NCBI GenBank assembly: GCA_963751215.1
Contig: CAVVTV010000025.1
Location: 130,665-194,664 of the forward strand
DNA length: 64,000 nucleotides
From: an uncultured Thermoleophilia bacterium
Lineage (GTDB): Bacteria > Actinomycetota > Thermoleophilia > UBA2241
Direction: 5' to 3'
Within the stretch, counting starts at the first letter, position 1; every line of letters begins with the position of its first letter. The translations under genes were made by a program, and so were the position numbers. The notes under the pieces are model-generated. The model worked only from the letters and a program-made list of their open reading frames with translations, did not search any database and was not told the DNA's origin. This document shows positions 1 to 64,000 of the stretch, one piece after another.

Positions 1-482
1 GCGGCGGGCTGGGCACGCCGGTGCTCGCCGGCGAGGATCCCCTGGACCTCGACGCCTACGCTGCCATCATCGCACGGCACTTCGGCCACCTGGGCGTGGC
101 CATAGGCGCGGAGCCGGGCGAGTTTCTCACGAACGAAGCCGGCCTCCTGCTTGCCGAGGTGATCACCGTCGAACCGCGCCAGGGCTCCCTATTCATCGGC
201 CTCGACGTCGGTTGGAACGTGCTCAATCACCGATTCATCTATGGCCGCGACCTCGTGCTCGTGGTATGCGACCGGGCCGACGATCCCTGTGCACAGCACG
301 TCACCGTCTGCGGCAACATCAATGAGGGCAACGACGTATTTGTTGTAGACCACCCGCTGCCCGCCGTACACGAGGGCGACGTGCTAGCGTTCGTGAGCAT
401 CGGCGGTTACAGCCAGGGCATGTTCACGCACCACTGCCTGCGGCCGGAGGCCGGCGCAATCTTCCTCGCCGATCGAATCTGA
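1..482 (+). CDS. PLP-dependent Orn/DAP/Arg decarboxylase family, C-terminal beta-barrel domain. Partial: the gene starts upstream of the window.
   Basis: The translation GEFLTNEAGLLLAEVITVE...VCGNINEGNDVF...GDVLAFVSIGGYSQGMFTHHCLRP matches the C-terminal region of group IV decarboxylases such as diaminopimelate decarboxylase. There is no start codon at the window edge. Confidence 0.6.
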   Translation, partial: GGLGTPVLAGEDPLDLDAYAAIIARHFGHLGVAIGAEPGEFLTNEAGLLLAEVITVEPRQGSLFIGLDVGWNVLNHRFIYGRDLVLVVCDRADDPCAQHVTVCGNINEGNDVFVVDHPLPAVHEGDVLAFVSIGGYSQGMFTHHCLRPEAGAIFLADRI

Positions 483-565
483 GCGCCGCCGCCACGCGGG
501 TGCGTCGCAGACACGATTGAGCTGCCCGTCGTGCGGGCACGGTACAGGCAAGGAGGTGGTTGAAG

Positions 566-1090
566 ATGGCAGTCCTCAAGAGAGGTAGAAACGTCATCAG
601 AGTTGCGGGAGCCGCCGGTGTGGCGGCGCCATATCTGCGCGAGCTGATCTCCGACAGCGAGCTGCGTGACAGCGCACGCACAGCCGTCCGCGCCGTCGGC
701 CGGTTGTACGAGGAGATGTCCGCCGACGAGCGCTTGCGTGATCTGCTGTTCAGCTCAGCACCGCACGCCGACCGGCACCGCTCCTCCCTGAGGTCGCGGT
801 TCCTGGGCAGCGCCAGAACCATGCGCAGCGGCAGGTTCATGCGCAGCGGCAGAATCATGCGTAGCGGCCTGCGGTGGGCGAGAATCGGGAGCTTCGCGCT
901 GGGCACCGGGGTGCTCGTGGGCGCGCTCGCTTACCCACGCAGTCGGCGGCGCATCACCAGAGCCGTCGGTGACGCCCGTGGCACCGTGACCAGCATTGCC
1001 GGCAAGGCCGGCGAGAGAACGGCGGCCACCGCGGGCAGCGCTCGCGAGAAGATCACATCTACCGTGCAGTCACTGCGTCCGGCTGCATAG
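566..1090 (+). CDS. Hypothetical protein with an Arg-rich tandem motif (MRSGRF/MRSGRI/MRSGLR)
   Basis: ATG at 566 is preceded by AGGAGG at 551-556. GC3 is high. The internal triplicated RSGR-MRSG motif and a C-terminal hydrophobic segment are visible. No family was recognised. Confidence 0.4.
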   Translation: MAVLKRGRNVIRVAGAAGVAAPYLRELISDSELRDSARTAVRAVGRLYEEMSADERLRDLLFSSAPHADRHRSSLRSRFLGSARTMRSGRFMRSGRIMRSGLRWARIGSFALGTGVLVGALAYPRSRRRITRAVGDARGTVTSIAGKAGERTAATAGSAREKITSTVQSLRPAA

Positions 1091-1097
1091 CGCGCGG

Positions 1098-1140
1098 CTG
1101 GCGCGGCTGGCTGTGCCGTCTGCACAGCCGGCCGCGCCTT
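1098..1140. terminator. GC-rich hairpin (GGCTGTGC-N5-GCACAGCC, flanked by GGCGCGGC/GCCGCGCC) downstream of the 566-1090 gene
   Basis: The inverted repeat is seen directly in the sequence. There is no U-tract, which is common in high-GC genomes. Confidence 0.35.
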
Positions 1141-1155
1141 AAGGTACTACCGTGA

Positions 1156-1647
1156 GCAAGCGCTCCTGCGACGGGGGGAGGAGCCACGACAACGCAGCAC
1201 TCCATCGTTCTCGGATACGACGGCTCGCCATGTTCCGCTGCGGCGCTGGACCAGGCGGTCGATCTGGCCCATGGGTTGGGCGACGGCGAGGTGATCGTGG
1301 TGTACTGCCGCGAGCCTCCGGCGGGGTTGAGCTGCGACCTCGACCCCACCTGCGAGGCGGCCAAGGCGCTACGCGACTGGGAGTGTGCCGCACGGCAGGA
1401 GGCGGAGCCGATGCTGCGTGAGGCCGCCGGCCGCGTCCAGCAAGCCGGGGTGCGCAGCGAGACGCGGTTCGTGTGTGGCGACCCCGTGCAGGGTCTCGCC
1501 CAGCTCGCCGAGGAACACGACTCGCGCGCCATCGTGGTGGGGTCTCACGCCGAGGGATGGCTGGCCGCCGCACTCCATCGTCGTACGCCACTCGAGCTGC
1601 TGCGCCGTAGCCGCGTGCCGGTGCTGGTGGTGCCGTTCAAAGACTGA
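1156..1647 (+). CDS. Universal stress protein (UspA family). The start codon is ambiguous.
   Basis: The in-frame translation from 1201 reads SIVLGYDGSPCSAAALDQAVDLAHGLGDGEVIVVYC...AIVVGSHAEGWLAAALHRRTPLELLRRSRVPVLVVP, a typical USP fold signature. No ATG/GTG/TTG lies in frame between the upstream stop at 1153-1155 and TTG 1276. A GTG at 1152 is in another frame across a GGGGGG run at 1174-1179, so a homopolymer indel is possible. Confidence 0.7.
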   Translation, partial: ASAPATGGGATTTQHSIVLGYDGSPCSAAALDQAVDLAHGLGDGEVIVVYCREPPAGLSCDLDPTCEAAKALRDWECAARQEAEPMLREAAGRVQQAGVRSETRFVCGDPVQGLAQLAEEHDSRAIVVGSHAEGWLAAALHRRTPLELLRRSRVPVLVVPFKD

Positions 1648-1656
1648 CGTCCACAA

Positions 1657-1823
1657 AGAGCCTATCCCGGTAGGGATGTGTGACCGGGGTGCCCGTGGGC
1701 CGCGTGGGGCGGTTCCGAGACGACTCCCTCGTAGCCGAGCTACGTGGGAGCCGGGGAGGGGCCTGCACGCCCGGATGTGCCCATGGGCACATCCGGGCGT
1801 GCAGGCCTACCGGGATAGGCTCT
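1657..1823. repeat. Nested inverted-repeat element in the convergent USP/glpK intergenic region
   Basis: The outer 18-bp inverted repeat AGAGCCTATCCCGGTAGG (1657-1674) is the reverse complement of 1806-1823. It encloses a perfect 46-nt palindrome at 1761-1806 (GCCTGCACGCCCGGATGTGCC-CATG-GGCACATCCGGGCGTGCAGGC). It likely acts as a bidirectional terminator and could be a REP/MITE-like element. Confidence 0.5.
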
Positions 1824-1869
1824 AAACTCGGGCGGAGTCCGCAGTGCCCGAGGAGCCCGCGCTGCCCGG

Positions 1870-3384
1870 CTACGGTGTGCGCTCCCCCAGCTCGCGCACG
1901 CAGGCTACGGCGTTGTGCCACCCGTCGAGCAGCCGGGCGCGATCTACGCGGGGGTCGGGCGCGAAGGTGCGCTCGGCACGCCACAGTCCCTCTGCCTCGG
2001 AGTCATCGCGCCAGAAGCCCACGGCGAGACCGGCGAGCATGGCCGCGCCGAGCGCCGTAGACTCCGTTTGCGCAGCCCGCCGCACCGGCATCCCGAGCAC
2101 GTCGGCCTGCCATTGCAGGAGCACATCGTCGGCCGCTGCGCCACCGTCAACGCGTAGCTCGCCTGGTGTAATCCCCGCGTCGGCGCTCACCGCGGCCACC
2201 AGATCGGCTACCTGGAAGGCGATGCCCTCGAGCGTGGCTCGGGCGATGTGGGCCGCAGTACTGCCCCGCGTGAGACCCAGGATCGCTCCTCGCGCGCGCG
2301 GTTCCCAGTACGGCGCGCCAAGGCCGGCGAGCGCGGGCACGAAGTACACACCTTCACTCTCCGGCACCCGCACCGCCAGCGCCGCACACTCAGACGCCTC
2401 ATTGATGATACCGAGACCGTCTCGCAGCCACTGGATGGCGGCGCCGCCGATGAACGCGCTGCCCTCCAGCGCGTAGGCGCGGCGCCCGTTGCGTTGCAGC
2501 GCCACGGTGGTCAGCAGACCGCTGCCCGAGGCTACCGGTACGTCTCCCGTATGAGCGAGCACGAAGCACCCCGTGCCGTAGGTGGCCTTGGTCATGCCCC
2601 GGCTGGTGCACGACTGGCCGAACAGGCCTGCCTGCTGGTCACCGGCGATGCCCGCCACGGGCAGCGGCCGGCCGAACAGCGCGGCCTCGGTCTCGCCCAC
2701 CACGCCGCCGCTATCGCACACCCGGGGCAGCATCGCCCGCGGCACGCCGAACAGATCAAGCAGCTCGTCGTCCCAGTCGCCACGCCGCAGGTCGTAGAGC
2801 AGGGTGCGGGAAGCGTTAGTGGCATCCGTTACGTGCAGTCGTCCGCCGCTCAGCTGCCACACGAGCCAGCTGTCGACCGTGCCGAAGGCAAGCTCGCCGC
2901 GCGCCGCGCGGTCGCGCGCCCCGGGCACGCTCGCGAGTATCCAGGCCAGCTTGGTGGCAGAAAAGTACGGATCCAGGACGAGGCCCGTCTTGCGCCGCAC
3001 CAGGGCTTGGGCTCCCGCGGCACGCAACTCGGCGCAACGGTCCGCCGTGCGCCGGTCCTGCCACACGATGGCCGGCGCCACCGGCTGCGAGGTTGCACGG
3101 TCCCACACGATGGTCGTCTCGCGCTGGTTCGCGATGCCTATGGCCGCGATCTGCGAGGTCGACTTGCCGCTACGCCGCAGCGCTTCCAGGGCGGTCTCGC
3201 GCTGTGTCGCCCACAGCTCCAGGGCATCCTGCTCCACCCATCCCGGCCGCGGGTAGCTCTGGCCGATCTCTCGTTGGGCCACGGCCAGAGCGCTTCCGTC
3301 GGCGCCGAAGACCATGGCCCGGGAGCTGGACGTGCCTTGATCGAGGGCAAGGATTGCCCGAGCGTCACGCGACCTTGGTGCCAC
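1870..3384 (-). CDS. glpK: Glycerol kinase
   Basis: The 504-aa translation has an FGGY-family N-terminus ([16 protein letters not shown]). Collinear motifs ([28 protein letters not shown]) run throughout. The length is typical for GlpK. Confidence 0.95.
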
Positions 3385-3488
3385 CTGGCAACCTCCGTGG
3401 GGCTCCGTACACTTAGGCTCAGTCGCCGCGTCCGTGGCTCAGCTGCGACAGGGCCGGCGGCGGACCAGCGAAAAGGCTGGCGGGTAGC

Positions 3489-4196
3489 CTACACCATCGC
3501 CAGGAGCCGCTCCGCCTCGAGCGCGCCACCGGGGTCGTCTTCGTGCTTGAACAGCCAGTACACATCACGGTCCACCGCGAGGAGCTCACGAGAACGCGCC
3601 GCGAACTTCTCAAGGTCGGCCGCGCCGTACGCAGGCTTGCGCAAGCGACGGTACACGTAGTCCGCGGTGGCCACGTCGGGCACCTCGAGGGTCTCGGACT
3701 CCGCCACGCACAGGGCGATGTTGCGTTCACGAAGCAGCGCGTACACGTCGTCTACGAACCACGAGGGGTCGCGGAACTCGAAGGCGCAACGCAGGTCGCC
3801 GGGCAGCAGCGGCAGGAACGCCGCCAGACGCGCGAGGTCCAGCTTGAGATAGGGCGGCAGCTGGAACAGCAGCGGTCCCAGCCGTCGCGCCACTCTGAGC
3901 GGCTCGAGTGCCTTGATGAAGAACTCGGTCGGCTCTTGCGCATCTTTCAAGCGAGCCACGTGGGTGATGCGCTGATGGGCTTTGATCGCGAACACAAACC
4001 CCGGCGGTGTGGCCGCCACCCACGACTCGAGGGTGGCGGCCGAAGGCATACGCCGGAACGTGTAGTTGATCTCGACGCAGTTCAGCCGGCCGGCATAGTG
4101 TTCCAAGAACCTGCCGGCCGGCAGTCCTGCGGGATAGAAGCCGGGCTTCCATGACGCGTAAGCGAACCCCGACGTACCCGCGAAGAGCGTGGCCAC
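3489..4196 (-). CDS. DUF72 (YecE-like) family protein
   Basis: [16 protein letters not shown]...[23 protein letters not shown] is the DUF72 signature. The start is 1 nt after the upstream ABC ATPase stop, which indicates coupling. Confidence 0.8.
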
Positions 4197-4197
4197 G

Positions 4198-5002
<805 letters not shown>

Positions 5003-5010
<8 letters not shown>

Positions 5011-5944
5011 GGCCCTTCACCACCCTTCGTGCAGCGCGCTTCTCCGCCGCCTCTGTCTCCTCGGCGCCGAAGCCTTTGCCGAAGTACGCCTCCAGGTAGT
5101 GCTGGCCGATCGTCATCAGCGTGGTGAAGAACAGGTACCACATGGATGCCACGATCAGCAGCGGGATCTGCTGAAACGTCTGCGAATACACGATCTGCAC
5201 GTTGGTCATGAGCTCGTGGCCGGCAATGACGATGAGCAGCGAGGTGGTCTTGAGCATCGAGATCGTCTCGTTGCCCATGGCGGGGATGATCACGCGCATG
5301 GCCTGTGGCAGAACGATGCGGCGCATGCTCAGGGTGGGCGACATGCCGAGTGACTCGGCCGCCTCGGTCTGACCCTTGTCGACCGAGATGATGCCGGCGC
5401 GCACGAATTCGGCCATGTAGGCCGCCTCGTTGAGGCCCAGCGCCAGGATGCCGGCGACCGCGCCGGCGATCACGCTGCCGGCGTCGAACGAGCCGAACAC
5501 GATGTGGGTGAACGGAAAGCCGACGAAGATGGTCTTGTACTCCGCGCCGATGAATCCCCAGAAGAGGATCTGGACCAGCACCGGTGTACCGCGGAAGAAC
5601 CAGATGTAGAAGCCCGACACGCTGGTGAGGATGTTGTTCGCCGACAACCGCATGACGGCGAGGATCGTGCCCCCCGCGATGCCGATGGCCATCGAGATGA
5701 ACGTCACGTAGAGCGTCACCACGCAGCCGCGCAGCACCAATCCGGTGAACAGGTACTGCCTGATCACCGAGAGCTCGGTGTTGGGGTTCTTCAGGAACGA
5801 GAAGATCAGCGCAACGCCGAGGTAGATGATGACGGCCGCGCTGATCCAGCGGCCGTAGTGACGCAGGGGTATCGCTTTGATCGTCTCGGGGCGGGCGGCG
5901 CCGCCGCCGCCCGCCCCCATGGATGCTTGACCTGCAGCTGCCAT
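5003..5944 (-). CDS. Polar amino-acid ABC transporter permease (His/Glu/Gln/Arg/opine family)
   Basis: Multi-TM translation carrying the EAA-like loop motif [33 protein letters not shown]. It sits between the SBP and ATPase genes. Confidence 0.9.
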
Positions 5945-5962
5945 GTCAGATACCGCGAGAGA

Positions 5963-7009
5963 TCACGGCGAGGCGCTTGCGCTGACCGGCACCGTACCTT
6001 GGTTGACTTGCGCCGACGTCACGGGCACCAGGCCGTAGGACGCGACGATCTTCTGGTAGGCGCCCTCGTTAATGAGGTCTTGCAGCCCCTTCTGCCACAC
6101 CGTGAGAAGCGCGGTGTTGGTCTTGAGGATGCCGGCGCCGACCAGCGTCGGGGCATAGCCGTTGGGCGCCGCCGGATCGACGGCGAGCTGGAACGAGTTG
6201 CCGTTGTTGGTGGTGCGCGCGATGTAGCCGGCGGTGGAGTGGTCGGTGAGATCGCCGACCGCCCGGCCGCTCTTGATGGCCAGCAGCGCCGACGGCTGAT
6301 CGGGGAGGGTGAGGATATTCATGGTCGACTGACCGGCGGCCTTGAACTTGGTGTTCTGGGTCTGCAGCAGAAGCTGCTGCGTGGTGCCGGTCTCCACGGC
6401 GACCGTCTTGCCCGCCAAGCTGTTGAGACCCGTGATGTTCTGCGGGTTGCCCTTGGGCACGATGATGGACGTGGTGTCGTAGGCGTAGTCGACGAAGCTG
6501 AGCACCTTCTCGCGCACGGCGTTGTCGTACATGTCCGACATGATGACGTCGTTCTTGCCGGCCTTGAGCGAGAGGATGATGCCGCTGAAGGGCTGCTCGT
6601 TGAACGACACGGGCACGCCTATCTTGGCGCCGATGGCCTGCGAGAGGTCATAGTCAAAGCCAGTGGGCTGCTTGCTGGTGGCGCTCACGTACATCTCCCA
6701 CGGCGGGTACGGGATGTCGCTCGCCACCCTGATCGAAGTCATGCCGGCGGGCAGCTGCGACTTGAGGGCGGCGTCGGGCGTGAGCGCGGCCAGGTCGGCC
6801 GGCGTCCAGGTGGCTGTCGCCGTGGTGGAACTGGCACTGGGGGTGGGGCTTGTTGTTGGGCCGGTGCTGCTGCTGCCGCATCCGGCGGCGAAGACCACGA
6901 CGGCGGCGACCCCCAAGACAGCCGCAAGGGTCAAAACGCTAAGGCCTTTCGGCCGGCGTATCCTGCGCCCTAAACCAATCGCCGGCGCGAACGGATGCGA
7001 TCTCAACAT
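5963..7009 (-). CDS. ABC transporter substrate-binding lipoprotein (family 3, polar amino acids)
   Basis: The ATG (reverse complement of 7007-7009) is preceded by GGAGGTG. The signal peptide carries the lipobox AAGCGSSS, followed by a Thr/Ser-rich linker and an SBP_bac_3-like domain (GFDYDLSQAIGAKIGVPVSF...). The ORF-track extension to 7231 is unlikely to be coding. Confidence 0.85.
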   Translation of the reverse strand: MLRSHPFAPAIGLGRRIRRPKGLSVLTLAAVLGVAAVVVFAAGCGSSSTGPTTSPTPSASSTTATATWTPADLAALTPDAALKSQLPAGMTSIRVASDIPYPPWEMYVSATSKQPTGFDYDLSQAIGAKIGVPVSFNEQPFSGIILSLKAGKNDVIMSDMYDNAVREKVLSFVDYAYDTTSIIVPKGNPQNITGLNSLAGKTVAVETGTTQQLLLQTQNTKFKAAGQSTMNILTLPDQPSALLAIKSGRAVGDLTDHSTAGYIARTTNNGNSFQLAVDPAAPNGYAPTLVGAGILKTNTALLTVWQKGLQDLINEGAYQKIVASYGLVPVTSAQVNQGTVPVSASASP

Positions 7010-7257
7010 GGCTGCACCTCCACTAAAAGTTGGACATTCCCCTGGCCCGTGGTGCCGGCGACCGCGAGGGGCCGCCCCTCCGCCAGGCACGCCAACGATT
7101 CTACGTCGTGAAGCCACGATTGGGACCGTTGGTGCGACAGGACGGTGTGACCTGCATAAACCGTATACACCGATGAGGGGCCGCTTGTCAAAGAAGACCC
7201 CGTCCACCAGCGCCCCGCGGCGGCCCGCCAACGCCCCGGATCAGGCCCTAGGCAGGC

Positions 7258-7557
7258 TCAGGCGGCCTCACACAGCCGGCGGTCGACGGCTTCGGTCTCC
7301 TTGACCCACGTGAGGCGCGGCGCGCTCTCTACACCGCCACGCTGCATGGCCTGCTCCATCGACGGCCCGGCTAGAAACGCCTCCGCCGCCTGGCGCGAGG
7401 GAAACTGCAGCAGCACCGTGAGGTCGGTGGGCAGGTCGCTATCGCGAAACACGAAATGGCCGGTGCATCCGTAGGTCTGACGCACCGGCTCCTGCTCATC
7501 GAACACGGGTTTCCAGGCGTCGAAGTCACGCACCTTGTGCTGGATCACCAGGATCAT
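7258..7557 (-). CDS. Small dimeric alpha/beta-barrel-like protein (DUF1330-like, tentative)
   Basis: 99 aa. The segment LTVLLQFPSRQAAEAFLAGPSMEQAMQ resembles the DUF1330/ABM-type fold signature. GC3 is high. The family assignment is from memory only. Confidence 0.45.
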   Translation of the reverse strand: MILVIQHKVRDFDAWKPVFDEQEPVRQTYGCTGHFVFRDSDLPTDLTVLLQFPSRQAAEAFLAGPSMEQAMQRGGVESAPRLTWVKETEAVDRRLCEAA

Positions 7558-7751
7558 CGCCGCCTCCTTACCGATGCGGGAGACGCCGCCCGGACGCGAC
7601 GCGGACGGCGTTGCTCCATAGTTGGGGCGTACCCGGCTCCGGCTCCGGCAAACCCCGGGTTAGCGCAGGCGCCCCCGCAGGCCGCCGGCGCCTGCCGCGC
7701 ACGGTGCCCGGGAGCCTGACGCCGATTCGGCTGCCGACTATCGGGCGGACG

Positions 7752-8468
7752 TCATGAGGCGTCGTGCCGGCGGGTGCCATGCGCCGCCGCCAGCAGCGAA
7801 CGGGCCAGCGACTCGCCCAGGCCGGCGAGGTCTTCGGTGGCGAGGTAGTGGCCGGCGACGGCGTCGAAGAGAAGGCTGGCCTGCGCGGGGAGCTCCTCGT
7901 CGGCGGTCCACAGCACCACGGCCAGCGGCAGCCGGGGCAGCGCCTGGAACGCGAAGCCGGCGTCGCCCAGTGGCAGTGGACTGCCGCCCACCGCCGCGGC
8001 CGCCTCACGCAGGGCGGCCACACTGAGGGCCTGCGCCAGGGGTGTTTCCCCGCGGCTCGTGAACGATTGCGCGTAGAACAGGCCGTCAGGCAGCTCGCGA
8101 AACGCGATCCAGCGTCCGGCCGGCGGCGTGCCGTCGGCGCGCGTGAGGTAGTGCAGGAGAACGATGGCCACGGCGGCGTGCGCGGGCTCGCCGCCGCCCG
8201 ACATGGCGACCACCCCCTGTGGGTGCGTCACCACATGCGGGCGGCCGAAGAACGGCACGAGCACGCCCGCGGCCGAAAGCTCGCACCCCGCCCGCGCGGC
8301 TTGCCGCGCGGGATCCGCTCGGGCCCACTCTGCCCGGGCCTGCGCCAGCGCCGTGCGAAAGCGCCGAGGAGTCTGGTCGGCGGCGGCGGGCGTAGGCCTA
8401 GGTCCCCACGCTGAAGGATCCCGTGCCCCAGGGCGACGAGGCCACAGCCGTAGCCACCGCCTCGGCAT
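7752..8468 (-). CDS. Hypothetical protein. The real start is probably internal (for example the Met near 8204), because the 5' end overlaps the upstream gene by 71 nt.
   Basis: The long minus-strand ORF has high GC3, and the antisense plus-strand ORFs are Arg-rich junk. No family was recognised with confidence. Confidence 0.3.
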   Translation of the reverse strand: MPRRWLRLWPRRPGARDPSAWGPRPTPAAADQTPRRFRTALAQARAEWARADPARQAARAGCELSAAGVLVPFFGRPHVVTHPQGVVAMSGGGEPAHAAVAIVLLHYLTRADGTPPAGRWIAFRELPDGLFYAQSFTSRGETPLAQALSVAALREAAAAVGGSPLPLGDAGFAFQALPRLPLAVVLWTADEELPAQASLLFDAVAGHYLATEDLAGLGESLARSLLAAAHGTRRHDAS

Positions 8469-9435
8469 CGTTGCCGTTGCCCAGGGCCGCCAGGATGCCG
8501 CCGTAGCGCCCGTTATGCAGTGTGATCACGGTCGCTTTCAGACCCTCCGCCCAGCTCGTGTAGGCCTTTACGCCGACCGAGTTGAAGACGGTCGCGCCGG
8601 GCATGGGCTCGGTGGTGTTCAAGGGATTGTAGTAGGCGGCGTTGTACCAGTTGCCGCCCTCGGCCATCTCCCAGGCGACGATGGCCGCCACGTTCTCGGA
8701 GGTCATGGGCACGGCGAGCGCCTTGAGCAACGTCTGTGCCCAGGTGACCTGGGTCACCTTGCCGCCGGCCTTCATGAGCAGCTCGGGCGCGCTCAGGATC
8801 TTCTTGATGCGCACCACGAGGCCCTTGAGAAGGGCGCTGCGTTCGGCGAGCTTCTCTTCCATGGCCAGACGCTGGGCATCGATCGCGGCCTGCGCGGTCA
8901 CGGTGTCCTGCCGCTCGCCCTCCAAGTTCTTCTCCAGGGCCTGCACCTGTACGGCGAGACGTTGGGAGCTCTTCTCTACCTGCTGGTCCTGCTGGGCGAT
9001 AGCACGCAGGAAATCGACGGCCGTCTGAGCGTCGGTGAGGCTCGCCGAGTGCACCAGAACGTCGAACCACGAGTAGTCATCGGACTTGTACATGGTCACC
9101 ACGCGGTCGTCTATGATGCCGCGCTGGCGCGCCAGGTCGCTCTGCGCGCGGGTGAGATCGAGACGCGTCTGCGAAAGCTGGGCGTTTACGTTATAGAGAT
9201 GCTGCTGGGCCAATTGATACTGCTGCTCGATCGCCTTCATTTGCACAGTGATCTGCGCCATCTGAACGCGCACCGTGTGGGCCTCCCTCTGGAGGCCGGC
9301 GAGCGAGGGCGACGCGGAAGTGGTGGCGGGGAACGCCGCGGTCATGGCGGTCACGGCCACGAGGAGCAGGGCGGCGCACGCCACCCTCAGGAGGTTAGTC
9401 GTGGTGATACGTAGCTGGGCGCTCATGGCTTTCAT
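8398..9435 (-). CDS. Secreted protein with a long N-terminal coiled-coil and a ~130-aa C-terminal domain of unknown function
   Basis: A signal peptide (LLRVACAALLLVAVTAMTAA) is followed by a Gln/Ala/Leu-rich heptad region resembling RipA/PcsB-type N-termini. The C-terminal domain (EMAEGGNWYNAAYYNPLNTTEP...) matches no hydrolase fold I recognise. Confidence 0.6.
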   Translation of the reverse strand: MKAMSAQLRITTTNLLRVACAALLLVAVTAMTAAFPATTSASPSLAGLQREAHTVRVQMAQITVQMKAIEQQYQLAQQHLYNVNAQLSQTRLDLTRAQSDLARQRGIIDDRVVTMYKSDDYSWFDVLVHSASLTDAQTAVDFLRAIAQQDQQVEKSSQRLAVQVQALEKNLEGERQDTVTAQAAIDAQRLAMEEKLAERSALLKGLVVRIKKILSAPELLMKAGGKVTQVTWAQTLLKALAVPMTSENVAAIVAWEMAEGGNWYNAAYYNPLNTTEPMPGATVFNSVGVKAYTSWAEGLKATVITLHNGRYGGILAALGNGNDAEAVATAVASSPWGTGSFSVGT

Positions 9436-9550
9436 AGGGATGTATCGACCTCCGGGCGCGCTCCTTGACCCCTCGGGGCCAAGCGACGTTCCACCAACCG
9501 GCGGGCCGCCTACGGCTTCGCGCCGCAGCCCGGGAACCCTGCCCGGCGTT

Positions 9551-10567
9551 TCAGACGGTGGGCGCGTCGAGACCGGTGGCTTGGCGTCCGCCGGAGCCGC
9601 TCGTCCAGCTCGCGCCGGCGGCGGCGGCCATCACGGCCGCCATGGCCGCGATCTCGAGCAGGCTGAGACGCTGAGAGAGCACGATGTAGCCGGCGAGCGC
9701 CGCGGCCGCCGGCTCGATGCTGAGCAGCACCCCGTAGGTGGAGGCGCGCACCATCCGCAGGGCAACCAACTCGAGGAAGTACGGGAAAGCGGACGACAGC
9801 ACGGCGACCAGGGCCCCCAGAGCGACCGCCGAACCGTGCCCGGCGATCTTGACACCGCCGAGCAGCAGCACCGGCGTCAGGAGCACCGCCGAGCCCGCGA
9901 GCATGAGCGTCGTCACCGAGAGCGGGTCGAGACGCCTCACGGCACGCTTGGCCAGCAGAAGATAGGCCGCCCAGCCGGTGGCCGCCGCCAGAGAAAGCCC
10001 TATGCCCAGGCCGCTCACGGCGCTGGTGGGGCCGGCGAGCAGGGCTACGCCCGCGCCCGCCAGCACGATCCAGAGAAAGTCCAGCGGCCGGCGCGTACCG
10101 ATCACCGCCACGGCCAGCGGGCCCACGAACTCGACGGCCACCACGATACCGACCGGCGCGTGGCTGATGGCACCGTAGAAGCTCAGGTTCATGCCCAGGA
10201 GGGCCAGGATGAGGGCGGCGACCGCCAGACGGTCACCGCCTTTGGGAAGGCGCAATGAACGCGGCCGCAGGGTCACCAGGATGGCCGCGGCCACGGCCTG
10301 GCGCAGCCAAAGAGCCTCCACGATGCCCAGCGATCCGACCACGCGCACCGCGAAGGCCGAGCCGGTTTGCATAGACACACCGATGATGACGACCAGCAGT
10401 CCCGCCGTGACGGCGGCGTGCTTGAGCGAAGGCCGATCGCCGGCCTGCGAGTCGGGCGTAGAGGGAGTCACCGGACGAGTGTATCCGAACGAAAGCTGCG
10501 GAGCCGCGGCGAGACCCCACGACCGGCGGAGCCCGCGGGAGTAGATGATTGTTCCGTGACGCAGCAC
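9551..10567 (-). CDS. EamA/DMT family permease. The start is uncertain and probably lies within the first ~50 codons of the ORF.
   Basis: About ten hydrophobic helices are visible, with the duplicated EamA-like architecture. Confidence 0.8.
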   Translation of the reverse strand: MLRHGTIIYSRGLRRSWGLAAAPQLSFGYTRPVTPSTPDSQAGDRPSLKHAAVTAGLLVVIIGVSMQTGSAFAVRVVGSLGIVEALWLRQAVAAAILVTLRPRSLRLPKGGDRLAVAALILALLGMNLSFYGAISHAPVGIVVAVEFVGPLAVAVIGTRRPLDFLWIVLAGAGVALLAGPTSAVSGLGIGLSLAAATGWAAYLLLAKRAVRRLDPLSVTTLMLAGSAVLLTPVLLLGGVKIAGHGSAVALGALVAVLSSAFPYFLELVALRMVRASTYGVLLSIEPAAAALAGYIVLSQRLSLLEIAAMAAVMAAAAGASWTSGSGGRQATGLDAPTV

Positions 10568-10648
10568 GCCGGTGGGGGAAGACTTGGAGAGTTAGACGAT
10601 GTACGTCGTTAAGAGGGCTGAGATGCACATCACTGGCGCGCCCTCACC

Positions 10649-11827
10649 ATGAGCACCAGACACACCGAGAAGCCACCTGCGCCGCTGGGGTACGGCCCCC
10701 CACGGACTCGTCTCGCCTTACGTCTGGCGCTCGTCTACGCCGCCGTGGCGTCGCTGTGGATACTCCTCTCCGACTCGGCCCTCGACGCACTGGGGCTGCC
10801 GCTGTCTGTGGAGCAGGAGCTCTCATCCCTTAAAGGCCTGGGTTTTGTGCTGGTCACGGCGGTGGTGCTCTATGTCTTCGTGAGCCGCTGGGTGAGGAGG
10901 CTGCGCGCGTCGCAGGAGCGGTACTGGCGCCTGTTCGAGAACGCCACCGAGGGCATCACCGTCTTCACCGTGGTGCGCGACCGGCAGGGCGCGCTGACCG
11001 ACCTTGTCGTTACCGACGTAAACTCCATCCAGCTAGAGCGCACCCAGCTCACGCGCGACCAGGTGGTCGGTCGCCGGATGACGCAGCAGCACGGCCCCGA
11101 CGAGCGCCTGCGCTCGTACTTCGATCTCGTCGCCAGCGCCGTGGCCGCGGGGCACCCCATAGAGTCTGAGCTGCGCGTGAGGTCGGTCGGAGCTCACGAG
11201 CTGCTCTCGGCGTATCCGTTCGAGCACGACCTGTGGGCGCTGGCCGCCCTGGACGTCACCCAGACACGCCGCGCCGAAGAGGATCTGCGCAAGCAGGAGG
11301 AGCACATCCGGCAGGCATACGTGGATGTGCTCGACGCGGTCACCGGCGGCAAGCTCATCCTCCTCACCGAGGAGGACCTGGCGGCCGAGCTCGGGGTGCC
11401 GCTCTGCATCCCTGCGCAGATCACCTCCGCGAAGCAGATGCCCGAGGCGCGCCGCCGCGTTTCGAAGGCGGCCCGGCAGAGTTTCCCCGGATGGACAGAG
11501 CTCACAGACCTTCTCAACCCCGCTTGTGAGGCCCTCGGCAACGCGCTCAAGCATGGCCACGGCGGAACCTACCAGGTGTACGCGAAGGACGGTCGCCTGC
11601 AGGTGGCGGTCAGCGACGATGGGCCGGGCATCGACTTCCGCACCCTGCCCAGGGCCGCGCTGGTGCCCGGCTTCTCCACCGCCGCGAGCCTGGGCATGGG
11701 CTTCACGATCATGCTCCAGCTCTGCGACCGCGTGCTCCTCAGCACGCGACCGGGGCGCACCGAGATCGTGCTCGAGGTGGCGGCCGGCAGCGCGGCCGCG
11801 CTGGAGATCGTCACGGCGCTCGCCTAG
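10649..11827 (+). CDS. Membrane-anchored PAS sensor protein with a C-terminal histidine-kinase-like ATPase (HATPase_c/RsbW-like) domain
   Basis: Two N-terminal TM helices are followed by a PAS-like segment (RYWRLFENATEGITVFTVVRDRQGALTDLVVTDVN). The C-terminus has N/G-box-like motifs (NALKHGHGG...VSDDGPGIDF...GMGFTIM). No H-box was recognised. Confidence 0.65.
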   Translation: MSTRHTEKPPAPLGYGPPRTRLALRLALVYAAVASLWILLSDSALDALGLPLSVEQELSSLKGLGFVLVTAVVLYVFVSRWVRRLRASQERYWRLFENATEGITVFTVVRDRQGALTDLVVTDVNSIQLERTQLTRDQVVGRRMTQQHGPDERLRSYFDLVASAVAAGHPIESELRVRSVGAHELLSAYPFEHDLWALAALDVTQTRRAEEDLRKQEEHIRQAYVDVLDAVTGGKLILLTEEDLAAELGVPLCIPAQITSAKQMPEARRRVSKAARQSFPGWTELTDLLNPACEALGNALKHGHGGTYQVYAKDGRLQVAVSDDGPGIDFRTLPRAALVPGFSTAASLGMGFTIMLQLCDRVLLSTRPGRTEIVLEVAAGSAAALEIVTALA

Positions 11828-11847
11828 CGAGGCCGACCCTCGCCGCC

Positions 11848-12948
11848 ATGAACGCTCAACCTCGACCAGGGAGCTCCTCGCGGAGCCGGCGGCCCGGCGC
11901 CGGCGCGCTCCGCCTGCGCCGCGGCGCGGCGCGCACCCGCCTTGTGGGACGCCTGGGGCTGGCCCGGGCACGCGGCCGGCCTCACACGTTGAGCCACCTG
12001 GTCACCGGCCGCTGCAACGGCCGCTGCCGCACCTGCCTCTGGCGCGACCCCGGCCGTGACGAGCTCGACACGGCGACGGTCAGGTGGCTCTATCGCGAGG
12101 CCGGTAGAGCTGGCCTCGCACAGCTCGTGATGTGGGGTGGCGAGCCACTGCTCCGGCAGGATCTGCCGGAGCTCTTGCGCGCCGCCCGGCACGCCGGCCT
12201 GCTCACCACCCTCATCACCAACGGCTGGCTCATCGGCAAGCGTTGGCCCGAGTTGCGCGGTCATGTGGACGCGCTCATCCTCAGCCTCGACGACGTGGGT
12301 CCCGCCCACGACCGTTTGCGCGGCCTGCCCGGCCTCTACGAACGCCTGCAAGCCTTCGTCGACATGCTGGCCGACGACCCGCTACGCCCGACCCTGCTCG
12401 TGAACACCGTGCTCTCCAATCTCAACCGTGGGGCTTTGGAGCGCGTTGCGGCGGTGGCCGCGGACTGGCACGCGGGTCTGTACTTCTGCCCTATGGAGAC
12501 GGGCGCGGCGACCTCCGCCGGCATCGTGACGCCGCTCGCCGAGCTGGCGCTCTCGCCCGCGCAGCTGAGCGCCGTGGCCGGCACCGCGGCGGAGCTCAAG
12601 CGCGCTGGCTACCCCATCCTCGCCACCGCCGAGTACCTGGATCTGCTCGCCCGCGACCCGGATCTGCAGGGCTACACGTGCCGGGCGCCGGCCGCGCGGC
12701 TCACAGTGGCCGCCGACGGCACGGTGCGCGACTGCCTGCATAGCGACCGCCCGCTGGCCGACGTGGCCGCCCTGCGGGCCGCCCACGAGCCCCTCTCGCT
12801 GCTGTTCTCTCAGCCCCGATACCGTGCCATGACGGCGCAGGCGACGCACTGCCGCAAGTGCAACAACCCAGATGTCATCGAGCTGTCGTGGCTCTGGGAC
12901 CTGCGGCCGGCGATGCTTCGCAAAGTGCTGCAACTCAGCACCCTGTAG
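11848..12948 (+). CDS. Radical SAM enzyme with a C-terminal SPASM/twitch-like Cys-rich domain
   Basis: It has the CNGRCRTC (Cx3Cx2C) motif and GGEPLL, plus C-terminal cysteines (CRAPAARLTVAADGTVRDC...HCRKCNNPD). It is not HydE- or HydG-like in length or motifs. Confidence 0.75.
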   Translation: MNAQPRPGSSSRSRRPGAGALRLRRGAARTRLVGRLGLARARGRPHTLSHLVTGRCNGRCRTCLWRDPGRDELDTATVRWLYREAGRAGLAQLVMWGGEPLLRQDLPELLRAARHAGLLTTLITNGWLIGKRWPELRGHVDALILSLDDVGPAHDRLRGLPGLYERLQAFVDMLADDPLRPTLLVNTVLSNLNRGALERVAAVAADWHAGLYFCPMETGAATSAGIVTPLAELALSPAQLSAVAGTAAELKRAGYPILATAEYLDLLARDPDLQGYTCRAPAARLTVAADGTVRDCLHSDRPLADVAALRAAHEPLSLLFSQPRYRAMTAQATHCRKCNNPDVIELSWLWDLRPAMLRKVLQLSTL

Positions 12949-12977
12949 GCCCGACACGACGGCGATGATGCACTACC

Positions 12978-13994
12978 ATGGTCTCTCGTCCACAGATCGC
13001 CGCAAGCCTACGTGCGGGAGGAGCGCAAGTGACAGCGCCATTCGATCGTGTGCCGCGCACCCGTAACGCCGGCAGCCGCAATCCGTCACGCCTCGGCCTG
13101 ATCGCGCTCGCGGTCCTCGCTCTGATCTGGGGTTACAACTGGGTGGTCATGAAGGTCGGCTTGCAGTATTCGCAGCCATTCACCTTCGCGGCCCTGCGCA
13201 CCTTCGTCGGAGCTCTCAGTCTGCTGGCGCTGCTGGCGGTCTTGCGCCGCCCCTTCTGGCCCAAGGCGATCGTCTTCACCCTGCTCATCGGCCTTCTGCA
13301 GACTACCGGCTTTGCGGGCCTCATCATGTGGGCACTCGCCAAAGGTGGCGCGGGCGAGATTTCGGTGCTCACCTACACCATGCCTTTCTGGCTGCTGCTG
13401 ATGGCCCGGGCGTTTCTCGGCGAGAGACTGAGGGGGCTGCAGTGGCTGGCCGTCGGGGTGGCCTTTGTCGGCCTCTTGCTCGTGCTCGAACCCTGGCGAC
13501 TGCACGGTGCGTGGAGCAGCTTGATGGCGGTGCTGGCAGGCCTCTCGTGGGCGGCCAGCGCGATCGTCGTCAAGATGCTGCAGCGACGACACGCCGTAGA
13601 CCTGCTGTCACTCACCGCGTGGCAGATGCTGTTCGGGTCGCTCCCGCTGATCGTGGTCGCGCTGCTCACCTACACCGCACCGCCGGTGTGGACCGTCTCG
13701 TTCATCTCGGCCCTGGTCTACAACGTGTTTCTCGGCAACGCGCTCGCCTGGCTGTTGTGGCTCTACGCCCTCCGCGCGCTGCCCGCCGGGAGCGCCGGAA
13801 TGGGCACGTTGGCGATCCCGCTGATCGGTGTGGTTACCGCCTGGATCCAGCTCGGCGAGCGCCCCGGCGGCGCCGAGGCGCTCGGCATGGCGGGCATCAT
13901 CGGCGCTCTCTGCCTGCTCGCGCTGCTCGGCGCGCGCCGCCCGGCGATGGAGCACGTGACACGCGCCAGCCCACCGCCGGGGGAGAGCACCTGA
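12978..13994 (+). CDS. EamA/DMT family permease
   Basis: Ten predicted TM helices. LIALAVLALIWGYNWVVMKVGL is a typical EamA N-terminus. The start is probably an internal GTG/ATG downstream of 12978. Confidence 0.8.
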   Translation: MVSRPQIAASLRAGGAQVTAPFDRVPRTRNAGSRNPSRLGLIALAVLALIWGYNWVVMKVGLQYSQPFTFAALRTFVGALSLLALLAVLRRPFWPKAIVFTLLIGLLQTTGFAGLIMWALAKGGAGEISVLTYTMPFWLLLMARAFLGERLRGLQWLAVGVAFVGLLLVLEPWRLHGAWSSLMAVLAGLSWAASAIVVKMLQRRHAVDLLSLTAWQMLFGSLPLIVVALLTYTAPPVWTVSFISALVYNVFLGNALAWLLWLYALRALPAGSAGMGTLAIPLIGVVTAWIQLGERPGGAEALGMAGIIGALCLLALLGARRPAMEHVTRASPPPGEST

Positions 13995-14044
13995 AAGCCG
14001 CGACCCCTGCGCTATACTCCCGCCAGCGGGCAAGGAGGGTGACG

Positions 14045-14554
14045 TTGGACCTATTCGAAGCGATCAAGACTCGCTACAGCGTGCGAGGGTACAAGCCGGA
14101 TTCCATCGACGACGGCCTGCTCCACCAAGTTCTGGAGGCGGCCCGCCAGGCGCCCACGGCCGCCAACAAGCAGCCGTTTCGCATCGTCGTCGTACACACC
14201 GAGGGACGTGCCGCCGATCTGGCCCGCATATACGGGCGCTCGTGGCTCGTTGAGGCCCCACTGGTGCTCGCCATGGTCGCCGTCCCCGGCGAGGCGTGGC
14301 GGCGCTCCGACGGCAAACTCTACGACGAGGTGGATGCGGCCATAGCCATGGATCACCTTGTGCTGGCCGCCACGGCCCTAGGGCTCGGCACGTGCTGGAT
14401 CGCGGCGTTCGATCCGGCCGCGGCGCGCGAGGTGCTCGGCCTGCCCGACGACGTGGAGCCAGTCGCTCTTACGCCGCTCGGCTACCCCGACAAACGGCCC
14501 GCCGGCACCGGCCGCAGACCACTCGAGGAGCTCGTCAAGTACGAACGCTGGTGA
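14045..14554 (+). CDS. Nitroreductase family protein
   Basis: A TTG start sits 5 nt after GGAGGG. The motif RYSVRGY...PTAANKQPFRIVVV...AIAMDHLVLAATALGLGTCW is the classical NADH nitroreductase fold signature. Confidence 0.85.
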   Translation: MDLFEAIKTRYSVRGYKPDSIDDGLLHQVLEAARQAPTAANKQPFRIVVVHTEGRAADLARIYGRSWLVEAPLVLAMVAVPGEAWRRSDGKLYDEVDAAIAMDHLVLAATALGLGTCWIAAFDPAAAREVLGLPDDVEPVALTPLGYPDKRPAGTGRRPLEELVKYERW

Positions 14555-14634
14555 GAGGCGGGCGCGCCCGCGCCGCGCCGGCGCCGGCCCGCAGCGCGCG
14601 CCCTACGGCGGTGGCGCCACAGGTCGCGGGGCGC

Positions 14635-15930
14635 CTAGGCCGGGCCGAGGTGCCTGCGGCGCAGCTCCTCCAGCTGCTTGGGGGAGAGAAACACGCAGTC
14701 ACCCCTGGCCGCCTCACCGGCGGCGACATCGTGGGCCAGCACCCGGCAACTGGGCGCGCCGCAGAGCCCGCAGTCCAGTCCCGGCAGGGTACCCGCGATG
14801 CGTTCCGCCTCCTTCACCCGCCGCACCCTCTCGCGCAGATCGCCCACCTTGGTGGTCGCGCGAGGCTCGAACGGACGCTCGGTGGAGTAGTCTTCTTGCG
14901 GGTAGCGACGCCACACCTCGGCCTCGGTCTCGAGGTCGGTCTCGGGGAGCTCCCTCACCAGGCTCTGCATCTTGGCCTGCGTCACGTAGAGGTTGTCGAC
15001 CGTAAGATTGCCGTTGGCGCAGCCGCCCCAGCAGGCGCTGCACTCCAGGAAGTCTATGTCTTTGAGCTTGCCCTTCTCGATGTCGTCGAAGACGCGCATC
15101 ACGTTGGGCAGCCCCGTCACCGACAGGTAGCGGTACCTGCTGAGCGTGCCGGCCAGCGGGCGTCGCGTAGACCAGCGCAGCATCCCCGCGGAACGCACGG
15201 GCGCCCAGGCGCAGTGAACGCCGGACTTCGCGACCCTACGCGCCCGGGCCAGCACCGTGTTGTACACCTGCGGAATGCCGATGGACCCGTCCAGGTAGCT
15301 CTTGCCACCTTCGGCCGGCTGCATGATGGAGACGGTCCGTGCCTGGCAGGGCGTGACGTAGATGGCGGCCACGTCTTCGGGCGCCACACCGCGCTCCAGC
15401 GCGAAGCGCCGCTTGACCTCGCGCCCGGCGATCTCGCGCGGAGGGTGCACGCGAATGAGCTGCTCCAGCATCCGCGGGTACGAGACCTGCATGAGCCGCA
15501 CCACCACGGGGCAGGTGATGGAGATGATGGGCCGCGGGCCACGCCAGGAGCCCACGAAATCGACGATCGCACGCGTCACGAGCTTCATCTCAACGCCGTA
15601 GTCCCACACGCTGTCGAAGCCCACGGCGAGCAGCCCCTCGGCGATGTGCTCAGGCCGTATCTCGCGCGGAAACTGGCCGAAGAGCACCGGCGAGGGCACC
15701 GCCACCTTGAGCGCGAAATGGTTGAACTCGTCCAGGGTCCGCGTGGTCGCCGTGATCGCCCCGCGCGAGCACGCGGTAAGGCACGAGCCGCAGTCGATGC
15801 ACAGCTCGCTCAGCACGCGCGCCTTGCCGTGCTTCACGCGAATCGCAAACGTGGGGCAGACCCGCATGCAAGCCAGGCAGCCGTTGCACACCGCGTCGGC
15901 TATGCGGAATCCATGCGTGTACTCAGCCAT
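14635..15930 (-). CDS. HydS-like putative sensory [FeFe]-hydrogenase homologue. It lacks a PAS domain and is the last gene of the redox operon.
   Basis: Two N-terminal ferredoxin-type motifs (CNGCLACMRVCP, CIDCGSCLTACS). The H-cluster-domain motifs are present in modified form: L1 ITCP has a single Cys where the proton-relay Cys of TSCCP is replaced, L2 is TPCQ, and L3 is ECSACWGGCANG. A C-terminal Cx2Cx4Cx16C motif (CGLCGAPSC-16-C) matches what is described for Thermotoga HydS. Confidence 0.75.
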   Translation of the reverse strand: MAEYTHGFRIADAVCNGCLACMRVCPTFAIRVKHGKARVLSELCIDCGSCLTACSRGAITATTRTLDEFNHFALKVAVPSPVLFGQFPREIRPEHIAEGLLAVGFDSVWDYGVEMKLVTRAIVDFVGSWRGPRPIISITCPVVVRLMQVSYPRMLEQLIRVHPPREIAGREVKRRFALERGVAPEDVAAIYVTPCQARTVSIMQPAEGGKSYLDGSIGIPQVYNTVLARARRVAKSGVHCAWAPVRSAGMLRWSTRRPLAGTLSRYRYLSVTGLPNVMRVFDDIEKGKLKDIDFLECSACWGGCANGNLTVDNLYVTQAKMQSLVRELPETDLETEAEVWRRYPQEDYSTERPFEPRATTKVGDLRERVRRVKEAERIAGTLPGLDCGLCGAPSCRVLAHDVAAGEAARGDCVFLSPKQLEELRRRHLGPA

Positions 15931-16363
15931 GCTCGTCCAGCTTGATCTTGCAGGTCACGACGGTGCCCTCACCTAGCTCTGAGCGGATACCGAACACGTC
16001 GGAGTTCTTCTGCACATTGGGCAGACCCATGCCGAAGCCGAAGCCCATCTCGCGCATCTCGTCGCTGGCGCTCGACCATCCCTCCTGCATGGCAAGCTCG
16101 AGGTCGGGGATGCCCGGGCCGTGGTCGGCCATCTCGATGCCGATGTCTTCGTCTGTGATCGCCAGGGTGAGCACCCCCTCGCGGGCGTACATCACCACGT
16201 TCATCTCGACCTCGAAGGCCACCACCACGGCGCGGCGGATGGTCTGCGGGTCGATCTCCAGGTCTTTGAGCAGCGTCTTGATCTCGGTCGACGTCTCGCC
16301 CGCCTTGTCGAAATCGAGGCCGTTCACCCGGTAGCAGCACGAGAGCAGCTCCTCGGCCATCAC
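15923..16363 (-). CDS. Histidine-kinase-like ATPase (anti-sigma-factor/RsbW-type HATPase_c) protein
   Basis: 146 aa with HGPGIPDLE...GFGFGMGLPNV G-box-like motifs. It shows ATGA-type overlaps with both neighbours. Confidence 0.8.
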   Translation of the reverse strand: MMAEELLSCCYRVNGLDFDKAGETSTEIKTLLKDLEIDPQTIRRAVVVAFEVEMNVVMYAREGVLTLAITDEDIGIEMADHGPGIPDLELAMQEGWSSASDEMREMGFGFGMGLPNVQKNSDVFGIRSELGEGTVVTCKIKLDEHG

Positions 16364-16701
16364 ATCGCCCCGTGCAGGCCGGCGACGTACAGGATGCCGC
16401 AGCTCTCGAACATGCCGAGGCAGGTCATGAGCACCGGGATGCCCTTCTCACGAGCGAGCTCTAGCACGCGCTCGGGCGGACGCTTGCCGCGCACGTACAC
16501 GATGGCGTGCACATCGGCCACCACGGCGGTGCGCACCGACTGGATGTTGGTGAGCCCGGTGAGCATCAAGGCGTGAGGCCGGTGAAAGGCGAGGATCTCG
16601 CTCATGCCGTCGGAGGCCACCACGGCCTCTATATCCACCTCGTGGTCGAGCGTCGTGAGCGGCTCGCAACACAGAGCCGCGGCGATCTCGTTCAGCCTCA
16701 T
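16360..16701 (-). CDS. DRTGG domain protein
   Basis: 113 aa with LMLTGLTNIQSVRTAVVADVHAIVYVRGK...GIPVLMT, typical of the DRTGG (CBS-associated) domain. Its start overlaps the NfnB-like stop (ATGA). Confidence 0.75.
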   Translation of the reverse strand: MRLNEIAAALCCEPLTTLDHEVDIEAVVASDGMSEILAFHRPHALMLTGLTNIQSVRTAVVADVHAIVYVRGKRPPERVLELAREKGIPVLMTCLGMFESCGILYVAGLHGAM

Positions 16702-18131
16702 GGCCGGCAGCCTCCTTCGCGATCAGGCACGCGCCTGCGCAGCGCCGCGTCGATCGACAGCGCCGCCCGGCGCCCGGCGCCCATGGCACTGATGACCGTG
16801 GCTGCGCCGGTAACCACGTCTCCGCCGGCCCAGATATGCTCGCGTGACGTACGCCCGGTCTCTTCGTCAGCCACAATGGTACCGCGCGGGCCCACCTCCA
16901 GGCCCGGGGTCGTCGCGGGAATCAGCGGGTTGGGGCTGTTGCCGATGGCGCACACCGAGGCGTCTACAGACATCATGAACTCGGAGCCCGCGATCTCTAT
17001 GGGCCGGCGGCGGCCGGAGGCATCGGGAGTACCCAGCTCCATGCGGCGGCACTCCATGGCGCGCAGCCAGCCCCGGTCGTCGCCGATGAGGCGCACCGGC
17101 AAGGTGAGGAAGTCGAAGATCACGCCCTCCTCCTCGGCGTTCTCCACCTCCTCGAGGCGCGCCGGAAGCTCGTCGCGGCTGCGCCGGTACACGATGTGTA
17201 CCTCCTCGGCGCCCAGACGCAGCGCGGTGCGGGCCGAGTCCATGGCCACGTTGCCGCCGCCGAACACGGCCACCTTCGCCGCCCGCTTGAGCGGCGTGTC
17301 CCAGGCGGGAAAGCGAAAGCCGCGCATGAGGTTGCAGCGCGTGAGGTACTCGTTCGCGGAGTACACGCCGTTCAGGTTCTCCCCCGGGATCTCGAGAAAC
17401 CACGGCAGGCCGGCGCCGGCGCCCACGAACGCCGCGTCGAACGATTCGAGCAACCGGTCGAGGGTGCGTGTCTTGCCGGCCACGAAGTCAAGGCGCAGCT
17501 CCACCCCCAGGCTGCGCACGTAGTCGATCTCGCGGCGCACGATGGCCTTTGGCAGGCGAAACTCCGGGATGCCGTAGGTGAGCACGCCTCCCGCCTCGTG
17601 CAGAGCCTCGAACACGGTCACCTGGTACCCCTGCCCGGCGAGGTCGGCGGCCACCGTAATGCCGGCCGGTCCCGAGCCGACCACGGCCACCCGGCGGCCG
17701 TTGGCGGGCGGCTGCGGGGGCGGCTGCGCCGCCCCCTCGGCCGCCTCCCAGTCGGCCAGGAAGCGTTCCAGACGGCCGATGGCGAGCGGCTCCCCCTTCT
17801 TGCCCAGCAAGCAGAGCTTCTCGCACTGCTCCTCCTGCGGACACACGCGGCCGCAGACCGCCGGCAGCGCGTTGGTCTCCTTGACCTTCTTGATGCCGGT
17901 CGCGAAGTCTCCCTCGGCGATGCAGGCGACGAAAGCCGAGATGTCGACGCCCACCGGGCAGCCCTGGCTGCAAGCGGGCTTCTTGCAGGCCAGGCAGCGC
18001 GCCGCCTCCTCCCGCGCGAGCTCGGGCGAGTAGCCCAGCGCCACCTCGTCGAAGTTGCGCACACGCGCGCCCGGCTCCTGCTTCGGCATGGGCCGTCTGG
18101 CCGTTCTGATTCTGCCGCCCACTCGCGTCAT
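16698..18131 (-). CDS. GltD/SudA/NfnB-like subunit: NAD(P)H-binding, FAD, two [4Fe-4S] clusters
   Basis: CLACKKPACSQGCPVGVD and CGRVCPQEEQCEKLC Fe-S motifs, and two GxGxxG folds (VAVVGSGPAGITVA, VAVFGGGNVAMDSA). Start chosen at M42 of the ORF, which sits 4 nt after the NfnA-like stop. Confidence 0.85.
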   Translation of the reverse strand: MTRVGGRIRTARRPMPKQEPGARVRNFDEVALGYSPELAREEAARCLACKKPACSQGCPVGVDISAFVACIAEGDFATGIKKVKETNALPAVCGRVCPQEEQCEKLCLLGKKGEPLAIGRLERFLADWEAAEGAAQPPPQPPANGRRVAVVGSGPAGITVAADLAGQGYQVTVFEALHEAGGVLTYGIPEFRLPKAIVRREIDYVRSLGVELRLDFVAGKTRTLDRLLESFDAAFVGAGAGLPWFLEIPGENLNGVYSANEYLTRCNLMRGFRFPAWDTPLKRAAKVAVFGGGNVAMDSARTALRLGAEEVHIVYRRSRDELPARLEEVENAEEEGVIFDFLTLPVRLIGDDRGWLRAMECRRMELGTPDASGRRRPIEIAGSEFMMSVDASVCAIGNSPNPLIPATTPGLEVGPRGTIVADEETGRTSREHIWAGGDVVTGAATVISAMGAGRRAALSIDAALRRRVPDREGGCRP

Positions 18132-18135
18132 CCTC

Positions 18136-18969
18136 TCAGAAGTGAGACGCGCACCCGCTGCGCCGAAGAGGTTCGACCTCCTCCGGATTGTAGGTCTCTC
18201 GCCGCGCCAGGAACTCTTCCCAGTCCACCTCGTGGCCGTTGAACTCGGGGCCATCGACGCAGGCGAACCTGGTCTTGCCGGCCACCGTCAGGCGGCACAC
18301 CCCGCACATGCCCGTGCCGTCGATCATGATTGGGTTCATGCTCACGATCGTCGTGATGCCCAGGGGCCGAGTCTGCTCGCAGACCTTCATCATCTGGAAG
18401 GTGCACCCATGGGCGACGATGCGCTCCGGGTGAAGGTCTTCGAGCGCCAGGATCTCGGCCAGGCGCGTCACGTGCCCTTTGTAGCCCCGGCTGCCGTCGC
18501 GGGTGACCGTGATCACGCGCTCGGCGACACCGCGCAGCCGGTCTTCCCAGTACAAGAGATAGGCGCTACGCGCCTCCACGAGCACCACCACGCGGTTGCC
18601 GGCCGCCGCCATGGCGGCGGCGACGGGCTGGATACTGCCGATCCCGTAGCAGCCGCCGATGAGCAGCACCGTGCCGAAGTGCTCCACCACGGTCGCATTG
18701 CCCAGGGGACCGGCATACGACGGGATCTCGTCGCCGGCGTGCAGGCGCGCAAGCCGACCCGTGGAGGCGCCGACCTGCACGAAGATGGAGGTAACGGTTC
18801 CGGCGGCGGCGTCCCAGTCGGCCAGGGTGAGCGGAATGCGCTCGCCGCCCTCTCCCGGTCGCAGGATGATGAAGTTGCCGGGCCGCGCTGACTCGGCCAC
18901 CTCGGGCGCGTCCACGGTGAGCAGGTGCACGTTGGGCACGATCATGCGGCGTTCAACGACCCGGACCAT
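18136..18969 (-). CDS. SudB/NfnA/PyrK-like subunit: FAD plus C-terminal [2Fe-2S]
   Basis: Ferredoxin-NADP-reductase-like fold (MVRVVERRMIVPNVHLLTVDAPE...) ending in GTGMCGVCRLTVAGKTRFACVDGPEF, a Cys4 [2Fe-2S] motif. An alternative ATG lies at 18945. Confidence 0.8.
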   Translation of the reverse strand: MVRVVERRMIVPNVHLLTVDAPEVAESARPGNFIILRPGEGGERIPLTLADWDAAAGTVTSIFVQVGASTGRLARLHAGDEIPSYAGPLGNATVVEHFGTVLLIGGCYGIGSIQPVAAAMAAAGNRVVVLVEARSAYLLYWEDRLRGVAERVITVTRDGSRGYKGHVTRLAEILALEDLHPERIVAHGCTFQMMKVCEQTRPLGITTIVSMNPIMIDGTGMCGVCRLTVAGKTRFACVDGPEFNGHEVDWEEFLARRETYNPEEVEPLRRSGCASHF

Positions 18970-21496
18970 GCTCCCTCCCCGAGTGAGTGGAGGATCGCCG
19001 GCGCCGGCCGGCGCCGGTGGCCCGCGCGCGCTCGCCGGCCCGGGCGTGCTCGCCGGCGCGCAGACGCACCTTCTGCGGTCCCGCCGGGCCCGGCCACCAA
19101 CGCGGCAGCACCATATACACAACGCCCCGCGGACAGTCGCGATCGGGGCGCGCAACGAGCACGAGATCGCGCTCCGCCAAGCCGACCGTCACAAGACCGT
19201 CCGGCGCCGCGCCGAGGCGCGCCAGGTCGTCTGGGTGAATGCGCAGCCCCTCCTCGAGGCGCAGCTCTCCGAGGCCCTCGACAACGCCGGCCAGATCGAC
19301 ACCGCGGTGAGCGAACGCCGTGCGCTCGGCCACCAGAACGTAGCGCCGCCCGCGGCGCGCGGTGTCTTGCGCCGGCTCCGCCGCCCTGCCGGCCGGCGCG
19401 CTCGCCACGGCCGGCGCGGTCATCCGGGCCGCTTCGCCGGCCGCCCCCAGCGGCACCATGCGGCGCGGCGCGCGGTCGCGCTCGGCGGGAAAGGCCGGCA
19501 CCTCGGCGCGCATGGCCTCTCGCACGGCGCCGGCGTCGCGGTACTGCAAAGCGGGGTGTCCCAAGCACGCCGCGAGGCTCGAGAAGATCCACCAGTCGGG
19601 CTGCGCAGCCTTGCTCGCGCCGCACGCGCGCAGCCGCTCGAGGCCGCACACCTCCTGCACCCGGCCCTCGAGGTTGGTCAGAGTGCCGTCGGCCTCCGCA
19701 AACGAGGCCGCGGGCAGAAACGCATCCACGGCAAAGGGTGGCAGGTACATGTCTTGGGCGATCACGTAGTCACAGTCGGGGCGTGTCGCGAACGGCGCTG
19801 CCCCGACGAGGTACAGCACCCTCGGGCAACGGCCCGCGCGGAGCTGCGCCAGGTCGAAGCCCCGGTTCGCCACGCGCGAGCCCGCCCCTGCTCGCGGGCT
19901 CGGCGCCGCCCGCGGACCGGGCCACACCTCACTCAGCCCGCCGAGCTCCAGCACGCCACGCGTATTGGCGCCATTCACCAGCGGCAAGACGCTCGTGCCC
20001 TCACGCGTGGCCACGCTCTCCAGCTTGGCCACCAGCTCCGCCGCCCCCGCGCCGGCGAAGACCCGCGGCCCCACCACCACAGCCAGCGGGGCGCCCTCCA
20101 CCGTACCCAGGGTCTCCGTCAGGGCGATGGCCTCGCTACCCGCCGCAGGACGCAGCCAGCGGTCGGCCGCCCGGGCAAGGTTCGACTCGCGAGCATCTAC
20201 CACCACCAGGCGCGCGCCATCACGCAGCGCGCGCCTGACCTGCACCCCGACCACCGAGAACGAGAACCGCGAGTCGAGCCCCGCGACCACCACCGTGGCC
20301 GCCCGACGAACCGCCAGTATGGACACGGGCAGCGCGAACAGGCGCGACCACAGATGCACGCCACCGGCAAGGTCGTCGCGGGCGGTGGAGTCGACGCCGC
20401 CGCGCAGACCTGCTCGCACCAGTCGTTGGGCCGCATACACCGCCTCGTTCGTGAGATCGCCGGAGACCAGCATCAGCAGCTCCTCCGGGGCCACGTCGGC
20501 CAGCCTCGCGCTCACCTCCGCGAGGACCTCGTCCCAGCTTGTGACGCGCAAGCTGGCGCCACGACGCAGCATGGGCTCACGGGCGCGGGAATGATGGTGG
20601 GTCACTTCCGGCAGGCAGAAGCGCCCTCGCACGCAGAGCTGGCCGTCGTTCAGGGCCGCGTCGCGCGCGCCGCTCACCGACGAAAGACGGCCGTCTCGGT
20701 GAGCCAGCCGCACACGGCAGCCGAGGCTGCAGAACGGGCAGGTGGAAATCTCCTGGCCGTCGGGCGTGCCGTCCCACTTGGACACCTTGTCGGCGAGCGC
20801 CCCCGTGGGGCACACCGAGACGCAGGCCCCGCAGAACTCGCAGCCGGCCTGCGCGTGCGAATCACCGAAGGCCGGCCCCACCAGCGTCTTGGGGCCGCGG
20901 TACTTGAAAGCGAGCACCGCGGCCCCCCGCACCTCCTGGCACATGCGCACGCAGCGACCGCACAGGATGCAAAGGTTGTAGTCGCGGTCGAAGAACGGGT
21001 CGTCGTGCTCCACGCTCAGCCCCAGGTAGGAGATGGGGTAGGGGATGCCGGCCACGCCGACGTGGTCCGCGACCACCTGCAACTCGCAGTCGCCGTCTTT
21101 GGGACAGTTGCCGCACCCGGTAGAGACTCCGGCCTTGCGGATCGTCTTCTGGGTGCGCCGGCACTCCTCCCTCTCGTCGCAGACCAGACAACTGGAGGGG
21201 TGCTTGGAGAGGATGAGCTGAAGGATCTCGCGGCGCATCTCGCGCAGGGTCACCGTGTCGGTCGTCACTCGCATGCCCTCGGCAGCCAGCGTGCTGCAGG
21301 CCAGCGGGTAGCCGCGCAGGCCCGAGATCTCGACCATGCACAGGCGGCAGGCGCCGAACGGTGAGAGCTCCTCGTGAGAGCAAAGGGACGGCACATATGC
21401 TCCGGCGAGCTCCGCGGCGCGCAACACGGTGACTCCCTCCGGCACCGAGACGAGGCGATGATCGACCGTCAGATGCAGACGGGTCTCAGAGCCCAT
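18953..21496 (-). CDS. NuoG/FdhA-like Fe-S subunit with a molybdopterin-oxidoreductase (MopB) domain that appears non-catalytic
   Basis: Start at ORF residue 190 (MGSETRLHLTVDHRLVSVPEGVTVL). It has an N-terminal 2Fe-2S ferredoxin fold, a His/Cys cluster, two 4Fe-4S motifs, a MopB Cys motif (STCPFCSLGCRV...C) and a C-terminal molybdopterin-dinucleotide-binding barrel (IHPDDLARLGAAPDGLVTV). At the position aligned by eye to the FDH active site (CCARVUHGP) it reads STARDDLAGGV, so there is no Cys/Sec and no His. There is no in-frame TGA. Confidence 0.8.
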   Translation of the reverse strand: MGSETRLHLTVDHRLVSVPEGVTVLRAAELAGAYVPSLCSHEELSPFGACRLCMVEISGLRGYPLACSTLAAEGMRVTTDTVTLREMRREILQLILSKHPSSCLVCDEREECRRTQKTIRKAGVSTGCGNCPKDGDCELQVVADHVGVAGIPYPISYLGLSVEHDDPFFDRDYNLCILCGRCVRMCQEVRGAAVLAFKYRGPKTLVGPAFGDSHAQAGCEFCGACVSVCPTGALADKVSKWDGTPDGQEISTCPFCSLGCRVRLAHRDGRLSSVSGARDAALNDGQLCVRGRFCLPEVTHHHSRAREPMLRRGASLRVTSWDEVLAEVSARLADVAPEELLMLVSGDLTNEAVYAAQRLVRAGLRGGVDSTARDDLAGGVHLWSRLFALPVSILAVRRAATVVVAGLDSRFSFSVVGVQVRRALRDGARLVVVDARESNLARAADRWLRPAAGSEAIALTETLGTVEGAPLAVVVGPRVFAGAGAAELVAKLESVATREGTSVLPLVNGANTRGVLELGGLSEVWPGPRAAPSPRAGAGSRVANRGFDLAQLRAGRCPRVLYLVGAAPFATRPDCDYVIAQDMYLPPFAVDAFLPAASFAEADGTLTNLEGRVQEVCGLERLRACGASKAAQPDWWIFSSLAACLGHPALQYRDAGAVREAMRAEVPAFPAERDRAPRRMVPLGAAGEAARMTAPAVASAPAGRAAEPAQDTARRGRRYVLVAERTAFAHRGVDLAGVVEGLGELRLEEGLRIHPDDLARLGAAPDGLVTVGLAERDLVLVARPDRDCPRGVVYMVLPRWWPGPAGPQKVRLRAGEHARAGERARATGAGRRRRSSTHSGREHGPGR

Positions 21497-23396
21497 CAGA
21501 CGCTCCCGACTCAATGCGGATGGCGTCGCCGGCGACGGCGTCGAAACGGCAGATCTCGTAGCAGGAGCGGCACTTGATGCACTTCTCCGGGTCGAGATTG
21601 TGAACCTCGGCGCGTGGTCCAGTGATGGCTCCGGTAGGGCACACCTGCACGCAGCGCTGGCAGCCGGTGCACCGCTCAGGCATGATCCGGTACACGACGA
21701 GATCACGGCAGACCGCCGCCCGGCAGCGTCTCTCGACGATGTGCTCCACGAACTCGGCGCGGAAGTACTTGAGCGACGAGAGCACCGGGTTGGGCGCCGT
21801 CTGCCCGAGGCCGCAGAGGGAGCTGGCCTTGACCACACCGGCGAGCTTCTCGAGACGCGCGAGGTCGGTGAGCTGCGCCTCGCCGGAGCAGATCGCCGTG
21901 AGAATCTCTGCGAGGTGCCCGGTGCCGATGCGACACGGCACGCACTTGCCACATGATTCATCTTGGGTGAAGCCGAGGAAGTAGCGCGCCATGTCGACCA
22001 TGCACGTGTCGCGGTCGAGCACGATGAGCCCGCCCGAGCCCATGATGGAGCCGGCCGCGGCAAGGCTCTCGTAGTCGATGGGGATGTCGAGAAACTCCTC
22101 CCCGAGGCAGCCCCCCGACGGGCCCCCGGTTTGCACGGCCTTGAAGTCTTTGGCGAGCCCGCCGCCGATATCGTAGACCACCTGGCGCAGCGTCATGCCG
22201 AACGGGATCTCTATGAGTCCCGTGCGGCGCACCTTGCCGACCAGGCTGAAGGTCTTCGTGCCCTTCGACGTCTCGGTGCCGAAGCTCGCATACCACTCGG
22301 GCCCGCGGGCGAGGATCGCCGGCAGGGTCGCGAGCGTTTCCACGTTGTCGATAATCGTGGGCTCGCCGTGCAGACCTGCGACGGCGGGAAACGGGGGCCG
22401 CGTGCGCGGCATCCCGCGACGACCCTCGAGGCTCGCGATGAGAGCCGTCTCTTCACCGCAGACAAAGGCTCCCGCCCCTTCCTGGAGGCTGATGTCGAAC
22501 GAGAAGTCGCTGCCCAGGATCCTGTCGCCGAGCAGGCCGAGCTTGCGCATGGCGGCCAGCGCCGAGCGCAGGCGCTGGATCGCCAGCGGGTACTCGGCCC
22601 TGATGTAGATATGACCGTGTGCGGCGCCGATGGCGTAGCCGGCGATCAGCATGCCCTCGAGCACCTCGTGCGGGTCGCCCTCGATGAGGGAGCGGTTCAT
22701 GAAGGCGCCGGGGTCGCCCTCGTCGGCGTTGCAGATGAGGTGGCGCGCGTCGCTCTCGGTCTGCCGGCAGAAGGTCCATTTCTGCCAGGTAGGAAAGCCC
22801 GCCCCTCCACGGCCGCGCAACCCCGCGCGCCGAACGGCGTCGATCACGTCCTGCCACGGCATGTCGAGGCAGTGCGCGAACGCCGCATACCCGCCCCGGG
22901 CCAGATAGTGATCGATCTGCTCGGGATCGATGATGCCGCAGTTGCGCAGCACGATGCGCTTCTGGCGACTGAGCATCGGGTGGTCCGCGAGACTCGGTAC
23001 GCCGGCGCCATCGTACCCGCCGGCGCCCTCGTACTCGCCATCGCCAAGGTACCCCACGAGATGCCGCCGAGGCACCTCACCGCCGCGCAGAGCGTCGAGC
23101 GTGTCGGCGGCCAGGTCGCCCGTCATGTTGGAGTAGCTCAGACGAGGCCTGCCGGGGAGCTGCACGTCAAGGAGCGGCTCCAGGTAGCAGAGCCCCAGGC
23201 AGCCGACCGCCACGATCTCGGCGTCGACCTGCCGTTCCTCTAGATACCGGCGCACCCCGGCGAGCACCTCCAGGGCGCCCGCCGCCAGCCCGCACGACCC
23301 CATGCCGAGATAGACGACCGGGCGCCCGCTGGACGTGAGAGCCCGCCAGCGCGCTCCGGCTCTACGGCGGCGACGGTCAAGGGCGGGGGCGAGCAT
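21486..23396 (-). CDS. NuoF/HydB-like flavoprotein subunit: NAD(H)-binding, FMN, Fe-S; N-terminal thioredoxin-like 2Fe-2S and C-terminal 2x[4Fe-4S] extensions
   Basis: GAGAFVCGEETALIASLEGRRG is the FMN/NADH site. An N-terminal NuoE-like domain is present (GMGSCGLAAG...VGCLGLCYLEP). The C-terminal Cys motifs are CTGCQRCVQVCP and CIKCRSCYEICR. This architecture is as in HydB/HndC-type subunits. Confidence 0.9.
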   Translation of the reverse strand: MLAPALDRRRRRAGARWRALTSSGRPVVYLGMGSCGLAAGALEVLAGVRRYLEERQVDAEIVAVGCLGLCYLEPLLDVQLPGRPRLSYSNMTGDLAADTLDALRGGEVPRRHLVGYLGDGEYEGAGGYDGAGVPSLADHPMLSRQKRIVLRNCGIIDPEQIDHYLARGGYAAFAHCLDMPWQDVIDAVRRAGLRGRGGAGFPTWQKWTFCRQTESDARHLICNADEGDPGAFMNRSLIEGDPHEVLEGMLIAGYAIGAAHGHIYIRAEYPLAIQRLRSALAAMRKLGLLGDRILGSDFSFDISLQEGAGAFVCGEETALIASLEGRRGMPRTRPPFPAVAGLHGEPTIIDNVETLATLPAILARGPEWYASFGTETSKGTKTFSLVGKVRRTGLIEIPFGMTLRQVVYDIGGGLAKDFKAVQTGGPSGGCLGEEFLDIPIDYESLAAAGSIMGSGGLIVLDRDTCMVDMARYFLGFTQDESCGKCVPCRIGTGHLAEILTAICSGEAQLTDLARLEKLAGVVKASSLCGLGQTAPNPVLSSLKYFRAEFVEHIVERRCRAAVCRDLVVYRIMPERCTGCQRCVQVCPTGAITGPRAEVHNLDPEKCIKCRSCYEICRFDAVAGDAIRIESGASDGL

Positions 23397-23880
23397 CTAG
23401 CACCCCCTGGAGCTTGAGCACACTCATCTGCCCATAGATGATGTCGTCCAGCGTGATCACCGGGGCCAGGGCGCAGCACCCGAGGCAGGCCACGCGCTCC
23501 AGGTCGAACTCCCCGTCGGACGTGGTCTCGCCGGCCTCCACACCCAGCCTGCGCGCGGCCGTGTCGAGCATCTGCACACCCCCCTTGACGTGGCAGGCTG
23601 TGCCGAGGCAAATACGCAGGCGATGACGGCCGGGCGGGCAGAAGCGAAACTGCGAGTAGAAGGTGGCGACGCCGAAGACCTCGCCCTCCGACATCCGCAA
23701 CCAGCGCGCGATGCGCCGCACCGCGTCCGGCGAGAGATACCCGAGAGCCGCCTGCGCCTTCTGCAGCGCCGGCACGAGATCCGCGCGATGGCCGGCGAAC
23801 CCGCGCATGATGCCCGGCCAGGGATCGCCGTGTGACGACCCGCCCCGGGCGCCGGCCGGCTCTCGAGCCGACGCCTCCAT
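23377..23880 (-). CDS. NuoE/HydC-like thioredoxin-like [2Fe-2S] subunit
   Basis: CLGTACHVKGG...CLGCCALAPV is the Cys4 NuoE motif. The gene overlaps the nuoF-like start by 20 nt. Confidence 0.85.
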   Translation of the reverse strand: MEASAREPAGARGGSSHGDPWPGIMRGFAGHRADLVPALQKAQAALGYLSPDAVRRIARWLRMSEGEVFGVATFYSQFRFCPPGRHRLRICLGTACHVKGGVQMLDTAARRLGVEAGETTSDGEFDLERVACLGCCALAPVITLDDIIYGQMSVLKLQGVLDARPRP

Positions 23881-23889
23881 GGCAACCTC

Positions 23890-24228
23890 CTACCTCAGGC
23901 CGAGCTCGACCAGGCGCACGGCGTACGACCAGGTGTCGTCCATGGTTGTGAAGAGCGCGATGCCCACTCTGTCGGCGAGGCTCACGACATCGTCGGCCGG
24001 ACGCTTGTCGTGGGCGAACACGACCATGGCGGCATCGACCACGTTGGCCGCCGCGATGAGGTTCTTATGCGTCTGTAGAGTCACCAGTAGGCTGCCGCTC
24101 TGAGCACCCGTGATGATGTCCGACGCCATGTCGGACACATACACCCCCGAGACGTCGGCATCTTCCTGCACATTGAGCGCTTCGAGCCCTGTTCTCTCGA
24201 CGATCTCGGAGATTCTCACGGTGCCCAC
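23890..24228 (-). CDS. DRTGG domain protein (second copy)
   Basis: 112 aa with LLVTLQTHKNLIAAANVVDAAMVVFAHDKRPADDVVSLADRVGIALFTT, similar to the 16360-16701 product. Confidence 0.7.
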   Translation of the reverse strand: MGTVRISEIVERTGLEALNVQEDADVSGVYVSDMASDIITGAQSGSLLVTLQTHKNLIAAANVVDAAMVVFAHDKRPADDVVSLADRVGIALFTTMDDTWSYAVRLVELGLR

Positions 24229-24258
24229 CTCCTTGCTCGGCTTGACCGACGCGTGCTG

Positions 24259-24777
24259 TTACAGCTCTGTGAGCCCAGCGTCGGCGATGACGACGCCCGC
24301 GCAGCAGTCGATGTCGCTGCACATGCTGCACGGCACTACCACGATCTTCTTGTGCGCCGAGCGCAGGCGCTGGTTGAAGTACTCGCCCAGCGCCGCGACC
24401 CCCTCGTCGCTCACACAGTGACCCGCGGAGTGGCTAGAGTCGGCACAGAGTGCCACGTAGACCGAGGTGCCCTTGCCCATCTCGAGAGCCATGCAGCCGA
24501 CTTGGCACTCGGGGTCTTCGCAGGTCGACAGCATGAGACCCGTCATGTCGCTGAGGTCGACCACCGTGCCGCAGATCTCGCAGCGCAGGCCGAAGGCGAC
24601 CGCCTGAGAGCTTGAGAGGTACCTCCACATGTGCTCACCCTGACGGTACTCGTCCATGGGCGCGGCCGGTTCCGTGGAGAAGAACGAGCCGCGGGCGCCG
24701 CAGTGGTAGCAGCCTTCGACGACCAGATACCCGCTGCGGACGTTGGTCATCGACCAGTGATGGGGGCAGGTGCTCAT
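24259..24777 (-). CDS. Cys-rich protein of unknown function (14 Cys in 172 aa), first gene of the redox operon
   Basis: The ATG at 24777 is preceded by GGAGGA. It carries CxxC pairs (CYHC, CEIC), CEDPECQVGC, and CSMCSDIDCC. No family was recognised. Confidence 0.5.
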   Translation of the reverse strand: MSTCPHHWSMTNVRSGYLVVEGCYHCGARGSFFSTEPAAPMDEYRQGEHMWRYLSSSQAVAFGLRCEICGTVVDLSDMTGLMLSTCEDPECQVGCMALEMGKGTSVYVALCADSSHSAGHCVSDEGVAALGEYFNQRLRSAHKKIVVVPCSMCSDIDCCAGVVIADAGLTEL

Positions 24778-25274
24778 ACGTCCTCCAGTCCCGGGTGGCC
24801 GCGCGCAGCGAGGATCGTGCGAGAAGAAACGGGAGTGCCCGCGGCCTCCCAAAGCCGCAGCCTGCCGCTGGCGCGCCACCGCCGCGTAGCTAGCCGCGAC
24901 GGCATGGCGTCGAAAGAGAGCAAACGTGACGTCTCGTCCACAGCTCCTCCGCCCTTGCTTTGCGAGCCCCGGACCCAAGGGCCAAGTCGAGTCCCGATAC
25001 CATAGTACCACCGGCCCATCGCCGCGGGGCGACAAATCCCCGCTGCCTGGGCGATCGCATGACGCCGCGCTCTGCGCAGGCGCATCGGGTTGCATTCGCG
25101 GCCGAGTTGGGGTTAAATCGCCCCGGATCTACACAGAAGAGGCGCCCCGACGCCTCGCCCCGCTGCAGGTTCGTCCCTTTCCCTTTTGTGTGACGGTCAT
25201 GCCGTGCGGTTGGCGAGCGCCCGGGCGCGGACCGCCCGCCGGGCACAGGCACATGCCGCTGCCCTGCCGGGATA

Positions 25275-25994
25275 GTGCGTCGGAAGGATGTTGTGCGGAG
25301 CAGAACCCTACTCACAATCGCTGCCCTGGCCACGATCGCTGCCGCGGCACACGCCCCCTCGGCCGGGGCCTCCCCCCTCACTACACACCAGATGCAGACC
25401 CATCTCCAGCAAGCCAAGTCACGCTTGCGCCTTGCTCGCCGGCACTCCTCTCAGGCGGCCGTCAACGCCGCCGGCGCCCGCGCCTTGCAGGCCCTCACCC
25501 CATCCGCGACCCCCGTCACTCCGCCCCCGGGTATGGACCAGGCGCTCGCCGCCCAGCTCCTGGCCGATGGCGTGGTGACCGCCGACGAAGTCGCCACCGT
25601 TCAGGCCCGTGCCGACCAGCTCAAGGGCGGCGTGCACGTCTGGGCGCGGCGCGTACGTGGCCTCGGCAGACGCCTGCGGCACGTGCAGCGCATCAGCGAC
25701 TGGGCACGCCGCGGAACCTGGAAGCCACTGATCGCCATCGCCGCACGTGAGTACGGTGTGAGCCAGACCGGCCTGTACCGGATGATGATGTTCGAGTCTG
25801 GCGGCCGGCGCTACGCAGGCACAGCCTACAAGGGGCTGTTCCAGTACTGCCCGAGCACCTGGGCGGCTTCGTGGAACCCCTGGCGCTGCGAGAGCGTCTT
25901 CAACGGCTGGGCGCAGATCAGGGCCACCGCCCTCGCCGTCAGCAGGGGCATGGGCCCGAGCCAGTGGCCCAACACGTACCCCAGGGCGTTCTGA
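25275..25994 (+). CDS. Secreted protein with a C-terminal Rpf/lytic-transglycosylase-like domain
   Basis: A signal-peptide-like N-terminus (LLTIAALATIAAAAHA; likely GTG start near 25293) is followed by MMFESGGRRYAGTAYKGLFQYCPSTWAA, which resembles the transglycosylase-like ESGG...GLFQ...TW motif. Confidence 0.6.
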   Translation: MRRKDVVRSRTLLTIAALATIAAAAHAPSAGASPLTTHQMQTHLQQAKSRLRLARRHSSQAAVNAAGARALQALTPSATPVTPPPGMDQALAAQLLADGVVTADEVATVQARADQLKGGVHVWARRVRGLGRRLRHVQRISDWARRGTWKPLIAIAAREYGVSQTGLYRMMMFESGGRRYAGTAYKGLFQYCPSTWAASWNPWRCESVFNGWAQIRATALAVSRGMGPSQWPNTYPRAF

Positions 25995-26013
25995 AGGCCG
26001 ATCTAGAGAAGTC

Positions 26014-26061
26014 GACGAGCCGGGGCGGGCGGTCCACTAGTGACCGCCCGCCCCGGCTCGT
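26014..26061. terminator. Perfect 20-bp GC-rich stem (ACGAGCCGGGGCGGGCGGTC-cactagt-GACCGCCCGCCCCGGCTCGT) between convergent genes
   Basis: The inverted repeat is seen directly in the sequence. Confidence 0.55.
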
Positions 26062-26142
26062 CGTGCCGCCCGCCGGCCGTCTGCGCCAGCGGTGCGCGCC
26101 AGCGGTGCTCGCCACGGCCCTGGAGCCTATCCCCGTAGGCTC

Positions 26143-26382
26143 CTAACGCTTCACCAGATAGACCCCGTCGAGGCGCGTGACGACCTTGACCGCCGCGTTC
26201 AGCTGGATCACGGCCTTCTTCAGCCCGGCGACGATCGTCGCCGGCTTCGCGTTTCCTTCCACGCGGGCGCTCTCGTACCCGGCATCGCCGAACTCCCGCA
26301 CCATCTCTACGTACTTGCCGGTGGCTCGCGAAGCGCGTGGCGGCAAGGGGGCCGGCACCAGCTTCAGTTTGCGTTCTGCCAT
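26143..26382 (-). CDS. Small hypothetical protein (~79 aa)
   Basis: ATG at 26382 with AGGAGG 8 nt upstream. GC3 is high. No family was recognised. Confidence 0.4.
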   Translation of the reverse strand: MAERKLKLVPAPLPPRASRATGKYVEMVREFGDAGYESARVEGNAKPATIVAGLKKAVIQLNAAVKVVTRLDGVYLVKR

Positions 26383-26672
26383 CGTCCCAACCTCCTGGCG
26401 TGTCATGTGTAGCGCGACCACAAGGGTACTCCATTAAACGTAGACAGCACAATGCATCGCCCGCCATAGCGGCTTTGAAGCACCGTTACCGGGCCACATC
26501 GCGTTGCTGCACCTGACCTGCCAGGGAATCGCCCGTGACGCTGCGTCGCAAGCGGACCTCGGCGCGGCATACTTAGTCATCGACGAGCGGTCGACGACCG
26601 GTCACCCCATCATCGTACTGAGTGGCTCCTATCGCGCGACATCGTTCGCCGAGAGCCGGGCCGGCGCGAATG

Positions 26673-27236
<564 letters not shown>

Positions 27237-27319
27237 GACGTCAGCCTCCCTTTGCGTAGCGGTATCACACTTCGCTGAGATACCCGCTACGGCGAGGGGG
27301 TAGCCGCGAGATCGCGGAT

Positions 27320-28531
27320 CTAGGCCGCCGCGAGCGCCTGCTTGAGGTCGGCGATCAGGTCGTCGCAGTCTTCGATGCCCACGGAGTAGCGGATCAGCCC
27401 CTCGGGAATGCCCATGGCCTCGCGCTCCGCGGCCGTGCACTCCACGTGGCTGGTCGTCGCCGGGGGCCCGGCGATAGTCTCTACAGCGCCCAGGTTGGCG
27501 GCGCGGTGCGCCAGGCGCAGCCGCGGTAGCACGTCCCTGACCGCCTCGAAGCCGCCGGCCAGCATGAAGCTGAGAACGCCGCCGAACCCGCGCATCTGAC
27601 GCACCGCCACGTCGTGGTGCACATGGGTGGCGAGGCCGGGGTAGTACACGGCGGCGACCGCCGGCTGCTCCTGCAGCCAGCACGCGATGCGCAGGGCGCT
27701 CTCGTTCTGCCGATGGATGCGCAGGGGCAACGTCTTGAGGCCGCGGATGAGCAGGTACGCGGCCATCGGGTCGAGGGTGGCGCCGGTGATCTCGCGGTAG
27801 TGAAACACCTGCCCCACCAGCTCGGGCGCCCCGCAGATCACCCCGCCCAGTGCGTCGGCGTGACCGCCGAGGAACTTGGTGGCACTGTGGATCACCAGGT
27901 CTGCGCCGAGAGCCAGGGGATTCTGGTTCACCGGCGTCGCGAACGTGTTGTCGGCGAGCACGATGGCGCCGGCCTTGTGCGCGGCGGCGGCCAGGCGCGC
28001 GATGTCCATCACCTTGAGCGTGGGGTTGGTGGGCGTCTCCAGGTAGAGGGCCCGGCAGCCGGCCGCGACGGCGGCCTCGATCTGCTCGTGGTCGCTCGTG
28101 TCGCAGAGCTCCACCTGCACGTCCACGCGGGGCAGAAAGTCGAGGAATAGTCTATTGGTGCCGCCGTAGGTGTCTTTCACCGACACCACGCGGTCGCCCG
28201 GCGCTAGCAGGGCGAACAGCGTGTTGCTCACCGCTGCCATGCCCGTCGCGAAGCTGGTGGCGGCAGGCGCGCCTTCGAGCGCGCCCACCTTCTGCTCGAA
28301 GGCTTGCACGGTGGGGTTGGTGTTGCGGCTGTAGATGTGGCCCGGCTTGCGGCCCAGGGCGACGTCGAGCCATTCGTCAACATCTGGGTAGCCATAGGCG
28401 GCGCTGTACACCACCGGCACCTGGGTCGCGCCCTGCACCAGGGAGTTGCCCTCACCGGCCCATACGGCGAGGGTGGCGGGCGCCAGCGCGGCGGACCAAG
28501 CGTCCTTCAACGTTTGCGTCGGATCGATCAT
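27320..28531 (-). CDS. Cys/Met-metabolism PLP-dependent enzyme (cystathionine gamma-synthase / beta-lyase / methionine gamma-lyase family)
   Basis: ATG at 28531 with AAGGAG upstream. The PLP-lysine motif is SATKFLGGHADALGG, and the fold I family is collinear throughout. The N-terminal ORF-track extension is rejected. Confidence 0.85.
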   Translation of the reverse strand: MIDPTQTLKDAWSAALAPATLAVWAGEGNSLVQGATQVPVVYSAAYGYPDVDEWLDVALGRKPGHIYSRNTNPTVQAFEQKVGALEGAPAATSFATGMAAVSNTLFALLAPGDRVVSVKDTYGGTNRLFLDFLPRVDVQVELCDTSDHEQIEAAVAAGCRALYLETPTNPTLKVMDIARLAAAAHKAGAIVLADNTFATPVNQNPLALGADLVIHSATKFLGGHADALGGVICGAPELVGQVFHYREITGATLDPMAAYLLIRGLKTLPLRIHRQNESALRIACWLQEQPAVAAVYYPGLATHVHHDVAVRQMRGFGGVLSFMLAGGFEAVRDVLPRLRLAHRAANLGAVETIAGPPATTSHVECTAAEREAMGIPEGLIRYSVGIEDCDDLIADLKQALAAA

Positions 28532-28703
28532 GCCGGGGCTCCTTCGGTCACTCGGGCGGCGCGCGCGCCGGCCCTCTGGATGCGGCCAGCATAGCGGCAG
28601 ACGAGCGGCGGAGCGAGTGCGCGGCGCAGCGAGTGCGGTGGTCGCGACCGGTCGTCTTGGGGCCCTCCGCTGCTGAGGGTAGGCCACGGCGCCGGACGGG
28701 GGC

Positions 28704-28904
28704 TTGCGCGTGTACGACCTCGCCAAGATCATAGGCGCCGACACGACCATGCCGGCCGATCTGGTGCAGGGGCTGTGGGAGCAGATCGCGCCCCTCGCCG
28801 AGGAGTGGCGAGCCATGGGCGTATTCGGGCCGACGGTCGAGGTGCCCGAAGAGGCACCGCTGCAGCACGGGCTGCTGGGCCTCTGCGGGCGTCGCCCCGA
28901 CTGA
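28704..28904 (+). CDS. Possible small protein (66 aa)
   Basis: GC3 is high. TTG/GTG start with no clear RBS. No family was recognised. Confidence 0.2.
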   Translation: MRVYDLAKIIGADTTMPADLVQGLWEQIAPLAEEWRAMGVFGPTVEVPEEAPLQHGLLGLCGRRPD

Positions 28905-28980
28905 ACGGCGAACAGGTGGAGCGGCGAGCCTTACGGCCCGCCGCCCCACCCGAACATCGCGGCTTTCTCTGCGACCCGGC

Positions 28981-31900
28981 TCAGTGCACGGTCAGAGTGT
29001 TGCTGCCCAGCACCGCTTCGGCGTTGCCCGCCTGATCCAGAGCATGAACGTAGAACTTGTAGACACCCTTGGCCAGGGTGCACCTCCACGAGGTGATCGG
29101 CGAGTTGAACTCCTGGCCGGTGGTGAACCATCCCAGCGGAAGGGTCTTGACCACGCGCCCCGCCGAGTTCTTCACGACGATCGTCACCTTGGCCTTGTTG
29201 CTGAGATTGTCGTCCGCCCAGAAGGCGAGCACCGGATGGGCGCCCCTGGCCACTGAAGCGGCGGCCGGTGCGTAGGTGCGCGGCCCGATCGTGTCGACCG
29301 TCACCCAGATGTGCCTGGGAACCTCCAGGCCACCGTTCATCAGCCAGAACGGGTCGAGCTCGATGTTGCCCACGTTGTCGAGCGACTGGAAGTACACCAG
29401 GTGCTTGGTACCGGGCGCGTCACCGACCGTGCTGAAGGTCACGGTGGTGCCGTACTGCCAGTCCCAGGTGTCCCAGTCGCCCGCGGGGCCATTGCCGCTG
29501 GCGCCTGGAGGGTCGACGATCCACCGTGTCCAGGCGACGCCAGACTTCGCGTCTGCCCCCGAGATCGTGAAGACGGGCGCCCTGAGCCAGCCGCTGGCAG
29601 GCTGGCAGGTAGTGGTCGGCGCCATTCTGTCGAACGACAGGATCGTGCCGCGGTCGCCCACCGCCCAGGCGTTCAGCCAGTCGACGACCGCCAGGCTATG
29701 GAGCTGGTTGTCCTGGCCGCTGCCGCCGGTGTGATTCAGCAGGTGACTGCCGGTGACCACGACGAAGGAGATAGTGCTGGAGACGGTGCCGGCCGCCGTC
29801 GTCACCGACACGGGGCCCGTGACCGCGCTCGCCGGCACGGTGGCGGTGATCTGCGCGTCGGAGTTCACCGTGAACTTGGCCGTTACGTTGCTCGAGAAGG
29901 TCACGGCCGTGGCGTCGTCCGTGAAGCCGCTGCCGCTGATCAGCACCTGCGAGCCGGCGACACCCGAGGCCGGCAGGAAACCGGTGACGGTGGGTAGGCT
30001 TGCCGCCCGGCTCGAAGACGAGGCGCCCAGCGCCGACCCTGCAGTCTTCATGGGGCCGGCCGCGGTTACGTCGAACCCGGCGGAGCTGGTGGCAGTGAAC
30101 GTCGGGGTCGTGACGCTGATGGTGTTACTGCCCGGGCTGGCGCCGCTCGGCACGACGACCGTGATCTGGGTGTCTGAGACCACGGTGAAGACCGTGGCGC
30201 TGACTGTCTCCGAACTTCACCGCGGTGACGCCCGTGAACCCGCTGCCGGAGAGGGTTACCAGCGTGCCCGCCGGCCCGCTGGTCGGCGTGAAGCTTGAGA
30301 TGGGCGACGTCACGTTGAACCTGTCGGTGCTGACGCCGGTGCCGAGCGGAGTCGTGACGCTGATTCTGCACGTGCCGAGGGGAGTCCCCGAGGGCACGTG
30401 GGCTGTGAGCTCGTTGTCTGAGATCACGCTGTAGACTGTGGCGGTGACGCCTCCGAACGTCACCGCGCTGGCACCGGTGAAGCCGCTGCCGTACAGGGTG
30501 ACCGGGGTGCCCACCGGCCCGCTGATTGGCGTGAAGCTGGAGATGGTCGGCGCCAGCTGCCACAGCGGCGGGGTGCCCGCCCTGTTGTGCGTCCACATGT
30601 CACCGCCGTCGCCCAAAATCCATCCGTCGGCGTCGTCGGCGGCCACCAGAGCGCCCTGCGGGATAACGCACTGGCCGACGTCGAAGAAGTGGGGATACGG
30701 CGGGTCTTGCACCACATCGTTGGGGTCGATCGCCGTGAAAGTCCAGGTCGTCCCTCCGTCACCCGACGTGAAGAGCTGACCGCGGTCGCCCACCACCGTG
30801 AGGCCCTTGCCGGCGTCCGTCTTGATCGAACGTAGCGGCGCATCCGGCGTCGGCGTGGGGTTGGGGTTGCTCCACGTCACGCCGCCGTTGGCGGTGCGCC
30901 ATATGACACCGCTGGCGCTGACCGTACCGGTCTCGCCGCCCACGGCGATGGCCGTCTTGGCATCGGTGAACTGCACGGCGCGCAGGGTCACGGTGCCCAC
31001 CGTCCTGAACCACCAGGTGCGACCGCCGTCGGTGGTGCGTACCACGAGGCCGTCGGTGCCTACGGCCAGGCCGACCTTGGTGTTGAAGAAGTCCACCCCG
31101 GCCAGACCGGGACTGGTGCTGCGATTGATCTGGAACTTCCAGTGTCGGCCGCCGTCGGTGGTCTTCAGCACCACCGCGCCGTAGCCGGCGTCCAGGTCGG
31201 CATAGGGCACGTGCGGGCCCGAGCACCCCACCGCCCAGCCTATCTTGCCGGTGACCATGTCGAGGCCTTCCAGGGAGATGCCGCGGGGTACGCTGGTCAT
31301 GCCCCAGGTGCGCCCGCCGTTGGTGGTGCGCAAGATGGTCGACTTCCAGCCGACCGCCCAGCCCAGGTTCGCGTTGAGAAACTGCACGTGGGTGAGATTG
31401 GTGCGCACGCCCGGCGCGCTCTGGCTCCAGTTCCCAGTGCCCGCGTTGCGGGTGAGGAAGAGGCCGCCCGCGCCGACGGCCATGGCCGTGCCGGAGGAGA
31501 AATCGACGGCCTGGGGCTTTACCGTCTCTTCGCTGTACTCTTCCTTCCAGGTTGAGCCGTGGTCGGTGGTGTGCAGCACGAAGCCCTCCCAGTCGCTCAC
31601 ACCCTGGGTCTGGCCGGTTGCATAGCACTCGCCGCTCGAAGAGGCGGCCAGATCGGTGATGGTCGCGCCCTCCTTGGTGGTCGAGGCCGCCCAGGTGCTC
31701 CCGCCGTCGGTGGTGTGCCAGATCGTAGCCGGCGCGTAGTTGGCGAGCGACGCCGTCGCGAGCCAACCCTCGCTCGCGCTGGTGAAGTCCATCGCGCTCA
31801 GGCTGGCCTGGCCGTCACCGAACAGGCTAACCGTCCAATTAGCGCCACCGCTGGTGGTCTTCAGCAGGACGTAGCCCCACTTGGCGGCGCTCGGATCGTA

Positions 31901-32500
31901 GCCCCAGCCGGTCGCCCAGCCATCTGACGTGTTGACGAAGTCGACCTGCTCGAGAAGCTTGATGTTGGCCGGCAAGGATTCCGCCGTCCACGTGTCCCCG
32001 CCGTCCGGAGTGTGAATGATCCGGTAGCTGGTCGCGCCGACGGCCGGCGAAAAGAGCCCGCAGGCCCAGCCATCGCTGGCGTCGACAAAGCTTACGTCGC
32101 TGATCTGGTAATAGTCCTGTGTGGGGAGGGGAATGAGAGTCTCATTCGTCCAGGTAACGCCACCGTTGGTGGTCTTGACAATGCCGCCGGGACCGGCCGC
32201 CCAGCCGTCCGAGGCATTCACGAAATCGACGGCCAGCAGCTTGCTGTGCAGGCGGGAATTGCGCTGCGTCCACTTGGCGCCACCGTTGGCGGAGGTGAAG
32301 ATCACCCCGCCGTCGCCCACCGCGACGGCCCCGGAGGAGGTAAGGGCGAGGTCGTTGAAGGAGTAGCCCTGCAGCAGAGGGTTCTGCCAGTACCACCCTC
32401 CCGCTGTGCCCTCGAACGCCGCGGCCGCGCTCACGCCGACGATCATGAACGCCAGGCACGCCAGTACGGCGAGGATCGAGCTATGAACTGACCATCTCAT
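28981..32500 (-). pseudogene. Giant secreted protein: repeated BNR/Asp-box beta-propeller units, then tandem IPT/TIG domains, then a C-terminal beta-rich domain. It is interrupted by a -1/+1 frameshift near 30210.
   Basis: ATG at 32500 with GGAGGG upstream, and a signal peptide (MRWSVHSSILAVLACLAFMIVGVSAAAA). There are many SxDGGxTW-type motifs. IPT units read PISGPVGTPVTLYGSGFTG...ISVTTP. Frame A ends within an IPT unit (…TAVKFGDSQ*), and frame C resumes the same unit (SETVSATVFTVVSDTQITVVVP) at a GG run. Restoring one base gives one ~1170-aa ORF. Confidence 0.6.
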
Positions 32501-32563
32501 CAGACACCCTCCGTGCTTGACGTAAGTCACGGGCCGCTCGCAAGAAGAGCCCGCGGCGGCCGG

Positions 32564-33721
32564 CTACTTCAGCGCTTTGAGCTCGGCGATCCCCTTCTTG
32601 AGCTCTGGCCGTCCTTGGGCCAACTCGGCTTTGCCTGCCTTCAAGGATTTCGCGCTGCTGTTCTGCGCGGCGTCGGTCAGATCATTGGTGGCCACACGGA
32701 TCACCTTCAGCCCCTTGATGTATTCGTCGAACCCGGCGGTCACGCGAGACCCGGCCGGATGCCTCGCGGTCCATGTGTCACAGGCGTTCTGGACGAACCC
32801 CATGTTGAGACAGAAGGAGGTCACCACGGCGTCGTCCCAGGGCAGCGGCTGAGCGATGGTGTCGTTGGCGGAGTCGAGGATGCCGCCCAGCCAGGAATCG
32901 AGCGCGACCATGTCTGTGATCTGGGTGGACTCGGCCGTCGTGAGACTAGGCTTGGGCTTGGCGGTGGGACTGGTTGTAGGCCCCGCGGTAGGGCTGGTGG
33001 TCGGCTGCGTACTGGCGCTCGCCGAGGGGGTCGGTGACGCCGTTGTGGTGGGCGACGGTGGCGGCGTGTAGGGATTGCTTCCGTAGAGGTCGCGCACGTT
33101 GCTGCCCCAGTCGGTGACGCTCCCCACGCTGCTCGGCAGAGCCGCACCCAGCGTGGCGACCTTGCCGGCCAGCGTCGTCTTCTCCGCGGGGCTCTGGCTG
33201 CCGGCATAGTCAGTGGTGAGCTGCGCCATGCTGCTGAGGCGCTGCATGAGCGCGTGCACACTATCGCGCAGGTCGACGAAGCGCTTGCTTGGTGAGGCCG
33301 TCTCGACCCACACCGTCGCCTGCCGCCCCATCTTCTTAGCGAGCTTGACGGCGCCGGACGAGCCCGGATCCGGGAGCTGGGCGTAGTCGGCCGCCTCGGC
33401 ACTGATGCTGGCCCAGGCTATGTCGACGTCGCGCAAGTAGGTCTGCTCGGAGCTGCTGAAGCCCTTCGCGCCGCTCACCGTGAGGCCGAAGAGCGACGCT
33501 CCCGCGTTGCCCACCTGCGCCCACACCGGGGCGATGGCCGCCGACGAGGCGGCCGGAGACTGCGGTGGGGTGGTGGGCTGTGAGGTCGGGGCGTTGGAGC
33601 CGCAGCCCCCGAGCACGATCAGAAGGGCGGCGGCGAAGCAGGCGGCGGCGAGAACGCTCGCGCTCGTGATCGCGCGCCTGAATCTGCGCCCGCCACGGCC
33701 TTCGTGGCTGGTCGAGTCCAT
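32564..33721 (-). CDS. Lipoprotein of unknown function
   Basis: Signal peptide with lipobox LGGCGS, and a Pro/Thr/Ser-rich linker (PSPTTTASPTPSASASTQPTTSPT). No domain was recognised. Confidence 0.55.
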   Translation of the reverse strand: MDSTSHEGRGGRRFRRAITSASVLAAACFAAALLIVLGGCGSNAPTSQPTTPPQSPAASSAAIAPVWAQVGNAGASLFGLTVSGAKGFSSSEQTYLRDVDIAWASISAEAADYAQLPDPGSSGAVKLAKKMGRQATVWVETASPSKRFVDLRDSVHALMQRLSSMAQLTTDYAGSQSPAEKTTLAGKVATLGAALPSSVGSVTDWGSNVRDLYGSNPYTPPPSPTTTASPTPSASASTQPTTSPTAGPTTSPTAKPKPSLTTAESTQITDMVALDSWLGGILDSANDTIAQPLPWDDAVVTSFCLNMGFVQNACDTWTARHPAGSRVTAGFDEYIKGLKVIRVATNDLTDAAQNSSAKSLKAGKAELAQGRPELKKGIAELKALK

Positions 33722-33880
33722 CGCCCCCCTCCTCGGTCACTGGCCATGCAGCCCGGCACCGCGCAGTGTTAATCGCACATAGTACTGGCGAGCTTATTCT
33801 CGGCACGAATGGAGCAACACTTGAATACGACGAGGTGGCGTATATACCTGCGCGAATCGCCTGCCAGGACGGCTTCATTC

Positions 33881-35103
33881 TTACGTCCCGCGACTGTGGA
33901 TCGCCACGCCGGAGGATGCGCCTTGCGGCGGCGCGCTCCGGTAGACGGCCTTGGCCGCTGGAACCGAGCACGCGAACCAGACGACCGCCGCCGAGATCGC
34001 CAGCATAGCGCCGACGGCGATGGCGCGTGGGCGCTCCGCCCACCGTCCGATAGCCAGGCCGAATGCGCGAGTGGCGAGCAGCGCGACGGCCAGGGCCAGG
34101 GCCGGCACCGACGCGGTCACGTAGCGATCGACGAACACGGGCCGCACCAGCGAGGTGATGGCCAGGATCGCGGTAGGCAGAACGGCCCACGAAAGGAGGA
34201 CGGCCAGGAGCTCGAGGTCGAGGCGTGCCGGTCGCCAGCTCCCGGCCTTCCACGCCCGCGCGCACAGAGCGGCCGCGACGACGGCCAGGCCCAGGACGAC
34301 AATGGCGTAGAGGGCGTGCTCACCGGAGGCCGGTCCCGTCAATGCGGTGATGAGCTGCCTACCCTCGAAGAGGGAGGGGATCCACGCGATCTGACGCCGC
34401 TGGCCCGCGCCGAGGATCGCCACAGAGAGCGCGGCGGCCAGCACGAGCCCAAGCGGCGCGATCAGCGCCCGCCAGGCGCCGCGAAACAGCGCGGGCCTCA
34501 CGGCGCAGGCGGCGACCAGCACCGCGAGCGGCACGAGGACGGCGAAGAGCTGGAGGAGCAGCGTGACGACCGCCGCCAGGCAGAACCACCAGAGCCAGCG
34601 CACGCCGCCGTCGCCCAGCCAGCGAACGAGCGCGGCGACGCATGCCGTGGCGGCCAGGGCCGACAGCGCGTAGGGCCGGGCGCTCAGCGCGGCGGCGACC
34701 GACAGGGGAGCAGTCGCCACCAGGGTCGCGGCCAGCACTCCGCCCAGACGCCCCCGGCCAGTCTCACCCCGAGACGCCCCACCAGGAGCACGGTGAGCCC
34801 GAAGGCCACGAGGGAGAGGAACCGCGCCCACTCGATGCCGCCGAAGACCTGCAGCCAGAGATGAAGAAGCGAGTAGTACGGCAGCAGGACCAGATCGATC
34901 ACCCGAGAGTGCTGCGCCAGCGCAGTCCAGCTCAGACGGGCGGCGCGCAGAGAGACGCGCTCGTCGGGAAACACCGGCTTGTTCAACCATGGCAGCAGTG
35001 CCAGCGACGATGCCACGGCGAGCGCGACAAGGATGCCGCCGGTCACTCGGGCGTGCCGCGAGCCGCCGGCAGAGGTAACCTCTGTGCGGCCTTCACCGGT
35101 CAC
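33881..35103 (-). pseudogene. Polytopic membrane protein, possibly a GT-C-type glycosyltransferase, split by a frameshift in a C5/G5 run near 34750
   Basis: Two overlapping same-strand ORFs (34684-35103 and 33881-34990) are both highly hydrophobic. The junction at GVRLAGG / RLGGVLAATLV sits in a GGGGG tract. The family assignment is weak. Confidence 0.45.
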
Positions 35104-35291
35104 ATCTTCAGGTGGTGAAAGATCCCGTAGGCGAAGTATGCGGGCCAGACCAGCGATTGGAAGACGCCGTACACTCCGTCCCAGAATGAATGCGCGCTCT
35201 GGATGAAGTAGACGAGCGATCCGACGAGGCCCAGCCCATAGAAGGCCCCGCCGCCAACGGCTCCGCCCCTGTTCCTCTTGCCTTCCGCCAT
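35100..35291 (-). CDS. Small membrane protein (63 aa)
   Basis: ATG at 35291 with AAGGAGGAG upstream. One or two TM helices (FYGLGLVGSLVYFI...LVWPAYFAYGIF). Confidence 0.35.
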   Translation of the reverse strand: MAEGKRNRGGAVGGGAFYGLGLVGSLVYFIQSAHSFWDGVYGVFQSLVWPAYFAYGIFHHLKM

Positions 35292-35318
35292 GGCTCCTCC
35301 TTGCTCTCCCAGTGCCCC

Positions 35319-35798
35319 CTACGCGCAGTACACCCGCACGACGTCGCCATTCTTCCCGTCCACGTTGATCTCCATCTCGCGCAGGCTCTCGATGAGCTCG
35401 TCGATGTCTTCGGGCTTGAGGTTCGTGAAGTCGACCGACATACCGTGCTCCGACATCGAGGTGTTGATCTGGTCGATCGCCTGCGGAGGGATGAGCGACG
35501 TGAGCTTGAGCCCGGAGCGCACGAGGGCGATGGGTATCTTCACGTCGACGTTGTCGCCCGTGGCCCCGACGACCTGAACGTAGAGGTACTTGGGGAGCGC
35601 CGTGATCGGGCGTGCCGGGTCACCCGTGAAGGCCGGCCCGGCGGCGCCGGCCGGCCCGGCGGCGGCCGGCCCGGACGCCCCTGTGGCGCCGGCATGCGCA
35701 GCGAGCGCGTCGAGCAGACGCTCGGCTTCTTCGGCGGTGATCTTGCCCTCGGCCAGCAGGTTCAGGATCCGGCTGCGGTCTTCGCTCATTGTCAACAC
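35319..35798 (-). CDS. Hypothetical protein with a SHOCT-like N-terminal helix motif
   Basis: ILNLLAEGKITAEEAERLLDAL is followed by an Ala/Gly/Pro linker and a ~90-aa beta-rich C-terminal domain. It is in an operon with the DUF2089 gene. Confidence 0.5.
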   Translation of the reverse strand: MLTMSEDRSRILNLLAEGKITAEEAERLLDALAAHAGATGASGPAAAGPAGAAGPAFTGDPARPITALPKYLYVQVVGATGDNVDVKIPIALVRSGLKLTSLIPPQAIDQINTSMSEHGMSVDFTNLKPEDIDELIESLREMEINVDGKNGDVVRVYCA

Positions 35799-35804
35799 CC
35801 TTTC

Positions 35805-36089
35805 TCAGCGGACCGTCATGTCGACGGCCGCGCTCTCGCTTCTGATATGCACAACCATCCCGCGCGTCTCACACAGCGTCGCGAAAGAGTGGGCCAGCAA
35901 CACGGTGTAGCGGTGATAGCGCCGGCCGCAGAGCAGCAGCACGGCGTCGGCGACGAGCGTGCCCGCGAAGGCGAGGGCGCCGAGCACGAGGACCACCGGC
36001 CAGAGCAGGAACAGCGGCAGCCACAGGCGCAGCGCACGCCGCCCCGGCCGTTCGACCGCCAGATGAAGGATCAGCGGCGGGACGGTCAT
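35805..36089 (-). CDS. Small membrane protein
   Basis: Two TM helices. Its start overlaps the DUF2089 gene stop (ATGA). Confidence 0.4.
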   Translation of the reverse strand: MTVPPLILHLAVERPGRRALRLWLPLFLLWPVVLVLGALAFAGTLVADAVLLLCGRRYHRYTVLLAHSFATLCETRGMVVHIRSESAAVDMTVR

Positions 36090-36445
36090 CGCCTGAGCCT
36101 CTCGGCCGCCTCGTCTGCCGTGATCTCGCCGCGCTCGAGCAGGTCGAGGGCTTCGTCGCGCGCCGTAGAGGCGCCGACCTCGACAAGCTGAAGCTGCTCG
36201 ATGATGCGGTTGAGCCGGTTCTTGACCGTCGGGTAGCTGATGCCGAACGCCTTCTCCATGTCTTTGATGGAGCCGTGGCTGCGCACGAACTCGCTGACGA
36301 ACACCTGGTCTTCGTACCGCAGGCGAGCCAGAGGCGGCAGCTCGAACTCGCCCCGGATGGCGATGCCAGTGCTGAGCCGCACCTCGGTCACAAGAAAGCG
36401 CCGCTCGCCGGTGAGGTCGGTGAGCTCGTGCCAGTTGTTCGTCAT
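36086..36445 (-). CDS. DUF2089 family protein (putative zinc-ribbon/HTH regulator)
   Basis: MTNNWHELTDLTGERRFLVTEVRL...SIKDMEKAFGISYPTVKNRLNRI...LLERGEITADEAAERL resembles DUF2089 with a SHOCT-like tail. Confidence 0.6.
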   Translation of the reverse strand: MTNNWHELTDLTGERRFLVTEVRLSTGIAIRGEFELPPLARLRYEDQVFVSEFVRSHGSIKDMEKAFGISYPTVKNRLNRIIEQLQLVEVGASTARDEALDLLERGEITADEAAERLRR

Positions 36446-36688
36446 GAAGTGCTCCGCTCTGATTCAGTTGTCGTACTCAAGATACGGAAAGTACTTAAGA
36501 AAGTCAATGTCGATGTTATGAAAGTAAAGTCTGGGCAGCGAATGCATGGGCACAACGCTCCTCGCGTATACCCGCGGAGGGGCTACACTGAAGGGAGGAG
36601 AGCGTTGGAGTCGCCCGCGGACCCCGAGGCGGAAGACGCCCCGCGGGGCTCCGAGGGCCGATCACCAGGGAGGGCCGGTGACGGGAGC

Positions 36689-37582
36689 ATGACCAGACCA
36701 CTTCCACTGCTGCTGATGCAGGCGCCACCGCGGCCGCCGGCGAGCGCCGCGCGTGAGCTGCGCGCGGAGCTCACCGGCCTGCTGGCCGACTACCCCGCCA
36801 CCAGGCTCGTGGTGTACCCCGAGTACCACACGTGCGCCGTGAAAGGTGGCCCCGAAGGCCGCCACGCGGCCTACGAAGCCCTCGCCGAGCCGCTCGACGG
36901 CCCCCGCGTGACGGAGCTGCGCGCCATCGCCCGCGAGGCCGGTGTGTGGCTGCTGCCGGGCTCGGTGCCCGAGCGCGGTGAGGACGGCGGCCTCTACAAC
37001 ACCAGCATCCTGCTCGCGCCCGGCGGCGAGCTGGCCGCCAGCTACCGCAAGATCTTCCCCTGGCGGCCGTTCGAGCCTTTCAAGCCCGGCGACCGTTTCG
37101 TGGTCGTCGACCTGCCCGGAGTGGGGCGCCTCGGGCTCGCCATCTGCTACGACATCTGGTACCCGGAGGTCGCGCGCCAGCTTGCCTGGATGGGGGCCGA
37201 GGCGCTCATCTTCGTGGCGCAGACGTCCACCTGCGACCGCGCCCAGGAGCTCGTGCTAGCGCGCGCCGCGGCGATCGCCAACCAGGTGTTCGTCGTCAGT
37301 CTAAACGCCGCGGCGCCGGGGGGCACCGGCGAGAGTATCGTCGTCGATCCCGAGGGTCTCGTACGCGCGCAGGCGCCAAGCGAGTCGCCGGCCATGCTCA
37401 CCGACGTCATCAACCTCGACGAGGTGGCGCGTCTGCGCACCTACGGCACCTGCGGGCTGAACCGTCTGTGGTCGCAGTTCCGCCCCGGCGACGCGACGCT
37501 CGAGCTGCCCGCATACCGCGGTTCCATCGATCCGCTGCGCTGGGACCCGGCCGGCCATCCCGCCGAGGAGAACCTCGGCTAG
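36689..37582 (+). CDS. Carbon-nitrogen hydrolase (nitrilase superfamily) protein
   Basis: The catalytic triad context reads EYH...RKIFPW...GLAICYDIWYPE (the Glu, Lys and Cys motifs of CN hydrolases). Start at ATG 36689. Confidence 0.85.
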   Translation: MTRPLPLLLMQAPPRPPASAARELRAELTGLLADYPATRLVVYPEYHTCAVKGGPEGRHAAYEALAEPLDGPRVTELRAIAREAGVWLLPGSVPERGEDGGLYNTSILLAPGGELAASYRKIFPWRPFEPFKPGDRFVVVDLPGVGRLGLAICYDIWYPEVARQLAWMGAEALIFVAQTSTCDRAQELVLARAAAIANQVFVVSLNAAAPGGTGESIVVDPEGLVRAQAPSESPAMLTDVINLDEVARLRTYGTCGLNRLWSQFRPGDATLELPAYRGSIDPLRWDPAGHPAEENLG

Positions 37583-37586
37583 GAGT

Positions 37587-38642
37587 CTAGCGGTCTCGCG
37601 AAAGCGCCCGCTTCAGCAAGGCAAACCCCTTGTCGGACGGCACGCTGACACGCACCGTGCCGGGCGCCTCCAGCGCGCTTCCGGGCCGCACGCTGACGCC
37701 CTGCCGCTCCAGTCGCTCGGCCAGATCGTCCGCTCGTTCCGCAAGCACCAGCACGAAGTTCGTCTGCGAGGGAACGACTGTGTAGCCGGCCGCCTCAAAC
37801 AGATCAGTCAGACGCTCACGACCCGCGCGCACCTGCCGGCGCGTCCACTGGCGGTGCGCGTCGTCGGCGATGGCGGCCTCCGCGGCCGCCTGCCCGAGAG
37901 TGCCAACCGAGAACGGCGGGCGGATGCGCCGCAGGAAGTCGACGATCGCCGGCGCGCCGACGAGGTAGCCGACACGCGCCCCCGCTAGACCGTAGGCCTT
38001 GGAGAGCGTGCGGGTGACGACGAGCTTGCCCGACGCCTCGCCAACCATGGTGGTAGCCTCCGGGTCGTCGACGAAGTCGATGTAGGCCTCATCGACCACG
38101 ACAAGCCGGGCGCGGCAGGTAGCGACGAACGAGCGCAACGCATCCCGCGAGACGATCGTCCCGCTAGGGTTATGCGGGTTGCAGACGAAGGCGATGTCGG
38201 CGGCAACCTGAGCCATGCCGTCGAGGTCGTGCACCCAGTCGTTCAGCGCTACCCTGGTGACCGAGGCCCCCACGATCCTCGCGGCTATGTCGTGGATGCG
38301 ATAGGCAGGATCGGCGCACACCACCGACCCGCCGCCGGCCGCGTAGGCCAGGGCGAGCAGATAGACGAGCTCGTCCGAGCCGTTGGCGACCAATATGGAC
38401 TCGGGGTCGATGTTGAGCCGAGAGCCAAGCAGACGCCGTAGGGTGCTTGCCAGGGGATCGGGATAGCGGTGTAGCCGGGCGACCGCCGACTGCAGGGCCG
38501 CCGCCACCGCGGGTGAGGCTCCGAAGGGCGACTCGTTGGAGGCGAGACAGCCGTCTTCAGCGGCCGCCGGGCGACCGGGGGTGTAGGGGTGAAGCTGTCG
38601 TACCTCGGGCCGGGGCTCCGGCACGCCGTCGGCGGCATTCAT
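37587..38642 (-). CDS. Class I/II PLP aminotransferase (HisC / histidinol-phosphate aminotransferase-like)
   Basis: LHPYTPGRP...LASNESPFG...YPDP... has the typical HisC-family N-terminus and length (351 aa). Confidence 0.8.
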   Translation of the reverse strand: MNAADGVPEPRPEVRQLHPYTPGRPAAAEDGCLASNESPFGASPAVAAALQSAVARLHRYPDPLASTLRRLLGSRLNIDPESILVANGSDELVYLLALAYAAGGGSVVCADPAYRIHDIAARIVGASVTRVALNDWVHDLDGMAQVAADIAFVCNPHNPSGTIVSRDALRSFVATCRARLVVVDEAYIDFVDDPEATTMVGEASGKLVVTRTLSKAYGLAGARVGYLVGAPAIVDFLRRIRPPFSVGTLGQAAAEAAIADDAHRQWTRRQVRAGRERLTDLFEAAGYTVVPSQTNFVLVLAERADDLAERLERQGVSVRPGSALEAPGTVRVSVPSDKGFALLKRALSRDR

Positions 38643-38654
38643 CGCGACCCGCCT

Positions 38655-40031
38655 TCAGACCGCAGACCGTGAAGCGAGCTGCTGCTTCGCCACCTTGGTG
38701 GACGCGGCGATCACGTCGAGGCTCGCGTCTACGTCGGCTTGCGTGTGCGCGGTGCTCGCGAAGAACCGCTCGAAGTTGAAGTTGTGGAAGTAGACGCCGC
38801 GCGCCTGGCACTCGGCCTGAAGATGGCTGAAGAAGGTGGTATCGCTGGCCCGCGCCTGGCGATAGCGGGTCACGGGTTCTTCGTGCCCGAAGAACACCTG
38901 CCACATGGGCCCGACCTGATTGATGACGGCAGGCACGCCCTGCTCGGCGAAGATGCCGCGCATGCCCCCCACCATGGCGTCGGCGATCATGTTGAGATGC
39001 CCGTAGACGCGCTCGCGATCGTCGATCAGGATGTCGAGCGCGGCGTTCATGCCGGCAAGGGTCAGCGGGTTGCCACTGTACGTACCGCCATGAAGAACGA
39101 CACCCTCGGTCTCGAGCTCCATGATGTCTCTGCGGCCCCCGAACGCGGCGGCCCCCGGCGTGCCGCCACCAACCGCTTTGGCCACGCAGGTGATGTCGGG
39201 AGTGACTCCGTAAAGTTCCTGGGCGCCGCCCAGCGACACGCGAAAGCCCGTGATGATCTCGTCGAAGATGAGCAGCACGCCGTGCTCGTCGCAGATGCGG
39301 CGCAGCCCTTCGAGAAAGCCGGGCTCCGGCGGGATGATGCCGGCATCGGCCAGGATGGGCTCGCTGAGCACCGCGGCGAGCTCGCCGGCGTTGCGGCTGA
39401 TCAGTTGCTCCGCGCTGTCGAGATCGTTGAAGCAGCCAACGACCACCATGTCTTCGAAGGTCCTAGGTATGCCGGCCAGCGAGGGCAGCGTGCGGGGAAA
39501 ACGCTCCGTGCCGGCGGCTTCGAGGGCCGGCATGTGCGAGAACGCGTGGCAGTCGAGAAAGCCGTTGTAGCTGCCCTCCCACTTGAGGATCTTGTCTTTG
39601 CCGGTGTAGGCACGGGCCAGCCTGATGGCCGCTTGCGTGGCCTCGGAGCCTGAGTTCGCGAAGCGGATCTGATCGATGCCCGGAACGGCCGCGACGATCT
39701 TGCGGCCCACCTCATAGTCGAGCTCGTGAGGAAACGTGTACAGCATGCCCCGCTCGTTGATCTGCCGCGTAACGGCGTCGACGATGGCCTGTGGGCGGTG
39801 CCCGAAGATCATGGGCCCGTAGCCCAGGCACCAGTCGATGTAGGCGTTGCCGTCGACGTCGAAGAAGCGGGCGCCTTCGCCACGGTCCATCACGATGGGC
39901 CGCGTGCCGATCAGGCGCGCGTAGCTACTCTCACCACCCGACACGACCTCCTTGCACTTGGCGAAGAGCGCGCGCGTCTTCTCGAGGTGACCGTCTTCGA
40001 TGAGATCGTCGTTCACGAGGGAGTCTGTCAT
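38655..40031 (-). CDS. Class III PLP aminotransferase (glutamate-1-semialdehyde aminomutase-like)
   Basis: SYARLIGTRPIVMDRGEGARFFDVDGNAYIDW...ANSGSEATQAAIRLARAYTGK is the AT-III family signature. Confidence 0.85.
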   Translation of the reverse strand: MTDSLVNDDLIEDGHLEKTRALFAKCKEVVSGGESSYARLIGTRPIVMDRGEGARFFDVDGNAYIDWCLGYGPMIFGHRPQAIVDAVTRQINERGMLYTFPHELDYEVGRKIVAAVPGIDQIRFANSGSEATQAAIRLARAYTGKDKILKWEGSYNGFLDCHAFSHMPALEAAGTERFPRTLPSLAGIPRTFEDMVVVGCFNDLDSAEQLISRNAGELAAVLSEPILADAGIIPPEPGFLEGLRRICDEHGVLLIFDEIITGFRVSLGGAQELYGVTPDITCVAKAVGGGTPGAAAFGGRRDIMELETEGVVLHGGTYSGNPLTLAGMNAALDILIDDRERVYGHLNMIADAMVGGMRGIFAEQGVPAVINQVGPMWQVFFGHEEPVTRYRQARASDTTFFSHLQAECQARGVYFHNFNFERFFASTAHTQADVDASLDVIAASTKVAKQQLASRSAV

Positions 40032-40080
40032 TGCGGCTCATGGCTCCTTTACGATTGACCGAGACATGTGCGGACGACGT

Positions 40081-41427
40081 TCAGCCGCCGCGCCTGTCGT
40101 CTACGCGGTGACACGCGGTCTTCCCCTGGCCGCTCGTCATGCGCGGCAGCGAGAGGGGTTCCGCCAGCTCAACCCGGGGAGTGACGCCTACCGTGGCCTT
40201 CGTGGCCGCGGCCACCTTCTTGGCGAAGATGTCCCTGGCCTCGTCGCTGAGCTCGCCGAGACCGATGACCTCGACCTGCAGGGTCAGCCGATCGAGGTTG
40301 TTGACGCTGTCGACGACCAGGCAGAAGTTGTTGCCGATCTCGTCGAACCCGACGAGCACTTCTTCGATCTGGCTGGGGAAGACGATCAACCCGCCGATCG
40401 AGAGGGCATCGTCGCTGCGCCCCGTGATACGCCCTATGCGCGGGTGCGTTCGCCCGCACGGGCACGGCTCCCAGGTGAGCGACGAGATGTCGTGGCTGCG
40501 GTAGCGGATCATGGCCATAGAGTCGCTGGTGAGCGACGTCCATACCAGCTCACCCGGTTGGCCGTCGGCAACCCACTCACCGGTCTCGGGGTCGATGCAC
40601 TCCACCAGCAGGTGGTCAGACCACACATGCATGCCCTGCTTGGTGGGGCACTCGCAGGCCATCCCGGGGCCGAGGAACTCGCCCATACCGTACTCGTTAA
40701 AGGCGTCGACGCCGAGCGCGTTCGCAAGGCGCTGGCGGCCGGATTCCGGCCACGGTTCGGCGCCGAAGAGGCCAACGCGCAAGCGCGAGTCACGGCGCAG
40801 GTCGATACCGCGCGCGAGCGCCTTGTCGGCCAGGAACAGCGCGTAGGAGGGCGTCGTGCACAGAGCGGTCACGCCGAGGTCGACGATGAGGTCGATGAGC
40901 AGCTCGTGGCGGCCGATGCCGGCCGGGACGACACCGATGCCGGCCCTCTGGGCGCCGTACTGAAGGCCGACGCTGGTGGCAAGGCCGTAGGCGAAGCAGT
41001 TCTGCAGAAGGTCGCCCGGGCGCAGGCCGACCATCCATAGGGAACGAGCGTTGCGCAGCGCCCAGGCGTCCATGTCGTGCCGGGAGGCCCAGATGGGCGT
41101 GGGCTTGCCGGTTGTGCCGGAGGTGCTGTGCACCTCGATGATGGTCTCGAGGCCGCACGTGCGCAGACCGTCAGGATAGGTCTCACGCAGAGTCGCCTTC
41201 TCGAGAAACGGCAGGTTCACGACGTCGCCCAGCGCGCGAATGTCCGCGGGCACGACGCCTGCCGCACGACACATCTCACGGTACGTGGCGCTGCACTCGT
41301 ACGCCACGGCCACCTGACGCTTGAGACGCTCGAGTTGCAGCGCCCGCAGGGCGTCGCAGTCGAGCCTCTCGAGCCCAGGGTCGAAACAGACGCTCTGATC
41401 GACCGCGGTGCTTGCCGTCGTGCTCAT
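40081..41427 (-). CDS. Phenylacetate-CoA ligase family protein (PaaK / coenzyme F390 synthetase-like)
   Basis: ATG at 41427 overlaps the iorB stop (ATGA). STSGTTGKPT is the AMP-binding P-loop, and the family is collinear to the C-terminus. Confidence 0.85.
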   Translation of the reverse strand: MSTTASTAVDQSVCFDPGLERLDCDALRALQLERLKRQVAVAYECSATYREMCRAAGVVPADIRALGDVVNLPFLEKATLRETYPDGLRTCGLETIIEVHSTSGTTGKPTPIWASRHDMDAWALRNARSLWMVGLRPGDLLQNCFAYGLATSVGLQYGAQRAGIGVVPAGIGRHELLIDLIVDLGVTALCTTPSYALFLADKALARGIDLRRDSRLRVGLFGAEPWPESGRQRLANALGVDAFNEYGMGEFLGPGMACECPTKQGMHVWSDHLLVECIDPETGEWVADGQPGELVWTSLTSDSMAMIRYRSHDISSLTWEPCPCGRTHPRIGRITGRSDDALSIGGLIVFPSQIEEVLVGFDEIGNNFCLVVDSVNNLDRLTLQVEVIGLGELSDEARDIFAKKVAAATKATVGVTPRVELAEPLSLPRMTSGQGKTACHRVDDRRGG

Positions 41428-42170
41428 GACCCGGCCTCCCCCATTCCGGCCTCCCCCATTCCGGCCTCCCCCGAGACGGCTGCTCCCGAGACGGCTGCTC
41501 CCGCGCGTACGGCGACCGCCTCGCGACCCGCGCCGAAGGCGGCGAGATTCATCTGCAGCCATCTCGCCGGTACGTTTCTCTGGATGGCCTGCTCCCAGGT
41601 CTCGGCCGCGAAGCTCAGGTAGGCCGAGAGCGCGCCGACCAAAACGACGCCCGCGACCTTGACGCCGCCGGCGGCCTCGGCGATTGCGTTGCCCTCGACC
41701 GCGACGACCGTGCGGCTGCCGTCGTTCATGCGCGCAATGGCGTCGCACGGATAGCTGAAGTCGCCTTGCGAAGCCAATGGCGGCACGATCTGCAGAGTGT
41801 TGACGATAGCCACGCCGGCGCGCCTGACCGAGACCGCGAAGCGCAGGCCCTCGGCGGCTTCGAAGGCCAGAAGATAGTCGACCTCTCCGGGGCTGATGGA
41901 GGGCGCCACCACCTTCCGCCCGATCCTGATGTGCGAGCAGACGCTGCCGCCGCGCTGCGACATGCCACGCGTCTCGCTGAGCTTCACGTCGAGGCCACCG
42001 TGGAGCAGCGCCGTATCGGCGATGATGGCGGCGGCCATGATCACGCCCTGCCCACCAACACCGACCACCATGACGTTGTCGATGAGGCCTTCGGCATAGT
42101 GGCGGTCGGCCGGCCGGCCGGTGCTGCCGGCGGCCGGACGGTCGGCGGGCGTCGTCGCCTGGCGGTTCAT
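41424..42170 (-). CDS. iorB: Indolepyruvate:ferredoxin oxidoreductase beta subunit, with a repetitive C-terminal tail
   Basis: VMVVGVGGQGVIMAAAIIADTALLHGGLDVKLSETRGMSQRGGSV is the IorB signature. The start overlaps the iorA stop. The tail reads AGAAVSGAAVSGEAGMGEAGMGEAGS. Confidence 0.8.
   Translation of the reverse strand: MNRQATTPADRPAAGSTGRPADRHYAEGLIDNVMVVGVGGQGVIMAAAIIADTALLHGGLDVKLSETRGMSQRGGSVCSHIRIGRKVVAPSISPGEVDYLLAFEAAEGLRFAVSVRRAGVAIVNTLQIVPPLASQGDFSYPCDAIARMNDGSRTVVAVEGNAIAEAAGGVKVAGVVLVGALSAYLSFAAETWEQAIQRNVPARWLQMNLAAFGAGREAVAVRAGAAVSGAAVSGEAGMGEAGMGEAGS
41432..41500. repeat. Two 15-bp tandem repeat families (CCGGCCTCCCCCATT about 2.8 copies; GAGACGGCTGCTCCC 2 copies) inside the 3' end of iorB
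   Basis: Seen directly in the sequence. They stay in frame and encode the GEAGM/AAVSG peptide repeats. Confidence 0.6.
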
Positions 42171-44005
42171 GCCACACCGGCCTTTGTGATGGCACCGGGT
42201 TTGCACAGTTGCGCGCACAGCGAGCAGCCGGTGCAGGTGTCGGGCGCGATCTCCACCTTGTGGCGGTTCTTGTGCGTCGCCGCGGAGTGACTGAGCGACG
42301 GGCAGCCGAGCTTCAGGCACTGCTGGCAGGCGTTGCACAGCTCTTCGTCGACCTCGAAGTGGCCGTCGCCGGGCACCTTGCGCGGGAAGAGCATGCAGGG
42401 CCGGTTGGTGACGATCACCGCGGGGCCATCGCAGGCGAGACCGGCCCTGAGGGCCGCCAGGCAGGCCTGGTAGTCGTAAGGGTCGACGGTCTCGATGTGT
42501 TCCACACCCAGCGCGCGGCAGATGGCTACGAGGTCGACCGGTCTGGTGTCCGCTCCGGCGAGCGTCTTCTCGTTACCAGGGTTGGTCTGGCCGCCGGTCA
42601 TCGCCGTGATGCCGTTGTTCTGGATGAGCACCGTGACGTTGGCACGCTGGTGTACCGCATTGAGAAGGCCGGTGAGACCGCTATGCAGGAAGGTGGAATC
42701 GCCGATCACGGCCACCGAACCCGTGGCGCTGCCGCCGGCCCGCCAGAACCCCTGGTCGATGGGTATGCTGGCCCCCATCTCGAAGGCGGAGTGCATATGG
42801 CTCACCGGCGGCAGGCTCGTGAGGTCGTAGCAGCCAATGTCGCCGTGCACATCGAGGTCGAGCTTCTTCATGGCGGTCGCCATGCCGCGATGAGGGCAGC
42901 CGGTGCACAGCACCGGCGGGCGCGGAATGACACTCGCATCCTCCGCGGCCTTCTCGTGGGTCCAGCGCGGCAGATCGAGGCCGGCGGCACGGAACCCGTA
43001 ACCCACGCGCGCCGGCGAGAGCTCGCCCCATTGTGGGAACCAGCGTTTGCCCTCGCAGGCGATGCCGGCCGCCAGGATCTGCTCTTCGAGGTAGGGCTCG
43101 AGCTCCTCGACGACGAAGAGTCGATCAACCCCCGCGGCGAAACGGCGGATGGCCGCGATGGGCAGCGGATGGATGATGCCGAGCTTGAGAAACGTCGCGC
43201 CGGGCAAGGCCTCCTTGGCGCTCATGTAGGCGGCGCCCGCCGCAACCACGCCGATGCGCGCCGTTCCGCCGCCCGCCGTACCGTGGCCGCGCAGCGGCAC
43301 CCGGCCGCCGCCGTCCGGCAGCTCCACGCGGGCCAGGGCGCTCGCCTCGGAGTAGGCGCGCAAGCGCTCGAAGCGCTCGAGCAGGCTGATGTGCATGGGG
43401 CGCGAGAATCGCGGCAGCATGCAGTACTTCTCGGTCTTGCGGTCGGGCGGCCGCCGCTCGGGCGCGGGGCGCATGTCACCCTCTTGGTTCACCGTGACGA
43501 CAGACTTCTGATGCGCCGTTTGAATGCTCATGCGCACCATAACGGGCACGTCGTAGGTCTCACTGAGCTCGTAGGCCAACTTGACGAACTCGTAGCATTC
43601 CTGGCTGTCTGCCGGCTCCAGCATGGGCATGCTGGCGATGCGGCCGAAGTAGCGGTCGTCCTGCTCGGTCATGCCACTGGCCATGCCGGGGTCGCCCGCC
43701 AGACAGACCACGAGCCCGGCGTTGATGCCCGTGTAGACGGAGGTGATGAGGGGGTCGGCCGCCACGCTGGCGCCCGCACTCTTCATGGCTGTGAGCGCAC
43801 GGGCACCGCCCATGGCAGCACCGAAGGCGACCTCGTAGGCCACCTTCTCGTTGGTGGACCATTCGGCGTAGACGCCCTTGTAGGCGGCGAGGTTAGTGAC
43901 GATCTCGGTGCTCGGCGTGCCCGGGTAGGCGGCCGCGACACGCACTCCAGATTCCCAGGCGCCGCGCGCCAGGGCCTCGTTGCCGAGCATCAACACCGCT
44001 GTCAT
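42167..44005 (-). CDS. iorA: Indolepyruvate:ferredoxin oxidoreductase alpha subunit
   Basis: The 612-aa translation has an N-terminal TPP/PFOR-like domain (LMLGNEALARGAWESGVRVAAAYPGTPSTEI) and two ferredoxin Cys motifs at the C-terminus (CNACQQCLKLGCP, CTGCSLCAQLCKP). Confidence 0.9.
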   Translation of the reverse strand: MTAVLMLGNEALARGAWESGVRVAAAYPGTPSTEIVTNLAAYKGVYAEWSTNEKVAYEVAFGAAMGGARALTAMKSAGASVAADPLITSVYTGINAGLVVCLAGDPGMASGMTEQDDRYFGRIASMPMLEPADSQECYEFVKLAYELSETYDVPVMVRMSIQTAHQKSVVTVNQEGDMRPAPERRPPDRKTEKYCMLPRFSRPMHISLLERFERLRAYSEASALARVELPDGGGRVPLRGHGTAGGGTARIGVVAAGAAYMSAKEALPGATFLKLGIIHPLPIAAIRRFAAGVDRLFVVEELEPYLEEQILAAGIACEGKRWFPQWGELSPARVGYGFRAAGLDLPRWTHEKAAEDASVIPRPPVLCTGCPHRGMATAMKKLDLDVHGDIGCYDLTSLPPVSHMHSAFEMGASIPIDQGFWRAGGSATGSVAVIGDSTFLHSGLTGLLNAVHQRANVTVLIQNNGITAMTGGQTNPGNEKTLAGADTRPVDLVAICRALGVEHIETVDPYDYQACLAALRAGLACDGPAVIVTNRPCMLFPRKVPGDGHFEVDEELCNACQQCLKLGCPSLSHSAATHKNRHKVEIAPDTCTGCSLCAQLCKPGAITKAGVA

Positions 44006-44479
44006 GGAGCTCCTCCCCTACCGGTGTGTGGGGTTGTCTGCGGCTGGCTTGCCAGCGGGCCTGACCGCGGCTGGCTTTGACGTAGCTGGCTTGCCGGCGG
44101 CGGACGGCCGCACGCGCCGGTGACGCGAACGGTCGGTCGCCCGGGCTGGACGGGCGCCGTCTACACTTCAGTCAAACGGAAGTGCCTGAGCAATACAAGC
44201 CGCCTCGGCGATGCGGCCACGGATCGGCCCCCAGGGCCCGCCCGGCGACCACCGCTCAATGAACTCGTCGCCACGGCGCACGGCCTCTTGAGCCGGTTGA
44301 ACGCCGACGCCCCCGTGTCGGACAGCAGTCGCCTGCTCACACAGCGGCGATCCCGCCGGCTGCCCCACGCCAGCCCACGCGCTCTGGAGTGTGACTAGCA
44401 CACGGCGACCCACGCGAGGGGGCCGGGGCGGGAGGGTCTGCACGGCCCTCCATCCCCGGCCCCCGCCTCCGCCCGCCGT

Positions 44480-44989
44480 TCAGACCAGCGTGGCCAGCAG
44501 CCGGTCGAGGGCCTCGTAACTCTGGCTCATGCCATGCGCCATGCCCGAGCTCAGCATGCCGTCGCGCTCCTGCCCGGTGTGGAACTGCGACGTGACGACG
44601 ACCCGCGTGCGGCCGCCACCGAGATCCTGGAGCTCCGCCGTGTTGATGGCGACGTACCCAGGCATGCCGTCCCACTCGAACGTCTGCACGATGCGCTCCG
44701 GCGGGGTCACTTCGCGAAAGCGGCCCTCGAAGCCCGAGAAGCCCTCGGGGCCGTGCTCGACGAAGCGCCAGTGCCCGCCGCGCTCGACCTCGAGCCGCTC
44801 GATGTCGAGCTCGTTGCCGCGGCCCCACCACTGGGCGACTAGCTCCGGCTCGGTGTACGCGCGCCACACGAGCTCCCGTGGCGCCTCGAAGATGCGCTCG
44901 ATGCGGATCTCCCGCGGCGCCGGCGTGGTCACTATCATCTCGCCCACGGGCTCGGGCTCCGGCTTTCTCAAAGGTGTGCTCATGATCAA
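44480..44989 (-). CDS. SRPBCC family protein (Aha1/AHSA1-like activator-of-Hsp90 fold)
   Basis: REIRIERIFEAPRELVWRAYTEPELVAQWWG is the typical AHSA1 N-terminus. Confidence 0.8.
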   Translation of the reverse strand: MIMSTPLRKPEPEPVGEMIVTTPAPREIRIERIFEAPRELVWRAYTEPELVAQWWGRGNELDIERLEVERGGHWRFVEHGPEGFSGFEGRFREVTPPERIVQTFEWDGMPGYVAINTAELQDLGGGRTRVVVTSQFHTGQERDGMLSSGMAHGMSQSYEALDRLLATLV

Positions 44990-45318
44990 GATCCTTTCTG
45001 CTTCTCCAGGAAGTCACCCAGCCGGTCTAGCCGAGCCTCCAGCATCTCCCGGTAGGTGGCGATCCAAAGCGTTTCGTCGTCGAGCCGGCGCGGGCCCAGC
45101 GTGCAGAGGCGTACCCGGCCGGCCTTCACGGTGGTCACCAACCCTGCCAGCTCGAGGATCCGTACGTGCTTCTTGATACCCGTGAGCGTCATCCCATAGG
45201 CGGCGGCGAGCTCACCGATGGAGGCGTCCTGCCGCCCCAGCCGTTCGAGTATGCCCCGGCGGGTGGGGTCGGAGAGCGCCGCGAACGCGGAATCGAGTTG
45301 ACCAGAATACTGAACCAT
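44986..45318 (-). CDS. ArsR/SmtB family transcriptional regulator
   Basis: LSDPTRRGILERL...ELAAAYGMTLTGIKKHVRILELAGLV is the HTH_5 signature. Start at ATG 45318. Confidence 0.85.
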   Translation of the reverse strand: MVQYSGQLDSAFAALSDPTRRGILERLGRQDASIGELAAAYGMTLTGIKKHVRILELAGLVTTVKAGRVRLCTLGPRRLDDETLWIATYREMLEARLDRLGDFLEKQKGS

Positions 45319-45333
45319 GCAGTTCAGTATTCT
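45304..45333. promoter_or_regulatory. Perfect 12-bp inverted repeat AGAATACTGAAC-catgca-GTTCAGTATTCT spanning the ArsR start codon: putative autoregulatory operator
   Basis: Seen directly in the sequence. ArsR-family repressors typically bind 12-2-12-type palindromes that overlap their own promoter. Confidence 0.5.
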
Positions 45334-45931
45334 CCGGGCGCGCGGTCGGCAAACACGTAGCAGCGGGAATGCATCACCGATGCGGGTCGTTTCAGCGTGG
45401 TCATGCTGCTTTGCCGGCGCCTCTGGGCCTACCCGACGGCGATTGCCGTCTTCGCCGCTTTCGGTGTCTACCAGGTCTACCAGTACACCTTCTCGCACTC
45501 ACCGTTCTGGACGCCGTGGTCATCACGCTTACGACGTGGGAGTACCGGATACTGACCGGGCACAACGCACGGCCTTGGCCACTACCCGGGCCCAGATTGA
45601 CGTAGGTGAGACTGACGTGAACGATCCCGAAGCCCTTCTCGAGAATCTCGACCAGCAGCGCGCCCGAATTCTGCGCAAAGGGATCCACCTGCGGCGGATG
45701 AATCGCCCAGACAATGCCTGGAATCTGCTGTGCGACCACCGCGGCAAGACCCGCGAGTGAGAGTCCAGAGACAAGCCAACCGGGCATGGGTGCCACCCTC
45801 CACTCCATTTAGTGCACCGCTCATGGCCTGCGGGGACTGCGATCTGAACTTCCTACGGAGACGCTAGGACGCGTCGGGCTGACGCGATTGTCTCCCTTGA
45901 CCGCCAGCGGCCCGGTGGTAGCCTCGCGGCG

Positions 45932-46387
45932 TCAGCCAGGTCCCTGGCTGGCAGCCCCAACCGGCGTCGCAGCCGCAACTTCAATCGCCGCGCCCCCGAG
46001 GACAGCCCCATCGACAGCGCACTGCACAACGTACCGACCTTCGGAGGCGAATTGCGGCTGCGCCGGCACCGCGACCTGAAAGCGCTGCGATACGCCGGCG
46101 CGCATGCCGACGGGCCGACCGACCTCAAACTCCCCGCCGGCAAGATGCGTCACGTGGCCGCCGTCGGCATCAAGCACGTCAATGCTCAAGCGCAGCTTCT
46201 TGTTGGTCATGCTCCACGGCACGCTGATACCGACGGCCACCGCGAACGGTGCCGCCGGAGGGCCGGGCAAGTGAGGCACGAGCAGCCTGTCCCAACCTCC
46301 GCCAAGCAGATAGAGCTTGCCGCCGACCGCCTCGGCAGCATCGGAGACAAGAAGGTAGTCGAGCCTCAATTCGTCAGGATCCCTCAT
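45932..46387 (-). CDS. Hypothetical protein
   Basis: ATG at 46387. GC3 is high. No family was recognised. Confidence 0.4.
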   Translation of the reverse strand: MRDPDELRLDYLLVSDAAEAVGGKLYLLGGGWDRLLVPHLPGPPAAPFAVAVGISVPWSMTNKKLRLSIDVLDADGGHVTHLAGGEFEVGRPVGMRAGVSQRFQVAVPAQPQFASEGRYVVQCAVDGAVLGGAAIEVAAATPVGAASQGPG

Positions 46388-46546
46388 GGTTTGACCCCGC
46401 CGCGTCGATGTCATACATTGTATGACACATCATACACTCGTTCGTGACTCGGGCAAGCGATGGTCACGATCCATGCCCTCGAGTAGGACGAAAGAAGCGA
46501 GGATCACATCGCAGAGCACGGGCTAAGTGTTGCACAAGTCAACCAG

Positions 46547-46744
46547 GTGGTCGCCAACGATCATGTCATCGTCAGAAACCGCCGCCACAGGCGGGCACAG
46601 TACCTCATGATCGGCCGTACGCACGGTGGCGATTCCCTTACCGTGGCGCTACGACGCACAAAAGACCCGGGCATATGGCGTGTCGCGACCGCCTACCCGG
46701 CAAGCGATGCGCAGCGCGCAGTTCTCCGTGACAACGTGAGATGA
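46547..46744 (+). CDS. BrnT-like (DUF497) toxin, apparently N-terminally truncated or lacking a canonical start
   Basis: RRAQYLMIGRTHGGDSLTVALRRTKDPGIWRVATAYPASDAQRA resembles the BrnT core. An in-frame upstream extension from 46487 (DHIAEHGLSVAQVNQVV...) continues the BrnT-like N-terminus, but it has no ATG/GTG/TTG before the GTG at 46547. Confidence 0.5.
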   Translation: MVANDHVIVRNRRHRRAQYLMIGRTHGGDSLTVALRRTKDPGIWRVATAYPASDAQRAVLRDNVR

Positions 46745-46763
46745 CGCGACTAGAGGAGCGGTC

Positions 46764-47099
46764 ATGAATCAGCGCAAACCGCGCAAGGACAGCCCGGAAG
46801 ACTACGAAGTGGTGAGCGTCAACCGCGGCCGGCTGCCCGGAGGCGTTGTGTCCGTGCGGCTCAAGCCCGACGAGATGGAGCTGCTCGCGGCTCTGTCGGA
46901 GACTAGCGGCAGAACGCTGTCAGAGACGCTTCGTCTCGGGCTCCGGTGTCTCGGCCAACGGCCCGGCCTTGCCGGTACCGGCAAGGCCCCATCTCTGCGG
47001 GCCGATACGAGAGCATCCGCCTTGATCATCGAGAATACAGCACAGCCACAAGGGTGGAGCCAGCCAAACCCCGCTCGTCCGGCGCTCGTGGTCGAGTAG
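46764..47099 (+). CDS. BrnA-like ribbon-helix-helix antitoxin
   Basis: It lies downstream of the toxin gene, as in the brnTA arrangement. VVSVRLKPDEMELLAALSETSGRTLSETLRLGL is an RHH motif. Confidence 0.5.
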   Translation: MNQRKPRKDSPEDYEVVSVNRGRLPGGVVSVRLKPDEMELLAALSETSGRTLSETLRLGLRCLGQRPGLAGTGKAPSLRADTRASALIIENTAQPQGWSQPNPARPALVVE

Positions 47100-47199
47100 A
47101 GCGCGGGGTCGTTGCGGCCAGGGCCGCGACGGCAGTCTCGCAGGCCTGCCTTCCGGGCACGTGAGCGGTTGGGTCATTCAAGCTGGAAGGAAGGATCAT

Positions 47200-48114
47200 A
47201 TGAGCAAGCATGAGCCGCTCCTCGCCAGCCGTCGGGCGATCATCACGGGCGCCAGTCGTGGGATCGGCGCGGAGATCGCGCGCGAGATGGCTCGTGAGGG
47301 GGCCGCCGTCGCGCTCGCGGCGCGCGACCCCGGCGCGCTTGCCTCGGTAGCGGCGCAGATCGAGCGAGAGGGCGGGCGAGCGCTGGTCGTCCCCACCGAC
47401 GTGTCCGACCCGCACGCGGTCGAGCGCCTCGTGGCCATGGCGGTAGAAGAGTTCGGCGGGCTGGACGTCGCCGTCAACAACGCGGCCGGCGGCGGCCATC
47501 CGCCTACTCCGCTGACCGATGTGACTGTGGAGCAGTACCGAAGCGCACTCGCGATCAGCCTCGAGGGGATCTTCTACTCACTCAAGTACGAGATCCCGGC
47601 GATGCTCGCTTCCGGCGGCGGAACGATCGTTAACGTGTCTTCGACGGCGGGCCTCGAGGCTGCCGGCGGTCTCGCCGGCTATGTTTCGGCCAAGCATGGG
47701 CTCATTGGGCTCACCAAGGTCGCCGCTCTCGACTACGCGGCGAAGGGCATAAGGGTCAACGCCATCGCGCCCAGCTCCATCTTGACCGAGCGGCTGCAGG
47801 CCGCCGAGGAGATGCAGCGTCTGGCCGCGCGTGCCATGCCGCTGCAGCGGATAGGCCGGCCCAGCGATGTCGCGGCGGCTGCCATCTGGCTCTGCTCCGA
47901 GCAGGCGTCGTTCGTCACGGGCACGACGCTGCTGCTCGACGGCGGCAAGCTCGCGGCACGCCGCCCTACATGGTCAAGTCTGCCTGAGGAGCCGCGGCGG
48001 CACTGCGCGTGGCCGCGCCTCGCGCCGCCGCGCAAGGCTCACGCACGGCCCACACTGAGCAGCCGAACCTTACGCGAAGGGTCGCGGTTGTACAGCCGCA
48101 TCGCCCAGCCGTAG
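47200..48114 (+). CDS. Short-chain dehydrogenase/reductase (SDR)
   Basis: ATG at 47200 with AAGGAAGGA upstream. TGASRGIG is the cofactor-binding motif, and NNAA plus YVSAKHG give the catalytic Tyr/Lys. The C-terminal ~50-aa tail overlaps the convergent gene, so the true stop may lie earlier if a frameshift is present. Confidence 0.85.
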   Translation: MSKHEPLLASRRAIITGASRGIGAEIAREMAREGAAVALAARDPGALASVAAQIEREGGRALVVPTDVSDPHAVERLVAMAVEEFGGLDVAVNNAAGGGHPPTPLTDVTVEQYRSALAISLEGIFYSLKYEIPAMLASGGGTIVNVSSTAGLEAAGGLAGYVSAKHGLIGLTKVAALDYAAKGIRVNAIAPSSILTERLQAAEEMQRLAARAMPLQRIGRPSDVAAAAIWLCSEQASFVTGTTLLLDGGKLAARRPTWSSLPEEPRRHCAWPRLAPPRKAHARPTLSSRTLREGSRLYSRIAQP

Positions 48115-48860
48115 CCGGCGAAGCCGATGATGGCGCACCAGGCGACGGCCAGCACGGCGTGGTCGCCGATGGCGGTACCCATGAGCAGCCCCCGGAGCGT
48201 CTCGATGACGGGCGTAAACGGCTGATAGTCGGCGAACCAGCGCAGCCAGACCGGCATCGACGCGGTGGGGACGAAGCCACTGCCGAGGAAGGGCAGCAGC
48301 ATCAGCGGCATGGGGAGGTTGCTCGCGCTCTCGACGCTCTTGGCGAACAGGCCGAGAGCGGCCGATAGCCACGTGATCGCGAGGGTGACCATCGCGAGCA
48401 CGCCGATCGCCGCGATCCACTCGAGCGGGCCGGCGTCGGGCCGGAACCCAACGGCCAGGGCGACGCCGATCACGACCGCCAGACCGAGCATCGTCTGGAT
48501 CGTGGCGCCGAGCACATGGCCGGTGAGCACCGCGCCGCGAGAGATCCCCATGGTGCGAAACCGGGCGATGATGCCTTCGGCCATGTCCATGGAGACGGAG
48601 ATGGCCGTGCCCTGGGCCACGCCAGCCACCCCCGTTAGGATGATCCCGGGGGTGACGTAGTTGACGTACGCGGTGCGGCCGCCCGAGACGGCGCGCAGCC
48701 CGGCGCCCAGCGTGCCGCCGAAGACGTAAACGAACAGCAGCAGGAGGATCACCGGGAGGCCGACGACCAGAAGCGTCACCGACGGGTAGCGCACCATGTG
48801 CTTGAAGTTGCGCCGCAGCATCGTGACCGAGTCCGTCAGCGCGAAAGCATGTGTGCTCAT
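48039..48860 (-). CDS. ABC-2 type transporter permease
   Basis: ATG at 48860 overlaps the ATPase stop (ATGA). Six TM helices, with the ABC-2 family signature near the C-terminus. Confidence 0.8.
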   Translation of the reverse strand: MSTHAFALTDSVTMLRRNFKHMVRYPSVTLLVVGLPVILLLLFVYVFGGTLGAGLRAVSGGRTAYVNYVTPGIILTGVAGVAQGTAISVSMDMAEGIIARFRTMGISRGAVLTGHVLGATIQTMLGLAVVIGVALAVGFRPDAGPLEWIAAIGVLAMVTLAITWLSAALGLFAKSVESASNLPMPLMLLPFLGSGFVPTASMPVWLRWFADYQPFTPVIETLRGLLMGTAIGDHAVLAVAWCAIIGFAGYGWAMRLYNRDPSRKVRLLSVGRA

Positions 48861-49831
48861 GGCAGCGATTCCTCTTCGTGGTCGGAATGGCCGGTGAGGG
48901 CCAGAAAGACGTCGTCGAGATCTGGCGTATGGGTAGAGACCCGTTCGACCTGGATCGAGGCACCATCGAGCCGGTCGAGCATGGCTCGCAGCGAGCGGCC
49001 GTCCCCCTCGCTCGCGACCTGCAAGGTGAGGGCGTCGTCGTCCGCACTGGACCCAGAAAGGGCACGGGCCGCCGCCCGGAGCGCCTTTGTGTCGGCGAAC
49101 TGCAGGCGCACATGCCCGCCGGGGATGAGGCGCTTGAGCTCGTCGGGCGTGCCTTCGGCGATCAGCCTGCCGCGGTCGAGCAGGGCCACCCTGTCGGCAA
49201 GTTGGTCGGCCTCCTCCAGGTAGTGCGTCGTGAGGAAGACCGTGGCTCCGGCGGCAACCAGCTCGCGGACGATCCGCCAGACTGTGCGGCGGCTGCGCGG
49301 GTCGAGCCCGGCGGTGGGCTCGTCGAGAAAGATGATCTGGGGGTCGCCCATGAGGGTCATCGCCAGGTCGAGCCGGCGGCGCAGGCCACCCGAGTAGGTG
49401 GTGGCGGGCTTGCGGCTCTCCTCGACCAGGTCGAGCCGTTCGAGGAGATGGGCGGCTCGCCGCCGGCCCTGCGCGCGCCCCAGATGGTTCAGGTCGGCCA
49501 TGAGCCTGAGGTTCTCCTCGCCAGTGAGGAGGTTGTCGACCGCGACGGACTGGCCGGTGACGCCGATCACGCGACGCACCGCATGCGGCTCGCGTGCGGG
49601 GTCGTGGCCGGCCACCAGAACCTGGCCGGCGTCGGCGTGGATCAGGGTGGTCAGGATCCGCACGGTTGTGGTCTTGCCGGCTCCGTTGGGGCCGAGCAAG
49701 GCGAACACCGAGCCTGCGGCAACCTCCAGGTCGAGGCCGTCCAGCGCTACGGTATCGCCGAACGACTTGCGCAGCCCGGTGGCCTTCAGCGCCGGAGCCT
49801 TTGGCGCTGCGAGCGACCCGGCGGCGCTCAT
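48857..49831 (-). CDS. ABC transporter ATP-binding protein (DrrA-like)
   Basis: Walker A is GPNGAGKTT, the ABC signature is YSGGLRRRLDLA, and Walker B is IIFLDEPTAGLD. Confidence 0.9.
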   Translation of the reverse strand: MSAAGSLAAPKAPALKATGLRKSFGDTVALDGLDLEVAAGSVFALLGPNGAGKTTTVRILTTLIHADAGQVLVAGHDPAREPHAVRRVIGVTGQSVAVDNLLTGEENLRLMADLNHLGRAQGRRRAAHLLERLDLVEESRKPATTYSGGLRRRLDLAMTLMGDPQIIFLDEPTAGLDPRSRRTVWRIVRELVAAGATVFLTTHYLEEADQLADRVALLDRGRLIAEGTPDELKRLIPGGHVRLQFADTKALRAAARALSGSSADDDALTLQVASEGDGRSLRAMLDRLDGASIQVERVSTHTPDLDDVFLALTGHSDHEEESLP

Positions 49832-50703
49832 GGCTCATCCTTGAGAGTAGGGGTCGCGAACGAGCGGTAGACCGTGATGTTGCCCATGGAGGTGTGGGCG
49901 CGGACCTCGACCACGGCCTCACCCGACCCAGGATGCTGAGCGGCGTCCAGGTCGTTCTGCACGGTGCCGAACTTCGTCTCCAGATCCAGCCAGGCGGCAA
50001 CGCCGTCCCGCACACCTACCTCGACCTTGCCGCAGGCACTTTGGGCGACGACAGAACCGCGCGCGACCTCGCCGAGGCGGACTTCGCCGTTGGCGCTCTT
50101 GGCGACAACCCCCGCTTGCGCGCGGTCGATCTGGATCGCGCCGTTGGCAGCATTTACGCGAGCCTCGCCCGTGACCTCGCCGATCCACGTGTCGCCGTTG
50201 GAGTTCTTGATCACCGCCGACCCGTCGACCCTGCCGATGCGAATCGCGCCGGCCGTCTTGATCTGGGTGCTGCCAGCGGCCACATCGACGGTGACGTCGC
50301 CCATGCCGGCCTTCAGCTCCAGTGGGCCCGACTCCTCGAGCTGGATGTCGCCCAAACCCGTTCGGTACCTGCACTCGCCGAGGCGACCCTTAGAACGCAG
50401 GGCGCCGGCCCCGGCCGTACCGTGCACCTGCGAGCCCGCCGGCAACTCGATGCGCACATCGATCGACTCACGGCCACCCCAGGGGGCCCACTGTCGCCAC
50501 AGCTTGGGCGCCTTGATGAGCAACGTGCCGCTCGCGTACTCCACGAGGGTCTGCTCGGCAAAGGCTACGTCGAACTTCTTCAAGGGATCGCCAGGCCGCA
50601 CCTCGACGACCGTGTCGGCGCGATCACCGGCCACGATGCGGACGTCGCCGACGCTAAGCTCCAGGCTGACGGAGATGGGTTGGGGGGTATCGAAGGCAGG
50701 CAT
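49828..50703 (-). CDS. DUF4097 family beta-helix protein (YvlB/LiaG-like putative adhesin)
   Basis: Repetitive G-D-V/I-x-V beta-strand units (GDVRIVAGD, GDVTVDVAAGS, GAIRIGRVDGS, GEVRLGEV...). ATG at 50703. Confidence 0.7.
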   Translation of the reverse strand: MPAFDTPQPISVSLELSVGDVRIVAGDRADTVVEVRPGDPLKKFDVAFAEQTLVEYASGTLLIKAPKLWRQWAPWGGRESIDVRIELPAGSQVHGTAGAGALRSKGRLGECRYRTGLGDIQLEESGPLELKAGMGDVTVDVAAGSTQIKTAGAIRIGRVDGSAVIKNSNGDTWIGEVTGEARVNAANGAIQIDRAQAGVVAKSANGEVRLGEVARGSVVAQSACGKVEVGVRDGVAAWLDLETKFGTVQNDLDAAQHPGSGEAVVEVRAHTSMGNITVYRSFATPTLKDEP

Positions 50704-50711
50704 CAGGTTCG

Positions 50712-51254
50712 TCAGCGCGCCCAGCCGGTGTAGCGCTGCGTGCCATAAGACGTGGGTGGCTCCCGCCGGCGCGCTGGGTCGGTTAGATCCAGCCGGGCGG
50801 CGGCCGCGCGCACGAGCCAGGAGTTGACCGAGAGCCCCTCGCCGGCAGCCGCCTGCTCGACCCGGGACTTCAAACGATCGGGCAGCCGCAAGTTGATCCG
50901 CGAGACGGCGGCCTCTTCGCCTTCGACCACCCCTAGCCCCGCCCCGGCTGCACGCCAGCCGCTTGCCAGGACGTCGGTGCCCTCGCCGCTTCCCTGCGCG
51001 GGCGGCTCGGCCGGTGGGAGGCTCACCACAAACTCGGGCTCGCGCCCGCGCAGGCGCAGTTCGACCGAGCCCGGCGCGAGCTCCAGCGTGATCTCTTCTG
51101 CCGCCGCGGCCAGTGCGTCCTGCACGGTAAGCCGGACCGCCGCCTCCAGCGGCGCGACGAGGCGCTCGGCCAAGGCCCGAACATCGTCCCCGCCGGCTTC
51201 GGCGCTGAGCTCCAGCTGACGGCGAAGGCTCTCGATGTACGGCTCCAGATTCAT
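50712..51254 (-). CDS. Hypothetical protein with a C-terminal Arc/CopG-like ribbon-helix-helix motif
   Basis: SRINLRLPDRLKSRVEQAAAGEGLSVNSWLVRAAAARL is RHH-like. It is the first gene of the DUF4097-DrrAB operon. Confidence 0.5.
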   Translation of the reverse strand: MNLEPYIESLRRQLELSAEAGGDDVRALAERLVAPLEAAVRLTVQDALAAAAEEITLELAPGSVELRLRGREPEFVVSLPPAEPPAQGSGEGTDVLASGWRAAGAGLGVVEGEEAAVSRINLRLPDRLKSRVEQAAAGEGLSVNSWLVRAAAARLDLTDPARRREPPTSYGTQRYTGWAR

Positions 51255-51368
51255 GGTGCCATGATGGCATCATGAATGGTGCCATGTCAATGCCACATGA
51301 GCACCAGGGAGCGTGCGCCCAGAGAGCGTGCGCTCCTATGCGGCCCTACCGGCCGAGAGCGTGCGCTC

Positions 51369-52248
51369 CTACGCGGCCCTACCGGCCGATTCGCTCTGGC
51401 TTCTGCTCTGCGGGACGAACTGGCTGGCGATGAACGTCGCCCCCTGCGGGTCGGCGATCACGGTCATCCTGACCCAAGGGGCGTCGAACGGCGGGGCGAG
51501 CACCTTGCCACCCAGCGCGGCTGCTCGCGTGGCGATGGCATCCGCGTCATCGGTTGCGAACGTCACGCTCCAGTGGGCCGGGACATCCTGCTGGTCGGCG
51601 CGGATGGGGTTGATGTTCGCGACGACGTCCTCGAAGCCCGGAGCGGTGCCATACTCTGCTATGCGCTTTCGCAGCCCGGGCTCGCGCTCCTCGAGGTGAT
51701 CGCCGTAGCCGGGCAGCGTCCATAGCTCGCCGCCATCGATCGTCAGAGTCTGCCAGCCGAATACGGACCCATAGAACTTCTTCGCGGCGCCCGCATCGCG
51801 CGTGTTCAGGCTGTTGAAGTTCAACGACCCTGCCTCGTTGACGACCCGCGCGCCCTTGTGCTGCTTGGCCTGCCAGGCGAAGAAGACGGCACCTTCGGGG
51901 TCCGAGAAGACCGCCATGCGGCCGGCGTCTGTCATGTCGAACGGCTCCGTCAGCGTCCGGCCGCCGGCCTCCAGGACCCTGGAGGCGGTCTCGTCAGCGC
52001 TCTCCACCCACACAAATGTGTTCCACACGCCGATCGCTGGGGCTCCCTCGGGCAGTGACCCGACGGCGGCGACGTCGCGGCCGCGAATCCGCGCGACGAA
52101 GTACCTGCTCTCAGAGCCCGGCGGCATGACGTCCTCAAACTCCCAGCCAAACAGATCGTGGTAGAAGGCAACGGCAGCCTCCGGGTCGGGCTGGTTTGTG
52201 TCGACCCAGCATGGGACGCCGGGGATGTATCCGTCTCGTTCGGGCATT
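51369..52248 (-). CDS. VOC family protein (two glyoxalase/bleomycin-resistance-like modules)
   Basis: An ATG near 52248 is preceded by AAGGAG. Duplicated beta-alpha-beta-beta-beta modules (FYHDLFGWEFE..., FYGSVFGWQTLTI...). The exact start coordinate is uncertain by 1 nt in my count. Confidence 0.75.
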
Positions 52249-52428
52249 GTTGCTCCTTCGTGGACGACGTCAAGCCATACCGTCACCGCGCGGAGCGGCG
52301 GCGGCATTAGCCTTCTTTTCCCGCCGTGAGGGCCGGCGGGACAGCCGCAGCGTTGAGCAATGTCGCCCGACACTTGGGTCGCTCGTTCCCGTGACCTCAG
52401 GCGAGAAGGCTCGGGAAGAAGCCCAGCC

Positions 52429-52890
52429 CTACGAGACCAGTCGTGAATCGTAGGTAAACGGAGCCACGGATGCGACCGTGATGCGGGGCAGGTCGGGGTG
52501 CAGAGGGTTCAGGAGGTAGTTGGCTTCTCGGGGAATCACCGAAGACGGCACCTGGAGGACGGGGGTAGACCGATCGGCCAGCCACTCGTCGCCGAGTTTC
52601 TGAAGCTCTGGCGGCGCGGGATATAGCCGCCAATCCTCGGGAAGTGAGCCGACGCCAATCGCCCGAACGGCCACGTCGTCCGGTATGTCAATCTCGACCT
52701 GGGCCATGCCCGCCGGAGCTATGTCCCTATCTACATGTACGAGGATCTCGAGCGCAGCCAAGGCCAGCGAAGCCGATGTGTAGACGATCGGCTGTCCTGC
52801 GCTGTGCCATCGCCCCGGGGTAAGAAGCCCGCCCCGCCCTGTGAGCGTCTCGGCAGCGTGGCGCCCAGCGCAGATGCGCCAGACGCGCAC
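52429..52890 (-). CDS. RES domain toxin (MbcT/ParT-like NAD+-targeting toxin family)
   Basis: 153 aa with GRWHSAGQPIVYTSASLALAALEILVH and conserved R..E..S spacing. It lies immediately downstream of the Xre-like antitoxin gene. Confidence 0.8.
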   Translation of the reverse strand: MRVWRICAGRHAAETLTGRGGLLTPGRWHSAGQPIVYTSASLALAALEILVHVDRDIAPAGMAQVEIDIPDDVAVRAIGVGSLPEDWRLYPAPPELQKLGDEWLADRSTPVLQVPSSVIPREANYLLNPLHPDLPRITVASVAPFTYDSRLVS

Positions 52891-53342
52891 TAGCCGTAGA
52901 TGCCGTAGTCGATGCGTTCGAGTACGTGCTCGATGCGACGCTCACCGATCTCGGTATCGAGTTGACCAATGGGGGTGTCGCCCCCCAGAGCCTGGTTCGG
53001 CCGATGCAGCCATAAGCGGGCTTTCTCGAGTGAACCCAACGTATCGGTCGCCTGGAGGGTCACACGAGCAACGCGGTAGAGCCGATCTGACTCAGTGGGG
53101 GAAAGGACACGCTTGATCTTTCTCCGCGCCATCGTGCGAGGAGAGGCGCCGACCAGCCAGACAAGCGTCGGGGTGTCCAGCTGAAGAGCACCCAGAACAG
53201 CCTCGAAGGCGGCATACGGAAACCCCCGGCGGAGAGCCTCCCGCAGGTCCTCCGCGTTCTTGATGCGAGGGGTGAAGGCCTTAGGCCCGCCCAGCAACGA
53301 CACCACTCTCCTGGTGTCTTCTTCCTGATAGACAGTTGCCAT
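52890..53342 (-). CDS. Xre-like antitoxin (DUF2384/MbcA-ParS family) of the RES-Xre pair
   Basis: 150 aa. The C-terminal ...WLHRPNQALGGDTPIGQLDTEIGERRIEHVLERIDYGIYG is typical of DUF2384. The gene order antitoxin then toxin is canonical. Confidence 0.75.
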   Translation of the reverse strand: MATVYQEEDTRRVVSLLGGPKAFTPRIKNAEDLREALRRGFPYAAFEAVLGALQLDTPTLVWLVGASPRTMARRKIKRVLSPTESDRLYRVARVTLQATDTLGSLEKARLWLHRPNQALGGDTPIGQLDTEIGERRIEHVLERIDYGIYG

Positions 53343-53563
53343 TTGTCGAGAATCATACCGCCAAATGGCAGCATATCAAACAGGTCTCGACGCTGGGAAT
53401 GGCACTCACTCTGATACCCGAAGACCTCGAGCCAGAACGACGAGGGCGAAGCCCATTGCCGCCGCCCGCCTGCGGGCTAGGCGTGTTCGCCATCGAGATC
53501 ACAAGACAGACATGGCCGACGGGCGAGGGCTACAGCCCTCGGCACGCCAGCGCGTTGCCGCTT

Positions 53564-53581
53564 TTATCAGCATGCTGATAA
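53564..53581. promoter_or_regulatory. Perfect 18-bp palindrome TTATCAGCATGCTGATAA 10 nt upstream of the MarR start: putative MarR operator
   Basis: Seen directly in the sequence, in a lower-GC intergenic region. Confidence 0.5.
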
Positions 53582-53590
53582 ACTAGCTTC

Positions 53591-54034
53591 ATGGCAACTT
53601 CTCACTACCACGTCGGCAATCAACTGCACCGTGCCGAACATGCGATGGGCATGAGCTTCAGCGAAGCGCTGCGGCCACTCGGCATCACGCCATCACAGGC
53701 CGGCGTGCTGCTGCACATCGATCGCTACCCGGACGTGAACATGGCGAGGCTGGCCGATGTTGCTTCTGTCGCACCGCAAACGATGCACCGCATCGTCGTC
53801 GGGCTGGAGCGCCGCGAACTGGTGCACCGCAACCAAAGGACCGGGGACAGGAAGTCCATCTATCTCTCCCTCACCCCCGCGGGCGCAGATGTGCTCAGCC
53901 AGGCAGAAGCCATCCTCAGGGCCGAGCAGGAGGTTCTGAGGCAGGCATTCAACCCGCAAGAGCTGGATGCGTTCTTTGACTTCCTGCAACGATTTGAGGC
54001 CGCGTTTCAAAGACCAGAGAGGCGGCATCCCTGA
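53591..54034 (+). CDS. MarR family transcriptional regulator
   Basis: LGITPSQAGVLLHIDRYPDVNMARLADVASVAPQTMHRIVVGLERRELVHRNQRTGDRKSIYLSLTPAG is a winged-HTH MarR signature. Confidence 0.85.
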   Translation: MATSHYHVGNQLHRAEHAMGMSFSEALRPLGITPSQAGVLLHIDRYPDVNMARLADVASVAPQTMHRIVVGLERRELVHRNQRTGDRKSIYLSLTPAGADVLSQAEAILRAEQEVLRQAFNPQELDAFFDFLQRFEAAFQRPERRHP

Positions 54035-54035
54035 T

Positions 54036-55076
54036 ATGCAACGCAGGGGAGTCTGCTACGACGTGGGCCGCTATCTCTACGGCGATTGGCGCAAGGATTA
54101 CAACCCCCAGACGGTTCACCGTGAGCTGGAGATCATCCGAGACGACTTGCACGGCAACGCGGTCAGGATCTGCAGCAGGGATCTCGACCGTTTGGCGGTC
54201 GCCTCTGAAGACGCCCTGCGGCTAGGGCTTGAGGTCTGGTTCTCTCCAGAGCTCTGGAACAAGAACCCTGAAACAACCCTTGCCTACACGGCCAAAGCAG
54301 CCGAGATTGCTGAGAACCTCCGCCGCCACTACCCTGACAAGCTGGTGATGAGCGTCGGCAGCGAGCTGACGCTGTTCATGAAGGGCATTGTCGAGGGTGG
54401 CTCGCTTTGGTCGCGGATGCGCCATGCCTTGCGCGATGGTGACGTGAAGGCCGGCAAGCACAACAAACCACTCAACGAATACTTGTCCCAGGTGGTCGAG
54501 TCCGTGCGCCGGGTCTACCAAGGCCCCATTACCTACGCATCGCTATCCTTCGAGGAGGTCAACTGGGAGCCGTTTGACTTCATCGGCATCGATCATTACC
54601 GAGCAACGCGAATCAATTATCGCTATGCAGACATGCTGAAGCCGCTCATCGCCCAACGTAAGCCGGTGGCGATCATGGAGTTCGGCTGCTGCACCTACCA
54701 AGGTGCCGAGCACGCCGGCGGCCAGGCATTCAACATCGTAGACATCAAGACGCTAGTCATGCACGGCATCCCCTTGCTGGGCAGATTCGTGCAGCCGCGG
54801 CTGAAGGGGCAGTACGTACGCAATGAAACGCTGCAGGCCCGCGAAATCGTCGAATCGCTCAAGGCGTTCGATAGCGTCGGCGTGGATGGTGCCTTTGTCT
54901 TTACGTTCGTGTTCCCGCAAAGCCCATACCATGAGAACCCCCTGCACGACCTCGACATGGCGAGCTACAGCATCGTGAAGTCCTATGAAGACGGAAGACA
55001 TGGCGTGACCTATCCGGACATGACATGGGAGCCGAAAGAGTCATTTGCGGCGGTGGCCGAGTACTACAGCAAGTGA
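54036..55076 (+). CDS. TIM-barrel glycoside-hydrolase-like protein (GH5-superfamily-like, tentative)
   Basis: The ATG at 54036 is 1 nt after the MarR stop. The translation reads GVCYDVGRYLYGDWRKDYNPQTVHRELEIIRDDLHGNAVRI...VAIMEFGCCTYQG, cellulase-like in appearance. The family is not certain. Confidence 0.45.
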   Translation: MQRRGVCYDVGRYLYGDWRKDYNPQTVHRELEIIRDDLHGNAVRICSRDLDRLAVASEDALRLGLEVWFSPELWNKNPETTLAYTAKAAEIAENLRRHYPDKLVMSVGSELTLFMKGIVEGGSLWSRMRHALRDGDVKAGKHNKPLNEYLSQVVESVRRVYQGPITYASLSFEEVNWEPFDFIGIDHYRATRINYRYADMLKPLIAQRKPVAIMEFGCCTYQGAEHAGGQAFNIVDIKTLVMHGIPLLGRFVQPRLKGQYVRNETLQAREIVESLKAFDSVGVDGAFVFTFVFPQSPYHENPLHDLDMASYSIVKSYEDGRHGVTYPDMTWEPKESFAAVAEYYSK

Positions 55077-55180
55077 GCGTGACTACGATCTTCACCGGAA
55101 CGTTGCCCATGGAGTCTGCACTGATCACGACGTAGGGCCGCTTCTTCTGCAATTGGCACCGACGGTCTTGCCGGGCCTGA

Positions 55181-55354
55181 TTCACCACACCTCGCCACGC
55201 TTCGGCTGAGGGCGGTCGGCCATTAGTAGTCGACCAGCTACCGCGCATCCGGTTGCACGACCTGCGACATACGCATGCCACCCTGGCGCGTCGGGCCGGC
55301 TTCCATCTCAAGGTCGTCTCGGAGCGCCTCCGCCCCGCGACGTCCCCCTGCTAG
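55181..55354 (+). pseudogene. Tyrosine-recombinase (phage integrase) C-terminal remnant
   Basis: The translation ...LPRIRLHDLRHTHATLARRAGFHLKVVSERLRPATSPC* contains the integrase box II HDLRHT motif but stops before the catalytic Tyr. It has no N-terminal domain, and stops lie upstream. Confidence 0.55.
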
Positions 55355-55404
55355 CCCCGACACCCGACGCTGGTGTAGCTTCTCGGCTCAAGGAGGCCTC
55401 GCCC

Positions 55405-55950
55405 ATGGCGCGCACATGGTTGTCGATCCAAGTGGAGCTCGTGCAGGGCCACGGCGAGGCCCTCTGGCCGCGGCCGGGCCGCATCTTCGCCGCGGCGCGC
55501 TCACACACTTTCGCCCAGCTCGCCGAAGCCATCGACGACGCCTTCGCGCGCTGGGACCGCTCCCACCTCCACGAGTTCAGCCTCGGCGACGGCACGCGCC
55601 TAACGACGCCCTACGACGACTGGGACGATGGCGATGAGGCGCTCGACGATAGCAAGATAAGACTGAGCCGCCTGCAGCCTGGCGGGCAGTTCGTCTACGT
55701 CTTCGACTTCGGCGACGACTGGGCCCACCTCTCCACCGTGGCGGACATGCGCATCGATCCACTCAGGATGCTCGGCATCATCCCCGCGCAACCCCTGCCC
55801 TACTGGGGCTGGGGCGACATCCCCGACCAGTACCAGCGCCACTTTGACGGCGACGACGGCGAGACGGAGCGGCCGCCAGACCCCGGGCTCTGCGACCTGC
55901 CGCCGCTACGACCGTGGTGGGGGTCGCAGAACCGCCGACGGGGACGATGA
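55405..55950 (+). CDS. Plasmid pRiA4b ORF-3-like family protein
   Basis: WLSIQVELVQGHGEALWPRPGRIF...YVFDFGDDWAH resembles PF07929-family proteins, which are often found on mobile elements. Confidence 0.6.
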   Translation: MARTWLSIQVELVQGHGEALWPRPGRIFAAARSHTFAQLAEAIDDAFARWDRSHLHEFSLGDGTRLTTPYDDWDDGDEALDDSKIRLSRLQPGGQFVYVFDFGDDWAHLSTVADMRIDPLRMLGIIPAQPLPYWGWGDIPDQYQRHFDGDDGETERPPDPGLCDLPPLRPWWGSQNRRRGR

Positions 55951-56154
55951 GATCGCCCTGATTCGGCGGCCGCCGAGGCGTTCACCCGGGACGGAGGAAC
56001 CGAGTCGCGCAGTTGTCTCACTGGCTGCATTCCTCGGCGAGCGCCGTCTGGTCGGTAATCTCCTCATCTCCAGCGCACGCGACTGCGGGCTGCCGCTGCG
56101 GCGCGCGGATGACCGCGACCGCGACGAAGATGGCGCCGGCCAGAAATTACCCGT

Positions 56155-56442
56155 TTGCAGGCGTCACGAACTGGAGAGTTCTCGAACAACCGCCAGTACA
56201 GTCTCTCCCATACCAGACTAGCGGAGAAGGTCGGGCTAACGGCACCAAAGGCGACAGCCCTGATACGTTGCCTGGGAATTGAGGACAACCCTGACTGCTA
56301 CAAGCGAATCATGATCGGAAAGTCGGCGTTCAAGCGCTACTCGCCAAAAGCGATCGACGACATGAAGGCTGCGCTCCAAGAGATGTCCATCGACGAGGTC
56401 TGGAGGAAGCACAAGCCTCGCCCCCACACGCCGAGCCCCTAG
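56155..56442 (+). CDS. Small hypothetical protein, possibly HTH-containing, in a lower-GC region
   Basis: SLSHTRLAEKVGLTAPKATALIRCLGI is helix-turn-helix-like. GC is about 55% against about 70% elsewhere. The start is uncertain. Confidence 0.3.
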   Translation: MQASRTGEFSNNRQYSLSHTRLAEKVGLTAPKATALIRCLGIEDNPDCYKRIMIGKSAFKRYSPKAIDDMKAALQEMSIDEVWRKHKPRPHTPSP

Positions 56443-56607
56443 GGGGTGCGGAGCCTGTGCCGAGTGCCGGCGGGCATCTCTGAGAACCGCCGCATGCCGC
56501 CACCTGACACCACGTGCGTTTGCCGAGCGTTTGCCGAGAACCCTTTCGGGGCCAAAGCGAGACGCGCGGAGAGTGCGGAAACACCTGCAAATGAGCGTAA
56601 ACGAGGC

Positions 56608-56683
56608 TGGTGGACCGCAGGGGATTCGAACCCCTGACCTCCGCCGTGCAAAGGCGGCGCTCTCCCAACTGAGCTAGCGGCCC
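56608..56683 (-). tRNA. tRNA-Ala (anticodon TGC), with encoded CCA
   Basis: The reverse complement GGGCCGCTAGCTCAGTTGGGAGAGCGCCGCCTTTGCACGGCGGAGGTCAGGGGTTCGAATCCCCTGCGGTCCACCA folds as a cloverleaf. It has the G3:U70 identity pair, anticodon loop CTTTGCACG, and a T-loop GGTTCGAATCC. Confidence 0.9.
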
Positions 56684-56940
56684 ACAAGGGCGCCATTATA
56701 GCGCGAAGCGGAGCGCCGAGATCGGCCATGGGTCGCCGCCGATCGCCGACGACTGCCATCGCCAGGCGGGGCCGAACTGGCGCACCGCGCCACGCAAGGG
56801 TAATGGTTGACAGGCGCGGGTGGGTGAGCGGCGGCGGGACCGCCGGCAAACGCTTTCCCCCTCGCACCCGCGGGGAAGAGACGCGGGTACGCCGCCGTTG
56901 CGCGAGCGCCAGCATCTGCCCCCGAGACCAAGGGACTCTC

Positions 56941-57495
56941 ATGAGCAACGATCCTTACGACAGACTGCCACAGGTACGGTCGTTCCGACTCACCAGCGAC
57001 GACGTGCGCGACGGCGATGAGATGCCGCGGCCACATGTGAGCGAGAGCTCGGGCGGCGACAACCTCTCGCCGCAGCTCTCCTGGTACGGCTTCCCGCCCG
57101 AGACGCGCAGCTTTGTAGTCACCATGTACGACGCCGACGCGCCCACACCCAGCGGCTTCTGGCATTGGGCGATGGCCGATATCCCGGCCGGCACCACCTC
57201 GCTGCCGCGTGGCGCCGGCAGCCCCGGCAAGAGCGGTCCCGACGGCCTGCCGGCCGGCGCCTTTCACGTGCGCAACGACGCCGGCCTTGCCGGCTACCTG
57301 GGTGCCGCACCGCCGGAGGGGCACGGCAGGCATCGCTACTTCATCGCCGTGCATGCCGTCGACGTGGAATCGCTGGGCCTGGGCGCCGACGCCACTCCGG
57401 CCTACCTCAGCTTCATGCTGTTTGGTCACACGCTGGGCCGCGCGCTGATGGTGCCCTGGTTCGAGGCGAGGTCCGGAGAGCAGCAGGTGGCCTGA
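56941..57495 (+). CDS. YbhB/YbcL (PEBP, Raf-kinase-inhibitor-like) family protein
   Basis: ATG at 56941. SPQLSWYGFPPETRSFVVTMYDADAPTPSGFWHWAMADIP...GHGRHRYFIAVHAVD is the PEBP signature. Confidence 0.8.
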   Translation: MSNDPYDRLPQVRSFRLTSDDVRDGDEMPRPHVSESSGGDNLSPQLSWYGFPPETRSFVVTMYDADAPTPSGFWHWAMADIPAGTTSLPRGAGSPGKSGPDGLPAGAFHVRNDAGLAGYLGAAPPEGHGRHRYFIAVHAVDVESLGLGADATPAYLSFMLFGHTLGRALMVPWFEARSGEQQVA

Positions 57496-58724
57496 GCGCG
57501 GCCACCGTCGGCCGCCTCGTCGCAGGCGCCTCCGGCCGCACAGCCGCCGAGAAAGACCTCGAGCGGTACACCGCCCTCGCCGACCAGCGTCACATCCCGG
57601 GGGGAGTACCGCGCTGCGAACCTGGTGAGGCCGGCAGCGTCGCGCTTGCGCGGCCGGCCGCTCTTCACCTCAATGGCGGTGAGTGACCCGGCAGCCTCGA
57701 CGACGTAGTCCACCTCGAGGTCTCCCTCGCGCCAGTAGTGCAGCCGCCGAGTCGGGTCTTCAGCCGCCAGGGCCACGAGGTGGGCGCCCACCGCCGTCTC
57801 CACGAGCCGGCCCCAGTGGTCACGGTCGGAGCGCGCCTGTTCAAGGGGGAGGCCCTTCACAGCACTGTGCAGTGCCGTATTGAGCACCAGGAGCTTGGGC
57901 GACGAGCCACGTTTGCGCACGGCCCGTCCCGAGTACTTCTGCAGCCCCACGATCAGCCAAGCGTCGGCCAGCCGCCTGAGGTACTCGGCAAGAGTGGTGG
58001 TGTTACCGGCATCCTGCAACTGGCCGACCAGCTTGCTATAGCTCACGATCTGCCCGGAGTAGTCACAGCCGAGATAGAAGAGCTGGCGCAGCAGCGCGGG
58101 CTTGTCTATGCGGCCCAGAGAAAGCACGTCGCGCGACACGGTCGTCTCAATGATGGAGTCGAGCACGTAGCTGCGCCAGCGGCCGAAGTCGTGGACGAGT
58201 GGAGCCGCACCGGGGTAGCCGCCGTAGAAGACGTAGGTGTCGCAGTCCCAGCCGAAGGCGTCGCGGCATTCTGACAAGCTCCAGTGGGTCGCTGGCAAGG
58301 TCTCGAAGCGGCCCGCTAGTGACTCCTCCATCCGTTTCCTCACGAGCAGCGGCGACGAGCCCAGGAGGACCAGGCGCAGATCGCGACCCTCCCGTGTGTC
58401 GCGATCCCAGTTCGCCTTCACGCGCTCCGCCCAGCCCGGGATCTTGTGCACCTCGTCGAGCACGAGCACGGCCAGCTCGCTGGGAGAGGTGGAGGCACGC
58501 GCGATGCTCCATTGCTCGTCGATCCAGATCGCGGAGGGTAGCAACGGCTCGTCGCCTGAGGCGTAGTGAACCGGCGTGCCCTGTGCCCCCAAGTGGGCTC
58601 GCGCATGCAACACAGCGGTGGTCTTGCCCACCTGCCGCGGGCCGAGAATGGCCTGCACGAAGCGGCGAGGCTCGCCGAGGCGTTCGAGTAACCTCGCCAC
58701 AAGCGGACGTTCAAAAGTGGCCAT
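57426..58724 (-). CDS. AAA-domain ATPase with a C-terminal DUF4143 domain
   Basis: ATG at 58724. Walker A is GPRQVGKTT, Walker B is VLVLDEVH, and a DUF4143-like C-terminus follows (…LHYWREGDLEVDYVVE). The ORF-track N-terminal extension overlies the promoter palindromes and is rejected. Confidence 0.8.
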   Translation of the reverse strand: MATFERPLVARLLERLGEPRRFVQAILGPRQVGKTTAVLHARAHLGAQGTPVHYASGDEPLLPSAIWIDEQWSIARASTSPSELAVLVLDEVHKIPGWAERVKANWDRDTREGRDLRLVLLGSSPLLVRKRMEESLAGRFETLPATHWSLSECRDAFGWDCDTYVFYGGYPGAAPLVHDFGRWRSYVLDSIIETTVSRDVLSLGRIDKPALLRQLFYLGCDYSGQIVSYSKLVGQLQDAGNTTTLAEYLRRLADAWLIVGLQKYSGRAVRKRGSSPKLLVLNTALHSAVKGLPLEQARSDRDHWGRLVETAVGAHLVALAAEDPTRRLHYWREGDLEVDYVVEAAGSLTAIEVKSGRPRKRDAAGLTRFAARYSPRDVTLVGEGGVPLEVFLGGCAAGGACDEAADGGRAQATCCSPDLASNQGTISARPSV

Positions 58725-58740
58725 ATGCAGGGATCCCATC

Positions 58741-58790
58741 ATGTACTCAGTGTACTGAGTAATGTTACTCAAGACACTGAGTAATGTCAA
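58741..58790. promoter_or_regulatory. Two inverted repeats (TACTCAGT-gt-ACTGAGTA and TTACTCA-agacac-TGAGTAA) in a lower-GC stretch just upstream of the AAA ATPase gene
   Basis: Seen directly in the sequence. A plausible operator pair. Confidence 0.35.
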
Positions 58791-58858
58791 ACGACGGCAG
58801 AGCACGTAAGGCCCGCAGCGCGCAGAACCTGCCCCTGCCGGCGCACGTCTGCGCCGCG

Positions 58859-60337
58859 CTAGTGATGAAAGCCGCCGCCCGTCTCGGCCAGCGGCGCGCG
58901 CAGCCTCTCGAGGTGCTTGACCTTCTTCGCGAGGTCTTCGAGCAGCATGTCGGCCACATCGCGGGTCATGTCGCTGCGCACCACTACGCGCAGCGCCGCG
59001 AGGTCCTCGCGGTTCTTGGGAAACGTGTAGGCCGGCACCTGCCAGCCGCGCTCGCGCAGCGACGCCGAGACGTCGAAGACGGTGAAGTTCTTCACCTCAT
59101 CCTTGAGCTTGAAGGCGAAGACCGGCAGCTCGTCGCCCCTGGTGAGCAGCTCAAAGGGCCCCATTTTGGCGATCTCCCCCGACAGGTACGTGGCCACCTT
59201 GCGGGCATAGCCCTGCACGCGCCGGTAGCCTTCAAAGCCGAGCCGCAGGAAGGTGTAATACTGGGCCACCACCTGCGAGCCGGGGCGCGAGAAGTTGAGC
59301 GCAAAGGTGGGCATGGTGTCGCCGAGGTAGTTGACCCAGAAGATGAGGTCGTCCGGCAGCGCGGCGGCGCCCCGCCAGACGGCCCAGCCCACGCCCGGGT
59401 ACACCAGCCCGTACTTGTGACCCGACGTGTTGATGGACTGCACGCGCGGCACGCGAAAGTCCCATTCCAGCTCGGGATCCAGGAAGGGAGCGATCATGCC
59501 GCCGCTGGCGCCGTCAACGTGTATCGGGATGTCGAGCCCCGTGCGCGCCTGCAGGTCGTCGAGCAGCTCGGCGGTCTTCTTCACGTCTTCGTAGCTGCCG
59601 TCGAAGGTGGAGCCCAGCACCACCACCACGCCGATGGTGTTCTCGTCGCACAGCTTCACCGCCTCTTCGGGCGACAGATGGTAGCGCTCGCCCTCCATGG
59701 GCACCAGACGCATCTCAACATCCCAGTAGTTGGCGAACTTGTCCCAGCACACCTGCACGTTGATGCCGGTGACGAGGTTGGGTCTGTCGGCGGGCTTGCC
59801 CGCGGCACGGCGCCTCTGCTGCCAGCGACGCTTGAGGGCCAGACCGCCGAGCATCGCCGCCTCGCTGGAGCCGGTGGTGGAGCAGCCTGTCGCCTCGCTC
59901 GCCCGCGGCGCGTGCCAGAGGTGGCTCAGCATGTTCACGCAGCGCATCTCCATGATCGCCGTCTGCGGATACTCGTCCTTGTCGATCATGTTCTTGTCGA
60001 AGGTCTCGGCCATGAGCTTGTCGGCGAATGAGTCCATGGAGGTGGTTACAAAGGTCGCCAGGTTAAGGCGGGCGTTGCCGTCGAGCATGAGCTCGTCGTG
60101 AACGATCTGGTACGCCACGTCGGCCCGCATCTCGGCGGCGGGCAGCTCGCGGCGAGGTACGCTATCCGCCTCGGCCGAGAAGACGGAGTCCAGGGCGGCG
60201 TTGCGCCGGCGTTCACGCGGACCTTTGGGGTGTTGCAGCGCCACTGGACCTCCTCGCGTTCGGCGGGACACGCCTGTGCCTACCCGCCGGCGCATCCTCC
60301 GATACGTATCGTCCCGCCGCGCCGGCGGCGTAGACAA
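58859..60337 (-). CDS. Glutamate decarboxylase (group II PLP decarboxylase)
   Basis: ADVAYQIVHDELMLDGNARLNLATFVTT is the GAD N-terminal signature, and SINTSGHKYGLVYPGVGW is the PLP-Lys motif. The start could be 60337 or an internal Met 13 codons downstream. Confidence 0.9.
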   Translation of the reverse strand: MSTPPARRDDTYRRMRRRVGTGVSRRTRGGPVALQHPKGPRERRRNAALDSVFSAEADSVPRRELPAAEMRADVAYQIVHDELMLDGNARLNLATFVTTSMDSFADKLMAETFDKNMIDKDEYPQTAIMEMRCVNMLSHLWHAPRASEATGCSTTGSSEAAMLGGLALKRRWQQRRRAAGKPADRPNLVTGINVQVCWDKFANYWDVEMRLVPMEGERYHLSPEEAVKLCDENTIGVVVVLGSTFDGSYEDVKKTAELLDDLQARTGLDIPIHVDGASGGMIAPFLDPELEWDFRVPRVQSINTSGHKYGLVYPGVGWAVWRGAAALPDDLIFWVNYLGDTMPTFALNFSRPGSQVVAQYYTFLRLGFEGYRRVQGYARKVATYLSGEIAKMGPFELLTRGDELPVFAFKLKDEVKNFTVFDVSASLRERGWQVPAYTFPKNREDLAALRVVVRSDMTRDVADMLLEDLAKKVKHLERLRAPLAETGGGFHH

Positions 60338-60418
60338 CCCGCACGCCCTGCGCTACCGTGCGTTCGGTCTACGGCACCCCTCGCGGCAGCCTGCCTGCGG
60401 CTGGTATTGTGACCGGCG

Positions 60419-61870
60419 ATGTTCAATATCCCTGCTTATATCATCGTCCTGCTGTTTCTGGCCTATACCGCCGCGCTCATCGTGCTGCTCATCAGCGACG
60501 ACCGCGAACCGGCCATCACCATCGCCTGGCTGTTCATCCTCATGTTCGTGCCTGTCATCGGCGTGTTCTTCTACATCTTCTTCGGCCGCGACTGGAAGGT
60601 CGTGGCCCAGCGCACCGGCTGGGTGTCGGCGCTGCGCGTGGTGCGCGTGGAGGCCATGGCGCCCATCTACCGGCGCAACGCGGCCGCCGAGATGCGCTTC
60701 CGCAGGGAATGGGCCGGCAGCACCGCCGACAAGGTCGCCAGAGCCATCGGCGCCGAGGACGTCGTGCACGTGCTGCCGGCGCGCTCGCTCGAGCTCTTCG
60801 TGGCCGGCGGCGCCAAGTTCGCGAGCCTCAAGAACGACTTGGCGCAGGCGCGGCGCTTCATCCACCTGCAATACTTCATCTGGGAGCAGGATCGGCTCAC
60901 CGCCGAGATCACTCACATCCTTCTCGACCGGCTCGCGGCCGGCGTAGAGGTGCGCATCATGTTCGACTGGTTCGGCAGCCTGGCGTTCAAGAAGCGCGAG
61001 CTGCAGCGGCTCGCCCAGGCCGGCGCCCAGGTGCGCGCCGACATCACCGACCTGGCCCGCATCAACTACCGCAACCATCGCAAGATCGCGGTGATCGACG
61101 GCGACGTGGGCTACACGGGCGGCATGAACATGGGCCAGGAGTACATCGACGGCGGTCAGCGTTTCGCCACCTGGCGCGACACCCACGTGCGCATCACCGG
61201 GCAGGCGGTGGCCGAGCTCGAGAAGCTCTTCGCCTCGCGCTGGTTCGAGCACCGCCGAGACCGCGAGAACCTCTTCGGCGAGCAGTACATGCCCGCCGCG
61301 GAGGCCCATGCGGAGCGCGAGGGGATCCTCGTCGAGGCCGCCGCCCAAGGCGTGGAAGATCCCTGGGAAGCCGCGCGCCGCGCGCACATGATCGCGATCG
61401 CCCAAGCCAAGCGCTCCATCTATGTGCAGTCACCCTACTTCGTGCCCGACTACAGCCTCTACGACCTTCTCATCAATGGCGCGCTGGCCGGCCTCGACGT
61501 GCGCTTCATGATGACCGGCGTCCCCGACAAGAAGACCGCCTTCTGGGCGGCGCACACGTACTTCCGCAAGCTCATCGAGGCCGGGGGCCACATCTACCTG
61601 TACCAGGCCGGCTTCTTTCACTGCAAGACGATCGTCGTGGATGGCAACCTGAGCGCCGTGGGCACTATGAATATGGACAACCGTAGTCTCAAGCTTCACA
61701 AGGAGCTCATGCTGTGGGTGTTTCACGAGCCCTTCGCACAGCAGGTGCAGCAGTCGTTTGTGTCCGACATGGCGCATTGCCACGAGGTGACCATGGAAGA
61801 CGTGCTCGCGGTGGGCCGCCTGAGACACTTTCGCAATCAGGCGGCGCGGCTCTTCTCCAACGTGCTCTGA
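60419..61870 (+). CDS. cls: Cardiolipin synthase (PLD superfamily)
   Basis: Two N-terminal TM helices and two HKD motifs (HRKIAVIDGDVGYTGGMNM, HCKTIVVDGNLSAVGTMNMDNRS). Confidence 0.9.
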   Translation: MFNIPAYIIVLLFLAYTAALIVLLISDDREPAITIAWLFILMFVPVIGVFFYIFFGRDWKVVAQRTGWVSALRVVRVEAMAPIYRRNAAAEMRFRREWAGSTADKVARAIGAEDVVHVLPARSLELFVAGGAKFASLKNDLAQARRFIHLQYFIWEQDRLTAEITHILLDRLAAGVEVRIMFDWFGSLAFKKRELQRLAQAGAQVRADITDLARINYRNHRKIAVIDGDVGYTGGMNMGQEYIDGGQRFATWRDTHVRITGQAVAELEKLFASRWFEHRRDRENLFGEQYMPAAEAHAEREGILVEAAAQGVEDPWEAARRAHMIAIAQAKRSIYVQSPYFVPDYSLYDLLINGALAGLDVRFMMTGVPDKKTAFWAAHTYFRKLIEAGGHIYLYQAGFFHCKTIVVDGNLSAVGTMNMDNRSLKLHKELMLWVFHEPFAQQVQQSFVSDMAHCHEVTMEDVLAVGRLRHFRNQAARLFSNVL

Positions 61871-61889
61871 CACCCGGGCAAGGGGATCA

Positions 61890-63092
61890 ATGGTGAGCTC
61901 GAGCGGCCGCGAAGATCCCCCTTCGGTGTCGGGCGGCGAGCCACCGGCGGCACCGGGCGGCACGCCCGCGGGCAGCGGCGCGCCGGCGTCCGGTGACGCA
62001 CCGGCGCCGGCGGGCGCGCCGGCGCCCCGCGGCGCGCAACCGACACCGCGCATGGTCAAGGTCCCCGGCCGCCGCCGGGTCATCACCGTGCGCCGCATGC
62101 TCGTGCTTGGGGTAACGGGGATCGGACTCTATGTGGTGTACCCCAGCCTCGCCAGGGTCTTCTCCGCAAGTCCCCTACTGGCCACCGTCAACCCGCTCTG
62201 GGGCATCCCCATTGTGGCCGCCGAGGTGGCCAGCTTCGTCTGCATCTGGGCGCTGTTGCGGCTCGCACTCGGCGTGCGCGAATGGTTCCCTATCGCCAGC
62301 GCGCAGCTCGCCAGCAACGCGTTCAGCCGCATCGTGCCGGGCGGCGTGGCGGCCGGCGGGCCCATGCAGTTCGACATGCTTAACCGGGCGGGCATCAAGC
62401 CTGCGCGCGCCGCTACGAGTGTCACCACCGTTTCGCTCATCTCCACCGCCACGCTGCTTGCACTGCCACTGCTCAGCATCCCCGCCATCATCATTGGGGG
62501 GGTACCGGTGAACCGCAGCCTCCTGGAGGTGGGCTCCATCGCCGTCGCGGTCTGCGTGGCGGCCATGGCGGGCGGTGCCGTGCTGCTATTCGCCGACCGC
62601 CCCCTGCGGGCCATCGCCGTGGTCATCCAGGCCGGCCGCAATCGTGTCATGCGCCAGCATCCGCCGCTGCACGGCCTGCCCGCCCACCTGGTCGACGAGC
62701 GCGACCTCATCCGCGGCGTGCTCGGCAGCGGCTGGTGGAAGGCTCTGCTGTACGCCGCCGGCAACTGGCTGCTCGACCTCACTGCCCTGCTCCTCGCCCT
62801 GGCCGCGGTGGGCGCCCGGCCGCGCGCCTCGCTGGTACTGCTCGCCTACGTGGTGGCCGCCTTCCTCGGCATGGTCCCCATCACCCCCGGCGGGCTGGGT
62901 TTCGTGGAGGCCGGTCTCACCGCCACCCTGGGTCTGGCCGGCATCAGCGCCGGCCAGGCGTTGCTGGCCACGCTCGTCTACCGCCTGGTGGCCTACTGGC
63001 TGCCCATGCCGGTGGGCGCCGTGGCCTACACGCTGCACGCCATCCGCTACGGACGGCGGCGCTCAGGCGGGCAACGCTCCATCCCGTTGTAG
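61890..63092 (+). CDS. Lysylphosphatidylglycerol-synthase-TM-region (flippase-like) domain membrane protein
   Basis: A Pro/Ala/Gly-rich N-terminus is followed by eight TM helices with a PF03706-like pattern (…LAYVVAAFLGMVPITPGGLGFVEAGLTATL). It lies adjacent to cls. Confidence 0.65.
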   Translation: MVSSSGREDPPSVSGGEPPAAPGGTPAGSGAPASGDAPAPAGAPAPRGAQPTPRMVKVPGRRRVITVRRMLVLGVTGIGLYVVYPSLARVFSASPLLATVNPLWGIPIVAAEVASFVCIWALLRLALGVREWFPIASAQLASNAFSRIVPGGVAAGGPMQFDMLNRAGIKPARAATSVTTVSLISTATLLALPLLSIPAIIIGGVPVNRSLLEVGSIAVAVCVAAMAGGAVLLFADRPLRAIAVVIQAGRNRVMRQHPPLHGLPAHLVDERDLIRGVLGSGWWKALLYAAGNWLLDLTALLLALAAVGARPRASLVLLAYVVAAFLGMVPITPGGLGFVEAGLTATLGLAGISAGQALLATLVYRLVAYWLPMPVGAVAYTLHAIRYGRRRSGGQRSIPL

Positions 63093-63150
63093 CGGCACGG
63101 AGATCTCATTGGAGCGCTACAGTGCGGGCAAAGCGGGTAGCGTGCAGCCA

Positions 63151-64000
63151 TGAGCGACGAATGGCGCGTCGAGCACGACAGCATGGGCGAGGTTCGCGTG
63201 CCCGCGGAGCACTATTGGGGCGCCCAGACTCAACGCTCCGTGGAGCACTTTCCCATCGGCACCGCCAGGTTCCGCCTGGGGCGCCCGGTGATCCGCGCCC
63301 TGGGGGTTCTCAAGCTGGCCGCGGCACGCGCCAACGAGGAGCTCGGCCTGCTGCCGGCCGACCAGGCCGAGCTCATCGCCGGCGCCGCGCAAGAGGTCAT
63401 CACGGGGGCCCTGGACGAGGAGTTCCCGCTCGTCGTCTTTCAAACGGGCTCGGGCACACAGAGCAACATGAACGCCAACGAGGTCATCGCCAACCGCGCC
63501 AACGAGATGGCCGGCGGTGCCCGCGGCGCGGGCCGCCCCATTCACCCCAACGATCACGTGAATCTCGGCCAGTCGAGCAACGACACCTTTCCCACGGCGA
63601 TGCACATCGCCGCCGCGGAGCAGATCGAGGATGTGCTCATACCTGCCGTCGCGGAGCTGCGCGATACCCTGCGGGTCAAGGCGGACGATTTCGCCGGCGT
63701 AGTTATGGTCGGCCGCACTCATCTGCAGGATGCCACACCGCTCACCCTCGGCCAGGTGATCTCCGGCTGGGTCGCGCAACTCGACCAAGCTCTCGCCACC
63801 GTGAGAGGCGTCCTGCCGGCGCTGCACGAGCTCGCCCTGGGCGGCACGGCCGTTGGTACCGGCCTGAACACACACCCTCGCTTCGCCGCCATGGCGGCGC
63901 GTCACATCTCGGCACTCACCGACAAGGAGTTTCGCCCGGCGCCCAACTTCTTCGCCGCCCTCGCCGCGCACGACGCCATCGTCAACGCCAGCGCCGCGCT
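63151..64000 (+). CDS. fumC: Class II fumarate hydratase / aspartase-fumarase family. Partial: the 3' end is outside the window.
   Basis: [37 protein letters not shown]...[19 protein letters not shown]...[14 protein letters not shown] matches FumC almost position by position. The ORF track does not list it because no stop lies in the window. Confidence 0.85.

Follow-up and report, generated by a model that had tools for sequence, protein, structure and literature searches.

The window analysed here, a 64,000-nucleotide stretch of DNA from an uncultured Thermoleophilia bacterium, contains a tRNA-Ala(UGC) gene whose 3' end, at 56608, faces a 4.3 kb islet extending over approximately 52.29-56.58 kb. 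Reading leftwards from the tRNA, this islet comprises an ORF with a PDC-S19 domain, a gene similar to ORF3 of pRiA4b, the C-terminal stump of a tyrosine integrase, an operon formed by marR and an AcvX-like hydrolase gene, and a complete xre-res operon (Table 1). A preliminary description of the locus had reported the same tRNA, which is called by both ARAGORN and Rfam, and had viewed the adjacent genes as the remnant of a single genomic island.

Table 1. Features of the islet and its junctions, in window coordinates
Feature	Position	Strand	Evidence
Left junction, from limit of homology to the VOC gene (52293 in L090) to res stop	52294-52428		No att-like repeat
RES-domain toxin, ParT-like, full length	52429-52890	-	Pfam RES 5.3e-30; NCBIfam Res_ParT_toxin 7.1e-48
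Xre/ParS-type antitoxin	52890-53342	-	Pfam Xre_MbcA_ParS_C 2e-15; NCBIfam Xre_ParS 7e-30
Perfect 20-bp palindrome TTTATCAGCATGCTGATAAA, likely MarR operator	53563-53582		Palindrome search and conservation
MarR-family repressor, first gene of two-gene cassette	53591-54034	+	Pfam MarR_2 3.5e-10, MarR 1.7e-9
AcvX-like TIM-barrel-type putative glycoside hydrolase, GC 0.585	54036-55076	+	PDB 7Y4H; Pfam GH113
Tyrosine-recombinase C-terminal stump, ~50 codons, box II HDLRH at 55256-55270	55196-55354	+	Translation, PHROG, tblastn
pRiA4b ORF-3-like gene (PF07929), intact, GC3 0.874 (host-like)	55405-55950	+	Pfam 5.8e-14
95-codon ORF, TTG start, ~75-aa domain; GC 0.576, GC3 0.75	56155-56442	+	PADLOC PDC-S19 2.3e-21
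Spacer between PDC-S19-domain ORF and tRNA	56443-56607		Alignment with L001 and L002
tRNA-Ala(UGC), CCA encoded	56608-56683	-	ARAGORN; Rfam RF00005 67.7 bits

The composition of the islet is atypical of its surroundings. Values of GC3 lie between 0.715 and 0.774 in res, xre, marR, the hydrolase gene, the integrase stump and the PDC-S19-domain ORF, as against 0.83-0.91 in the genes flanking the islet and a mean of 0.837 (sd 0.045) for the long ORFs of the window; the pRiA4-like gene, at 0.874, is the exception. The GC content is 0.57-0.60 across 53.1-55.2 kb, and the drops described earlier around 53340-53600, 56150-56450 and 58725-58800 are real, with local minima of 0.573 (53300-53599), 0.587 (56150-56449) and 0.623 (58550-58999) relative to approximately 0.68 overall.

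The leftmost operon has the features of a type II toxin-antitoxin system, as had been proposed. The RES protein aligns with ParT (PDB 6D0H; 2.2e-28), retaining the GRW, LE and VPS motif positions with their conserved Arg, Glu and Ser, and the Xre protein carries PF09722 and PF20432, including the C-terminal toxin-binding domain. The antitoxin gene comes first in the operon, the TAG stop codon of xre overlapping the GTG start of res (TAGTG), and the xre start is spanned by a promoter-like TTGATA-16-TATGAT sequence (53379-53352) and an inverted repeat (53337-53348/53359-53370). These features suggest a ParST-type system in which the two genes would be translationally coupled and the inverted repeat probably autoregulatory. 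The full-length RES toxin, with ParT as its best match, the toxin-binding domain of its partner and the overlapping, antitoxin-first arrangement are shared with ParST of Sphingobium and MbcTA of Mycobacterium tuberculosis. ParT ADP-ribosylates Prs and MbcT degrades NAD+ (structures PDB 6D0H and 6GW6); the predicted pair described here may act in either manner. Such a module may have stabilised the islet.

The neighbouring marR-AcvX unit is a sharply bounded cassette of 1.5 kb, the left end of which is the palindrome itself. Its limits of homology with other loci fall at 53562, 53564 or 53567 on the left and 55078, 55081 or 55067 on the right, and the unit, operator included, is found again with equally sharp limits in four contigs from metagenomes, representing three distinct flanking contexts and ranging from 49 to 66% GC. 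Genes for AcvX-like proteins are likewise preceded by marR in L175/L176 and L183, the operator core TTATCAGCATGCTGATAA being retained upstream of marR in both L175 (GC 0.49) and L183 (GC 0.56), while L181/L182 carry a copy of the cassette from which marR has been deleted; the flanks are unrelated in L175, L183 and L181/L182.

Both the MarR protein and the operator of the preliminary description are borne out, as a winged-helix regulator is preceded by a perfect palindrome at its own promoter. The right arm of this palindrome overlaps a TANNNT -10-like hexamer situated 7 nt ahead of the marR ATG, a spacing that would imply a leaderless transcript, and the hydrolase gene starts 1 nt past the marR stop codon. 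Autoregulated operons of the MarR family have palindromic operators that overlap the promoter. The cassette resembles them in that marR follows a 20-bp palindrome kept across cassettes of 70-83% identity and precedes an apparently co-transcribed enzyme gene; it may accordingly be read as an operon repressed via the conserved palindrome, released by a ligand and probably transcribed without a leader. It differs in its partner enzyme. The gene previously called a hydrolase does encode a putative enzyme, but its match to Pfam GH113 is borderline (3.8e-6, just below the cut-off) and the assignment is better given as AcvX-like, the protein being a full-length homologue of AcvX (PDB 7Y4H; 4e-76, residues 1-344), for which a search of the literature on AcvX and 7Y4H found nothing relevant and recovered no function.

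To the right of the cassette lies the integrase stump, which reads through to LPRIRLHDLRHTHATLARRAGFHLKVVSERLRPATSPC and a TAG stop codon ending at 55354, with no tyrosine beyond this point in any frame. It thus corresponds to the fragment, devoid of the catalytic tyrosine and approximately 1.3 kb from the tRNA, that had been noted by eye. Its identity is indicated by a match to the PHROG_1 integrase profile (4.7e-8) and by tblastn hits, at 51-68% identity, to integrases annotated in phages and plasmids, Pfam alone giving a weak match (E = 0.018). The N-terminal ~300 codons are missing along with the catalytic residue, and what is left, a box II stump, is not a functional integrase. An intact integrase elsewhere, which might have shown the fragment to be unrelated to the islet, was not detected by a motif search of the 64-kb window, in which HxLRH occurs in the stump only.

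These observations bear on the reading that the block consists of native chromosomal genes, ancestral to the lineage, whose low GC3 results from low expression or amino-acid bias and whose 'integrase' is a chance motif. The host-like GC3 of the pRiA4-like gene would fit such a history, as would the failure to observe an empty site, but the integrase was identified by three independent searches, copies of the marR-AcvX cassette with unrelated flanks, in organisms of 49-66% GC, share 70-83% of its DNA sequence, and one of its proteins is 73% identical to one from a Peptococcaceae bacterium. The block is also absent from the orthologous tRNA in L001 and L002, the two nearest genomes, over the sequence available there. 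This explanation is largely refuted and is regarded as very improbable.

Between the stump and the tRNA, the ORF at 56155-56442, previously described as an HTH gene, has no match in Pfam, NCBIfam or PHROG. It instead covers positions 276-352 of the 357 in the profile of the PADLOC candidate PDC-S19, the C-terminal ~77 residues of a protein that is ~355 aa in its full-length form. No further PDC-S19 sequence was found upstream of 56155. Homologues are either 88-160 aa long or ~300-365 aa with the domain at the C terminus, and the gene call in the source annotation is 43 aa; the ORF may be a short gene in its own right or what is left of the 3' end of a gene for ~355 aa.

The intact PF07929 gene, already recognised as pRiA4b-ORF3-like, is a promiscuous single-gene module. 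It has 1831 homologues, of which the best 120 are 68-77% identical; it occurs alone in hundreds of contexts, and its DNA homology to other loci and to actinobacterial plasmids is limited to the ORF (55396-55935). A search of the islet against plasmid DNA found this gene only, on actinobacterial plasmids, and a search against phage DNA found no match. An integrase motif accompanied the gene in only 2 of 87 loci, and the idea of a constant pairing between the two was rejected on this ground.

When 11 pRiA4 loci were searched for flanking repeats, two metagenomic islets were found to be bounded by perfect repeats of a tRNA 3' end. One, L118, is 3.1 kb in length with 49-bp repeats and harbours a pRiA4-like gene and a toxin-antitoxin pair; the other, L161, is 6.2 kb in length with 44-bp repeats and harbours a pRiA4-like gene. 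Neither encodes a recognisable recombinase, and in both the pRiA4-like gene lies 0.3-1.3 kb from the tRNA in convergent orientation, an arrangement also seen in the window and at four other loci. A third locus, L101, harbours an integrase alongside its pRiA4-like gene, and an imperfect direct repeat of 40 nt (75% identity) lies close to its two ends. By analogy, L118 and L161 lend support to the reading of the block beside tRNA-Ala as a decayed integrative islet. In a wider sample, a tRNA was found downstream of the pRiA4-like gene in 6 of 82 loci, compared with 3.7 expected from a tRNA-rich background sample (P = 0.17), a weak and non-significant signal.

Islets such as L118 and L161 are of the CIME type. 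CIMEs, described for relatives of the Streptococcus thermophilus ICEs, are cis-mobilisable islets that lack an integrase and have an att site at either end. The islet in the window is similarly small, located at a tRNA 3' end and devoid of a working integrase; its pRiA4-like gene and the tRNA are convergently oriented and, as in L118, it has a toxin-antitoxin pair. It differs in that both att sites are kept in L118 and L161 and absent in the window; having lost these defining repeats, it would not be mobilisable in trans. The combination of perfect tRNA repeats, no recombinase and a convergent gene near the tRNA in L118 and L161 also raises the speculation that the pRiA4b-ORF3-like protein ('IS1096 passenger TnpR') is a working part of integrase-less tRNA 3'-end islets, for example as an accessory factor in excision or integration or as an unrecognised recombination function, but such an active role is considered highly unlikely.

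The att sites, which had not been seen by eye, were not detected by computational means either. Allowing as many as three mismatches, none of three tRNA probes of 20-21 nt found a repeat in the window, blastn-short of the tRNA and its flanks against the window returned nothing above chance, and the suggested repeat of the tRNA-Ala 3' half near 52.3-52.5 kb had no match beyond chance. Smith-Waterman comparisons at every module junction were similarly negative relative to shuffled controls, the top alignment (56563-56578 against 52287-52301) scoring 9.5 compared with a maximum of 14 among the shuffles.

The two nearest genomes, L001 and L002, were identified by a search of genome contigs with the neighbouring PEBP protein. 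Both align to the window only from the 3' end of the tRNA rightwards, L001 at approximately 87% nucleotide identity. Left of the tRNA, where the L001 contig ends after 1.6 kb and the L002 locus after 0.4 kb, neither matches the window, and L001 has a DDE_3/IS630-like transposase. The final ~25-30 bp of the spacer are probably native tRNA flank, since a CCTGCAAAT motif (about 56583-56591) is common to the spacer and the tRNA 3' flanks of L001 and L002 when these are aligned. In L002, a segment of 6.3 kb in which no integrase was found is flanked by a 63-bp direct repeat (98% identity) from the 5' half of tRNA-Ala; on the basis of this tRNA-derived repeat, the orthologous tRNA-Ala is a target for recombination in the lineage. 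Relatives also vary at the PEBP-GAD junction and on the tRNA 5' side, with 1.3 kb extra in L001 and 9.5 kb in L002, and the window itself carries a 1.35-kb single-gene PDC-S01 insertion in this variable region.

At the other end of the islet, the genes next to VOC differ in each of the relatives compared (L088-L091), with no conserved synteny, so that the left boundary is drawn by composition only. The comparison with related genomes recovered no empty site, either in L001 and L002, given their short left sequence, or in the relatives sharing the VOC gene, and no exact matches to the RES and pRiA4 proteins of the window were returned. Insertion relative to an ancestor is consequently putative.

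The region might alternatively be variable without any tRNA-targeted integration, the cassettes and the stump having arrived through unrelated events, such as illegitimate recombination, IS activity or homologous exchange of flanks, and lying near the tRNA because a break in synteny there tolerates insertions. The independent mobility of the cassettes, the missing att repeat, the weak tRNA association of pRiA4-like genes, the variability of the tRNA 5' side and PEBP-GAD junction among relatives, and the presence in L001 of an IS630-like transposase at the site in place of an integrase would all be expected on this basis. Two features of the islet also tell against the interpretation preferred below: an integrase usually sits next to its att site, and here 1.25 kb and two ORFs intervene between the stump and the tRNA, and the pRiA4-like gene has a host-like GC3. 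As evidence against unrelated events, the only integrase motif in 64 kb is found less than 1.3 kb from the tRNA 3' end, the same pRiA4-like gene occurs in the same orientation in the genuine att-flanked tRNA islets L118 and L161, and the orthologous tRNA in L002 has a repeat derived from it. A series of unrelated events is thus judged a rather unlikely, if plausible, origin.

The preferred interpretation is that the region is a degenerate, immobile islet next to the 3' end of tRNA-Ala(UGC), which probably arose through piecemeal acquisition and loss of DNA at a hot spot of recombination and not from one intact element. An element encoding a tyrosine recombinase, possibly inserted by tRNA-targeted integration, would once have occupied the site, and ~50 codons of its integrase C terminus are left. 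The integrase N terminus may have been lost at or after the arrival, on the left, of the lower-GC block, which holds two self-contained cassettes, marR-AcvX and xre-res. Right of the stump lie the pRiA4b-ORF3-like gene, a type of cargo common in integrative elements and actinobacterial plasmids, and the PDC-S19-domain ORF. The block as a whole is a mosaic whose cassettes have separate histories; the remnant island originally proposed is supported by the tRNA 3' side, dead integrase stump, odd composition and synteny break, but the idea of one decayed integrative element holds only in part, because there is no att repeat, no empty site was found and the parts act as independent cassettes.

Horizontally acquired patchworks beside bacterial tRNA genes are well known, and tRNA integration sites were reportedly surveyed by Williams in 2002. 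The locus shares with tRNA-linked islands and degenerate integrative elements carrying tyrosine integrases the tRNA 3' side, an integrase remnant, unusual composition, toxin-antitoxin and accessory cargo, and a break in synteny at the tRNA. It departs from them in being a mosaic of separately mobile cassettes, without flanking direct repeats, in which ~50 codons of the integrase survive and do not adjoin the tRNA.

The analysis corrects three gene calls, the integrase being a pseudogene stump, the 'HTH' ORF a PDC-S19-type C-terminal domain and the hydrolase AcvX-like, and, with little weight beyond annotation, marks the tRNA-Ala(UGC) locus as a hot spot of gene gain and loss in a Thermoleophilia-like lineage. 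Two by-products may be reusable: the recurrence of pRiA4-like genes in att-flanked, integrase-less islets at the end nearest the tRNA, and a sharply delimited marR-AcvX cassette that, with its conserved operator, has crossed hosts of 49% to 68% GC.

ARAGORN identifies a single tRNA gene in the 64 kb window, the high-GC DNA of which (GC approximately 0.68) encodes a tRNA-Ala(UGC) on the minus strand, such that the tRNA 3' end points to lower coordinates, toward a block of genes at approximately 52.29-56.58 kb. The third-position GC contents (GC3) of these genes were compared with those of 43 long open reading frames (ORFs) of the window (mean 0.837, sd 0.045), the neighbouring genes lying at 0.83-0.91; the pRiA4-like gene is host-like in composition, and the local dips in GC noticed in the preliminary description are present. 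Two tandem 33 nt copies, 97% identical (51322-51387), extend over the VOC gene's 3' end and into the spacer that separates it from the adjacent gene.

Features of the block and its flanks (window coordinates) and of repeats and islets in other metagenomic loci (locus coordinates)
Feature	Position	Strand	GC3	Remarks
VOC/glyoxalase gene	51369-52247	-		two-domain; left flank of block
res	52890-52429		0.727	divergent from marR
xre	53342-52890		0.715	divergent from marR
marR	53591-54034		0.730	
Hydrolase gene	54036-55076		0.769	begins 1 nt past marR stop
Integrase-like stump	end at 55354	+ frame	0.774	
pRiA4b-ORF3-like gene	55405-55950		0.874	
95-codon ORF	56155-56442		0.750	matches PADLOC PDC-S19
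tRNA-Ala(UGC)	56608-56683	-		ARAGORN; Rfam 67.7 bits
PEBP/YbhB gene	56941-57495			right of tRNA
L002 direct repeat	445-507 and 6768-6830			flanks 6.3 kb (M28 peptidase, unknowns)
L118 flanking repeat	41-89 and 3215-3263			perfect 49 bp, tRNA-Asp 3' part
L118 islet				3.1 kb; HEPN-MNT toxin-antitoxin pair, DUF2293 gene, pRiA4-like gene
L161 flanking repeat	381-424 and 6664-6707			perfect 44 bp, tRNA-Ala(GGC) 3' part
L161 islet				6.2 kb; SnoaL, DUF6933, Uma2, pRiA4-like gene

The nearest public relatives of the window are two uncultured Thermoleophilia MAGs, L001 (~87% nucleotide identity) and L002 (75-83%), which align to it from 56608 rightwards only, through the tRNA, PEBP, glutamate decarboxylase and cardiolipin synthase genes. 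All three share a short CCTGCAAAT motif immediately 3' of the tRNA, and everything farther left is unrelated; in L001 this comprises a DDE_3/IS630-type transposase followed by the contig end, and in L002 the 0.4 kb compared. In L002, a 63 bp direct repeat (98% identical) takes in the tRNA-Ala(UGC) 5' half up to the anticodon loop together with the 22 bp that precede the gene, with no integrase in the segment between the copies. Such repeats usually cover the 3' part of the tRNA, whereas that of L002 covers the 5' part. The break in synteny in both relatives and the repeat in L002 thus mark the orthologous tRNA as a hot spot for recombination in the lineage.

The interval between the tRNA 5' side and the PEBP gene (56706-56848 in the window) is ~1.3 kb longer in L001 (1699-3160), including a cupin gene, and reaches ~9.5 kb in L002; both sides of tRNA-Ala are therefore variable. 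Farther right, an insertion (57496-58850) separates the convergent PEBP and glutamate decarboxylase genes precisely at their stop codons, a junction at which L001 has a mere 36 bp spacer. It carries a single minus-strand AAA_14/DUF4143 ATPase gene (57426-58727/58805; PADLOC candidate PDC-S01, 1.5e-152) extending ~70 nt into PEBP antisense, which suggests loss of its native 3' end. Just upstream of this gene, tandem 22 nt units TACTCAGTGTACTGAGTAATGT and TACTCAAGACACTGAGTAATGT (58744-58787), each internally palindromic, may represent an operator. That the tRNA 5' side and the PEBP-glutamate decarboxylase junction likewise vary among relatives favours the main rival interpretation, in which the pieces of the block were gathered without any tRNA-directed integration; we consider this less likely than our main reading. 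The integrase stump, the low GC3 and the break in synteny at the tRNA support in part the proposal in the preliminary description that the block is a remnant island.

The 57-aa stump translates in the + frame as LPRIRLHDLRHTHATLARRAGFHLKVVSERLRPATSPC, followed by a stop codon. Its Pfam match is weak on its own (E = 0.018), PHROG_1 'integrase' matches at 4.7e-8, annotated phage and plasmid integrases match at 51-68% identity by tblastn, and its HxLRH motif is the only one in the whole window. No Tyr follows the stump in any frame, in agreement with its earlier identification as a tyrosine-integrase remnant devoid of the catalytic residue. A search of the window found no surviving att repeat at the block, including the direct repeat of the tRNA-Ala 3' half that had been suggested as a check near the left border.

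Left of the stump, the expected MarR regulator and a candidate operator were both recovered: Pfam supports the identity of the protein, and a perfect 20 bp palindrome, TTTATCAGCATGCTGATAAA (53563-53582), precedes the marR ATG by 8 nt. The adjoining hydrolase is a full-length homologue of the PDB 7Y4H protein 'AcvX' (4e-76) and borderline to GH113 in Pfam (26.9 bits, cut-off 27); its SVGSEL and AIMEFG motifs appear to resemble both catalytic-glutamate motifs of clan GH-A enzymes. Homology to other loci extends over 53562-55078 in L175 (GC 0.49), 53564-55081 in L183 (GC 0.56) and 53567-55067 in L181 and L182 (GC 0.65), the last two having an internal deletion of marR, and the flanks are unrelated in all four; judged by these limits, marR and the hydrolase gene together form a discrete cassette. 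Both L175 and L183 preserve the palindrome core unchanged, and each copy has a TANNNT hexamer after it, 7 nt before the ATG, an arrangement consistent with a predicted MarR operator overlapping the -10 element of a leaderless transcript. This 1.5 kb two-gene unit (53562-55081; L175, L181-L183), which includes no recombinase, has ends that are sharp and reproducible, and its operator core is identical, across hosts with 49-68% GC. Other AcvX-like genes occur without marR, and the protein family crosses phyla, with 73% identity to a Peptococcaceae protein; some sources label members 'abortive infection protein', and PADLOC does not recognise the protein.

The stop codon of xre (TAG) and the start codon of res (GTG) overlap, and the presence of a RES-Xre pair is borne out by Pfam (RES, 5e-30; Xre_MbcA_ParS_C, 2e-15), by NCBIfam (Res_ParT_toxin, 7e-48; Xre_ParS_antitoxin, 7e-30; both exceeding cut-offs) and by end-to-end alignment of the toxin with ParT (PDB 6D0H; 2e-28), in which the GRW, LE and VPS positions are retained. 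A promoter-like site, TTGATA-16-TATGAT (10/12 matches), and a 12 nt inverted repeat straddle the xre start, and the xre transcript is likewise predicted to be leaderless. The pair is complete and plausibly active; that it stabilises the islet is conjecture.

The pRiA4-like gene has 1831 homologues, the best 120 of which share 68-77% identity, in contexts as varied as RHS toxins, defence genes and actinobacterial plasmids. As its DNA homology stays within the ORF, no other islet gene of the window reappears next to it across 87 loci, and an integrase motif occurs in only two of these, it is, by comparison of loci, a single-gene module. Of 82 non-redundant loci, 6 have a convergent tRNA no more than 2.1 kb downstream, a frequency that exceeds the typical genomic density of tRNA genes but not that of a control sample rich in them (expected 3.7, P = 0.17). 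Two loci, L118 and L161, in which the gene is close and convergent to the tRNA as in the window, may by analogy show the appearance of an intact version of the islet. Neither contains an integrase and, being bounded on both sides by perfect tRNA 3'-end repeats, both (41-3263 and 381-6707, respectively) resemble cis-mobilisable elements of the CIME type. A further locus, L101, combines an integrase with a pRiA4-like gene and has an imperfect 40 nt repeat near both ends. In L099, the last 43 nt of the pRiA4-like gene (6484-6526) are repeated 974 bp downstream (7458-7500; 91% identity), which may be a second, truncated copy.

The ORF nearest the tRNA, previously labelled an HTH gene, loses that label: it has no match in Pfam, NCBIfam or PHROG, and corresponds instead to the final ~77 residues of the PADLOC candidate PDC-S19 (2e-21). 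Exhaustive phmmer searches place this domain C-terminally in many proteins of 88-160 aa, and also in proteins of ~300-365 aa; the source annotation calls just 43 aa, and a search upstream revealed no further PDC-S19 sequence. The ORF may be either intact, as a small gene, or a stump.

Given the independence of the marR-AcvX cassette and the pRiA4 module, the block is not, on sequence grounds, the one element that the preliminary description implied. Our best reading, held with moderate confidence, is that a fossil islet occupies a tRNA hot spot here. A tyrosine-recombinase element would have decayed at the tRNA-Ala site, its integrase being cut on the left when the lower-GC marR-AcvX and xre-res cassettes arrived or were rearranged, and its att sites would since have been lost. 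The block belongs to a well-known kind.
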